Positions 1 to 64,000 of a DNA stretch of 64,000 nt are shown here, piece by piece. The notes under the pieces were generated by a model. The model was not told the DNA's origin and made no database searches. It saw only the letters and a list, made by a program, of their open reading frames with translations. Position 1 is the first letter of the stretch, and every line of letters starts with the position of its first letter. The position numbers and the translations under genes were made by a program. Source of the DNA: Macrostomum lignano. Its lineage: Eukaryota. The stretch covers positions 62,001-126,000 of the forward strand of contig NIVC01001774.1 of NCBI GenBank assembly GCA_002269645.1, written 5' to 3'.

Positions 1-1
1 C

Positions 2-820
2 AGCGAGGGCGAACGACAGAAGACCCAGCGCTTTCGCGTCTGGATCCCGGCCGGCAGTGCCATTAAGTCCGGAGATCAGCTTAGGCAAATATTGCTAAAG
101 CTGCACCCCGACCTTAAGGTCAACGGGCTCCTACACCACGCCACTTCCCGCAAGGAGAAGGGGGCTACGGTGATCCTAGGGCTCTCTGATGACTGGGCTA
201 AGCGCTTGCCGCCTAAGTCCACAATTCATATTGGTCTGACTCAGCTGACCATCCTCCGTTGCGAGGAGCGGAAAGCTGATGAAGCCAAGAATGCCAAAGC
301 TTCCGAAACCGGAACTGGGGCCCAGGCTCCTCCGGCAAAGAAGCCGAGGCAAACGGCCGATCCTATGCCCGGTAAGGCAGTTCGCGCTGCTGAAACCGGA
401 AATCGCAATCGCAGACCCGCCAGGAGCACCCGGAGGTCCGGCCTGATCCAGCGCGCGCTGGACCAGGCCAAGAACCTTCGTGCGCATCGTGAGCGGGCCC
501 GCGCTTCTCGCGCTCCACCCCAACAGCCAGAAGGCCAGACTCTAAGCGGGGAGGCTCCGACCGACTGGTTCGAGTCTGTGACTCACCAGGAGGCTGGCGC
601 CACCCGCATCGACCTGACCGACGAGGCAGAGGGGACGGGCAGTGACAGCACCGAAGCACGCAGGAGAGGCGACGGTAACGTCCACGCTGGGCTCACGTCC
701 GCGGAGGACTCCACAGCCACCCTAACTGCTGAGGACGCTGAAACTCCCATGGAGGTCTGCGGGTCACCCACCACTGAAAAGGAGGAGGATGACCTGCTCA
801 ACGATTCCCCAACTGCGTGA
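2..820 (+). CDS. ORF1 of LOA-like non-LTR retrotransposon (5' end outside window)
   Basis: Frame is open from position 2 (SEGERQKTQRFRVWIPAG...LKLHPDL...GATVILGL...HIGLTQLTILR). This resembles the DUF4780-type ORF1 region of LOA elements (recalled similarity), followed by a basic/acidic low-complexity tail. Stop at 818-820 abuts ORF2. Confidence 0.75.
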   Translation, partial: SEGERQKTQRFRVWIPAGSAIKSGDQLRQILLKLHPDLKVNGLLHHATSRKEKGATVILGLSDDWAKRLPPKSTIHIGLTQLTILRCEERKADEAKNAKASETGTGAQAPPAKKPRQTADPMPGKAVRAAETGNRNRRPARSTRRSGLIQRALDQAKNLRAHRERARASRAPPQQPEGQTLSGEAPTDWFESVTHQEAGATRIDLTDEAEGTGSDSTEARRRGDGNVHAGLTSAEDSTATLTAEDAETPMEVCGSPTTEKEEDDLLNDSPTA

Positions 821-822
821 TA

Positions 823-3800
823 ATGATCAGCAACCAGGGAATCCATTGCCTGCAGATTAATCTGCAGCACTGCGTCGCAGCCTCGGTCAACCTTATGCGT
901 TACGCCGAGCTCGACAAGCCGGGGCTCATCCTCGTCCAGGAACCCTGGACTCTCAGAGGTAAGCCTCAAAACGCCCCTGCTGGCTACAATTGTTTTTATA
1001 CTTACCCTCGCGAGGCCAACCAGCCTCCCAGAGCTTGCATCTTTGCGAGCAAAACGCTCAGTGCGTGGCTCAGATCGGACCTGTCCAACAGGGACATCTG
1101 CGTCATCCAATCCGAGGACCTTCTTCCTGGGAAGACCACCCTCATTGCCTCGGTTTACCTACCAGGCGATGCTGCGGTCGTCCCCAGAGCCCTCGCTACG
1201 CTGGTAGAGCTCTGCTCTGCCAAAAACTACGAGCTCATGGTTGCCGGCGACATCAACGCCCACCACACTCACTGGGGCAGCACTGGCATTAATCAGAGAG
1301 GCGAAGACCTCCTAGCCTACGTTGCCTCTACGACCCTCGAGTTCTGCAACTCTGGGTCCACCCCTACCTTTGACAACGGACGGTGGTCGGAGGTGATCGA
1401 CGCTACGCTCGCAACGCCCAGACTCTACCAGAGTATTGGGGCGTGGCGGGTGCTTCCAGTGTCCTCACTATCGGATCACAAGTTCATCTCCTTCAACCTA
1501 ATGGCCGCGCGTAGCGCAACTCGTGTTATGTGGAGACGGAACGCCAGAAATACGGATTGGGAAACCTTCGGGCTCGCCCTGAAGGAATTCCATCGGTCTC
1601 CTGGCCAACCATCCACGATCACGTCGTGCCGAGAGGCGGATGAGTGCGCGACTGTTTTGACAGAGACGCTAACCGCCGCCTTTGAGGCGTCCTGCCCTTT
1701 AAAAGCCTATAAAGGGAAAAAATCGGCGCCGTGGTGGAATCCCGAGCTCGGCAACCTCCGTCGCAGGGCTAAGAGACTCCACCGCAGAGCAACTAAAACT
1801 AAGAGCCCTGCAGACCAAACCGCCTATCATGAAGCAATTCATGAGTTTAAAAGGCAGGTTAGGAATGCAAAGGCTCAAAAATGGCGACAATACTGTGAGG
1901 AGCTAGAGGGCTCACGCCCCACCTCCAGAGTTGTGAAAGCGCTCACGCTGGACAAAATGTCTAAGCTCTCCTCGGTCAAACGCACCGACGGTACGTCCAC
2001 GGACAACCCAGGGGAAACGCTTGATGTAATGCTCACTGCGTTTTTCCCTAACGAGCCAGCTAACCAGACCACTCCGGATCACTCGGAGGGAGGTCACGCG
2101 CTGGCTGCATCTATCATCACGGAGGACCGCATTGTGAGAGCGGCAAATTCCTTCAAGCCTTTCAAAGCCCCAGGACCCGACGGCATTGTACCGGCCCTTC
2201 TAAGAGAGGCGGTTAAATGCCCAGGCTTCCTGCGCAAACTTTGCAGCCTTCTTCGGGCATGCATCACGCTTGGTTATGTCCCGCAGGCATGGACCGAGGC
2301 AAAGGTGATCTTTATCCCTAAGCCAGGCCGCCCGGACTACCATTCTATCAAATCCTTCAGACCGATCAGCTTGACCTCCTCCCTGGTCAAGCTGATGGAG
2401 AGACTGGTGCTTTGGCGCCTTCTCTCTGTTGAGCTGAAGAACAAACCTCTCAGCGAGAACCAGCACGCTTTTCGGGCGGGTCGCTCCACTGAAAGCGCGC
2501 TGCACGTCCTGGTCGATAAACTCGAGAAGGCCGTGCTTGGTAGTGGCTTTGCTCTGGGGATCTTCCTGGACATCATTGGCGCCTTCGATAACGTCCTCTT
2601 TGAGGCGTTCCGAAGAGCTCTTTGTGAGAGGCTAACGCACTCACATCTCACCAGATGGATCATGTACATGATCAGCCATCGCACGGCCACCGCCAGTCTG
2701 CTGGGCTACCAGAGGACGGTCCCCGTCTGCAAAGGTAGCCCGCAAGGTGGGGTGCTGTCTCCAGTTCTCTGGAATATGGTCATCGATGAGCTCCTCCGGG
2801 ATGTTCGGCCTGACCCCATTCTGAAAGTTGGATATGCGGACGATGTCACCGCGGTGGCATCTGGTCCGTCCCCTGATACCCTCAGGGACCTTCTTCAGAA
2901 CTTCATCTACGCTGCTGAGCAATGGGCGGACCGCTGTGGTTTAAGGCTCTCTGAGACTAAGACCGCAGTGATCATGTTCACCAGCAGGACCAAGTGGCAG
3001 ATTCGGCCGCTCACGCTTTACGGAAGGGAAATCCCCTTCTGCAAGCAGACTAAATGTCTGGGTATTACCCTGGACCACAGGCTGAACTGGTCTCCCCACG
3101 TTCAAACAAAAGCCAAAAAGGCCTTCGCAGTCCTCGCGCAATTGCGCAGGGCCGTCGGCACCACCTGGGGGCTCACCCCCAAGCGCCTCTGGTGGATCTA
3201 CACTGCAATGGTTAGGCCCGCTATCTCGTATGGCGGCCTGATCTGGGCTAGCGCCCTGCAGATAAAGACCTGTCTAGAGGCTCTCAGGAGAGCGCAAGGG
3301 CGCGCTTGTCGCACGATCATGAGCGCCCCTCCGTCTGCTCCTTACGATGGCCTCAACGCCTTCCTCAACATTCCTCCGCTGGACATCTTTGTCCGCAGGG
3401 AAGCGGCTAAGACTGCCCGCCGTCTAGCTGACGCTGGCATTCGAATCCAGCCCCATAGGGCCATGGCTAAGCGCAAGCTTCTGCCCCACGCTGACCTCTG
3501 CCTCAAGGACTTGAGAGACAGCGGCGGGCTCCACGTCCTATCTGACGGCGAACCCCGCACTCTCAACCTCTTTCAGCGCTACAAGGTCACCATCCCCTCT
3601 AGGGATGCTGCCAATGACCACTGGAATTTCCAGGAGGTCCATTGCTACACGGACGGATCCATCAAAGACGGTCGCGCCGGCTTTGGGGTCTGCATCATCA
3701 TCAACGGCCGCGTAATTGCCACGCATGCCCAGCACACTGGTAGACTCTCCACAGTCTTCCAGAACGAAGTCCTTGCCATCAGCTCTTGCGCTGCAGAGCT

Positions 3801-4527
3801 AAACGCCAAGGTTACGAGAGGAAAGACTATTGTCATCCACTCCGACAGCCAAGCGGCCTTACAGGCCCTTTGCCACACCACAACGAACTCCCGGACAGTC
3901 GCCGACTGCGCCCGGCAGCTCAACCTCCTGGCCAGAAGCAATACTGTCAGGCTGAAGTGGATCCCAGGGCACGCAGGGTTTCCGGGGAACGAGCTGGCAG
4001 ACACCCTCGCCAAGAGGGGCGGCTCTGGCTCTTTTTTCGGCCCTGCCCCCCTGGTCCCTATGCCCTTGACAGTCATCAATCGTCAGATCGACGACTGGGC
4101 TGACTCCCTCCACAGGGACAGATGGGCGGGCACCCAAAACTGCCGGCAATCTCGTGCCGCGGTTCCTTGCCCGTCTCACAGGCTCAGAAACATCCTTCTG
4201 AACCAGAATCGGAAGGATATTCGAGCCCTTGTCATGACCCTTACCGGCCATGGCTACCTCGCCAGGCACTGCTTCCTCCGAGGCGACCTCGAGAGCGAAA
4301 TTTGCCCCTTTTGCGAGTGCGACAATGAAGATGCTCAGCACTTTGTCTGTCACTGCCCTTTCTTTAACAGAGACCGGCTACGCTACCTCGGGCCGAACCC
4401 GTCCATTGACGAGGTTTGCCAGCCCGACAGCATCCCACGGCTCATCCAGTTCCTTCGGGCGACTAGACGAGCCAGTTTCTTCCCAACGGAAGATCACGCT
4501 GCAGGACGGACCGGCGGACCACCCTGA
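823..4527 (+). CDS. ORF2 polyprotein: AP endonuclease + reverse transcriptase + RNase H + C-terminal CCHC
   Basis: APE motifs LQINLQH, LVQEPW, GDINAHH, IDATL, SDH. RT motifs KAPGPDG, FRPISL, QHAFRAGRST, LDIIGAFDNV, GSPQGGVLSP, YADD. RNase H motifs YTDGS, NEVLAI, HSDSQAAL, WIPGH..GNELAD. Tail LTGHG...CPFCECDNEDAQHFVCHC. Uninterrupted; first ATG at 823. Confidence 0.97.
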   Translation: MISNQGIHCLQINLQHCVAASVNLMRYAELDKPGLILVQEPWTLRGKPQNAPAGYNCFYTYPREANQPPRACIFASKTLSAWLRSDLSNRDICVIQSEDLLPGKTTLIASVYLPGDAAVVPRALATLVELCSAKNYELMVAGDINAHHTHWGSTGINQRGEDLLAYVASTTLEFCNSGSTPTFDNGRWSEVIDATLATPRLYQSIGAWRVLPVSSLSDHKFISFNLMAARSATRVMWRRNARNTDWETFGLALKEFHRSPGQPSTITSCREADECATVLTETLTAAFEASCPLKAYKGKKSAPWWNPELGNLRRRAKRLHRRATKTKSPADQTAYHEAIHEFKRQVRNAKAQKWRQYCEELEGSRPTSRVVKALTLDKMSKLSSVKRTDGTSTDNPGETLDVMLTAFFPNEPANQTTPDHSEGGHALAASIITEDRIVRAANSFKPFKAPGPDGIVPALLREAVKCPGFLRKLCSLLRACITLGYVPQAWTEAKVIFIPKPGRPDYHSIKSFRPISLTSSLVKLMERLVLWRLLSVELKNKPLSENQHAFRAGRSTESALHVLVDKLEKAVLGSGFALGIFLDIIGAFDNVLFEAFRRALCERLTHSHLTRWIMYMISHRTATASLLGYQRTVPVCKGSPQGGVLSPVLWNMVIDELLRDVRPDPILKVGYADDVTAVASGPSPDTLRDLLQNFIYAAEQWADRCGLRLSETKTAVIMFTSRTKWQIRPLTLYGREIPFCKQTKCLGITLDHRLNWSPHVQTKAKKAFAVLAQLRRAVGTTWGLTPKRLWWIYTAMVRPAISYGGLIWASALQIKTCLEALRRAQGRACRTIMSAPPSAPYDGLNAFLNIPPLDIFVRREAAKTARRLADAGIRIQPHRAMAKRKLLPHADLCLKDLRDSGGLHVLSDGEPRTLNLFQRYKVTIPSRDAANDHWNFQEVHCYTDGSIKDGRAGFGVCIIINGRVIATHAQHTGRLSTVFQNEVLAISSCAAELNAKVTRGKTIVIHSDSQAALQALCHTTTNSRTVADCARQLNLLARSNTVRLKWIPGHAGFPGNELADTLAKRGGSGSFFGPAPLVPMPLTVINRQIDDWADSLHRDRWAGTQNCRQSRAAVPCPSHRLRNILLNQNRKDIRALVMTLTGHGYLARHCFLRGDLESEICPFCECDNEDAQHFVCHCPFFNRDRLRYLGPNPSIDEVCQPDSIPRLIQFLRATRRASFFPTEDHAAGRTGGPP

Positions 4528-4625
4528 CCGGCCCCACGCCTCTGCCTGTCTGCGGGCCTTCAGGGGCTAGCGGAATGGGCGACCCTCGCCTCCCCGCTGT
4601 GTCTACGGACCACCCTGCAGCTAAG

Positions 4626-7600
4626 TCAAAAGCCGGGCGACACCCGGTGAGCGGCGAACGCTCCCAGCCAGTCGATGCTAGCCAGCAGGCCGTACAGCGA
4701 GCTGCAGGCGTGGGCGTGGCGCACCGCCGACTGGGTCAGCGGGCCGGCCAGAGCCTCCAGGTCGAACGGATCGATGGCCGACTCCACCCGGCCAATCAGA
4801 GCCTCCAGCTGCCGATTGAACTCGGCATTGGCCGGGCTGTCCTCCCGGCGGGACAGCAGGGCGAACAGGAATCTGAGATCGAACAGCAGCTGTGCCAGCT
4901 GGTTTGGCGCCAGCTGCTGCTGCTGCGCTGGGCCGCTCTCGGCTGCTGCACCCGATAGCCGGGCTGTCAGGCAGCGGTCCACGATGGCCAACAGGCGGTC
5001 GGTGAGGCTGGCCAGCAGGTGCTGCAGGCTGGCCCGGCTCAGGGCGTGGCCGCCTCGTCTGCGGCGTGAGAGATTATCATATTTATCATATTTAACAAAA
5101 ATTCATAGAGCCTGACATTTCTCAAAATCGGGATATTCCGTCAATTCACTGTCGACTATCTAGGCTAGGGTTTGGGCTAGGGTCGGCAGTCACTGACCTA
5201 ATGTCACTGTCAAATGTCACTGACAGTCAAATGTCACTGGCAGTCAAATGTCACTGACAGTCAAATGTCACTGGCAGTCAAATGTCACTGACAGTCAAAT
5301 ATCACTGACAGTCGAATGTCACTGACAGTCAAATATCACTGACAGTCAAATGTCACTGACAGTCAAATATCACTGACAGTCAAATGTCACTGACAGAGTC
5401 AAATGTCACTGACAGAGTCAAATGTCACTGGCAGTCAAATGTCACTGACAGTCAAATGTCACTGACAGAGTCAAATGTCACTGACAGTCAAATGTCACTG
5501 ACAGTCAAAATGCCGTAGACCCTCAACGTTAACACTAATGTATGGATGACATTTCCCAAAAATTCCAAGCAATTTTATCCGAGAGCACAAGCACAGTCAG
5601 TCCCTATAATACTTAATGCAAGCGCCACACACTAAAGCTGGTTCCCACCTGCCCAGGTCGCGGCTCAGACCAAGCAGAAGCCGATGGCAGGGCCGCGAGG
5701 CGCACACCGGCACCATGGCGGAGGCGGCCGCGGTCGCGGCGGGGTCGGCAGAGGCGTCGCTGGAGGAGGATGAGTCGGCAGCCGCTGTGCGCCGATCCCA
5801 TCTAGCTGAGCCGGCTAAGAAAGCCATGCTCGAGCCTAGGACCTCTTCGGCGATGGCCGATTCAAATCGGCTGACGTGCCGAGTGCACAGGCCGTCCAAG
5901 TAGGCGCGGGCCAGCGACTCGGCGACGTCGCGCAGTCGCGGATCGGCTTTGGCCGCCTGCCGACGCAAATGACCGCCGCCGCCAGTTTGCGTCGATGCTG
6001 TTGTCAAGCTAGGCAGCAGCGTTGCCATAGCAACGCCCAGTCGCTGCATAGCCAACAGGCAGTGCTCCGAAGACGATTCGGCAGCCGCCTCCTGCGAGCC
6101 GAGCGACTCCAACCTGCCAGCGCACCGGCCAATGAAGTCGTCGAGCAGGCCGCGCACCGCAGCCAGACCGTCCTCGGAGCCGCCGCCTCCGTCAGCCATC
6201 TGGGCGGACTCGATGCTGGCGAACAGGCCGCGGACAGTTGTCCGACAAGCGTCGCACAGAGCCTGCAAGCGCGGCGTCAACAGCGCCAGCCTATTCGCTA
6301 CGGTCTCTTTAGCCGAGTCCGACCAGAGAAAAGCGGCCGGGTCCAGTTCGGCGTGAATCCGGCCGCGCCGGCCACTGTCCGAGTCAGCCTGTTGTCCGGC
6401 GCCGGCGCGAATGTCCGCCAGCAATTGGTCGAGGCTGTCGGACCAGCTGTTGTAGAGCGAGTCCAGGGCCGACTTGCACAGGGACTGCGAAGGTGGGACA
6501 GAAGATGAGTAGGCGTTTTTTTCAGTGAAACCCCTCTAAATTGCTCAAATTTTTATGGCGCAAAAATGATTAAGGCATCAACTGTATGCTCACTGACTCT
6601 GATGGATTTCTTATTAAGCGATTTCTCATTCGTCACCAACCTCTTTCCGTTCTCTCCGTCCGTACCACCTCCTTCCGTCACCCACCCACTCTTCTCTATT
6701 CGTAACCTCTGTCACCCACTCACTTCTCTAACCTCTCTCCGTCACCCACCTACCCTTCTCCAACCTCTGTCACCCACCCATCCTTCTCTAACCTCTGTCA
6801 CCCACCCATCCTTCTCTAACCTCTTTCCGTCACCCACCCCAGTCACACACGTCTCTCCATCACCCACCCCAGTCACATACAGCGTCACGCACCCTTTCCA
6901 CCCCCAACCCCACCACAGCCTCACCGTCAGCTTGGTGTGAAACACCGGCTGGAAAATCTCGCTCCACAGATCCAGGCGGCGCTCGAACACCGCCGAACAG
7001 CAGGTTGCCCAATCAGGCGACGCGTTGACCTCCTTGAACTGCGCCAGCAGGGCGCACCGGATGGAGTACAGGCTGGCTAGATCTGACACAAAATTCAGCG
7101 CCTCAACCAGCTGGTAGTTCAGGAATTCCCTCGTCCTTTATAGGGCGGTTGGGGAGGCGGGGAACAAGAAACGAAAAGTTGGGCGATGAGCAATAAACGT
7201 TAAAAATGAAAACAGATTTGCCAATAACGCTCACCCCAATCACCCACCTCCTCCATCACCCACCCCCTTATCTACCTCCATCACCCACCTCCTCCATCAC
7301 CCACCTCCTCCATCACCCACCTCCTCCATCACCCACCTCCTCCATCACCCACCTCCTCCATCACCCACCTCCTCCATCACCCACCTCCTCCATCACCCAC
7401 CTCCTCCATCACCCACCTCCTCCATCACCCACCTCCTCCATCACCCACCTCCTCCATCACCCACCTCCTCCATCACCCACCTCCTCCATTATCTACCTCC
7501 ATCAGTCAGTTAAACTCACCTCTCTAGCCACTCATCAGCGGCCGCCTTGAGCCCGCGCACAGTCAAGTCGCAGTCCTCCAGATTTTGCATCGGCTGATAG

Positions 7601-10600
7601 GCCAGCACATACTCTGGCAGGTGCCGAGTGCCCACCTGGGCAGAGTCAAAGCTAGCCAGAACCAGCCGAGCATTCACCTGCAGCTTCTCTTGAACTATTC
7701 GCTGCAGTAGTCCGGACTCTGCGGGTTACAGGATGCAGAGTTATTCTATTAACACAGCACTAGAGGAGCATCAATAAGGCCAATTAAAAAACCTACCGAA
7801 TTGAGCAGACGATGAGAACAGCGTGTGACAAATCTCAACTGACGATAGCAAATTTGTTGCTACTAGAAGAAACTGCGCTTTAGAAGTCTCAGTTTCCATG
7901 TCGCGAAATGTTAACTCGATTGATTGCTGCAGAGTATAAGCGGGGTTGCGGTGCCACGCGGCTGAACTATTGGATATTATTGGGAATTAAGTATCCCGAT
8001 ATTTGAGTTAGAAACTCGCGAGACTAGATTTCTATTCTAGATGTTCAATAGATCTCCATTTTAGATGTCCAATAGATCTCCATTTTAGATGTCCAATAGA
8101 TCTCTTTTCTAGATGTCCGATAGATCTCTATTCTAGATGTCCGATAGATCTCCATTCTAGATGTTCAATAGATCTCCATTCTAGATGTCCGATAGATCTC
8201 CATTCTAGATGTTCAATAGATCCCCATTCTAGATGTTCAATAGATCTCCATTCTAGATGTTCAATAGATCTCCATTCTAGATGTTGAACAATCCAGCTCA
8301 GACCCACAACTTAAAGGGCCATTATTCCAATCAGCAACAGAAGCAGCAACCAACCGATCTCAGACTGAAAAAGTCGGCAATAACGGCTTCAATGCCCAGG
8401 CCATTGAGCAGCATGAGGGCGGCCAGGTGCTGGGCGAAGGCTTGGCTCCGATCGCACAGGCTGCCTGCGCTGAATGTGATTGGCTGGGCCAGCAGCTCGC
8501 GGCATCTGGCAACCACCGGCTTCTTCAATTGGCCAACGTCAGACCAGCGCAGCAGAGCCTCAGCTTTGAGTCCGGCCTCCTCTAAATCGGGATTCAACTC
8601 CAGATGCGTGTGCACGTGAGATGCGATGAAGAATAACTGAGCGGCTGACAGGCAGCTCTGCGATTCCAGGCTGGAGTACACCTGGCACAGAATGAGTAGA
8701 ATATGAAATTCATTTCACACTCTATTCTTACTACTTGTAAGTAGCGATGTCTTTTTCTTCTTAGCGAGTTATGGGGAGAGCTTTTAGGCACTGCCGCAAA
8801 TCAAGGGAGGCAAGCAGTCATTGCCCTATTCGCTGACCCCTTTAGAACGCAGACGCTCACACAGGGTGTACAGTGGCTCTGACTGCCATTGTCAGGTAGT
8901 ATGTACACTCTGTGTCTGATGGGGGTGGCCGCTTAGCTGCTCACCCCTCTCTCCTGGCTGCAGCTGCGACTAAGACAGACACTGACTGTCTCAGTGTGCC
9001 TCAGTGTCTGTCTTAGTGTCTTTCTCAGTGTCTGTCTTAGTGTCTGTCTCAGTGCCTGTCTTAGTGTCTGCCTCAGTGTCTGTCTCAGTGTCTGTCTTAG
9101 TGTCTGTTTCAGTGTCTGTCTCAGTGTCTGTTTCAGTGTCTGTCTCAGTGTCTGTTTCAGTGTCTGTCTCAGTGTCTGTTTCAGTGTCTGTCTCAGTGTC
9201 TGTCTCAGTGTCTGTCTCAGTGCCTGTCTTAGTGTCTGCCTCAGTGTCTGTCTTAGTGTCGGCCTCAGTGTCTGTCTTAGTGTCTGCCTCAGTGTCTGTC
9301 TTAGCGTCTGCCTCAGTGTCTGTCTTAGTGTCTGCCTCAGTGTCTGTCTTAGTGTCGGCCTCATAGTGTCTGCCTCAGTGTCTGTCTCAGTGTCTGTCTC
9401 ATAGTGTCTGCCTCATAGTGTCTGCCTCAGTGTCTGCCTCATAGTGTCTGCCTCAGTGTCTGTCTCATAGTGTCTGCCTCAGTGTCTGTCTCATAGACTC
9501 ATAGTGTCTGCCTCATAGTGTCTGCCTCAGTGTCTGTCTCATAGTGTCTGCCTCAGTGTCTGCCTCATAGTGTCTGCCTCATAGTGTCTGCCTCAGTGTC
9601 TGCCTCATAGTGTCTGCCTCAGTGTCTGTCTCATAGTGTCTGCCTCAGTGTCTGTCTTAGTGTCTGCCTCAGTGTCTGTCTCATAGTGTCTGCCTCATAG
9701 TGTCTGTCTCATAGTGTCTGCCTCAGTGTCTGCCTCAGTGTCTGTCTTAGTGTCTGCCTCATAGTGTCTGCCTCAGTGTCTGTCTCAGTGTCTGTCTCAG
9801 TGTCTGCCTCAGTGTCTGTCTTAGTGTCTGCCTCATAGTGTCTGCCTCAGTGTCTGCCTCAGTGTCTGTCTCAGTGTCTGTCTCAGTGTCTGCCTCAGTG
9901 TCTGTCTCATAGTGTCTGCCTCAGTGTCTGCCTCAGTGTCTGTCTCATAGTGTCTGCCTCATAGTGTCTGCCTCAGTGTCTGCCTCAGTGTCTGCCTCAG
10001 TGTCTGCCTCAGTGTCTGCCTCAGTGTCTGCCTCAGTGTCTGCCTCAGTGTCTGCCTCAGTGTCTGTCTCATAGTGTCTGCCTCAGTGTCTGTCTCAGTG
10101 TCAGACTCAGTGTCCGTCTCAAGCGTATTTGTGTCCGCTTTGTATGTCTTGATAGCATCCGTATTATAAGTGTTCATCTTAGCGTCGTTTTCAGCCTTCC
10201 AGACTTCATTCAGCCCCCTGGGAGGGACCAGTGTGCTAGTCTAACTATACTAAATCAATGTGCTACACATGCCCTAGCCAGCTCCGCACCAGTTCAGGCG
10301 TGTCCAGCAGAAGGCGGATCTGGGCGCCGATTTGACTTCGCCTGACTCGCAATTCGAATCTGGGATCCACCGCCTCCTGGCCGACGCCGACTCCGTCACC
10401 ATGGCGACGCCGGGCGAATGCTTGCAGATGACGACGCTCGCGTTGTAGTCTGGTCCGATGGGCGCTCAGCTGAGCGAGGCTGTCGTTGATCTCCTGCGCG
10501 CTGCCGCTCATGGTTTTGATGACGTCAGCGGCCACGATGAGCTCGCGGTAACGCTCACTTGAGGGGGGCGTGTGAGGTTAAATCCACTTCAGAATTCTGT

Positions 10601-11050
10601 TACAGACAGGCTAGCACACTGCATGTACAATTGGATAGACAGACAAAACACGAGTTGACAGGCAGAGAATCAGAACAGTCACAAATAGCTTGCATTAGGT
10701 TGACAGATCGACTGAATTCCATTACACTGACCAATGTCAGAGGCGCGGAGCTTTATATCTGTTCATCTGTCTGAAATACTGACTGACTGACTGACTGACA
10801 CACACACACAGACAGGCAGGCAGACAGACACAGGCAGACAGACAGGCAGGCAAGCAGGCAGACACTAAGACAGACATACACAGACAGGCAGACAGACAGA
10901 CTTGAGAAACAATAGTGTTAACTCAAGCACAACTCACCCAACAAGGAATCGAAGCTCCTCTTTCTTTCTTTCAATCTCATTTCGCGTCCTCTTCTCAATG
11001 GCGCGCACTTGCTCCACTGTATTTTCTTCAAACAGATTAAGAACATCCAT
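4626..11050 (-). CDS. COG1: Conserved oligomeric Golgi complex subunit 1 (7 coding exons, possibly C-terminally truncated)
   Basis: Exons (minus): 10938-11050, 10290-10557, ~8355-8681, 7520-~7718, 6925-7135, 5649-6484, 4626-5058. All GT-AG with consistent phases, except an ambiguous exon 3/4 junction. Motifs LFEENTVEQVR...EIERKKEELRFLVG/ERYRELIVAADVI, QIRLLLDTPEL/VYSSLE, R/RGGHAL, QLLFDLRFL, IDPFDL and SSLYGLL match the COG1 family. About 795 aa. Confidence 0.9.
5195..5510. repeat. 17-bp minisatellite (CAGTCAAATGTCACTGA)n in COG1 intron 6
   Basis: About 18 near-identical tandem units visible. Confidence 0.95.
6630..6900. repeat. Degenerate C-rich tandem repeat (CTCTGTCACCCACCCATCCTTCTCTAAC-like) in COG1 intron 5
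   Basis: Repeated GTCACCCAC / CTCTAACCTCT motifs. Confidence 0.8.
7225..7505. repeat. 16-bp minisatellite (CATCACCCACCTCCTC)n in COG1 intron 4
   Basis: About 16 tandem units. Confidence 0.95.
8030..8290. repeat. 24-bp minisatellite (TCTAGATGTTCAATAGATCTCCAT)n in COG1 intron 3
   Basis: About 10 units, each containing the palindromes TCTAGA and AGATCT. Confidence 0.93.
8985..10110. repeat. 12/14-bp minisatellite (TCAGTGTCTGCC / TCATAGTGTCTGCC)n in COG1 intron 2
   Basis: About 1.1-kb array; explains the RQTL and VSVS repeat ORFs. Confidence 0.97.
10780..10905. repeat. CAGA/CAGG-type microsatellite in COG1 intron 1
   Basis: ACTG, CA and CAGACAGGCA runs. Confidence 0.8.
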
Positions 11051-13050
11051 TAGTGACAGATGCTGCTAATTAATAGTTCTTAATGTTCAAGCATCTGAAA
11101 AAATCATTTGACCATTGTAAATAGTGCCTTTCAGCATAAGTACATAATTAATAATAACTTATGTGTGTATTTTATTTGAATTACATATTATTCTATTTTG
11201 CTAGGACCCATTGTTATTGTTATGCAGTAAAATAGTCAAATAATCAATACTTTTTATTGATTATACATGCACATCCTCCTGATTTACACTAGCCATATGA
11301 CTTACTTTTTGACAAAAAAATGCAACTTACCTTTAAAAGAAACCTAAGCAAAAATTAAAATAATTTTGGGTAAACATTAAGAGTAACATTCACTCTATTA
11401 CACTAGGTAAATGCCTTGTCCTATAATTAGTACTGTCTGTATTTTTTCAGGTAGGTATTTTTGTGATTTAGTTTGGTTAGGCCCTTTGCCAGCTAGCAAG
11501 ATTGGCCAGCTTGGCTGGGTATTGCACATGAATGTTAACTGATCTAGTGATCCTCTTATGAAAGTATAAAATATAGTTTTTGGTACTCTTGATTGGTTTT
11601 TACAAGTACCTAGCTATTTTGTTTACTAATCAATAATTAAAAAGTTTATAAATGCAAAAAGCTCATAATAGCAAATAGATCAAATCTATAGAAGGCATTA
11701 AATATATAAAGGGACTCCAAGAGAATTAATTTTATAGTGTACTACTTTTGCTAATGTCTCCAATTTCTTTTTCCTCTTGTAGTTTGCATTATTCTAAATA
11801 TTAAAAGCTGTTTCCTGTCTAGACTAGGTTTAAAAAGACTTAAGTAAGAGTTCCATAACTTGCCAATATATATTCAGAACAGAAAGCAAATTTCAATAAA
11901 AGTAAGTTTTTTGCAAATAAATGACTTTTCAATGAAATTATATAAAATAAAAATGAAATATAAACTAGAAAAAAAAGAGAAAAATAATTTGTCCAAATAA
12001 CTTTAAAAAATATTTATTTGGCTTTTATTAAGAATAATAACAGACTAGCTTTTTAAATTTAATTTTGACACTTATAAAAAACTAGGTGCAAAACACGGGT
12101 TTTGTACTAGCACTTTTTAAAAACAAAACACAAACATAAAAATCAATATTTTCCATTTGAAAAACACTGGTAAAACTTGTATTTGATCTGTTTCATAGAA
12201 AATGCAATATTAACATATTTTAATTTAAAAAGCCAACAATACACCAACAAACAAGTGTTAAAAAAGAAACTATATGTTCATTTTCTGTGTATGAAAATAT
12301 TTTCTTATCAAAAATTGTTGTCTTACAACAAATTGTGCTAATTTTTTGTCTTCTGCACTACACTGGATCTGCACTATTATTGCACTGGAATGCACTAGCA
12401 TGGTGCATGCCTAACCCTCTTTTGCACTAGAATTTTCTATGAAAAAGGCCATCTTCCTGACTATAGAGCAAAAATTATAAATTTTTATAAAAAATAAAAA
12501 AAATTAAATGAAAATGAGTAAAAATAACTTTTCTTTACAAAAAAGAAAATTTTCTATTTAATTTTATTTTGTTATAGGAAATTACATATAATGCTTCAAA
12601 TCTCCATAATACATAACTATAGCTGCCAATTGGCAAGATCTTTGTAGCCACAATCCATAACCAAATTTTGCTAAAAAATATACCACCCCAAAATTTTCTA
12701 TAACCATAGCCATAATTATGGTAGAACACCTAGGCTCTATTGACAAATTTCTTACAAACTTTTTCAATTATCAATTTGCCTAACCAATAGGTTAGGCATA
12801 GCTTTATTATCCCTATGATCCTAGTCCATAGGCCTAGTCCGGATCATGCTGGGTGCATACCTAAACAAAAATTGATAGTTACAAATGCATGCCGAAAAAA
12901 AATTGAGTGCATGCCTATTCTTAAAACTCCGCTAGAATAAATGACTTTTTTTAATGTTGTGACAATAAATGATATTTTTTCATTGCATAATAAACCATTT
13001 TTGATAGATAATTTGGTTAATTTTTTTGCTTTTTGGTGATACTATTTATA

Positions 13051-13619
13051 CCATAGTCAGGAAGGTGTCCCATACACCCTGGAATGTATGCCGAGGAAAG
13101 GCTTCATGTGCAGGCTGATGTACGCCGATCTTTCGGAACTTGATTTTCCAAACTCTACAGGTACGCCAAATTGTTTTTGTATATTTTCTATCAACTATCT
13201 CAAAATGTATTAAGCAGCTTAAACATAACCGTAAATTTTTTAAACTGTAGTGGAAAATGAGTGTTAATAAACAAAGTAAAAATTGTACTAATTAAAAGCG
13301 AGGGGATTTTAGATTATATTTGGAAATTTACTTTATAAATAAATTTCCCCTTGAGCATAAAATTCTAAAAAAGTAAGATAACTAAAAAAGATTTTTAATA
13401 TCAATTTCTTTATTTCACGTATTTCAGTATTGTATTATCACGACACAACAAAGCAATTTGAACAATAACACTTTGTACGGTATACAAGGATGCTATCCAA
13501 TAGGTACGCCAATCATTTTGGCATACCAAAATTTGCACGCCAATAATGTACACCAAAATTTATCTAATGTAAATGCACGCTGGAATTTTCCAGCGTATAG
13601 GACACCTTCCTGACTATGA
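13051..13619. mobile_element. Non-autonomous DNA transposon (MITE) with ~30-bp TIRs
   Basis: Left CATAGTCAGGAAGGTGTCCCATACACCCTGGAA matches the reverse complement of right TTCCAGCGTATAGGACACCTTCCTGACTATG. Flanked by 8-bp direct repeat TATTTATA (13043-13050, 13620-13627). No ORF. Confidence 0.85.
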
Positions 13620-14895
13620 TATTTATAGTAGAAAATTGATACACAAAAAATTGTTTAAACATCTTATTACAAGTTTAAAAACCTAGAAAGTGAAAAATTT
13701 ACACTTGAAAATGAACTTTTTTTACCTTTTTTCTACTTCACAATAACTCTTTTACATGATTCTATAAAGTATACGCTAGGCCCTAGGTATATTTTCTTAA
13801 AAGTGATGCACACCAACTATGCATGCCTATTTTTGGTGTGCAATGCCAATGCATGCCCAAATTTTTGGGCATATACTACATGATCTGGAGATGGAGTGTG
13901 GGTCCTAATTAGAAAACTTTTATTAGTTTTAAAAATATTATTATTATTATATTGTAATTATATTAATATTATAATAAAATATAACTTATTTGGACAATGA
14001 TCATTTTATAGATAATTATTTACAAGCATTGATAAAAGCAAAAGATAACTGACACACTGCCACTGGGTATAGAAATAGATAAATAAAAAAAGCTATATAA
14101 AATATTAGTTAAAAACTTTCTGGTAAAAATTATCAGTTTGCCTAATAGGCAAAATGCATTAGGCCCTAGTAGGCCTATGTCTTTTTATTTACTCAGGCTG
14201 TGGGCAAATGAGATTTATCAAATGATATAGAAAAAATGCTAAAAATAAACTTTAAGATCTCACTGGAGTCCATATCTAGAGGCAACAAGGCAAACCTGCT
14301 GGAAAAGTAAGAAAGTTAGAAATTGCCAACCCAAGGGCCAAGGGGCAATGACAGACTGGACAGTGACAAAAATCGTAGCGCCATATTGTCAGTATCATTT
14401 GAATTTAGGAACAACAACAACAATAATAGAAATTTACCAATAATTTCATCTGAAACAAAATTTACTGCGGCACAGAAACGAGCCAGTCAGCCAGAACAAA
14501 TGCCAAAACTGATCTGTGCGACAGCGACTGCGACTGCGTACGCTTCACAACTTAGGTTCTAGGAAAACGTGTGTTGAAAATTTGTCAAAAATCGTAAACA
14601 ACGATGAGGTCACCAACCGCATTATTAAACTGTCTAGTCATCTTAGGGCCTTTTCATATTGCTTGCTCTGGTTCCAGAACCAGAACCAATTTGTGAAGTA
14701 TAACTTTTTGTCTCTATAACTAGAGGGAGATACGTGCTATAAAGTTTTTATTATTGAATGACAATCGCCACGAAAAAAGTGAAAAATGGTGCTAAGTTAG
14801 GCTGTCAAGGCAGTCAAATATTAACAGAGTTTAATAGTTATACTGCTGTTTTTCTTGGAATTCCGAACCGATTCTGGTTCTGGAATTGGTAATAT

Positions 14896-15538
14896 TGTGA
14901 CGAATAAGGCGAATAAGACGGATTTGTGTAGCGGTTAATTTAGATAATTCTCGATTAGTTAGCAGATCGGCAAGCCGCTTTAACCCTTAGACTTTTGCTA
15001 GTGCTACTTAAAATTGCTGGATCAGTTAAATAACTAATTGGTGTGCCAAGGTAGACGGCGGAAGAGTTGGTGTAAGGAGGCCAGACAGCGTCACAGCTAA
15101 GGGTTAGCGAGCCTAGGTCGAGAAGCGAAGCAAGGGGAAGGGCGAGAGCGGCTGCTGAATGTAGTGTAAGCATATATTTAAAGGTAAACAGATAACAACA
15201 ACACCCTTAATCCAAAACCCAGACAAACAACCCCCACGCGGCGCGCAATGTACATGTACAAATTAATCGATAAATATTTCATGCAAGAATAACATACGTA
15301 CGTCAGTACAAGTACATAGGTAGAACCACTTTACGAGAAATAATAACGATATGAATGAAATACAAATAATAGAATAAATACATACGAGGCTACAAAAACA
15401 AAGCAATTAACAGTAAAAATAGCGCGATAATAATACGTACGAATATTGTTAAAATAAATTAAAGAATACAGTAGTAGTACGGTATGCATATGAAAATAAA
15501 GAAATACGATACACGCTTCTACGAATCACACTGTCACA
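14896..15538. mobile_element. Candidate solo LTR
   Basis: 643 bp bounded by TGTGAC...GTCACA (TG..CA, 6-bp inverted ends) with a 4-bp direct repeat ATAT on both sides; internal TATA-like tract at ~15174-15183. Confidence 0.6.
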
Positions 15539-15899
15539 ATATGAAAAGGCCCTTAATCTCCGGAATGGAACCCTAAGTTCCGGTTTCTTTTCTCTACATT
15601 CCCATTTAAACAGTCTCTATAAATAGTAAGTGTCGTAAAAATAACATTCTGTTCATGTGATGCACCGCAGCTTTGCGTGCAAAGCAACTCTTTTTTATGC
15701 TTACTCGACTAGTACTGTACCATCGTATGAAATCTATTAAACCGAGACTGTGTATAGCAGAATCTCGAGCCCTTGACAAAAAATAACTAAAGGTTTAAAG
15801 CTATGGATTCATAAAAAGGTAATCTCCTATTGATGAGTAGTTAAAAATATACAATCATATATATATATGCATATATGATTGCATATGCAATCATACAAT

Positions 15900-16765
15900 C
15901 ATTCGTCAACCGTCATTTCGTCAATTCCGTCATTTCGTGATGGGAATTTCGTCAACCAGCATTTCGTCAACCGGCATTTCGTCAACCGTCATTTCGTCAA
16001 CCGGCATTTCGTCAACCGGCATTTCGTCAACCCCGTACAACAATCCGACGTCGCACCGACCTCTGAACCGACGTCGTACGACGTCTATGCAACATTACGT
16101 GTTTCCTACCGGTCGGACGTCGGGCCGACGTCGAAGTCGTAGTCCAAAAATTTATTTCGCGCTGCTTTAACATTTATTTTCGCGGGATGAACTGGCAAGC
16201 AATACTGTTATGCTTAATTTAATTATTTAAGGCGAATAACGTGAATTAAGGCGAATTTAATTTTCCGACTACGACTTCGACGTCAGCCCGAGGTCCGACC
16301 AATAGGAAACACGTAATGTTACATAGACGTCGTACGACGTCGGTCAGATACGTCGGATTGTTGTACGGGAACATGGTATTTTGTTAATGTACAATTGTAA
16401 TTATATAGTTAGCAGGCATGGCAAAACCATTTCCTGCAGCTGTCGCAGTCCAGTCCGTCGTCATCACCATCATTGAACGCCCTTTCGGCAAAGAGGGAAT
16501 TTTGGAGCTCGCTGACGCCCGCGAGGTATTGTTCAGCTGCACGGATGCAACCCCAAAGGCGACCATTGAGGACCGAACGTTTCTACGAAAATTTACTTCC
16601 AAAAGTGTATGCGTTTTAAACAAATTTGACATCGCATTAACCACTTCTCCACACTGCATTCTCTGGCTGGTGCAGCTATAATAATCAGCTACAATTTGCT
16701 GAGTTGTCGTAATGTCTGGTTGACAAAATACCAGTTGACGAAATGTCCTGGAACCGGTGGCTGTG
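15900..16765. mobile_element. Degenerate DNA element with (CATTTCGTCAACCGG)n subterminal array
   Basis: 15-bp tandem array at 15900-16031; inverted copy of the unit (GTTGACGAAATG) at ~16732-16743. Confidence 0.5.
16032..16369. mobile_element. Foldback MITE with ~125-bp TIRs nested in the 15-bp array
   Basis: CCCGTACAACAATCCGACG...CGTCGGATTGTTGTACGGG; arms align over ~125 bp; 3-bp direct repeat AAC at 16029-16031 and 16370-16372. Confidence 0.9.
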
Positions 16766-18284
16766 CATGGCTTGTAATTTATTGTCTGGCAGAACTCAGA
16801 TTTCCTGTTCATTGAGTGCGCGTGGGGATGTGCTCGAGCAGGTGGAAGTGGATATAGGCTGCTGGGTGGGGTCATGGAGTGCAAACTGGGTGCCTCGAAC
16901 TGCCTGTGCATGCTACAATACTATAGGATTATATCATCGGACTTCCCGAATCTTTCAAGGCGGGATTCCGCAATTAACAGTAACCTCCTGACAGATGCAT
17001 GGTTACAAGCCCAAATAGGCTCTTCGAAAGCAAACACTTTCTTTCCAGTCACTCAAGTGCGGCAAGGTAAGTCTGCTGGGATTCTTACCGTCGCTTTTCC
17101 CGCTTTTTCCCGAGGAGGATCGATACTCTGACGGTCAACGGATGTTGGAATCAATAACTTTCTTAAGTTTTTAAAGTGCAAAGCTCTTGGCTTCAAAGCC
17201 CCTTAAAGCAATATTTTGAAGGTTACATTGAAATTTTTTACAACTCACATGCTCGTCCTTTCTAGTAGCAATATGGTAATTTCGTTCTACATGTATATGT
17301 AGGCTTAACTACCGGACTATATTCTGAAGCGAAATCATGCACCTCCCCTGATTTTAGCGCCACGAGTCTCCCATCATATAGAGCTTCTGCTTTCTCTGGT
17401 ATTTTTTGTATTCAAGAATGCTACAGACTAGCTACCTGGATTTCTTATACTGTATAGTCTATAAGGACGGGAATTTTTAACCGCGCAAAGTGAGCAACTC
17501 TCCCTCGTCCATTCTAATTCCCTGTTATTGGATGAAATTTGAACGGCTTCTCGTCCCCAGAATAAGCAGAACTTTGTCTTGGCACCGCGTTCGCTTACTT
17601 TTCATGGTTAATTTTTTTCGTCCCGAGACTAGCAATCCAGTTAATATATATATTATCCTTGGTCGTGTCGCTAGTACATATCTAGTATTCTTTTGAGATA
17701 TTGAATCATCCTCGACCGAATTAATTGTCTATGGCGAAAACCCCATTCAGTGCTATACGTTCTCTTGTGAGCATACTAAATGCAATGGCGATGCGAAAAA
17801 TATAGGCTCCTATCCGGCCTTCCAGTGCATTTCTTAGAAAATCGAGTGTACGCTACATATGTAGTAAACATCACATGAAATGCGCGCAATAGCAAATGTT
17901 GATACAACTCACGGCAAAGTTGATATGATAAGCTATATTCGACACCATAGCATCACGCCTCCTAATCGTGCCAAAACCAAATTTCTCTAGCAATCTTTCG
18001 CTGATCGGCACGCACGTTCGCGACGCTTAACTGGCTGGCTGCTACTCGCAGATACATACATAACTATGCATGGATCCCGGTTCCTAGGCAAATTAGCACA
18101 GCTGTTTATATTGTATGATGGTGCGCACTATAGTTTTAGTCAAACTGAATGAACACTTAAATTCATGCTGTTTCCACAATTCCAATTGTATTTAGTTACA
18201 TACGATTTACGGTCCGGCACATAGGACTGTTCCATTGTCTAGAATCGCACTGTATGCTGTGGGAATATGGAGTCTGTGAGGATG

Positions 18285-18445
18285 AGGATGATGTACACTG
18301 TAGAAGCGGTAAAGATGAGGATGATGTACTGTAGAAGATGTAATGATGAGGATGATGTACTGTAGAAGCTGCAATGATGAGGATGATGTACTGTAGAGGC
18401 TGTAATGATGAGGATGACGTACTGTAGAAGCTGTGAGGATGCTAT
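18285..18445. repeat. ~31-bp tandem repeat (GATGAGGATGATGTACTGTAGAAGCTGTAAT)
   Basis: About 5 units, intergenic. Confidence 0.85.
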
Positions 18446-19489
18446 AGGTTACGAGAATGTGAAAGCCGAGAAGATGTGGAGCCTGTAAATCTACATGTTA
18501 TGTTCAGCTCCATGCAGTGTAATGACGTTAGCAGAGATGTGAGAAAGAGCAGTTTGATTGGCTATATATATCTGAGCGTCATATAACAAAAATCAATTTC
18601 AAACACCGTAAAAGAACATCCTTTAACCCTGTATCAAGTCGGCATTTAATGGACGGAGATGAAGCTCGCTGATATATTAAAGGCATAGTAAGACTGCACG
18701 TCAACAACTAACTGCGATACTGTATGGGAACGCATCATGGGAAAACGGTCAGCATCAGTCGCCCCATCCCCTCGCCCCCTCCCCCCGGGGGAGAAGTATT
18801 GAAAGGCAGCAGGACGCGGGCGGGTAATAATAATAAGGCCATCGCTATAGTTGCGCGTCGAGCTGCTTTGCTTCGAGCTGTCGCTAAAGAGAGATCGTGT
18901 CCCGTGTCGACTTTGCTCTCTACTCCCCCTCTCTGTCTCAGTTTTCAGCCCCAGGACTCCGTAAGGCTCGCACGTATCCCTATCCCTCTGAAATCCCCTC
19001 CCACGCCTTTACAAGTGAGCTGCTGCTTTCATCATGTCTGCTTTGCAGCTCATGCTGCATTACGCAATGCGTCTCAATTACTGTATAGGCTCCGTGCGGA
19101 GAATGGAAATGAGAAAAGCAAAGCTGGACTATGCGGCTATGATAACTCAATCCTGCGGACCGGCTCTAATGCCGGCAGCTTTGCAGTGCAGCTTGGGGGG
19201 GGGGGGCTGGTCACCTCCCTTCCCGTTTAGTGCTGGGCTGCTGCAGCCAATCACCTCACTGTTCACGCAGGACCGCAACCACCTCATCAGCTTTGCCTGT
19301 TCCTTCGCTTGCCTTTTTGCATGTAAAACCTTTTGAGGAATCCTATTTTTCATGCAGAGACAGTTTCGGAGAGACAATCTTATTGAGCAAATCTTTAACT
19401 GATCCTGCTCAAGCATGCGACCGTAAGCATAGTAAATAAGTAATTAATAGTTTCTTCCTATTAGAGAGTTGATTGCAGCAAAGCTTTGC

Positions 19490-22400
19490 ATGGGCTGCGT
19501 GTCGTGCAAGACCAAACGGACAGCCAGGTCCAACAGCAACGGTGGCGTGGCGCGGAGCGAAGATGCTCAGGTGAGACACTTTGAGATGCACCGTTATTTG
19601 GGTTCGTTGGGGAGTTGCACTATGCTATGTATTATACTATGTATGGGGAGACACCATGAGAACGGGGAAGTACCGTGAAAATGGGGAGGTACCTTGAGGA
19701 TGGGGAGACACTGTGAGGATGGGGAGACACTGTGAGGATGGGGAGGTACCGTGAGGATGGGGAGACACTGTGAGGATGGGGAGGTACCGTGAGGATGGGG
19801 AGACACCGTGAGGATGGGGAGACACTGTGAGGATTTGGAGGCACTGTGAGGATGGGGAGACACTGTGAGGATGGGGAGGTACCGTGAGGATGGGGAGACA
19901 CTGTGAGGATGGGGAGGTACCGTGAGGATGGGGAGACACTGTGAGGATGGGGAGACACTGTGAGGATGGGGAGGTACCGTGAGGATGGGGAGACACTGTG
20001 AGGATGGGGAGGTACCGTGAGGATGGGGAGACACTGTGAGGATGGGGAGGTACCGTGAGGATGGGGAGGTACCTTGAGGGTGGGGAGACACTGTGAGGAT
20101 GGGGAGACACTGTGAGGATGGGGAGACACTGTGAGGATGGGGAGGTACCGTGAGGATGGGGAGACACTGTGAGGATGGGGAGGTACCGTGAGGATGGGGA
20201 GGTACCTTGAGGATGGGGAGACACTGTGAGGATGGGGAGGTATCGTGACTGAAATCCGTATTGTATTGTTAACATCATTGGACTTCTTTTTTCGATGAAT
20301 TTTTCAAGCTACACCCGCATGCCCCTTTAAATCCATAGTGCAGGCGCAGTCCTTTTTCCCTCACAATCGTTAATCGATTTGACTTTTTTCGATTCATTCT
20401 AAGAAAGGATTTGAGACTGCATGGCTAAGTGCGTGAATTAGGCTGAAGAGTTCCAAGAGCTCCCGGTTATTGCCTCCCTTCCTGACCGAATTACTTCATC
20501 CTTATGAATTTCTGGCCACACTGAAGTAGCAGGCAGGTTGGCGGGCAACCCAGCCTAATAACATTGGTGGCCATTTTATTCTAGTGTGCATTCGCGTGAA
20601 AAGTGAGTTAGCACTACTCAATGAATAGCTTTAAGCGTAGAAAGACAAAGAATTAATTCACTAAGCCCAAAGGAGGCTATAAGTACACTAAAAAGATTAG
20701 AAATTTTCCCGATGAATACCCAACTTAAACCTAAACAATCTCAGAGGTTGTTACATAATTTTTTGCTGTAAGCCTACAAAAATATTCGTGCTGCGCGTGT
20801 ATACTACTGGTGTGCGAAACATGCCACACGTTGAAAATCGCTACTGTAGGAAGACACAGCAGTGAGAATGTTATGAAAATTTATTTTTGAGAGCCGATTT
20901 TTGAGACCCAATATGAGTAATACAACTGAGATATTAATATATTCAATAAATTCACAAATTTCTCAGCTGAACTTCTGGTAGGATGGTTGAATCTAATGTA
21001 TGCTTGGTCTGAGGTGCTTTCAAGAGTTCATCTACTGGTAACCTAACCTATTCTAATCTAATCTAATCTAATCTAATCTAATCCAATCTAACCTTTCTAA
21101 TCTAATCTAACCTAACCTATTCTAATCTAATCTAACCTATTCTAATCTAATCCAACCTAACCTATTCTAATCTAATCTAATCTAATCTAATCTAATCCAA
21201 TCTAACCTATCCTAATCTAATCTAATCTAATCTAATCTAATCTAATCTAATCTAATCTAATCTAATCTAATCTAACCTATTCTAATCTAATCCAATCTAA
21301 CCTATCCTAATCTAATCTAATCTAATTCAATCTAACCTTCCTAATCTAATCTAACCTAACCTATTCTAATCTAATCCAACCTAACCTATCCTAATCTAAT
21401 CCAATCTAACCTATCCTAATCTAATCTAATCTAATCCAATCTAATCTAATCTAATCTAACCTATTCTAATCTAATCCAACCTAACCTATTCAAATCTAAT
21501 CCAATCTAACCTATTCTAATCTAATCCAATCTAACCTATCCTAATCCAATCTAATCTAACCCAATCTAACCTATTCAAATCTAATCTAATCCAATCAAAT
21601 TTAGTCTAATCTAATTTTGCCTTGTTTAATCTGTCTAATCTAACCTAATCTAGTCTCAGCTCATCTTATTTACCTTAACATATCTAATCTAAACTGAATC
21701 CAATCTAATCAAAACAGTTAGGTCTCAAAGGTGTCAAAATTCGCCAACTGTCATAGAATTTTGCGCCGGCAAGTATTTCTGCAGCCGAATAATTTTGTAG
21801 CGCCTATGCAATAAAAATCAGAGCTATAAAGTTACTGACGCACACACAGATAAACAGCATAGAGACGCCCCCCCCTTTCCAATGTGCAGGCTGCTGCAGA
21901 ACTGAATTGAATTGGCTCTCGAACCTTCTCATTTAAGCCAAGCAGAAACCTGCGGTGAGAGAGAAGCACAGAGAGGTAGAGAGAGAGAGAGAGAGAGAGA
22001 GGAGAGACAGAAGTGAGTCGCATAGAATAGATGAGCAGCTTAATTTTGATTTTATTCTCATGGCCCAACGAGTCCAGCTCAGAGACTCTAAACAGAACGC
22101 AGCCAATAATAGTGGGCCAAATAAAGTGCCATGCCGAAACAACAGGGGCAGATTCTGTAACAAGCTGAGTATAGAGCTGAGACCGACTCAAAGGCGGCTT
22201 GGCCTGGCTTCCATTAATTAAATTATTCTAATCTGAAGCGACACCTGCGCCAGGCGAAACTTGTAATGACCGAACAGGTAAAATCTGAGAGAACTGCTAA
22301 ACTTAGGCTGAAACTTATAGCGTTTTCTTAATTTCTACCTGATGAAGATTAAAATTTCAATTTTACTCCATTTGCAGCCGCAGTCTGACCTGTCCGACAT

Positions 22401-25400
22401 ATGGGCGACAGAGGAGGCGCTATCGGTGAGTTTTATTGCGAGCATTCACTTGCACTACGATGTGCTATAGCTGTGCTCATGGTGTGCTCATGGTGTGCTC
22501 ATGCTGTGCTCATGGTGTGCTCATGGTGTGCTCATGCTGTGCTCATGGTGTGCTCATGTTGTGCTCACACTGTGCTCACACTGTGCTCACGCTGTGCTCA
22601 TGGTGTGCTCATGCTGTGCTCACGCTGTGCTAATGGTGTGCTCATGCTGTGCTCACAATGTGCTCATGTTGTGCTCATGCTGTGCTCACACTGTGCTCAT
22701 GCTGTGCTCACACTGTGCTCATGCTGTGCTCTATAAAGCTCTGCAACAATCTTATCATCTAATTTAATCTATTCTTCATCTGATCGAATCCGATCTAATC
22801 TAATCTACGGCTCATTATCTCATCTCATCTCATCTCATCTAGTCTAATCTAATCTGATCTATTCTAAACTAAACTAAACTAATCTAATCTAGCTCGTAAT
22901 CTAATCTAGTCATCCGACACCTCCCTCATTTGTCCTCTGGCCCAATTCTGCCAGCTGCCATCTGTAAGCCCGGGCGCGTCCTATACAAAGTCACGTGCAA
23001 CGGCGATCGGCACTGCTCGCCGAGGCCTTTTTAACCCGGCGATCCCCGTTGGATATTTGCCAATAAAAACGACCCGGCAAACAGGATTTCCGAGCCCTGG
23101 AAACTGGCTGTAGGGTCCTCTAGATAGATAGTGAAAACTGGATTGAAGGGTTTTGTGGGGTGGGGGGGTTCGACGGGAGTGAAGGGAGGAAAGGAGAAAA
23201 GCAGATAAAAATGAGGATTCGGAAGCGACCTTGATACGGGACAGACATTTCAAAAGAGACAAATCTTTTGCGCAACCCGAAGCCAGAACTGTGCAGGCAG
23301 TCCCTTTTGCACTTTTTTGCTCCCCCTCCCTTCCCGGTACCGCAGACTAAAGTTGTCTGTAAAGTTGCGATACCAAGGCAGCTGCCTCGCCATACTGCGA
23401 GCATGTGCTTCAGTGAAGGCTGGTCCAACTTTCTTTCTCTGCTTCCCATCTTGCCAGAAGCCGCGGATTCAATTCCTGTGTGTTTTCCAGCTGAATAATT
23501 GAATGCTGGCGACGGCTGGTGGTGGCCTTCTCCAGCCACCGGAATTCTTGCGGATTTCGGAACGTACACCTGCTTTCCCTATCGTCCTCCCTCTATTAGC
23601 ATCGGTGCGCGTAAAAAATGAAAGTAAATTTCACGCACTCAGCCGCACTGGGCTGTGAGAACTAATTCTTTCATAAACACCTTGACAAAATATTGACGCA
23701 TTTTTGTCTTTGCCGCGATGGGCCTGGTTCGTTGGGGCGGGGGTGGAGAATCGGGATAGGTAGCTTCTGAGGCAGTGGAAAGAAAAAGAAAAGCCAAGTG
23801 AGCGATAGAGAAGCCATATGAACGATAGAGAAGCCATATGAACGATAGAGAAGTTATATGAACGATAGAGAAGCCCTAGTAGCCATAGAGAAGCTATAAA
23901 AATGACTGAGAAGCCATATTAACGACCGAGAAGCCATATAAGACATAGAGAGAAGCCATATTAGCGATAGAGAAGCCATATGAACGATAGAGAAGCCATA
24001 TTAGCGATAGAAAAGCCATATTAAAGAAAGAAAAGCCATATTAACGAAAGAGAAGCCATATGAACGATAGAGAAGCCATATAAACGATAGAGAAGCCATA
24101 TGAACGATAGGGAAGCCATGTTAACGAAAGAGAAGCCATATTAGCGATAGAGAAGCCATATTAGCGATAGAGAAGCCATATTAACGAAAGAGAAGCCATA
24201 TGAACGATAGAGAAGCCATATGAACGATAGAGAAGCCATATGAACGATAGAGAAGCCATATTAACGAAAGAGAAGCCATATTAGCGATAGAGAAGCCATA
24301 TTAGCGATAGAGAAGCCATATTAACGAAAGAGAAGCCATATGAACTATAGAGAAGCCATATTAGCCATATAGAAGCCATATTAACGATAGAGAAGCCATA
24401 TGAACGATAGAGAAGCCATATAAACGATAGAGAAGCCATATGAACGATAGAGAAGCCATATTAACGAAAGAGAAGCGATATTAGCGATAGAGAAGCCATA
24501 TTAGCGATAGAGAAGCCATATTAGCGATAGAGAAGCCATATTAGCGATAGAGAAGCCATAGAGAGAGAAGCCAAACGAGTTCGAAGTTAGCTCAGCATCC
24601 TCACACCTAACGAACTCAACTCCATCAAGGTGCTGCTGATATTCCCGCCCGAAGACACTCTGCTCTGTCGCTTAGCCAAGGCCGCTGAGTCATTTGGCCT
24701 GGCCTGCGACATCGCCTGCGCTTCCAGCTGCGGCGTCGGCAGCGGTGGAGGGCCATCAGATGGCGGAGAGGCGGCCGCCGCTGCCCTGACAAAATTCTCG
24801 CGCTCCCGGCATCAGCTGGTGCTGCTGGACAGGCGCGACAGCAGCCCGGCCGCCGCCGACAATCTGCTGCGAGCGATGAAGTCGGTGGCAGGGGCGGCAG
24901 GCTACTCCGCGCCCGTTTTTGTTGCTGTCACCAAGTCTGGGTGAGCGGCTATGGAGAATCGGCGAATCTAAGTGGAATGGATGGTTTCTTTAGCATTGCT
25001 GGAGGGTGTCCACAGTAGTCGGCGGAGTGTCCAGAGAACGTGGATGGGTATCTATAATAGTCTGCATGGTGTCCAGAGAAGTTGGATGGGGTCCACAACA
25101 GCCGGAATGTGGTGTCCAAAGAATGTGGATAGGTGTCCACTTGTAGTTTGAAGGGTGTCCACAGAAGGTGGATGTTTGTCCACAGTAGTCATAAGGTGGG
25201 AGGGTATTTGTGTCCGAATTTGTGTCCGAGTTTCATGGTGACTCTCCCGCTATCATCTCGCCTTGCAGACAGTGCCGAGGTTCCAGCCTCGGAGACCTGC
25301 TGCAGATTGGCTATGACAAGGTGAGTTCGTCAGTCTTCTGCCCGCGACTTGTAGAAATTGCATGTAGAACTCCTAAAGGCGGTAATTTAATAGTGTTATC

Positions 25401-28400
25401 AGTTATCAGTAGCAAGCGGAAGTAGTATATGGCCTTTATTGCCTCTATAGCTCGTAACACGCTCATTCTAAATCTCTCGCTCACTCTCTCCCTCCATCAA
25501 CCGCTGTAAACTCCGAGAGAAAGAGAGAGAGAGACTGCGATAGAATTTCATCATTCCGGTTCTAACACTTCTATCAGTAAGAAGCAAAAGCAATGACTGA
25601 TCTTCTTTGGCGCAGATTCAGCTCAGTCACGGACTAGAAACTCGCGATTTGAACTATTCTTATTCTTAGAAAATTGTCTGCTTTCGAAAAAGAGGTCGAA
25701 AAAAACTAAGGTGGGAAAAGTTGAGAGCAGAGATACCAAGAGGTGATGAAGCTCTAAGTGGTCGGAAACGAGACGTGGCCTCGCTCTTAAGACTGAATTA
25801 TAAAGCCCGGGTAATCAGGACTAAAGGGGAGATAACTATTGATTTTTCCTCAAAGCAAGCTCAACTCTTTAAAATGCGTGTCGGATAGCGCCTTGGATAG
25901 CAAATTAGAGCCTTGCTACTCACTGCTTTGGTGATTTACAAGCAGCAATAGGTGGATGGAGCCTTTGGCGATTGATGAGTTGGATTAGGGCAGGACTAAT
26001 GAGCACATGTTGATGCAGACTGACAGATAAGACAGGTTGATGTGTAAAGACACGCTAATACAGACAGGTCGATAGAGACAGTCTGGTAAAGACAGGTCGC
26101 TAGAGACAGACTGATGCAGACAGGTCGCTAGAGACAGACTGATGCAGACAGGTCGATAGAGACAGACTGATGCAGACAGGTCGATAGAGACAGACTGATG
26201 CAGACAGGTCGCTAGAGACAGACTGATGCAGACAGGTCGCTAGAGACAGACTGATGCAGACAGGTCGCTAGAGACAGACTGATGCAGACAGGTCGCTAGA
26301 GACAGACTGATGCAGACAGGTCGATAGAGACAGACTGATGCAGACAGGTCGATAGAGACAGACTGATGCAGACAGGTCGATAGAGACAGACTGGTAAAGA
26401 CAGGTCGCTAGAGACAGACTGATGCAGACAGGTCGATAGAGACAGACTGGTAAAGACAGGTCGCTAGAGACAGACTGATGCAGACAGGTCGATAGAGACA
26501 TGGCCTTTCTAACTCGGAAGCAGCGACGTGCATCCAGCAAGTGTAGAAGTTCAACCCAGACTTACAGGGCAGGGCACAGTACAGAGATGAACTTACAAAC
26601 CAGACAGGGGAGTAATAGGAAAAAGGAAGTCTGTGTAACTGGAATCTGTCTGGCCGGCAATTTTTTTATAAAAGTTGATTGGAAAAATCCCGACGGCGAG
26701 GACTGGCAGAAAATCTTAACCGAGTGGGGTGCCCTGAAGATAAACAAGATCGCTGTAAATATTTTCATCCTGCTAAGTTGTCAAGTTCGGCCACTCAATT
26801 TTCTCGGACGCATTCTTCCAGATGACGCGAAATTAATTACAGAGTTGCAGTTGATGGAGAGTCTTGGCTGAGGCAACTTTTTTATCTTGTCGACCGAGCA
26901 GTCTCTCCCACAGAATACACTCAATACACTCGGGTTGATGAAAAAAGCCAGCACTACTCACAAACCACTTCACCTTAGAAGTAGCGTTGCTAGCGAATAG
27001 TTTTTGCCTCAAAAAATTTTCACAGCGAGCTTGATTGAGCATTCTGGTGTATTCTGTGGTCTCTCCTTAATTTGGATGGGGAAAGAAAATATGGAGGAAT
27101 TTCTGCACTTCTCATTCGGGTAACTTCTTGGTTGCTGGAGTCTTTTGCCCTGTTGACTCGAGTCACTGCTTTTAGGCATCACTAGGAGTGTCTTAGTAGG
27201 AGTGTCTTTAGGCATCAGTAGGAGTGTCTTAGTAGGAGTGTCTTTAGGCATCAGTAGGAGTGTCTTAGTAGGAGTGTCTTTAGGCATCAGTAGGAGTGTC
27301 TTAGTAGGAGTGTCTTTAGGCATCAGTAGGATTGTCTTTAAGCATCAGTAGGAGTGTCTTTAGGCATCAGTAGGATTGTCTTTAAGCATCAGTAGGAGTG
27401 TCTTTAGGCATCAGTAGGAGTGTCTTTAAGCATCAGTAGGAGTGTCTTTAGGCATCAGTAGGAGTGTCTTTAAGCATCAGTAGGAGTGTCTTTAAGCATC
27501 AGTAGGAGTGTCTTTAAGCATCAGTAGGAGTGTCTTTAAGCATCAGTAGGAGTGTCTTTAAGCATCAGTAGGAGTGTCTTTAAGCATCAGTAGGAGTGTC
27601 TTTAAGCATCAGTAGGAGTGTCTTTAAGCATCAGTAGGAGTGTCTTTAAGCATCAGTAGGAGTGTCTTTAAGCATCAGTAGGAGTGTCTTTAAGCATCAG
27701 TAGGAGTGTCTTTAAGCATCAATAGGAGCGTCTGCAACCACTAAAGCTTGAGAGCAGCAGTGTCTTAAGGTGTATTGGTGCTCTACTAAGAGCAGACATG
27801 CTTCAAATAGCAGACCTTCAGCAGCAATCTGCACCTCACCACCGCCCCACCCCCAATTAGAAAATCAAAGAGGACCAGTGCGACAGCGTTGATGCCTGCA
27901 TTGAAGTGCTGCTGTCGCTTCAAAAGTGCGCTTGCCGGCATCAGCAGCGTCTCGGCTCTCTGGCTGTTGTGCTCACTGCTCTTGGCAACTGCACGGACGC
28001 TGTTGAGATTACTGACTGCAAGTTTGGCATACAGGTGAGTCCTGCTTAAAACTTTAGCAGAAAATGCACAATCCTACACAGAACCAGGCACAATCCTACA
28101 CAGAACCAGGCACAATCCTACACAGAACCAGGCACAATCCTACACAGAGCCATGCACAATCCTACACAGAACCATGCACAATCCTACACAGAGCCAGGCA
28201 CAATCCTACACAGAACCAGGCACAATCCTACAGAGCCAGGCACAATCCTACACAGAACCAGGCACAATCCTACAGAGCCAGGCACAATCCTACACAGAAC
28301 CAGGCACAATCCTACAGAGCCATGCACAATCCTACACAGAACCAGGCACAATCCTACAGAGCCAGGCACAATCCTACACAGAGCCATGCACAATCCTACA

Positions 28401-31400
28401 CAGAACCATGCACAATCCTACACAGAACCAGGCACAATCCTACACAGAACCAGGCACAATCCTACACAGAACCAGGCACAATCCTACACAGAGCCAGGCA
28501 CAATCCTACACAGAGCCATGCACAACCCTACACAGAGCCATGCACAATCCTACACAGAGCACAATCATATTGTGACAGTGATTGGGAATTGAAACTAAAC
28601 TTTTTAAAAGTCATATCAGACGTTCTCTCAAATCCCATCGTTTATTAATGATCCTCTATATGCTGAATATAGAGAAGCTGCCTCTCTCCCCCTCTTGCGC
28701 CCCTGAGCCACAATACAAACAGCTGCAACAGTTGAAGGTTTCAGATAGCAGCTATGTGAAAAGCGCACGGTGTTCTCGCGTGTTTACGCTAGCAAGTAGC
28801 CCCTCTGATTTCCAGGCAACGGACAAAGAGGATCCACTCTCGAGATTAAAACAGAGCAATCGAGGCTAACTAGTCAGGGACCCCCCTGCTATTCCCTTTG
28901 CACGGCTGTTTTTAAGCTCACTCGGCTCAAGCATCGGTCCTCTCCCGGTCCTTGCTGCTAGCAAATGCAATTACGAATTCAATGCGTTCGCGCCTGTCTC
29001 TGAGCAAATTTGAGACACTGCTTCGGATTTCTTGTTCAGCGAAGGAGAACCTGAGACGGGGAGTAAAGCATCAGTAGGAGTGTTAAAGACAGGAGTAAAG
29101 TGAGATGAATAGCATTGGAGGCTTCATCAAATCAGGCCCGCTTATGAGCATCCCGCATCCTAAGCTGGTCACACACCCAATCAGTCAGTTAAGCACACCT
29201 ATGCTTAACTGGTCACACATCCAGTCAGTCAGTTGAGCACACCTATGCTTAACTGGTCACACATCCAGTCAGTCAGTTGAGCACACCTATGCTTAACTGG
29301 TCACACATCCAGTCAGTCAGTTGAGCACACCTATGCTTAACTGGTCACACATCCAGTCAGTCAGTTGAAAACACCTATGCTTAACTGGTCACACATCCAG
29401 TCAGTCAGTTAAGCACACCTATGCTTAACTGGTCACACACCCAGTCAGTCAGTTAAGCACACATATGCTTAACTGGTCACACACCCAGTCAGTCAGTTGA
29501 GCACACCTATGCTTAACTGGTCACACGTCCAGTCAGTCAGTTAAGCACACCTATGCTTAACTGGTCACACACCCAGTCAGTCAGTTGAGCACACCTATGC
29601 TTAACTGGTCACACACCCAGTCAGTCAGTTGAGCACGCCTATGCTTAACTGGTCACACGTCCAGTCAGTCAGTTGAGCACACCTATGCTTAACTGGTCAC
29701 ACGTCCAGTCAGTCAGTTAAGCACACCTATGCTTAACTGGTCACACATCCAGTCAGTTAGTCAGTTGAACACCTCATATCATTCCCATCCTTCAATCAAA
29801 CAACACAACCGCAGTACGTGAACGCGGCTCACGAGAAAATGTTTGGCTACGCCATGAGCGACCTGGCGGGTCGCAACACTTTGGACACAATTCACCGGCA
29901 TCCGACAGATCGGGTCGCGGAGGAAACCACAAAGAACCTGACGCTGTGTCTGAAGCGAGGCAAAGTAAACTGACTGTAATTTTCAACTGAAGTAACTAGA
30001 GTTTATCCACTCCAATTATGTTTATGACTACAGACCTCTTATCTATTGCTCAGGCATGGGATGGAATATTAACTGGCCGACGCAAATCCGGCACCAGTCT
30101 AGACCACTACAGCGCTGTGTACCCCGTGCGCGACTGTCATGGGTGCGTGAGCTTGTTTCAAACTAGTTGACCATATTCTCTAATAATCTTTCTCCTACAA
30201 ACAGAGCGCGGTACTACTGGAAGTAGGCAAAGTAGTGCAAGAAATTCCCCAAAATGTATTTTATGATAACTGTTCTGCACTACTAGTTCGGTTCATCGAT
30301 TTGTCTGGCTGCGTCGGTCTCTGAACGGCGGTTCAGTTGCTGATAGTCAGCACAATCCGCAGCTGCAGCTTTCGCCAACTGCTGCAGCTGCAACTGCGGC
30401 CGCTGCTGCAGCGGCTCCGTGCCGAAAGTCCAGCAGCACCCTGGCCACGCCGCGCCATTCAGCCAGTCGACGCGGCTCGGCGGTGGCTCGAGCGGGCAGC
30501 TCGGCAGCAATTGACGCGCCGATTAATAAGGTTTAATCATATTGAAGATTGAAAATTTTATCAGGTGTTCCGTGTATGCGAATTTCTCTCGGATGCTGTT
30601 GAGTTTGATGTGTTCTGTGTATGCGAATGGCTCTCGGATGCTGTTGAGTTTGAGGTGTTCTGTGTATGCGAATGGCTCTCGGATGCTGTTGAGTTTGAGG
30701 TGTTCTGTGTATGCGAATATCTCTCCGATGCTGTTGAGTTTGAGGTGTTCTGTGTATGCGAATATCTCTCCGATGCTGTTGAGTTTGAGGTGTTCTGTGT
30801 ATGCGAATATCTCTCCGATGCTGTTGAGTTTGAGGTGTTCTGTGTATGCGAATGGCTCTCGGATGCTGTTGAGTTTGAGGTGTTCTGTGTATGCGAATAT
30901 CTCTCCGATGCTGTTGAGTTTGTGGTGTTCTGTGTATGCGAATGGCTCTCGGATGCTGTTGAGTTTGAGGTGTTCTGTGTATGCGAATATCTCTCCGATG
31001 CTGTTGAGTTTGAGGTGTTCTGTGTATGCGAATGTCTCTCCGATGCTGTTGAGTTTGAGGTGTTCTGTGTATGCGAATGTCTCTCGGATGCTGTTGAGTT
31101 TGAGGTGTTCTGTGTATGCGAATGTCTCTCCGATGTTGTTGAGTTTGAGGTGTTCTGTGTATGCGAATGGCTCTCGGATGCTGTTGAGTTTGAGGTGTTC
31201 TGTGTATGCGAATGTCTCTCCGATGCTGTTGAGTTTGAGGTGTTCTGTGTATGCGAATTTCTCTCCGATGCTGTTGAGTTTGAGGTGTTCTGTGTATGCG
31301 AATGTCTCTCCGATGCTGTTGAGTTTGAGGTGTTCTGTGTATGCGAATATCTCTCCGATGCTGTTGAGTTCGAGACGTTCTGTGTATGCGAATGTCTCTC

Positions 31401-34400
31401 CGATGCTGTTGAGTTTGAGGTGTTCTGTGTATGCGAATGGCTCTCGGATGCTGTTGAGTTTGAGGTGTTCTGTGTATGCGAATGTCTCTCCGATGCTGTT
31501 GAGTTTGAGGTGTTCTGTGTATGCGAATTTCTCTCCGATGCTGTTGAGTTTGAGGTGTTCTGTGTATGCGAATTTCTCTCGGATGTTTCTGTGCTCAAGT
31601 TGATCAGTTCGTTATATCCCAGTTATTTGAAACTTGCCACTGACACCATTCGCTTCGCTCAGGTGATCAACCTGATCGTCATGGTGCAGGACGGCAGTTC
31701 GCCAGTTGTGGCTGCCGCACTGGACAAAGTGCTGGACATTCTGCACCAGTCGACTGACCTGTACTCAGGCGAGATTGCCAACTTGCAAGACGACCGAGTG
31801 ACGTCCGATTATGTTGGTGGCCTAATGGCGGTAAGCAAATTTGTTGGGTTTTCTATTTCGGACCATCCTCAGCATTCAGTTAGTCATTCGAGTGCCTGTT
31901 AAAACCGCTCATAAACAACCTTGCAGAGCGGGCCCAGATTGCCGGAGAAGAAGCGGCATTCGATGCCGGCTCAGCGACGTGAGTACCTGTCAATCTGGCG
32001 ACAACTTCGTGGACTCTGAGCTTGAAATTACTGTAATATAGGCAGCTAGAAAATCCAACTGGAAAAAAATTCATTCAATGCTCACCTCTCTATTTTGTTT
32101 CCATTGACCAGCCCCATTGTTAACTTGCAGGTCCGAGACCCTCAGAGGTCATGAAGGAGCACATTAGCCAACTGTTAGGTACCTTAGTTTCATATGCATG
32201 CATTTCGGCCCCTCAATTGCTGCTTGGCTTTGGCGATAACTTGCCTATTCATCAGGCCAGCCTCCTAGATTAATGTAATTACGAGGCCGCAGTCTCCTTT
32301 TCTCTTTCAGCTGCTTCTCCTCTCCATCTTTATTCCTAAGACTAATGACCCGTCATTAGGGAAGTCGCCAATCAATCCCTCCTCATGCTAGACTGCGGCT
32401 GGGGCTCCGTCACTTCTTCACTTCCCCTTTTTTCAAGGTGGCTACTGCCATGACACAGACCCTTCACCTGTATCGATTCAATAATTGTCGTTGGAAACAG
32501 GGCTGAAATTATGCAGAATTAATTTTCTTCTGCATTGATCCTTAATTTACAACATGGCTCTGAATAAGTCTTCTCAATTTTATAGAAGAGATGAGATGGA
32601 AGAAGACGGGAACGGAAAGATAGGAGGGGAGATTAGAGTTGAAGAGAACAGAAGAGAGAAAACAGAAGAGGAGAGGAGAACTATGGTTTTGTAAATATAG
32701 CTTTCTCACTGTATCGCATCTAAATCTAACACCTCAAATCTAACACCGCTCGCTCAAAATCAGTTTGCAGTGAAATTCGAACCAATTGCTAAAGCCAGTT
32801 ATTGATTGCGGTGCCAGACTTAGTGGCTGGACTACTTAACTACCGCCATAGCCTACATAATCATAATTAGGCGCTAAAACATCCAAAAACTCCACCCTCA
32901 AACCGGGGCGCAGAGAATTCGGCCAGCGCTATGCAGTCATTGCGCGACACGCCAGATTACCTGCTGCATTACCTGGAGAACGACGACAACTGGAATTTCG
33001 ACATTTTGGCTCTGGAACGAGTCACCGACCGCAAACCGATGGTGCACCTGGCCATGCGGACGCTGCGCAGATTCCAGGTGTGCCAGTACCTGCAGTGCAG
33101 CGAGGACACCATGCTGCGGTGGCTGCAGGTGATTCAGGACCACTACAGGGCGGACAACTGCTACCACAATGCCACACACGGAGCCGACGTGATGCAGTGC
33201 TCGGCCTATTTCCTGAGCCGAGACCGGGTCAGGCTGGCCTTCGACGAGACTGACGAAGCCGCTTCGCTACTTGGCGCTCTGGTGCACGACTTGGACCATC
33301 CGGGCAGGACCAACCCGTTCCTGATTAACTGCCGACACCGCCTGGCGCTGCTGTATAACGATATGTGAGTTTGAGAAACTCGGAGCGTGAGAAGCTGCTA
33401 GAACTTGAGTAAACTCAGAGATGAAGGAGTTAACGCATTGCTAAGAGGGTTACGAGGGCCGGCTAGGGTTATGCTGTGTTTTTTCCGCACCAATTGCTTT
33501 GAAAATTTACAGGCAGTTTTCCGTGTATGCAATTAATCATCATATAAATTGCCAAGTCGGTTTGTCTATGGATTTCAGCTTCATTAGTCTCTGACTGAAG
33601 TCAGGGGCCGTAGCCCAGAGGTCTGGCGCGGCGCTCTCCTGTACCAGCGGCCCAGGCTCGATTCCAAGTGCAGTCACATTAAGTTGGGGCTAAATTGGAA
33701 TCTCGGCTTGGCTCTGCTCGGGCAATTAACGGCCTTGAGAGCCAACCCCCAAGGCACAGTGAAGTGTACATGCCTAACGATAAATAAAGTTAGGGCCGCC
33801 GTACACTCCTGTGTGAGTGTGAGCCTGTGCGTATGACTGCGTACGTATCCGCGCGCTTGTGTGCCTGCTCAGGGGAGTCGGGCGGAATGGGCAGCAATGC
33901 CTCTCGCCGGTTGTGCGACAATGTCGCTTAAAGTGCGCCAGGGTGCACACAGCCTCCTGCATCTATCTATCTAGATATGTCTGGCTGAAGTCAGTTTTCA
34001 GCATTCGGCGTTCAAGAAAATTGAACTTAGTCTGGTGGCCCAGACTACGATGTGAAATGTCGTAAGCGGTAATTTCGTCCGTTACAAAGTAAATATTACA
34101 CATTAATATTAAACTATGGATTGAAAACGCCTGTAAACAATCAGCCCCAATCGCTGCCCCCACCCAATTCTTCATTGCAGCTCAGTGCTGGAGAGCCATC
34201 ACGTCTCATTAGCTTTTCAACTGACAACTAAAGACGATAGAATAAACATATTTAAAAACATGAGCACAGACGACTACAAGCAACTCAGGCAGAGCATTGT
34301 TGACGTTGTCCTGGCAACAGAGATGGCCAAGCACTTCGAGCACGTTGGTAAATTTGCCAATCAAATTCTGGCACCGCTGCTGGCCATGGAGGAGGAGGCG

Positions 34401-36038
34401 GAAGGGGAGGGCGGGGCTGCCAGCCAGCCAATCAGCGAGGAGGAGGTGCAGGAGCTGCTCACCCGGCCTGAGAATCGCAGCCTGATCAGGCGGGTGCTCA
34501 TCAAGTGCTCGGACGTCAGCAACCCCTGCAGGCCGTTGAAGCTGTGCAAAGAATGGGCCCGACGAATCTCAGAGGAATATTTTCTGCAGGTAAGAAATCT
34601 GCTTTTAATGTATTTACTTTCTTGCACAGCTGCTCAGGTAAAAGAACGTGCATTATATTTTCAAATCATTTCTTAAACCATTTCTTAGAAATCAGGTCAC
34701 TTCTTACAACTTAAGCCATTTCTTAGAAATCAGGTCACTTCTTACAACTTAAACCATTTCTTAGAAATCAGGTCACTTCTTACAACTTAAGCCATTTCTT
34801 AGAAATCAGGTCACTTCTTACAACTTAAGCCATTTCTTAGAAATCAGGTCACTTCTTACAACTTAAGCCATTTCTTAGAAATCAGGTCACTTCTTACAAC
34901 TTAAGCCATTTCTTAGAAATCAGGTCACTTCTTACAACTTAAGCCATTTCTTAGAAATCAGGTCACTTCTTACAACTTAAGCCATTTCTTAGAAATCAGG
35001 TCACTTCTTACAACTTAAGCCATTTCTTAGAAATCAGGTCACTTCTTACAACTTAAGCCATTTCTTAGAAATCGCGCAACTTCTTAGATCGGAAGCTACT
35101 TTTGAACATTGCTTTGAATTTTCGTTAATTCTAGGAAAGCGATTATATTTTCCTAGATAGAAGACATTTAAACATTCAAAAGTGGATCCGCTTCTAGAAA
35201 GACGTAATTAACAAAAAATGATAGCAAAACAATATTTTCAATGTTTTTTCGACGCAAATTCAAAGTAAATGCTTGCGTAATGTACTTTTTCGTGCGAAAT
35301 ATGAAGTTGCCCTTTGTCGCCACTTGAACCCTGGCAAAAATACTACATATACAGTAGCAATATCGCATCGCCAAAAATGAAGTAACAACCCAATCAATTC
35401 AATGGCCCTTCAGACTGACGAAGAGAAGTCCCAAGGTTTGCCCGTAGTGATGCCAATGTTCGATAGGGCTACCTGCAACATGCCCAAGTCGCAGACCAGC
35501 TTTATTGACTTCTTTCTCAAGGAGATGTTCACCGTTTGGCACCGTGAGTTGCGGGCTGGATGTCCGGGATTGAGAATTGAATGTACATAAGTTATCATTT
35601 AGATGCGTGAATCAGACACATTCTAAACGACAATCAGACACAGTCTAACTGAGAATCAGACACAGTCTAACTGAGAGTCAGACACATTCTAACTGAGAAT
35701 CAGACACAGTCTAACTGAGAATCAGACACATTCTAACTGAGAATCAGACACAGTCTAACTGAGAATCAGACACATTCTAACTGAGAATCAGACACAGTCT
35801 AACTGAGAATCAGACACAGTCTAACTGAGAATCAGACATATCCTATATGAGCGGTACAAATGAGAGTAAAACACGGAGTCATACTACTACTTGAGAAGTA
35901 GTTGAAAGCCGCCGAAGTAGCTAAAAGCCGCCATTCACCTGCACCACCTTCGCAGAATTCTGTGATGTACCGGTCCTGCTGGAGAATCTGAACGCTAACT
36001 ACGAGTACTGGAAGAGCCTTATCGATGTTGACAGCTGA
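19490..36038 (+). CDS. PDE8: cAMP phosphodiesterase, PDE8 family (REC-like, PAS, catalytic HD domain), 15 exons, ~829 aa
   Basis: Exons: 19490-19570, 22378-22425, 24630-24940, 25269-25320, 27861-28034, 29815-29964, 30054-30142, 30287-30530, 31663-31830, 31927-31978, 32131-32178, 32914-33364, 34181-34589, 35414-35543, 35956-36038. All phases consistent. MGC N-terminus, [12 protein letters not shown] ([23 protein letters not shown]....RRKSG), [60 protein letters not shown]. Confidence 0.95.
19660..20245. repeat. 19-bp minisatellite (GAGGATGGGGAGACACTGT / GAGGATGGGGAGGTACCGT)n, PDE8 intron 1
   Basis: About 30 units of two variant types. Confidence 0.97.
21045..21640. repeat. (CTAAT/CTAAC)n pentanucleotide microsatellite, PDE8 intron 1
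   Basis: About 600-bp array; a smaller related patch at 22770-22910. Confidence 0.97.
22470..22732. repeat. 11-bp minisatellite (CATGCTGTGCT)n, PDE8 intron 2
   Basis: Tandem units; explains the [10 protein letters not shown] ORFs. Confidence 0.93.
23805..24570. repeat. 20-bp minisatellite (AGAAGCCATATGAACGATAG)n, PDE8 intron 2
   Basis: About 37 units. Confidence 0.97.
26050..26500. repeat. 28-bp minisatellite (AGAGACAGACTGATGCAGACAGGTCGAT)n, PDE8 intron 4
   Basis: About 15 units. Confidence 0.95.
27165..27730. repeat. 22-bp minisatellite (TAGGAGTGTCTTTAAGCATCAG)n, PDE8 intron 4
   Basis: About 25 units; an isolated partial unit recurs at ~29085-29105. Confidence 0.95.
28068..28562. repeat. 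22/20-bp minisatellite (GCACAATCCTACACAGAACCAG)n, PDE8 intron 5
   Basis: About 23 units. Confidence 0.95.
29165..29770. repeat. 44-bp minisatellite (CTGGTCACACATCCAGTCAGTCAGTTGAGCACACCTATGCTTAA)n, PDE8 intron 5
   Basis: About 14 units. Confidence 0.97.
30560..31590. repeat. 45-bp minisatellite, PDE8 intron 8
   Basis: About 23 units of GAGTTTGAGGTGTTCTGTGTATGCGAATATCTCTCCGATGCTGTT; unit length divisible by 3 explains the long repeat ORFs. Confidence 0.97.
33602..33975 (+). mobile_element. tRNA-derived SINE, copy 1 (PDE8 intron 12)
   Basis: Pol III A-box TAGCCCAGAGG (33611) and B-box GGCTCGATTCC (33655), unique body, (ATCT)n tail; a near-identical inverted copy at 41320-41690. Confidence 0.75.
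34672..35075. repeat. 38-bp minisatellite (GCCATTTCTTAGAAATCAGGTCACTTCTTACAACTTAA)n, PDE8 intron 13
   Basis: About 10 nearly identical units. Confidence 0.97.
35625..35840. repeat. 22-bp minisatellite (GAGAATCAGACACAGTCTAACT)n, PDE8 intron 14
   Basis: About 9 units. Confidence 0.95.
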
Positions 36039-36159
36039 GAGACACCTAGATGAAGCGAACAGCCTCTTTAAGAGAAGAATGACTTTAACGTATTGGCACA
36101 ATGTTTAAAGATGAAAAAATCGTCAATGCTTGTTTTATTGTTGAATTTTTTTTTCTTTA

Positions 36160-36165
36160 AATAAA
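36160..36165 (+). terminator. Candidate polyadenylation signal of PDE8
   Basis: AATAAA about 120 nt after the stop codon. Confidence 0.45.
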
Positions 36166-36464
36166 CTCCGTTACTAACGAACTCCTATGGTGTAAATAAG
36201 CAACACTACTGTTTCCAATTATCATTTAAATACTTAAATTTACGCGCGAAATGTAAGCACTCATTCGTTACTGACTCACTGACTCTAAAGTCCAAACTTC
36301 ATCAAGGAATGAGGGATTCAATATGCTCGAATTAGGTCTTGGGTTGCTTAAACGTCTTGGCGAAGCATATTGATCTCGATTTTTTATACCTCACCAGAGA
36401 GTGATTGGCATAGACTATTGAGATTGAGTCTAATGCATGCCTTTAATTTACACTATTTAGCATA

Positions 36465-36870
36465 TATACTGGCCATAGACTAGAATTTACTCCTCGCTTT
36501 CAACACTGCATAGAATAGACAGTGGCCATAGACTAGAATTTACTACTCGCTTTCAACACTGCGGAAATAGATAGTGGCCATAGACTAAGAAATTTACTTC
36601 GCGCTTTCAACACTGCGTGGCATAGATAATGGCTATAGACTATGGAATTTAATGCACGCTATTAACACTACGTGGAGTAGATACTGGCCATAGACTATGG
36701 AATTTATGCACGCCGTTAACACTACGTGGAATAGATAGTGGCCATAGACTATGGAATTTAATGCACGCCACACACTACGTGGAATAGATAGTGGCCATAG
36801 ACTATGGAATTTAATGCACGCCGTTAACACTACGTGGAATAGATAGTTGCCATAGACTATGGAATTTATG
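36465..36870. repeat. ~55-bp degenerate tandem repeat (GGCCATAGACTATGGAATTTAATGCACGC...)
   Basis: About 7 units downstream of PDE8. Confidence 0.85.
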
Positions 36871-37071
36871 CACGGTGTAATAATAATTCATGAAATAATT
36901 CATTGTCACTCAATTCGCTGTCGAGGCATGCCTTCATTGACAGACGTAATTGAAATTGTCTATGGTAAAGGATCATTTTAGTAGAATCAGCCTCGTAGGC
37001 CCCTAGGATAAGCTAGTTGTAGAAGTGGAAAATAAATTCTTGCATGCATGAAGCATTCCTGGAAGAGTCTC

Positions 37072-37135
37072 TCATTGGCTGACTAAGTCTTCCCGATTGA
37101 CAGGTGAGCTGCTGTTGCCGATCGGGATTTATAAG
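37072..37135 (+). promoter_or_regulatory. Candidate promoter (inverted CCAAT + TATA) of the secreted peptide gene
   Basis: ATTGG at ~37074 and TTTATAAG at ~37127, about 120 nt upstream of the ATG. Confidence 0.4.
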
Positions 37136-37252
37136 CCGGGCTCACTTGCCAATCTCCGCCCTCACCCGTCCCGGACCAAGCTGAAACTCCTCATTCGCCT
37201 CACTCCCCTTTTGTTGAAGAAGAAATCAGTTTCTGAAGAATCTTGCACAGCC

Positions 37253-40048
37253 ATGCCAGCCAGCTGCTCTCTGCCGATCATCGTGCTGCTGTCCGTGGCG
37301 GCTCTCCAGCTGACGCTGAACCCCACCCCTGCCGACGGCTTCTCCGGCATCGTGTCTGGCGGTGGCAAAGCCTCCGTAAGATTCACTTCTCAGCTTGTAA
37401 GGCTTTGCCATTTCTATGTACTTTTCCATGCTGGACCGTGGCTTTCTTCCCCAGTGCGGCATTGTGTCTTGGTCTTAACAGTCCGGTTAACTTGCCCTTA
37501 ATTTTCCATTGTCGTTTGCACTCGCTAATTTGCTGTGTTACATGTTTGGCGTTGCTGTTTTGACAATAATTCCCAGTGAAACTTTATTAGAATATTAACA
37601 TTGACTCTGTCCCTCCCATACACCGATTCTACAGTGCCAGGTCGAAGGCGGAGTCTGCTTCACCCAGGGCGCCTGCTGCGAGGATTTCAGCTGCGAAGGA
37701 GTCACCATAAGTGCGTGGATTTGATATTTGACTGTTGCCCAATTATAAGGGAGTGAGGCGGGTGCAGAGAGTACGGGCTGGGTAAGAGGGAGGGAGTGGG
37801 GTGTGTGCAGAGAGTACGGGCTGGGTAAGAGGGAGGGAGTGGGGTGTGTGCAGAGAGTAACTGGCTGGGTAAGAGGGAGGGAGTGGGGTGTGTGCAGAGA
37901 GTACGGGCTGGGTAAGAGGGAGGGAGTGGGGTGTGTGCAGTGAGTACGGGCTGGGTAAGAGGGAGGGAGTGGGGTGTGTGCAGAGAGTACGGGCTGGGTA
38001 AGAGGGAGGGTGTGGGGTGTGTGCAGAGAGTACGGGCTGGGTAAGAGGGAGGGAGTGGGTTGTGTGCAGAGAGTACGGGATGGGTAAGAGGGGGAGTGGG
38101 GTGTGCAAAGAGTACGGGCTGAGTAAGAGGGGGAGTGAGGCGGGTGCAAAAATACTGGCTGTGTAGTTGTAGTAAGACGAGGCCAGAATATTAAAGCAAT
38201 TAACGGGGAATTCAGAGGCGAAGAGACGTTGAACCTTTGAATGCATGAAAGATCCTCCAAGGCTGAGCCAATTAAGCATCTGTCAAAGCCAGAAAAGGCT
38301 TTGACATCATTTTCTGCAACTGATGACACACCGGCACTTCTGTATCACTTCTGTACAACTCCAACTACTTGCGACGGTTGTAAAACTTTTCCACTCTCTC
38401 CAGTGGCTGCAGATGCTGAGGGGCTGTCGCGTCAGTCAACTCAGCTTTGCGTGGGGGGCAACTTGATTGACTGCTGGGGGGGGGGGGGATGGGAGACCCG
38501 AGACCCCGGTCGAAGTGCAATTTTATCGGATTTAGCTCTGGCAGATGTGGCTTTGGGAGGCAGTTTAATTGGCACTGAAGCGAGGCAAAATTTTTGAGGA
38601 GTTTTTAATGCAAACCTCTAGCAAGCTGACAGCTTAGTACGGTAAAATGAACAGATTTGAATGAGCCACTCGTTTTTTGTGTCTGCATTTTACTGATTAT
38701 GCCAATCAGGCTTCGAGTCAAAATGCGCAAGTGCAACAGCGGCCCGTAGGTGTAATATTCAATAGATGTAGAAGGCTATAGAGAAGGATACCATTAACAC
38801 TCCCTAACTTAATACATTTCTCCTTTCTTCGACTGAAGGAAGGTGATGATCCGTGGGCCTGAGCTCATTCAGTACAATATAGAGCATCTTTTCAATATCT
38901 GTTGACGTTAATTTTTGCTGGATTCGTAACACCTTTGCAGCAAGAACCATATAACTTGATGCTGGTTCTAAAACAATATAACTTCGATCAGTACTCCTTA
39001 GCCTAGGCTACAAAAGGGGTTGGACTCACGAATGAAAGGGAGGAACAAAGGAACAATTTGTTCCTTGAGCAAGACACTTAGCTATGCGTTGCTTCAATTC
39101 ACCCAGCTGTAAAATGGGTGCCAGCATTAGCTGGGGTAATTGAGGGTGTGTGTGGCGACTCCCCAGTCCTTGGACTGAACAGCCGTACGCAGCCTTCAGA
39201 TGCACAGCGCAATAGCTGTAATTACTATATTATTATCTTTGGCCTAGGAGCAGCAACTTTCTACGAGTGATCGTCAGGCATGTACACTCTCTGCGCCTTT
39301 GGGTTTGGCCCTCGTGGCTGTGAAGCGCAGGACAACCTCCCCGCCTTTGCGTTTGGCCCTCGTGGCTGTGAAGCGCAGGACAACCTCCCCGCCTTTGCGT
39401 TTGGCCCTCGTGGCTGTGAAGCGCAGGACAACCTCCCCGCCTTTGCGTTTGGCCCTCGTGGCTGTAAAACGCAGGACAACCTCCCCGCCTTTGGGTTTGG
39501 CCCTCGTGGCTGTGAAGCGCAGGACAACCTCCCCGCCTTTGGGTTTGGCCCTCGTGGCTGTAAAACGCAGGACAACCTCCCCGCCTTTGGGTTTGGCCCT
39601 CGTGGCTGTGAAGCGCAGGACAACCTCCCCGCCTTTGGGTTTGGCCCTCGTGGCTGTAAAGCGCAGGACAACCTCCCCGCCTTTGGGTTTGGCCCTCGTG
39701 GCTGTTGCAGGACAACCTCCCCCGGCCAGTTTTCGTCCACTGCCCTAGACCTTCCGCACCAGCCGTCTCTCGTTTCTCTCTCTTCTTCCAGGCTCGCCCT
39801 ACGGCCGCTGCACCTCCAGGCGGGCCAACATGCGACTCGCCGGCGAGGGCGCCTGCCAGACGGACGCCGACTGCCCGGCGGCCAGCTGCTGCGTCGCTGT
39901 GCGCAGCCGACGCGGCGCTCCGACGAAGCGTCAGCCACGACGCGGTCGACGCTGCGGCGAGTGCGGCGTTGGCGTCGAGAATTCGGACAGCATGGAGAGC
40001 CTGTTCAACCAGTACTACAGCGCCATGATGCGGAAGCGATTCGGCTGA
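37253..40048 (+). CDS. Secreted cysteine-rich peptide precursor (151 aa; knottin-like + colipase/prohormone-3-like modules; ends RFG)
   Basis: Exons 37253-37375, 37635-37710, 39792-40048, GT-AG, phases 0 and 1. Signal-like MPASCSLPIIVLLSVAALQLTLNPTPADG; C-x6-C-x5-CC-x4-C-x11-C; C-x5-C-x4-CC-x20-C-x2-C; dibasic sites; AATAAA at 40207-40212. Confidence 0.82.
37760..38150. repeat. ~41-bp G-rich minisatellite (GTGTGCAGAGAGTACGGGCTGGGTAAGAGGGAGGGAGTGGG)n
   Basis: About 9 units in intron 2 of the peptide gene. Confidence 0.95.
39055..39230 (+). mobile_element. CORE-domain SINE fragment
   Basis: CCTTGAGCAAGACACTTAGC...CACCCAGCTGTAAAATGGG resembles the CORE-SINE consensus CCTTGGGCAAGTCACTTAACC...CTCATCTGTAAAATGGG (recalled); ends in a TAT-rich tail. 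Confidence 0.55.
39290..39722. repeat. 48-bp minisatellite (GGGTTTGGCCCTCGTGGCTGTGAAGCGCAGGACAACCTCCCCGCCTTT)n
   Basis: About 9 units ending ~70 nt before the exon 3 acceptor. Confidence 0.97.
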
Positions 40049-41319
40049 CTGAAGCGGAGCCAGTGGATTCATCAATCAAAATACACCTTCGGAACGGCAT
40101 TGTTTGAGACTAAATATTTTTAAGCTCAATTCAACACCAAAAAATGGCTAACGCGTTGAGCAACAAACAGTTGAGATTTTGAGGCAAAGATAAAACAAAA
40201 AGAATGAATAAATTTGAGGTAAATATTCATGCTTATCCTGTTCCGCATCAAGCAGAAATGTCAAAGGCTTCAACTTATTTGCTGATGAAAGTCAAGCTTA
40301 ATTCCCCGTCTATGGGCACTGTGATTAGCAGTCTGGGGCAACAGGTGGCACACAAGTTCTCGCTTGACTTACCTCTTCAATATTTCATAGTTCGTGCCTG
40401 CTATGCCCTACAATTTTCTACCTCCTATTTCAGCTTTCATCTTCTATCATCATCAACTTTCTTTGATTTAGCCGCATTCGGCTTTCGTTCGGCTCATGCC
40501 ATCCAACCTGCTCGAACCATTAATTTTCACCTGCCGGGCCTGCTAAGCACCTGTGGCCCTTCTCGTCCGAACTTTTTGAACAAGCTCATCTATAAGCTAC
40601 CTATAAAACTACTGACGCATACTTTGTAAAATTAAATGGAACTTTCTTTAAATGGAGCTAAACTATATAGCCTAGCGTGACAGCTCCCGGATCATCAGTA
40701 TGCGGTGACTTTCATTGAAGGCTTTTAACTGACAGCTTCGAAATTTTGGCTAGGACGTGATGGACCTCAACTGGAGGACATCCGGCCGCCTGATGGCACA
40801 GAGAAGGGGTGTGGGAAACTCCCACATCCACTCCTTGCTAGAGAGTCAGAGAGAGAAAGTGTGCATGAGCTACTCACGCGAGAGCGGCCCCCGACTCTGT
40901 TTAGAATGTGCATGTGGGCGCTGAGAATGAACTCCCTTGATTAAAACTCGACCATTGATTTCTGTCGGGTACGGATCGGAATGCCAATGCAGACTCGCTT
41001 TTTTTACTTCGTTCCATCCGACTCAGCGCATGTATATCCCCCTCTGGGAATTTCCTTTTCACTGGCTCGAAATGGAGATTTCGAATGAAGAAAAGCGTGA
41101 TGTACTGACACGCCGAACTGTTGTCACGGCTTTTTTAAACAAAATTTTAGTTTTTACTCTGTTCACCATTCCACTGCGATTGCATTGGTGGGGCAAAAAG
41201 ATTACAGCCGAAGAAGTTTATTGATGATGAAGCTTTTGTGCGGCATCTGTCGTATCGTCTCACTCTTTGACAGAGTGCACGGAGCATTTTGTATTGCAAC
41301 AATGCTCTATTGATCAAGT

Positions 41320-41690
41320 GAATCTAGGGGGCTGCGTGCACCCTGGCGCACTTTAAGCGACATTGTCGCACAACCGGCGAGAGGCATTGCTGCCCATTCC
41401 GCCCGACTCCCCTGAGCAGGCAGACAAGCGCGCGGATACGTACGCAGTCACACGCACAGGCACACACTCACACAGGAGTGTACAGCGGCCCTAACTTTAT
41501 TTATCGTTAGGCATGTACACTTCACTGTGCCTTGGGGGTTGGCCATCAAGGCCGTTAATTGCACGAGCAGAGCCCAGCCGAGATTTCAATTTAGCCCCAA
41601 ATTAATGTGACTGCACTGGGAATCGAGCCTGGGCCGCTGGCCCATGAGAGCGCCACGATGGACCACTGGGCTACCCCCCCCCCCTAAGAC
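41320..41690 (-). mobile_element. tRNA-derived SINE, copy 2
   Basis: Reverse complement of 33602-33975; A-box TAGCCCAGTGG and B-box GGCTCGATTCC on the minus strand. Confidence 0.75.
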
Positions 41691-41824
41691 ATCGACATAG
41701 TTTAGCCTATTGTTCACCCTACTATACACCTGTATTTATCTGGCAATTGTTCAACCTACTTCTAAGCTTCATAACTTATTGTTGAGCGAATCACGCCAGC
41801 AATTAGTTATGGAAGTCTTGTTGT

Positions 41825-42210
41825 GCTTTTGGCTTTAGCCTTTAGCAATTGTCAGTCTAGCGGTCTGTTGACCTCTGACGCGTCTATCATTTATTTCATA
41901 ACTCAATGGCATGGTTCAATTCATCAACGCAGTCGCGTAACCTTTTGGCTTTGGCTTTGCTTTTGGCTTTAGCCCTTAGCAATTGTCAGTCTAGCGGTCT
42001 GTTGACCTCTGACGCGTCTATCATTTATTTCATAACTCAATGGCATGGTTCAATTCATCAACGCAGTCGCGTAACCTTTTGGCTTTGGCTTTGCTTTTGG
42101 CTTTAGCCCTTAGCAATTGTCAGTCTAGCGGTCTGTTGACCTCTGACGCGTCTATCATTTATTTCATAACTCAATAGCATGGTTCAATTCATCAACGCAG
42201 TCGCGTAACA
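41825..42210. repeat. 134-bp tandem triplication
   Basis: GCAATTGTCAGTC recurs at 41845, 41979 and 42113. Confidence 0.95.
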
Positions 42211-43179
42211 AAAATGTCTATGGCAAAGCCATCAACCCACAACAAGTCTTAAGCGGTTTAGTTTTGACACCGATGTTACAAGTATTTGCTCGCTTTTGTG
42301 TGCAAAAGGTTTTGCAGCTCCCGTCAGATAACTGTTTCATTGGTCTCCACTTCAACGCATGCTTGTGAAAGGTTTTGAATTTCCCCAGTTTTTGTACTTC
42401 CGTGAACTGCGCCGCTGCATGGTTCGGTTGCTGCCGCTGAGGGCAAACAATTTTTCTAAATTGGAACACCTGGGTTAGAACCTGATCAGGCAAGACTACA
42501 TTATTGATTCAGTTATGGCTCTGTCAGCCTTTCCCATGAAGTAGCGTATCCATGACTGCATGATGCTTCTTAAGATATGCATTTGTTCTCAAGATACGTC
42601 TATCAGGCTATGCAGTCCATGAGAGTGCAAGAGATGATCGGGTGCCTTGGATAGATAACAAATCTTTAGATTTGAACTAAAATGCTATTTCGGAGATTTT
42701 GTTGAACAAATACACGAGCTTATGCGTAGCTAATGCGCTGCTATCGCTGAAGGTTGAAAATCTGTTTACTTTTGGTGTGGCCCAAGTTCGCTCAAGTATA
42801 GAGAGGATGGTTTGAGCAGATTCTTTTGCTGATGCGTCCTGAGCACGTCTGCTGCTACAGTACATAATTAAACTGAACGGTTCAGCTACACGTAGTCAAA
42901 TACTCGTACTTTGCAATAATGTACTTTAGCACTCGTACGATAATTTTCTGGAGACTTGGATTGCCCTGGAGACCCAGGAAGAATATTTTTGAGATTGAAG
43001 TCGGCATTCCCTTAACACAATTGTCGTGCCAACCTACGAGTACAATGACTTAATAGTGACGATTGCATGTAACTTGCAACATGCTTTAGGGTGAGTTTTT
43101 AAGTGTCTACCAGAACTGATTTTCACGCTTAATCTGAATAAATTCTTAGGGGTGTCAGCTGCAGAGGGGACGCGCCAGC

Positions 43180-43680
43180 TACAGAGAGGAAGTGTGAGCC
43201 ACAGAGAGGAAGTGTCAGCCACAGAGAGGAAGTGTCAGCCAGAGAGGAAGTGTCAGCCACAGAGAGGAAGTGTCAACCACAGAGAGGAAGTGTCAGCCAC
43301 AGAGAGGAAGTGTCAGCCACAGAGAGGAAGTGTCAGCCACAGAGAGGAAGTGTCAGCCACAGAGAGGAAGTGTCAGCCAGAGAGGAAGTGTCAGCCACAG
43401 AGAGGAAGTGTCAACCACAGAGAGGAAGTGTCAGCCACAGAGAGGAAGTGTCAGCCACAGAGAGGAAGTGTCAGCCACAGAGAGGAAGTGTCAGCCACAG
43501 AGAGGAAGTGTCAGCCACAGAGAGGAAGTGTCAGCCACAGAGAGGAAGTGTCAGCCACAGAGAGGAAGTGTGAGCCACAGAGAGGAAGTGTCAGTCACAG
43601 AGAGGAAGTGTCAGCCACAGAGAGGAAGTGTCAGCCACAGAGAGGAAGTGTCAGCCAGAGAGGAAGTGTCAGCCAGAGAG
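43180..43680. repeat. 20-bp minisatellite (CACAGAGAGGAAGTGTCAGC)n
   Basis: About 25 units. Confidence 0.97.
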
Positions 43681-43737
43681 GGGTACACACTGTAAGATAA
43701 AAGCTTTGCAATTTTTGTGACCAGTTGCACCAAAAGG

Positions 43738-43910
43738 TCAGTAGACCGCAAACTGCCCTCTCAGATCTGTCAGTAGACTGCGAACTGCCCTCCCAGATCT
43801 ATCAGTAGACTACGAACTGCCCTCCCAGATCTATCAGTAGACTACGAACTGCCCTCCCAGATCTGTCAGTAGACTGCGAACTGCCCTCCCAGATCTGTCA
43901 GTAGACTGCG
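43738..43910. repeat. 32-bp minisatellite (TCAGTAGACTGCGAACTGCCCTCCCAGATCTG)n, short array
   Basis: About 5 units; same unit as 53455-54150. Confidence 0.93.
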
Positions 43911-46900
43911 GGAAATGAAAAGTTCAATAAAAAAAACTGCATGACGTCAAGATATAAGTTGCCCCAGTGAAAAAGATCTCAAGGCTCTCAAGGATCAAGC
44001 AAAAGCATATTGTATGTCAAAGACAGTCTCTGAGCAGGACGAAGCAACAACAATTACCTTTGTCGGTTGCTTGCATTGGCTAATCTTATACTCTGAGCTA
44101 ATGTACTGTTTTTGCTTTATTTCGTTTCCAAATAGTTTTGAAATCTCTCAATGTTTTACCTTGATAAATTTCCGTAAAAGATATAATTATATAAACTATA
44201 ATTTTGCTTAATAACGTCGGCAAAAAACCACCATTTCAACAACCATCAGACGAGTAGCGGTCTTTTGAGTGATTCGAAACGATAGCTGCTAATGTTAACA
44301 TGTGATGATAATCCCTTGTTTCTTTTTTGGGGCAGAAGTTTTCTTCTTTTAAGGCAAGCAACAAGACGATAGCAATTAAAATCTGCCCATTGTACGAAGA
44401 AAGAAGGATGTGAGCTTAAGACCCTCAAATGGAAGCGGTGGCCGATGGATCCCGTTTCTCTATCGGATCCCACAACTGGAGACACTACTTTCGTAAAAGT
44501 AAGGTCGAACCTCCCACAGGAAGACCGAGACCGGTTTCTGGCTTGTTTGCCTTCGTCGTGAAGTCAGCAATAGGCACACGCCGCGTCCTCTTCCAACTTT
44601 CTCAGTGTGCACAGACGTTTCTTTTATGTTGCCATTTCATTAATGACGATATTTTGAGGCTGTGTAAGAGATTTTAAGATTCAAATCTTTATTCGTTTAC
44701 TTTTCTCAGTAGTATAAATTAAATCTCTCACAGCTTTTTTCTTTTCCCTTTTACGCGTAGGTCTTTAGCGTTGGTTCGGCCCTTTGACTTGTCGCTTCAA
44801 AAATGCGGTTTACATTCTGGAAGTGAAACGGTAGGATGGAGAATGGAGAATGGAAATAGAGACACGGTAGGCTATAATATTGAGCCTTCTCTCCAATTAG
44901 ATCCAACAAATTGGACTGGCAATAAGGGAAGAGTCGTCGAGAACTGCCTTCCTCTTCGAATTCTAAGTCAAAACTGAGCAAAACTATCTACGTCTGTTTC
45001 CTAGCAACTGCACATGCTGATAGTCAACATTTATAAGTTTTGTTTCCTGCAGTTCTTAGCTCGTATTTTGATTGGTGCTTCAGTTCATGAGCAAAAGCAT
45101 TTAGAACTTGTTACAACTTGTTAAATTATTCGAAATAAGAAATAAGCCTCTTGTCTGTGGCATTCACCCATTTTTACAATGGCGATTTCAGCCATGCAGT
45201 TCTGAATGCTATAATTGCTCATGAACAGACATTTTCACGCTCTTAATTAGCTCTTAGCATTCCGAGCGAGCTGCACGATTCTTTTTCTTTGAAGTCTTGA
45301 AATTCAGCTACATACATTCTAGATGACTATATACTCAGCTACAGAAATAGTAAACATTTTTTTAAAAACGTTAAAATAAAATTTTTCGCATTTCAATAAT
45401 TACGTTTAATTAGCTCTGCACTTTAGCTTTTGCTTAACTGCGTATTACCAAAAATTAAAATGTTTATTTTTCGCAATTTACAAGAAAACAGAACTGTATT
45501 ACCGTATTTTTATTTATTTTTCAATGATAATAGCAGACGATGTGTTGCAATTCACATTTTAACAATTACATATGTAATGTAAGGCATAAATAAAGCTGTT
45601 TCAAATAAGCTACATACCGAAAATAATATATCTATTGTAATTCGGTATATCTGTTGTGCTTAGGCCTAGGCCTAGTCTATTTCTATCTGTGACATTGTCA
45701 ATTTTAGTAGCCCCGTCAAGGGCCGTTTAAACATACGGTACCAATCTGTAATATTGTCAATTTAATGGTCCCGTACTCTTACTTCTGCTTAAAGTAGTGG
45801 CCAAAGAATTTTAAATAACTTGCGTACGTTTGTAAGCCTCAGTACAGTAGGCGATCGATAATTTCTGTTTTTCTCGCCGGCCAATAGAAAAGCCGCGCAT
45901 AAATTATGTTAGCCTGAAATTAAGTTCTCCGAGCGCACCCACCCCCAGCCCGCTCTTTATCAGTCCTGTCTGGCTGGGGCGCTCGGGGTTGCCGGCCTGC
46001 CTGCCTGCCTGCCTCCTGCCTTCTCGCTTCCCCCTTTCTCTGGCCTCCTTGCTTGTTTACTCGTTAGCCAGCCTTAGGCTCCTTAAGACTCTTGCCACCC
46101 CGGCACTCCGTGTTTGCTTGCCTTCTCTCCGCCTCGCTCCGCCACGGTTCTAAACCGCGCTTCTGCCAAGCCTCAGTCACGCCACTCTACTGTCTGTTCG
46201 AGCTCTCGCTGCGAGCACCGCCGCCACACGTTCACTGTCATCACGCTGTTACCATTGCCTCAGGCTCCTCGACTCGTCCTTTCGCCTACCAGAATTTATC
46301 TATCTTATTGTTGTGTAACCGCCAGTGCATTTCTTCCAGATTCAGCAATTACTCTGCCCTATCTCTGTTGCCCGCCCAGGCAGAACTGATAATAATAGTA
46401 AGCTTAACTATCCTCTTCTATTGTTACAATAAACAAGACTGCGGCCATTGCCCACATCAGTTGTACTATCATCAAGTGCTACCGCTACAAATTGTGCCTC
46501 TGCCGTGTTGCCTCGTTAATCATTTTTCGAGTCTGCCAAATAAATCGTCACACTATCCTATCCCCTATTATTCTTGTATTTGTCTTGTAACATAATGTGG
46601 CGTGGCGAGTAATGATAGGCCTATAAATGTTAATAAAATAGTCAGCCTAATAATCCATTGGCCCACTCTTCCTATATTTTTCAATTTAAGGGTAGATAGC
46701 CGGCATTGGGCATTGGTCCTTTTGTCCTATTCCTATGCTCCATGTCCTAGGCCTATTCCTATGCTGTATGGCTATAGAATTGTATAGACCCCCTTAGACC
46801 TAAGAATGTTCCCGATACCATTATAGTATAGCTTGTATTGGAGTCTTATTATTAGGCAGTGTTTCATTATCCATTAACACTTTCCAATATATTATAGTAC

Positions 46901-49900
46901 AGCATAAATATACTATTTGTGTTATGCTCCTCCAATATGTTATTTAAAAAATTGAGAGCCTGCGTGCACAGCAGCCACCCACCAAGTGTTTTAATTGCGT
47001 GCATGGCAGCTGCATCTTGATACAGTATGTACGTCTCGTACATCGTGGACATGCAGCAAAACTGTATATACATGTAGTAGTATTGTGCACTAATAATAAA
47101 GATTGTCTATATATACACACATGACTAACTGCATTTTTAATGAATGTAGCACAAATACATAGCAATGAAATATCTTAAAATGAATACTGAGATAAAGCTG
47201 CGATAAAAAATACAATAAAATATTTAATACTGATAGATACTATAAAAACTGAAGTAAGGGCCTATAATGTAGAAAATCAATATGAATGTTATTATAATAT
47301 GCAAAAAACCATGTAATAATAATATGCATACATGCGCAACAGCTGGCAGTTGGCCGATTGATTTGATGGCCAACCAAGATAAGTCGCAAAAATGCCCACC
47401 CAAATAGATACATCAAGTAGTACTAAGTAGATGATGAAGCATTTTGCCTTAATAAGACAGTCATAGTTACTCCTGCCGTTCACCCAAACTTGCATTAATT
47501 TTGCTTTAGGGTTTCTTTTACATGTAAGTCGCATTTTTGGCCAACAACTACGTCACATTTTTGTTAAAACTAAGTTGCAAGGCTGACTGAATTTTGGAGG
47601 TTGCACATGTATGATAATATGTAAAAGAAACTTCTGATCTGCAAGTCGAACAATTCGAATAATCAAATTAATTTTGTTGTGATGACAGATGAATAAGAAT
47701 AAAGGAATGCGTCCTTAGCTTGGTAGAATGCACCCTAATTTTTTCATATTTAGTTTGTATAATATATTTAAATTAGAGTAATTAGTTCTATTATTGAAAC
47801 TGAATAGACTCTGGAATGGGAATGGCTACGCTACTCTTATGGCTTAAGGTTACCACGGCACCCAGAACCGATGGCCCTAACACCCAACACAGCGCATTTG
47901 CGTTTGAAATACGATAGGATTAATATACAGTAAAACAATAGTAGTAGAGTCTGTATAGTAAGTATCGCAGAAAGAAGAACTTGCTACTGAATAAATATAT
48001 ACTGACTAAATAATTAAAAAATAATTTTCAGAAATGCGATATATTATAAAAAGTACATCGATTCAAATGATATGTTCTAGGCCCCTTCGCTATTTTATAA
48101 TATCCCACCGATTTGTCACCAAATCGTACTAGAAATCGTCTATCCTATTCTAAGAAAATGTATTAAGCCTATATTTCTAAAAATCCTACATTATACTTAC
48201 ATGTACTTTAATTATACGCTATGGGCTATCGTCGGTACGAATTACCCTGGGTAGCTTCAGTGCCCGAGCGGCAAGACACTGCTGACTACTACTAAACTCT
48301 TAAACTATACAGTCCAAACACGGCGTTACCACGGACTGAGGGGTTTCCGGCTTTAATATACTGTCTCTCCCGACTAATACTGCATCACGCTTAGCTACAA
48401 CAGCCTGAATCTATTTCTTGGGAATCCTCCCTTTCTACTGGGCAATCCGCCCTTTCTTTTACTGAGCAAAACGCTTGTTCAGCAATCCCTGCTTAACTGC
48501 ACTGGCAAAACGCCCTTTCTATCCAACACAGTATTTCCAACTCACAATCCTGCTTAAATGACCAAGTCAGAAAACCAAAGAAATCTTAATTTCTAGGTTA
48601 CTGAGTATTGAACCCTAAAGGTTAAAGAAAACGTTCGATTTTCATCTTATATTTATACTAGTCAAAGTCTTTCCTTATTGGTTTGCTCTACACTCATTTT
48701 AACAACATTGAATTAAAACAAATTATTCGCCTCACTTAAACAAAATTTCTACGTTGAAAACCAAATAATGCATTAAAACAAAAATATACGGCATTTGTTA
48801 TTTGGCGGGAATTTAACTTTTAAGAATAACAATAAAAAATTTTCAGAGTAGAATAAAATATAGGCCCTTTTACAGATACATAAAAATACTTTACAAGTAC
48901 TATAAATGAGTACCTACATTTTACAATTGCACTGTTACAGTTTGTTGCTGCTATTAAAAGAACTAAATTAAATAGCTAGATTGTGAGAACACGTTCATAA
49001 TACATGTGTTTTTAACGTTTTAGTGTGCATCCAGTGTCTACATTGTTGGAATTATACTAGTGTATCATGCCAGACTGAATGTTGAGACGAGATTCATACA
49101 TTATGTTAGCATGAAGTGCCAGCATAGTGCTATTTTTATGCTGACTCTATGCGACTAACATGCCTGTCCAATTATATAGTAAATCCATGTAGCTTTTTGT
49201 GAGCAAATCACCAACCAGCATACCAATGACGCGGTTTGACGCCTTCTCTCTTTTTGTGGCTTATAATAGTGGCTTATAATAGAAATAGTGGCTTATAATA
49301 GACATTCAATTTAAAATATAAGGTTTTATTGATTTTTCTCTTTGAAATTTTATTTTACGATGGCTGCCATGCTTGCAATTAAAACACTGGCAGTGGTTAG
49401 ACAGCTACTAACCATGCATGCATAAGTTTAAGTTTTACTAACCTAAAACCAAGTAGTTGGATTTCTATCCTCCAAATATTTGTACTTTTTATTACCTCAT
49501 ACTTTTCAGTTAGCTGTCTCCCTTTGTCTACCATGTCTTTCTCACAGACTATTGTAACCATTAATTTACCACAGATAATTTGGCTGGCTTGTTCATCATT
49601 GTTAGGCCTAGTATAAATACAACTTCAACCCGCAGCCACAGCTTAGGCCCTTCACCCCCTTCTTTTCTGCCCCCGCTAATCATATAGGCCCCTATAGCTT
49701 GTGTTATTAGTTTATTGTCTATACGACAATAGAAAACCTAAGTTGCTTTATAGTATGTAGCATATAGTCCAAAATATACATATGTATAGGCCTAATATAT
49801 ATTTAAGATTGTAGTCCATTATAGGCCTATGTATAATTAGAAAGGTAGCCTTTGTTATAAAAACTTCTAGTATATTCAAAGGGCACTAAAATACTTAGGC

Positions 49901-50466
49901 CTAATGTATAATCAGGGCATATTTTGACTTTCCTAGTATATGTAGTATACAAGTTTTTTGGTTTTGTAGTTATCATGGGCAATAGTGACTTGCAAGTTGC
50001 AAGTTATAAGTTAAAGCATAGTTGGCTCAGATGTGAAATCAATAGGGGGGGGGGGGCCTATAGTTAACAATGGCTTGCAATAGACATGCTATGTTGAGGA
50101 TGATTAAGGGGATGCTTATAGCTTAGCCAAGTGGTTTCAAAGTCACTATAGGCTAATTCAATAGGTTGTCCATTGAAGCTACCAGGCCCTTGCCAAACTT
50201 GCCATAGAATGCTAGCACATAGCCAAAAAGTGCATGTATCTTTAGTATCACTAGAAGCTTAAGGTACCTATCTGCATGTCATTTGGAAGCAAGCAATATA
50301 GAGACTAAAGTCAGCTGCTAGACTTTGGCCAAAGCAAGCTTTGCATATAGCATTGAAGTCCTAAAGTGTAGTTCTAGTTGCATAAAGCTTCAATTGTGCA
50401 TGCAGCACACTATAGCTCATCTCATCTACCTTCAAAAGGAGCTTTTTGCACACTAGGCCCTTTAGG

Positions 50467-51310
50467 CAGTATTGGGCAAGTTACTAAAAAAAGTAACTTG
50501 CATTACTGTAACTTAAGTTACCAATTTTTAAAAAGTAACTTATGTTAGCCTAGTAACTTTAGACAAAAACCTGGTAACTTTTAAGTTACTATCTGTTACT
50601 CGCTTCTATTACCTATGTTATTAACAAAATTGTCTGCTTTTTCACATTGCACATTTTTTTCACATTGTTGTTACCAAAATTTGCCATTGGCATTGGGCAT
50701 TGGGATTAACCGATTAACAGATAGAGACAGGAATTGGCAACATGATGTGAGGCAAGTAGAAGGACCAATGGGCAATGGCAATCAATAATTAAAATTATAA
50801 ATGATAAAGTAAACAAATATCAATAATTCAATAGAGTAAAATAAATAGAACTATATAAAATGATGTAGTGTACTGCAGTGCCAGTAGAGGGACTTGTGGA
50901 GACTACAGATGAATTTCTTTCTTTGGTTGTCTGTTTGAATCAAACTTGAAAATTTTTAGTAACAAAAATGAAAGGCGAAAATATTTTACCGAAATTAACA
51001 AAGTAAAACATGTTTCAAGTATTTCTTCATAAATTAAGCGTAATACCATATGATACTATTCACTTAATTTTGAATTTAGGAATGAAAAATGCAAAAACAT
51101 GTGACAACCGGCATACTAGCTAAGCATTTCAGTTTTAAATTTAAATATTGCAATTGTTGCAAAGTAACTGTAATGGACTTCCGAAATTTGAGTAACTTAC
51201 TGTTACTCCGTTACTAAAATAAAAAAGTAACTTGCGTAAGGAACGATTTATGGAAAAGTAACTTGCGTTACCATTTGCAAGTTACTCGGTAACAGAAGTG
51301 CCCAACACTG
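50467..51310. mobile_element. hAT-type non-autonomous DNA transposon (MITE)
   Basis: TIR CAGT(A/G)TTGGGCA; perfect 8-bp TSD CCTTTAGG (50459-50466, 51311-51318); many subterminal GTAAC/GTTAC repeats; no ORF. Confidence 0.93.
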
Positions 51311-52811
51311 CCTTTAGGCAACCTCCAAGGCCTACTTATAGGCCTTGTTGCTATGCTAGCTTGCATTGAAAGCATCAACTAGTTCACAATGCCAAGCATC
51401 ATGTGCAACTCTGGTAGTGGTACTGGGTCTAGCAGTTTAGCAGAATCACTTTTAGGTAGCAATGAGATTAGATGCAGTTGGCAAAGTTTTTTGGCTAGAG
51501 GCTAGTGTCCCTGCCTGAAACTCACCTGCCAGGTGTCAAATTGAGCCAAGCATCTGTCTTTGTGCTGGCACTTCCCATGATGGCCTACCCTTATAGTACA
51601 CTAGCAGCAATGTAATCTTGGTAGTTGATACAACTAGCCACTTGAACTTGGAGTAGGCATCCACCTGTACTAGAAGTCAGGCTTGCTTGCAGTTGCTTAG
51701 AAGCCAGAAGAGGTGACTATACCTAGCTTCTCATATAGGAGACTGCAAGCTACATGCTACTTTGAGTTTGGGCTTAGGGCATCAAGATGGTAAAGCTTTG
51801 CTGCCTGTCCACATTGGGGCCTTAATCTATGTGCCACTGACAATGAGCACATTTTGCATTGTTTGAAAACACTGTCTACCATTGACCTAGGTACATTATT
51901 TGGAGAGCAACCAAGTGGTATCACAATCCTTGCTGCAAACAGCAAACTTGTCTGGCATAAAAGGGTGACATATTGCTGCATTCTTGTTGGCCCTGCTAGA
52001 GCCCACATGGCATATCTAGCAGTTGCAGTTGCACTCAAGGCATTTAAAAGTAAGTGGTGGAAGATAGTGCAGATAGGCAATAACTTGCTTGTATGACATT
52101 CTTGGTAGTAGAGGTGTTGATGCAGGTCTGTTACCAGTTACCATTGATATCATTGATACTTTCTTCATTGATATGATATATATAATATTAAACCATTGGA
52201 TATCTATCTTTCTTTCTATCTATTGGTTGAAGCTAGGAAAGTAAGAGGGTATAGGCTTTGTAACTCCAAGGGGTTTGAATAATGTCTATGGCCACTTATG
52301 AGTATAGTTTTATAAAGGAGAGATTCTAGGTCACGTGAAAGACTAAATTGTCTATGGCCATTTCAGCTAGCTGCTATCTAGTATTATAAAATTGTGAAAA
52401 AATTGTGCCTCAAAGTAAAGTGGTTAACTAAATATAATTTAAATTTGCACCAAAAAGACATTGTTGAACACTATAAACTATATTGAAACACCTAATGCAA
52501 TTCATTAAATCTGGAAAAAATTCAAACACTTTATAAACACAGGCTTTAAAGGTATTTAAAGATAAGAGTTAATAGTTTAAATAGCTTAGTTAGATTAATC
52601 TTATACTTTTCCATTAGCTGGCTTGTAAACTTTTGCCTTCAAAACAGAATTTAGAATTTTTCCCATCTAACATCGTAACCCGCGAATTCTTTGAATTTGT
52701 GTGTCTGCAAAAGACAAAAGGATGAGGATATCTTTTCCAAGACTTTAGATAAGATTAGATCAATAACTTTCACAACTTTTTCCATCTACTTGCTGTTTCT
52801 GCAGTTAAGGA

Positions 52812-55800
52812 ATGAGCAGCGATTCTCCTGCAGATGATTTGTATGGCAAAATATGGGAGGCGTCCAGCAAGGATGATAGAGAGGAGCCCGAGCCATTGTT
52901 CCCGCCTCCGCCAACATCGCCACCGCCACCTCCGCCAACATGTGAGCCACCGCTCCCCCCGCCGCCTGCATCAGCTTCCACCGATGTGGCAGTCCGGTCA
53001 ACTCTATGCAGTACCCGGTATTTAGGTGCTCCGTCAGATCATTCCCAGCTGCCCAGCTGCGTCTCTGTAGTCATGGATGCAGAGTCTGGCGACGAATTAG
53101 AAGCTGGCTCTGACGAGAATATCTATTCTGATTTGACTTTGGACGAGAAGATGCGAATTACCAGCATCTCAGAGGAGGATTACCTGCGCGAAGGATTTAT
53201 GCAGATGCAGTACGGCTATCGCTGGATTAAGCGCTACCTTCGGCTCACCAATTACGAGTTGTTTATCTATGCGAAACAGTCTAGCATCGTTTCCAAGAAA
53301 ATTTTGCCGCTAAGCAAACTGCTGGATGTCAGGGTAAACAAAGGCAAGTTGGAGCTCGCTCTGAGCATGGACCGGCCGATCACCTTAGTGTTCAGGTAAA
53401 TCACTGCTTAATGATCTAATAGATTTATTAGTAGGCACTTATGAACTCTAACCATTCAGTAGACTGCGAACTGCCCTCCCAGATCTGTCAGTAGTCTGCG
53501 AACTGCCCTCCCATATCTGTCAGTAGTCTGCGAACTGCCCTCCCATATCTGTCAGTAGACTGTGAACTGCCCTCCCAGATCTGTCAGTAGTCTGCGAACT
53601 GCCCTCCCATATCTGTCAGTAGACTGTGAACTGCCCTCCCAGATCTGTCAGTAGTCTGCGAACTGCCCTCCCAAATCTGTCAGTAGACCACGAACTGCCC
53701 TCCCAGATCTGTCAGTAGACTGCGAACTGCGAACTGCCCTCCCAGATCTGTCAGTAGACTGCGAACTGCGAACTGCCCTCCCAGATCTGTCAGTAGACTG
53801 CGAACTGCGAACTGCCCTCCCAGATCTGTCAGTAGACTGCGAACTGCGAACTGCCCTCCCAGATCTGTCAGTAGACTGCGAACTGCGAACTGCCCTCCCA
53901 GATCTGTCAGTAGACTGCGAACTGCCCTCCCATATCTGTCAGTAGACTGCGAACTGCGAACTGCCCTCCCAGACCTGTCAGTAGACTGCGAACTGCCCTC
54001 CCAGATCTGTCAGTAGACTGCGAACTGCCCTCCCAGATCTGTCAGTAGACTGCGAACTGCCCTCCCAGATCTGTCAGTAGACTGCGAACTGCGAACTGCC
54101 CTCCCAGATCTGTCAGTAGACTGCGAACTGCCCTCCCAGATCTGTCAGTGCACTTTAAACACATTGATGCCGTTTAATTTCAAATATTTTCGATAACATT
54201 GAGATTTAATCCTTGGTCTGAGAATTGCACTACATCCTGAAGACTAAAGCGAGAGCTTTCAAACGATGTCCGCATATCCTTATTTCATTGGTTTAAATTG
54301 TCTCAAGGCAGTGCAGTCGGTATGACTGCGCCCTCATCTTTGCGTACATCGCCAAGTACGAGCATATGTTCGTTTTTATCACCCCTCTCCGCTCTCTTTC
54401 TCTCTTCCGTTGCATCTCTCGCAGAACGACTTGATTTTGTTAACAAGGCCGAAGTTAGCCTAAGCATTACAGTAAATGCTACCTTCACATTATGATAAGG
54501 CACAGATACAGTATACAGACACTGGCTGTTTTAAAAGCGGCCCTCTAGGCTCTTGACACTTGTTTCTAAATTTAGCCCAGCCGACATTCCACCCCCCCGA
54601 GTTAGTTCACCTCACTCAGACTTCAGCCATCGTCGCTCAAGCTACTCTTAGTAACAATATGAAGCTTCCACTGTACTTTATATGCTATATATATGTGTAT
54701 GTGTTTATACTCGTATATATTTATGAGCTGCGACTGGCAAACACAGGGCCGTTGACGATTCGGCAGAGGAAACCTATGACGAGCCGCCGGAGACGGTGTG
54801 GCAGAACTGCATCTATAGTAGAATCATATCTTTGAACCTGCCGCCGGGCTTCCTAGACGAGGAAGAGCTCGGCTGGGCTAAAGTGGTCGGCCGGCACAAA
54901 TACTTATTCGCATTGAATCGGAGGCGAGCCTATTTAGCCTACTATCGATCCGATGAAGAGTTCCGCGCTCACGTGCAGACTCATCGGATGTCGTTGCGCA
55001 CCTGCTTAATAAAACCTAATCCTACTAAGTCCGGCCTAGATCTGATATCGGCCAGTGTCCGGCTAACTCTGCAATTCGAGGACAGTCAGCGCTTGGAGAA
55101 ATTTCGCTCGTTAGTTGAATCGGCTATTCGCACTGATTGGACAGGCGAGGAGTCTGAGCCAGCCGCCGCCGCTGCCACAGACGCTTCAGCAGCCACCAAC
55201 CCAGTCAGCCAGCAGCTGCTCCAGGTCAACTCGAACTTGTCCACTTCCACATCGTCTCTGAGCCTGCCTGTTCGTCATCAGCGGTCAGCTTCAGACAGTT
55301 CAGCAGTAACAGCAGCAGCAGCCGCTGCCGTGATGACCGCCGTGCTTAAAAACGAATCAAATCGAGTTTGCGGAGACTGCGGCGCCGCTAATCCGCTGTG
55401 GGCCTCCTTGAATCTCTGCGTCACCCTGTGCGACGATTGCAGCGGGCATCACAGAAAACTGAGCACCGACTTCTCCAAGGTGCACGGGCTTAAATTTGAC
55501 GTGAAAGTCTGGACTGACGAAGTTGTACAGCTCTTTTTGCAGCTTGGAAACGGCGCTTCTAACAGGTGAGACTAATTCTGCGATTGGGCTGCGCTGCCAG
55601 CCTCCCAGATCCTCAGTTGTTGGGCCACCGCCACCCGATACCAGATCCTCAGTTGCTGGGCCAGCCTCCCAGATCCTCAGTTGCTGGGCCAGCCTCCCAT
55701 ATCCTCAGTTGCTGTGCCACCGCCACCCGATCCCAGATCCTCAGTTGCTGGGCCAGCCTCCCAGATCCTCAGTTGCTGGGCCAGCCTCCCAGATCCTCAG

Positions 55801-58800
55801 TTGCTGGGCCAGCCTCCCAGATCCTCAGTTGCTGGGCCAGCCTCCCAGATCCTCAGTTGCTGGGCCAGCCTCCCATATCCTCAGTTGCTGTGCCACCGCC
55901 ACCCGATACCAGATCCTCAGTTGCTGGGCCAGCCTCCCAGATCCTCAGTTGCTGGGTCACCGCCTCCCAGATCCTTAGATGCTGGGCCACCGCCTCCCAG
56001 ATCCTCAGTTGCTGGGCCACCGCCTCCCAGATCCTCAGTTGCTGGGCCACCGCCTCCCAGATCCTCAGTTGCTGGGCCACCGCTACCCGATCCCAGATCC
56101 TCATGCAGAGCCGCAAGCCAGGCAACGCAGTTACAAACGCAGCCTGCTGCACCCGGCTCCCATCCAAATTCAGTTTCTGGTGCCACAAGGAGCAGCCCAG
56201 GGTGGCGCTGCGGCAGTTCGCGACCCCCCAGGACCGGCTAAATTACATAGTTCGCAAATACGTTCGCAAAGCCCACGCCGACGACACGCCGCCCCTGGAG
56301 TTCGCCAACAGCAAACCGTTGGAGGCGGTGATGCGCGCGATCCACCTGTCCAAGTTGGACTCCGTTCAGCACCTGATCTCCGACAATTCTCTAGAGAAAA
56401 AGCTTGTAGATTTGAACAGAAAAGCTGTAGGCGAAGTCCTACTGTGGGATCAGTGCATCACTAGCGGCGAACAGTTGTGGCTGTGTCTGCGGTCCAACGG
56501 CTTACTGTGTCTGTATAAACAGGAGATGTCTGTGAAAGAGAAACTAGACTGTTCTCATTTGTGCTTCCTGCAACTGTCTGGCAGCTTTTTGCAGCTGGCA
56601 ACTGAGGCTGCATCGTTTCAACTGGCTATTAAAGAGCGACTGAGCGCCTGGTGGCATCAGCTGTGCAGGCATCTGCTGCCCGGCTTACCAGACGAGACAG
56701 CCGCCAATCAGTACAATATGGTGCTTAAAGTCACCGTGCAGATGGCAGAGTTTGGCAGCGAACCCCTGGACTGCATTCTGGTAGGCTTTATCCTTCATAT
56801 TGTACTCAAGGCGCTGGATCACCCCATCCCCAAATCAGCCTGATAATTGTCCCCAAATCAGCCTGACAATTGTCCCCAACTCAGCCTGACAATTGTCCCC
56901 AACTCAGCCTGACAATTGTCCCCAAATCACCCTGAAAATTGTCCCCAAATCAGCCTGACAATTGTCCCCAAATCAGCCTGACAATTGTCCCCAAATCCAC
57001 ATGGTAATTGTCCCCAACTCAGCCTGATAATTGTCCCCAAATCAGCCTGACAATTGTCCCCAACTCACCCTGAAAATTGTCCCCAAATCAGCCTGACAAT
57101 TGTCCCCAAATCAGCCTGACAATTGACCCCAAATCCACCTGGTAATTGTCCCCAAATCAGCCTGACAATTGTCCCCAAATCAGCCTGTAATTGTCCCCAA
57201 CTCAGCCTGACAATTCCGGCACCTACCTACAGGCATTCGGCCAGCGCCGCATGTGGGTGGTCACAGAGGGGCAGCTGGCCCCAGATCCAAAGCTCTGCTT
57301 CGACCTGCGCCACGTGCAGAGCTATCGCCAGTCTAACGACCAGCGTTGCTGCGTTCACCTGTGCCTGCCGCGCGGTCCGAGACAAGACGCCGTCAATTTG
57401 CGCATCGTCTCTCCGTCGCCGGACCATGCCAACGAGCTGCTGCGCGCGCTAGAATCCGCCCTAATTAGCGGGCAGAGTCTCGAGGACCAGCCGTTAGATT
57501 CTAAAGGCTTGCCATTATTGGCCTCCGCTTGCCTGCATTTCGTGGCCAACTACGGCTTTGAGACTGAGGGCATCTACAGGCTGGCCGGAAACCAGCAGCG
57601 GGTGGCGGAACTGCTTGCCGAATTCAAAAAGTCGCCGCTCAAATTTCGCTTGTTTTATACTCAGGTGAGACTCCGATATTCCCTACCCATGAAAGAAGTA
57701 AGAGGCGGGCAGTTATGCTGGATGAAGGGATTTATAATGCTGCGAGAGGATTAGGATTGGATAAGAGCAATGCAGGGGGTGGATTAGGATTGGATAAGAG
57801 CAATGCAGGGGGTGGATTAGGATTGGATAAGAGCAATACAGGGGGTGGATTAGGATTGGATAAGAGCAATGCAGGGGGTGGATTAGGATTGGATAAGAGT
57901 GATGCTGGGAGTGGATTAGGATTGGATTAGAGTGATGCTGGGGGTGGATTAGGATTGGATTAGAGTGATGCTGGGGGTGGATTAGGATTGGATTAGAGTG
58001 ATGCTGGGGGTGGATTAGGGGTGGGATTAGAGTGATGCTGGGATTGGATTGGGGGTGGGATTAGAGTGATGCTGGGATTGGATTGGGGGTGGGATTAGAG
58101 TGATGCTGAGATTGGATTAGGGGTGGGATTAGAGATGCTGGAAGTGGATTAGGGGTGGGATAAAGTGATGCTGGGATTGGATTAGGGGTGGGATTAGAGA
58201 TGCTGGAAGTGGATTAGGGGTGGGATAAAGTGATGCTGGGAGTGGATTGGGGTGGGATTAGAGTGATGCTGGGAGTGGATTGGGGGTGGGATTAGAGTGA
58301 TGCTGGGATTGGATTAGGGGTGGGATTAGAGATGCTGGAAGTGGATTAGGGGTGGGATTAAAGTGATGCTGGGAGTGGATTAGGGGTGGGATTAGAGTGA
58401 TGCTGGGAGTGGATTAGAGTTAGGATTAAAGTGATGCTGGGAGTGGATTAGAGGTGGGATTAAAGTGATGCTGGGAGTAGATTAGGGGTGGGATTAGAGT
58501 GATGCTGGGAGTGGATTAGAGGTGGGATTAAAGTGATGCTGGGAGTGGATTAGAGGTGGGATTAAAGTGATGCTGGGAGTAGATTAAGGGTGGGATTAAA
58601 GTGATGCTGGGAGTAGATTAGGGGTGGGATTAGAGCAATGCTGGGAATATGATAACTTTGCTAGAAGGCAAGTAGGATAGGATGGGAAGGCTGTTGGAAG
58701 AAAATCAGGTGAGGAATGATGCTGGATGTCAACATGTGGGGCATTGGAATGGAGATTCAACAGTGTAATCTGCATCCGTATCTGTCCCCGCATCAAAAAC

Positions 58801-61800
58801 CCAACCAATATAATCGGCAGGAGAGCGATGTGCACGTGGCCACGGGGCTGTTAAAGCTGTTTCTCCGTGACCTGTCGGATCCGCCGCTGCCGCCCCGCCT
58901 GACAGAGAAGCTGGTGTTAGCCAATGAAAATCCTAGCCAATGCGCCGAGCATTTGCGTCAGTTAAAAAAACGCCGTCCAGTCAGTTACGCATTTTTGCGA
59001 GCCCTGATACTGCACACAGCTGTGCTGATTGGTTACAGCCAGCAGAACAAAATGAGCCTGGAGAATATGTCTCTCATTTTGGGACAGAGTCTGCGCCCGT
59101 CTGAGAATGCTGGCGAGGTCTGTTTGCACAGTGAAGTATTTCTTTCATTGATGCTAGATCTCACGTATTGATTGCTGTCCTCAGACAGTTTAGATTCCCA
59201 GCTGTTCTCCCAGATCCTCAAGTGTCCTCCCAGATCCTCAGGTGTTCTCCCAGATCCTCGGGTGTTCTCCCAGATTCCCAGGTGTTCTCCCAGATCCCCA
59301 GCTGTTCTCCCAGATCCTCAAGTGTCCTCCCAGATCCTCGGGTGTTCTCTCAGATCCTCGGGTGTTCTCCCAGATCCCCAGGTGTTCTCCCAGATCCCCA
59401 GCTGTTCTCCCAGATCCTCAAGTGTCCTCCCAGATCCTCGGGTGTTCGCCCAGATCCTCGGGTGTTCTCCCAGATCCCCAGGTGTTCTCCCAGATCCCCA
59501 GCTGTTCTCCCAGATCCTCAAGTGTCCTCCCAGATCCCCAGGTGTTCTCCCAGATCCCCAGGTGTTCGCCCAGATCTCCAGCTGTTCTTCCAGATCCTCA
59601 AGTGTCCTCCCAGATCCTCGGGTGTTCTCTCAGATCCTCGGGTGTTCGCCCAGATCCCCAGGTGTTCGCCCAGATCCCCAGCTGTTCGCCCAGATCCCCA
59701 GCTGTTCTTCCAGATCCTCAAGTGTCCTCCCAGATCCTCGGGTGTTCTCTCAGATCCTCGGGTGTTCGCCCAGATCCCCAGGTGTTCGCCCAGATCCCCA
59801 GGTGTTCTCCCAGATCCCCAGCTGTTCTCCCAGATCCCCAGGTGTTCTCCCAGATTCTCGGGTGTTCTCCCAGATCCTCAGGTGTTCTCCCAGATCCTGA
59901 AGTGTCGTCCCAGATCCCCAGGTGTTCCCCCAGATCCTCATGTGTTCTCCCAGATCCTCATGTGTTCTCCCAGATCCTCTGGTGTTCTCCCAGATCCTCG
60001 GGTGTTCTTCCAAAATCCTAAATCCTCAGGTGTTCACTCAGATCCCCAGGTGTTCTCCTAGATCCCCAGCTGTTCTCCCAGATCCCCAGGTGTTTCCCCA
60101 AATTCCCAGGTGTTCTCCCAGATCCCCAGATGTTTCCCCAGATCCCCAGGTGTTCTCCCAGATCCCCAGCTGTTCTCCCAGATCCTCAAGTGTCCTCCCA
60201 GATCCTCGGGTGTTCGCCCAGATCCTCGGGTGTTCTCCCAGATCCCCAGGTGTTCTCCCAGATCCCCTGCTGTTCTCCCAGATCCTCAAGTGTCCTCCTA
60301 GATCCCCAGCTGTTCTCCCAGATCCCCAGGTGTTTCCCCAAATTCCCAGGTGGTCTCACAGATCCCCAGGTATTTATCACCACCCTCGCAGTTCCTCTAT
60401 CCTCTCACCCTGCCTAGGGCAGCATCATCCAGTGCAGGCTCCATATCGTTGCCAATTTTGCTGGCCAAATTCCAGGTGATGCCAATCTCCAAGCTTGTCC
60501 AGTTGATGGTTCGAAACCGACAGCAGATTCTAAACATCACGGACGAGGAGGTGGATCACGAGAAGAGCATGTACCAGCAGGCTAAGCGTATTATCGATCA
60601 GCAGCAGCAGTCAACGCATCAGCAGCAGCCCCCAGTCGCCGTCGCCGATATTCTCATCCCCGTGTTCATCGGCGAAGAGACCGACCTGTCAGTGAACGTT
60701 CGCGTCGCGTCTAGTACGGATGCTCGCGACATTGTGCGGCTGGCCTGCGAAAAGCTTACTAGTCGCAACTTAAAGGTGAGCTGCCTGTTTCACGGAGCTT
60801 TTGCTATGAGCTACAGCTGACCATAGACAGCATTTGCTATGAGCTACAGCTGACCATAGACAGCATTTGCTATGAGCTACAGCTGACCATAGAGAGACAG
60901 CATTTGCTATGAGCTACAGCTGACCATAGAGAGACAGCATTTGCTATGAGCTACAGCTGACCATAGACAGCATTTGCTATGAGCTACAGCTGACCATAGA
61001 GAGACAGCATTTGCTATGAGCTACAGCTGACCATAGACAGCATTTGCTATGAGCTACAGCTGACCATAGACAGCATTTGCTATGAGCTACAGCTGACCAT
61101 AGAGAGACAGCATTTGCTATGAGCTACAGCTGACCATAGACAGCATTTGCTATGAGCTACAGCTGACCATAGACAGCATTTGCTATGAGCTACAGCTGAC
61201 CATAGACAGCATTTGCTATGAGCTACAGCTGACCATAGAGAGACAGCATTTGCTATGAGCTACAGCTGACCATAGACAGCATTTGCTATGAGCTACAGCT
61301 GACCATAGAGAGACAGCATTTGCTATGAGCTACAGCTGACCATAGACAGCATTTGCTATGAGCTACAGCTGACCATAGAGAGACAGCATTTGCTATGAGC
61401 TACAGCTGACCATAGACAGCATTTGCTATGAGCTACAGCTGACCATGGACAGCATTTGCTATGAGCTACAGCTGACCATAGACAGCATTTGCTATGAGCT
61501 ACAGCTGACCATAGACAGCATTTGCTATGAGCTACAGCTGACCATGGACAGCATTTGCTATGAGCTACAGCTGACCATAGACAGCATTTGCTATGAGCTA
61601 CAGCTGACCATAGACAGCATTTGCTATGAGCTACAGCTGACCATGGACAGCATTTGCTATGAGCTACAGCTGACTCTAAAAGCAGCTCATACCATGAGAT
61701 TCAGTTGATAAAAGCATAATACAAAAAACCTTAAAATCCGGTTTCCAGGCTGACTCTTGCTGCCTATTCGAAACCATGGAAACGCTGGCTTCCGGGAGCG

Positions 61801-63139
61801 ATCACGTCACCACCTCGGACCAATGTGAAACTGACACTATGGAATCGGATGTGGCAGACGAGCTGGCTCGGGTCAATCAGTGCACCCAAATGGAGCGATT
61901 GGTTGATCCCAGAGAATTGGTTAAGCCCATACTCAATCGGTGGCAGGTGAGGCGGCGTGAGGGGTTTTTAATATGCACTGCTAATAACGGATGTTTATTA
62001 TTGCGGTTGCATAGACAACCTTGGGAAGTAATAAGAACTTGAATTATTAGTTAATTAGATATAAGCAACTGTATGATAAGTTAGTTAGAGGTAAGCACCT
62101 GGATGATTAGTTAGTTAGAGATAAGCACCTGGATGATTAGTTAGTTAGAGATAAGCACCTGGATGATTGGTTAGTTAGAGGTAAGCACCTGGATGATTAG
62201 TTAGTTAGAGATAAGCACCTGGATGATTGGTTAGTTAGAGATAAGCACCTGGATGATTAGTTAGTTAGAGATAAGCACCTGGATGATTAGTTAGTTAGAG
62301 GTAAGCACCTGGATGATTATTTAGTTAGAGGTAAGCACCTGGATGATTGGTTAATTAGAGATAAGCACCTGGATGATTAGTTAGTTAGAGATAAGCACCT
62401 GGATGATTAGTTAATTAGAGATAAGCACCTGGGTGATTAGTTAATTAGCGATAAGCACCTGGATGATTAGTTAGTTAGAGATAAGCACCTGGATGGTTAG
62501 TTAATTAGAGATAAGCACCTGGATGATTAGTTAATTAGAGATAAGCACCTGGATGATTAGTTAATTAGAGATAAGCACCTGGATGATTAGTTAATTAGAG
62601 ATAAGCACCTGGATGATTAGTTAATTAGAGATAAGCACCTGGATGATTAGTTAATTAGAGATAAGTACTTGGATAATTATAAAATGATAAAATATCTAAG
62701 TGATGAATCAATTTTGCGGTAATAGGAAAGAAAACACGGCTAAAATCATAAATCAATCACTCACAATTTGCCAAATATGGCAGGCCTGGGCCTCCGAGTC
62801 CAGCGGAATGTCGTACTACGCCACTCGGATGCGCTTCCGATTGCGCGAGTACCCGGCCTCCGCCTGGCCAGTTTTCTACGGCCAGGATAACATACTGGTT
62901 GAGCGCAAATTCTATACCAATGTTCGGGCTGAGTACTGCGGACCCCGCACCCCTGCATCCAAGCTGGCCGGCTGTTTGGCCACTCTGGACGGGCACGAGC
63001 TCATTCTGATGCCGCCTAGTGGCCGGCTGGCCGCTCTGCCCGGCATACAGAAACTGCAGAGTCTCGGACAGGGACACATGCTGTCCCCTGTGCGCCTAGG
63101 GCTTGCCGATCACTACCTGTTCTATGGGGCCGATCTGAG
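52812..63139 (+). CDS. ARAP: ARAP-like ArfGAP/RhoGAP protein with PH and RA domains (3'-partial)
   Basis: Exons 52812-53395, 54747-55565, 56174-56780, 57233-57664, 58821-59117, 60476-60775, 61749-61946, 62784-63139; phases consistent; gene continues past the window. Pro-rich N-terminus, PH-like regions, ArfGAP C-x2-C-x16-C-x2-C-x4-R (CGDC...CDDCSGHHR), Rho[11 protein letters not shown] and [11 protein letters not shown]-like CLFE...ERL..W. Confidence 0.9.
53455..54150. repeat. 32/39-bp minisatellite (TCAGTAGACTGCGAACTGCCCTCCCAGATCTG)n, ARAP intron 1
   Basis: About 20 units, some with an extra GCGAACT. Confidence 0.97.
55598..56100. repeat. 28-bp minisatellite (CAGATCCTCAGTTGCTGGGCCAGCCTCC)n, ARAP intron 2
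   Basis: Fills most of the 608-nt intron that splits the ArfGAP domain. Confidence 0.95.
56830..57215. repeat. 23-bp minisatellite (CAGCCTGACAATTGTCCCCAAAT)n, ARAP intron 3
   Basis: About 16 units ending ~20 nt before the acceptor. Confidence 0.95.
57745..58640. repeat. ~33-bp G-rich minisatellite (GGATTAG/GGGATTAG-based), ARAP intron 4
   Basis: Unit drifts along the array from GGATTAGGATTGGATAAGAGCAATGCAGGGGGT to GGATTAGGGGTGGGATTAGAGTGATGCTGGGAGT. Confidence 0.93.
59190..60372. repeat. 20-bp minisatellite (CCCAGATCCTCGGGTGTTCT)n, ARAP intron 5
   Basis: About 58 units with variant types. Confidence 0.97.
60805..61675. repeat. 33/37-bp minisatellite (GCTATGAGCTACAGCTGACCATAGACAGCATTT)n, ARAP intron 6
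   Basis: About 25 units. Confidence 0.97.
62075..62670. repeat. 30-bp minisatellite (GATAAGCACCTGGATGATTAGTTAGTTAGA)n, ARAP intron 7
   Basis: About 20 units. Confidence 0.97.
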
Positions 63140-63184
63140 GTGTGCGAGTTATTCACTTGACACATCATTTCAACTTATTCATTG

Positions 63185-64000
63185 TCTCAGATCCTCACTT
63201 CTCACAGATCCCCCTGCACTGCCTCAGATCCTCACTTCTCACAGACCCCCCTGCATTGTCTCAGATCCTCACTTCTCCCAGACCCCCCTGCACTGCCTCA
63301 GATCCCCACTTCTTCCAGATCCCCCTGCAATGTCTCAGATCCTCACTTCTCCCAGATCCCCCTGCATTGTCTCAGATCCTCACTTCTCCCAGATCCCCCT
63401 GCATTGTCTCAGATCCTCACTTCTTCCAGATCCCCCTGCATTGTCTCAGATCCTCACTTCTCCCAGGTCCCCCTGCATTGTCTCAGATCCCCCTGCACTG
63501 TCTCAGATCCTCACTTCTCCCAGATGCCCCTGCATTGTCTCAGATCCCCCTGCACTGTCTCAGATCCTCACTTCTTCCAGATCCCCCTGCATTGTCTCAG
63601 ATCCCCACTTCTTCCAGATCCCCCTGCACTGTCTCAGATCCTCACTTCTCCCAGATCCCCCTGCATTGTCTCAGATCCCCCTGCACTGTCTCAGATCCTC
63701 ACTTCTCCCAGATCCCCCTGCATTGTCTCAGATCCTCACTTCTCCCAGATCCCCCTGCACTGTCTCAGATCCTCACTTCTCCCAGATCCCCCTGCATTGT
63801 CTCAGATCCCCACTTCTTCCAGATCCCCCTGCAATGTCTCAGATCCTCACTTCTCCCAGATCCCCCTGCATTGTCTCAGATCCTCACTTCTCCCAGATCC
63901 CCCTGCACTGCCTCAGATCCTCACTTCTCCCAGATCCCCCTGCACTGCCTCAGATCCTCACTTCTCCCAGATCCCCCTGCACTGCCTCAGATCCTCACTT
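63185..64000. repeat. 37-bp minisatellite (TCAGATCCTCACTTCTCCCAGATCCCCCTGCATTGTC)n, ARAP intron 8
   Basis: Runs to the window end. Confidence 0.97.

Follow-up and report, generated by a model that had tools for sequence, protein, structure and literature searches.

A full-length LINE antisense in the last coding exon of a Macrostomum lignano COG1 copy, flanked by a 462-bp direct repeat that leaves two alternative last exons

A full-length, young LINE lies in antisense orientation inside the last coding exon of one of the COG1 copies of Macrostomum lignano. The assembly holds at least three COG1 copies, and the LINE is found in one of three loci. Since the duplication accompanying the LINE left a complete exon with its own 3′ splice site beyond the element, the locus has two alternative last exons: a proximal one, cut by the LINE, that ends the protein at 838 aa, and a distal, intact one that gives 940 aa. 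The best explanation, and in our judgment the probable one, is target-primed reverse transcription of the LINE into the last COG1 exon with a target-site duplication of 461/462 bp. The window, that is, the whole stretch of 64,000 nucleotides analyzed here, was taken from contig NIVC01001774.1 (GCA_002269645.1), which corresponds to L003; the window matches the reverse strand of L003 at 100% identity and begins inside the LINE.

The identity of the gene is based on the homologue search and not on the Pfam analysis of single exon-sized minus-strand ORFs, which gave no match. The public gene model of the locus (P0002, 940 aa), whose exons map onto the window at 100%, contains the Vps51/COG1 N-terminal domain (PF08700) and is named COG1 in UniRef. 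The word-indexed homologue search returned the M. lignano cluster only, and the orthologues came from an exhaustive phmmer search: 580 relatives were found at E ≤ 0.001 and 32 at E ≤ 1e-30, mostly 800–1000 aa in length. The coordinates of the gene and of the other features are collected in Table 1.

Table 1 Features of the COG1 locus and its LINE (window positions, unless L003 is indicated)
Feature	Position	Strand	Remarks
LINE ORF1, C-terminal 273 codons	1–820	+	TGA at 818–820; no Pfam match
LINE ORF2	823–4527	+	1234 aa, open; endonuclease, reverse transcriptase, RNase H, C-terminal Cys/His motif
LINE 3′-UTR	4528–4630	+	ends ...CCCTGCAGCTAAGTCAAA(A), without a long poly(A) tail
LINE-derived TGA stop	4626–4628	-	with the Phe codon, reverse complement of TCAAAA (4626–4631)
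LINE-derived Phe codon	4629–4631	-	last COG1 residue of exon copy A; 3′-terminal bases of the LINE
Probable target-site duplication, right-hand copy (copy A)	4631–5092		direct repeat, 461/462 bp
Probable target-site duplication, twin (copy B)	L003 22241–22702		off-window, beyond the LINE 5′ end
Sole difference between copies A and B	4670	-	coding-strand codon CGG in copy B, TGG in copy A (Arg825Trp)
COG1 gene, in-window part	4626–11050	-	start codon at 11050; tblastn of P0002 on L003
COG1 exons	~11050–10937, 10556–10275, 8681–8355	-	tblastn of P0002
COG1 exon	~7926–7519	-	gapped tblastn match, short intron probably spanned
COG1 exons	~7179–6925, 6484–5648, 5058–4632	-	tblastn of P0002
COG1 penultimate coding exon	5648–6484	-	residues 417–695; tblastn of P0002, 100%
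COG1 last intron (GT..AG)	5059–5647	-	only its last 34 nt (5059–5092) duplicated
17-bp tandem array	5209–5509		within the last COG1 intron
COG1 last coding exon, copy A	4632–5058	-	residues 695–837, ends ...HRVSPG; tblastn 143 aa, 99.3%

The minus-strand COG1 frame (5102–4626) ends with ...SSLYGLLASIDWLGAFAAHRVSPGF and a stop codon, the last residues being ...AAHRVSPG-F-stop. The first-pass annotation, which was made from the window sequence, had derived the final Phe and the TGA from the terminal bases of the LINE, and the minus-strand translation agrees with this. It had also pointed to a C-terminal segment that COG1 normally carries beyond this point. This segment is real, as three M. lignano proteins and 25 orthologues testify. 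Each of the three M. lignano COG1 proteins in the annotation runs on (...SPG-SAAAYS...SVLPA...PRFGLLPVS...SFYNKFNSILFKS), and the RFxLLP core is nearly invariant among the 25 orthologues, with F in 24 and P in all of them. Orthologues ending at SPGF are thus ruled out. The frame through copy A, ending at residue 838, lacks HNxLPL, RFxLLP, and SFY..MSxxWF, and no 838-aa form is present in the COG1 protein cluster. At two other COG1 loci of the same assembly, L001 and L002, the LINE is absent, as the annotation had anticipated for empty sites or paralogues, and the reading extends 103 residues further, through the HNxLPL, RFxLLP, and SFY..WF motifs.

Two independent comparisons pin down the 3′ end of the LINE. 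One is that the homology of L001 and L002 to the window ends exactly at 4631. The other is provided by a related LINE, L004 (ORF2 61% identical), which ends in the same ...CTGCAGCTAAGTCAAA: its 3′-UTR aligns up to ...CCCTGCAGCTAAGTCAAA and then diverges, the terminus ...GCTAAGTCAAA is common to the two elements, and their flanks are unrelated. The 3′ end therefore lies at 4626–4631, where the first-pass annotation had placed it, and not well to the left of 4626. Base 4631 is common to the target (the T of the Ser codon TCA) and to the A-run of the LINE, so that the junction between exon copy A and the LINE (CCCGGCTTTTGACTTAGCTGCAGG) is ambiguous by 1 base. The terminal 3′ motif of the LINE occurs once in the window. 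The notion that the LINE-derived stop is something special was rejected: the antisense LINE end (TTTGACTTAGC) contains stops in two of the three frames within three codons, and an immediate stop is for this reason unremarkable.

When the part of the LINE to the left of the window is included, both ORFs are open, in accord with the earlier description of the element as intact. The full-length ORF1 (488 aa, open from its ATG) begins outside the window, 647 nt to its left (L003 21697, reverse strand). In ORF2, an AP-type endonuclease (PF03372 (Exo_endo_phos)/PF14529, residues 13–224) is followed downstream by a reverse transcriptase (PF00078 (RVT_1), residues 500–750) and an RNase H (PF00075, residues 940–1068, E = 3.4e-14). 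By this domain content, its separate upstream ORF1, the lack of terminal repeats, and the defined 3′ end, the element is classified as a non-LTR (LINE) retrotransposon of the AP-endonuclease type with RNase H, and it is probably still active. A copy of the LINE with 98% protein identity is present in another M. lignano gene model, P0006 is a relative with 57% identity, and the named relatives among the matches include Metarhizium reverse transcriptases and the label 'X-element'. No second copy or terminal repeat was found in the window by self-BLAST of positions 1–4700, no further LINE copy or 3′ fragment in the window or in the COG1 and LINE loci compared, and no other genomic copy by an exact-product look-up of ORF2. 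The insert measures 5821 bp including the filler described below, and the LINE about 5.75 kb. At the other end of the element, homology of the 5′-UTR (block GTATGAGACAGACCAGG) to L004, which is cut at its 5′ end and has no 5′ flank, begins about 30 nt into the GC-rich end. The 5′ junction is formed by about 70 nt of filler with 6% GC, situated between the GC-rich LINE body and the left duplicate; this AT-rich stretch may, alternatively, belong to the element as its 5′ end.

To the left of the window, beyond the LINE, the contig repeats window positions 4631–5092, and 461 of the 462 bases are the same (99.78%, one mismatch). Within the duplicated segment, the end of the intron with the 3′ splice site accounts for 34 nt and exon sequence for 427 nt. 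The empty sites L001 and L002 have a single copy of the segment; upstream they are collinear with copy A, and downstream with copy B. Along the gene, the order is as follows: the penultimate exon, an intron of about 590 nt, copy A, the antisense LINE, the filler, the duplicated intron end (34 nt), and then copy B in full, which runs on into ...GGCTCAGCTGCC. HNxLPL, RFxLLP, and SFY..MSxxWF are kept in this off-window copy and in L001 and L002. The last exon of P0002 matches copy B at 100%, while copy A corresponds to residues 695–837 with one mismatch (tblastn); the public model thus splices to the distal copy. A target-site duplication and the remaining COG1 codons had been expected to the left of the window. 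Both are there, but the codons stand within a complete second exon and are not simply displaced. Together with the LINE-free L001 and L002 and the open ORFs, the near identity of the two copies supports the proposal of a recent antisense insertion into the last coding exon of COG1. At the only position where the copies differ, Arg (residue 825) is found in copy B, L001, and L002, and R or K in 15 of the 25 orthologues. Both copies carry variants private to this locus relative to L001 and L002 (for example, CCCTGAGCCGGG as against CCCTCAGTCGGG in the paralogues), and because these variants are the same in the two, copies A and B are considered to come from one haplotype.

In the mechanism that we favor, the full-length LINE would insert antisense through target-primed reverse transcription, with both nick positions being those suggested by the junctions. 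The first nick would fall on the COG1 coding strand, after ...GTCGCCCGGC(T), and its 3′ OH would prime cDNA synthesis from the LINE RNA end ...GUCAAA. The second would fall on the other strand, 461/462 nt away, between ATATT and TAACAAAAA, at the AT-rich end of the preceding intron. With such a spacing, fill-in would copy the last 34 nt of the intron, its 3′ splice site included, together with 427 nt from the beginning of the exon, and the 5′ junction would be left with about 70 nt of filler at 6% GC. Two features of the insertion count against this explanation. One is the first-strand nick site: it is rich in GC, whereas AP-type endonucleases typically cut at AT-rich sites. The other is that a duplication of 462 bp is unusually long, far above the usual 5–20 bp, and that its left copy is separated from the LINE body by the filler.

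GC-rich sites and junction filler are seen in endonuclease-independent or repair-associated insertions. Such features would suit a history in which a 462-bp tandem duplication arose first and the LINE entered later between its copies, or one in which the LINE was captured in double-strand-break repair without a staggered cut. Nevertheless, copy A begins exactly at the LINE 3′ end, the element has no short flanking duplication of its own, and L001 and L002 hold the segment once. Since an insertion exactly on a pre-existing duplication boundary would be a coincidence, we regard these histories as improbable.

The structure described here comes from a single draft assembly, built from long reads, of a highly repetitive and partly duplicated genome, and an artefact must also be weighed: the true allele might have a short duplication, that is, a split exon, or an inserted and an empty haplotype might have been joined into a chimera. 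The draft, Mlig_3_7, represents a genome of which more than half is repetitive, in the DV1 line there are additional chromosomes, and near-identical duplicated blocks (≥ 95% identity) add up to 180 Mb (PMC5730564); the duplicate copies themselves differ at 1 base in 462. However, the left junction (LINE 5′ end, 70-nt filler, 34 nt of intron end, exon start) is novel and cannot be made by joining an inserted and an empty haplotype, the same locus-private variants are present in both copies, and the single difference between the copies speaks against one sequence laid down twice. An artefact is thus unlikely.

Under target-primed insertion, the consequences for the transcript would depend on the choice between two acceptors. 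Splicing from the donor of the penultimate exon to acceptor A (...CTCTCACGCCGCAG, followed by ACGAGG) would yield the 838-aa protein without HNxLPL, RFxLLP, and SFY..WF, while splicing from the same donor to the sequence-identical acceptor B, 6.3 kb further, would yield the normal 940 aa. The truncated form would be expected to dominate from this locus because acceptor A still has the native intron upstream of it and is the first to be transcribed. The earlier claim of truncation therefore stands in part: the conserved 103 residues are absent from the copy A reading, but the intact exon B follows the LINE. As P0002 splices to this distal copy, truncation is possible and not forced, although P0002 may have been assembled from paralogue reads, as the methods in PMC5730564 suggest. 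The proposed buffering by paralogues is supported by the two LINE-free loci: owing to at least two further intact COG1 copies, the insertion is tolerated, and a strong phenotype is not expected.

The first-pass annotation had also considered co-option, in which the LINE stop and the downstream antisense sequence would be a selected new C-terminus or 3′ end of a shortened COG1 isoform. The geometry, with an in-frame stop directly at the junction, is what this reading has in its favor. However, the insertion is very young (flanking copies 99.8% identical, ORFs intact) and occurs in one of three loci, the LINE supplies one residue while the best-conserved C-terminal motifs are lost, and the gene strand of the LINE proper contains neither AATAAA nor ATTAAA. 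Furthermore, the human C-terminal COG1 truncation p.P888fsX900 is a disease allele (PMC2722986). Co-option is thus hardly credible, and the case is an ordinary paralogue-buffered insertion whose single unusual feature is the long duplication. It would be a long shot to suppose that the LINE family habitually nicks the second strand hundreds of bp away, regularly producing duplications of several hundred bp, and that the distal acceptor is spliced-leader trans-spliced, a process common in M. lignano (PMC5730564). If this were true, exon insertions would regenerate an intact exon start and splice site and be intrinsically less damaging.

A caution follows from this locus: a window ending inside a transposon hid half of the insertion event, and a locus that offers two alternative last exons was read as one where an essential Golgi tethering subunit had lost its end. 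Flanking a full-length LINE of the AP-endonuclease type, the 462-bp duplication would be among the longest of its kind on record; if reads confirm it, it bears on how widely the two nicks can be spaced in target-primed reverse transcription. A natural marker is also provided by the LINE and the T at 4670 for one COG1 copy among the near-identical M. lignano homeologues.

Intragenic LINE insertions that disrupt coding exons are known from disease-causing human L1 and from the Drosophila I-factor. The COG1 insertion resembles them in that a young, antisense non-LTR element stops the frame at once and that other copies are free of the insertion; it differs in that the duplication restores the 3′ splice site along with 427 nt at the exon's 5′ end, leaving an undisrupted exon downstream. 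R9, whose target-site duplication is 126 bp, is likewise a non-LTR element with a duplication far above the usual length, implying a second-strand nick far from the first. However, R9 is site-specific, has a restriction-like endonuclease, and makes a long duplication that is constant in the family, whereas the COG1 LINE is of the AP type, is not evidently site-specific, and is known from one insertion, with a duplication about 3.7 times that of R9. In the literature on long duplications, we found indirect statements only and no maximum length for AP-type LINEs. According to a summary of the work of Gilbert et al. (PMC2912911), the L1 insertions in HeLa cells include some with 'extremely long TSDs', so that very long duplications occasionally accompany AP-type LINE insertions; as summarized there, they belong to 5′-truncated L1 in cultured cells, whereas the COG1 LINE is full-length and in an assembled animal genome. 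Finally, the human COG1-CDG allele c.2659-2660insC, p.P888fsX900 (PMC2722986; PMC6771879), resembles the copy A reading: the C-terminal ~10% is lost and, as we infer, the same motifs with it, NILPL and RFGLLPLS being located at about residues 897–917 in P0091 (982 aa, vertebrate-type COG1). In that allele, a frameshift hits a single-copy gene and a glycosylation disorder results, whereas M. lignano retains other intact copies and an intact distal exon.

Exon-sized open frames of COG1 were found on the minus strand at about 4626–11050 of the window. When joined, these frames matched one protein cluster only in a homologue search, that of conserved oligomeric Golgi complex subunit 1 from Macrostomum lignano: P0001 (937 aa), P0002 (940 aa), P0003 (750 aa) and P0004 (429 aa). 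The contigs encoding the cluster members gave three loci in GCA_002269645.1. One of these, L003 (NIVC01001774.1), carries the P0002 gene and matches the reverse-complemented window at 100% identity. A window position x thus lies at 21051 − x in L003, and the DNA left of the window was taken from L003 21051–33013. At least two further COG1 loci, including L001 and L002, are free of the LINE, share the same downstream neighbour gene and have an intact last exon. Such additional loci agree with what is reported for line DV1, namely extra chromosomes and duplicated blocks totalling 180 Mb (PMC5730564).

The first-pass annotation had proposed that an antisense LINE supplies the COG1 stop codon, and this was confirmed. 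The minus-strand frame ends in ...SSLYGLLASIDWLGAFAAHRVSPGF followed by the stop, and its last two codons, Phe and TGA, are TCAAAA (window 4626–4631) read in reverse complement. Two independent lines fix the LINE 3′ end here: L001 and L002 align up to window base 4631 and no further, and the 3′-UTR of L004, a related LINE from a Logan assembly (ORF2 61% identical), aligns with that of the window LINE up to ...CCCTGCAGCTAAGTCAAA and is unrelated beyond. The LINE end thus does not lie well to the left of 4626. Since two of the three frames of the antisense terminus contain a stop within three codons, the immediate stop needs no special explanation. The in-frame stop is also the sole point in favour of the suggestion that the LINE was co-opted as a new C-terminus or 3′ end, which was not borne out. 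In L004 (Logan ERR14788467), a 142-aa antisense ORF was called at 5954–6382; it adjoins the LINE 3′ end, and its TAG stop is supplied by the same ...GCTAAGTCAAA terminus; this could be a second antisense insertion in a gene or a chance ORF in GC-rich DNA.

The LINE does lie antisense in the last coding exon as proposed, but it need not truncate COG1, because a full copy of the exon stands behind the element. In a BLAST comparison of the first 5200 window bases with L003, a second match was found beyond the LINE in addition to the identity match: window 5092–4631 corresponds to L003 22241–22702, with 461 of 462 positions identical. The resulting order of the parts is listed in the table.

Features of the COG1 locus (first six rows in order along the COG1 strand), the LINE and the neighbouring sequence
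Feature	Position	Strand	Remarks
Penultimate COG1 exon	window 6484–5648		
Last intron			590 nt
Last exon, copy A	window 5058–4632		residues 695–837
Insert	L003 16420–22240		5821 bp
Duplicated intron end			34 nt, including ...CTCTCACGCCGCAG
Last exon, copy B (complete)	L003 22275–23013		residues 695–940
LINE ORF1 end	to window 820	+	
LINE ORF2	window 823–4527	+	AP-endonuclease, reverse transcriptase, RNase H domains
LINE 3′-UTR	after ORF2	+	103 nt
COG1 intron tandem array	window 6667–6839		period 28 bp
COG1 intron tandem array	window 7239–7500		period 16 bp
COG1 intron tandem array	window 8025–8285		period 24 bp
COG1 intron tandem array	window 8986–10121		period 12 bp
3′5′-cyclic nucleotide phosphodiesterase exons	window 32931–34676	+	PF00233
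ArfGap and RhoGAP domain protein exons (ARAP-like)	window 52812–60820	+	

The junctions were read from a four-way alignment of the two copies with L001 and L002. Upstream, copy A remains collinear with L001 and L002 far into the intron, and it passes into LINE sequence after ...GTCGCCCGGC(T). For copy B, collinearity with these loci holds downstream, and the break lies upstream of AATATGATAAATATGATAATC. Judged from the sequence, the segment has the layout of a target-site duplication. Its length is 461 or 462 bp, as the LINE A-run shares one of the bases. Variants common to the two copies are absent from L001 and L002, which indicates that both copies come from the same haplotype. The main rival, mis-assembly of the locus, is opposed by the left junction, a novel sequence that cannot come from joining inserted and empty haplotypes, and by the single base at which the copies differ: CGG is changed to TGG at window 4670, giving Trp in copy A for Arg825, while Arg is found in copy B, L001 and L002, and R or K in 15 of 25 orthologues. 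Had a tandem duplication come first, the LINE would have had to fall on its boundary by coincidence, and no such duplication is seen in L001 or L002.

As for the target-site duplication, we infer the following order of insertion events. If the insertion took place by target-primed reverse transcription, two nicks follow from the junctions. The first would lie between GGC(T) and (T)CAGCTG of the COG1 coding strand, and its 3′ OH would have been extended on the LINE RNA end ...GUCAAA. The second would have cut the opposite strand 461/462 nt off, between ATATT and TAACAAAAA (between window 5092 and 5093), an AT-rich site at the intron end, and fill-in of the long overhangs would have produced the duplication.

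Both ORF1 (488 aa) and ORF2 (1234 aa) of the LINE are uninterrupted. At the 5′ junction, a stretch of about 70 nt (L003 22171–22240; about 1120–1190 nt left of window base 1) separates the left duplication copy from the GC-rich 5′ end of the LINE. It has 6% GC as compared with about 60% in the remainder of the insert, and opens with the 11-mer ATGATAAATAT, which recurs where the duplicated target ends. Homology to the L004 5′-UTR begins some 30 nt into the GC-rich portion. The LINE, of about 5.75 kb, is therefore probably full-length or close to it, and the AT-rich stretch is probably junction filler. As L004 is cut at the contig end, the stretch could instead belong to the element; filler, slippage and a true element end are the candidate origins. 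The family is young, since a copy of it with an internal deletion and 98% protein identity lies in P0007, a gene model of an older M. lignano annotation. Several UniRef models of that annotation (P0007–P0017) join pieces of the LINE ORF2 to host domains such as LRR, kinase, ankyrin and WD40; these are probably chimeric predictions spanning intragenic LINE copies. The flanks of the two elements compared, the window LINE and L004, are unrelated, with no sign of site specificity. ORF1 also matches itself in inverted orientation at window 407–506, though imperfectly, with 75% identity across 104 nt.

Several observations concern tandem repeats. The last COG1 intron contains a 17-bp array (GTCAAATGTCACTGACA; 17.4 copies) at window 5209–5509, and the array at the same position in L001 and L002 is about 1.1 kb long. 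The four other COG1-intron arrays produce long spurious ORFs on both strands, and the ARAP-like gene introns are packed with tandem repeats that yield long proline-rich pseudo-ORFs.

The C-terminal segment that the first-pass annotation had given for COG1 is real. P0001, P0002 and P0003 have 103 further residues after ...HRVSPG (SAAAYSAQSQ...SVLPA...PRFGLLPVS...SFYNKFNSILFKS), and orthologues do not end at SPGF. Exhaustive phmmer gave 580 relatives of P0002, and in the alignment of P0002 with 25 of these, three motifs follow the break: HN(V/I)LPL, RFxLLP (F in 24, P in all 25 and LL in 20–21 of the 25) and SF(Y/F)..MSxxWF.

No difference separates acceptors A and B in the final 34 bases of the intron or the next 427 exonic bases. 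Use of acceptor A would give 838 aa without the conserved motifs, whereas use of acceptor B would remove the LINE and copy A within a 6.9-kb intron and give the normal 940 aa. The public model P0002 uses acceptor B. This model comes from genome-guided RNA-seq assembly (PMC5730564), the genome having near-identical paralogues, and is not proof of a full-length mRNA from L003. We expect acceptor A to be the main one used, since it is the first of the two to be transcribed and the native short intron still precedes it. The antisense LINE has no AATAAA or ATTAAA on the gene strand; the first two hexamers after the copy-A stop, the only two before copy B, are both AATAAA and lie in the AT-rich filler just upstream of it. 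In human COG1, a frameshift at P888 causes a glycosylation disorder (PMC2722986; PMC6771879). The conserved motifs of a vertebrate-type representative begin just past that position, which makes it likely that the lost tail contributes to function. The truncated COG1 would probably be a loss-of-function or weakened product rather than a new isoform.

Overall, the LINE-derived COG1 end stands as first described, and so does its reading as a young insertion in a coding exon, buffered by paralogues and ordinary in kind; the reading lacked the spare exon and gains no support for co-option. The one unusual feature is the target-site duplication of about 462 bp, which is far longer than usual and provides a spare, complete exon beyond the LINE. 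The duplication of the rotifer element R9 is reportedly 126 bp. That duplication is termed 'exceptionally long' in a title cited in PMC2861651, and 'extremely long TSDs' are mentioned in PMC2912911 for 5′-truncated L1 insertions in HeLa cells.
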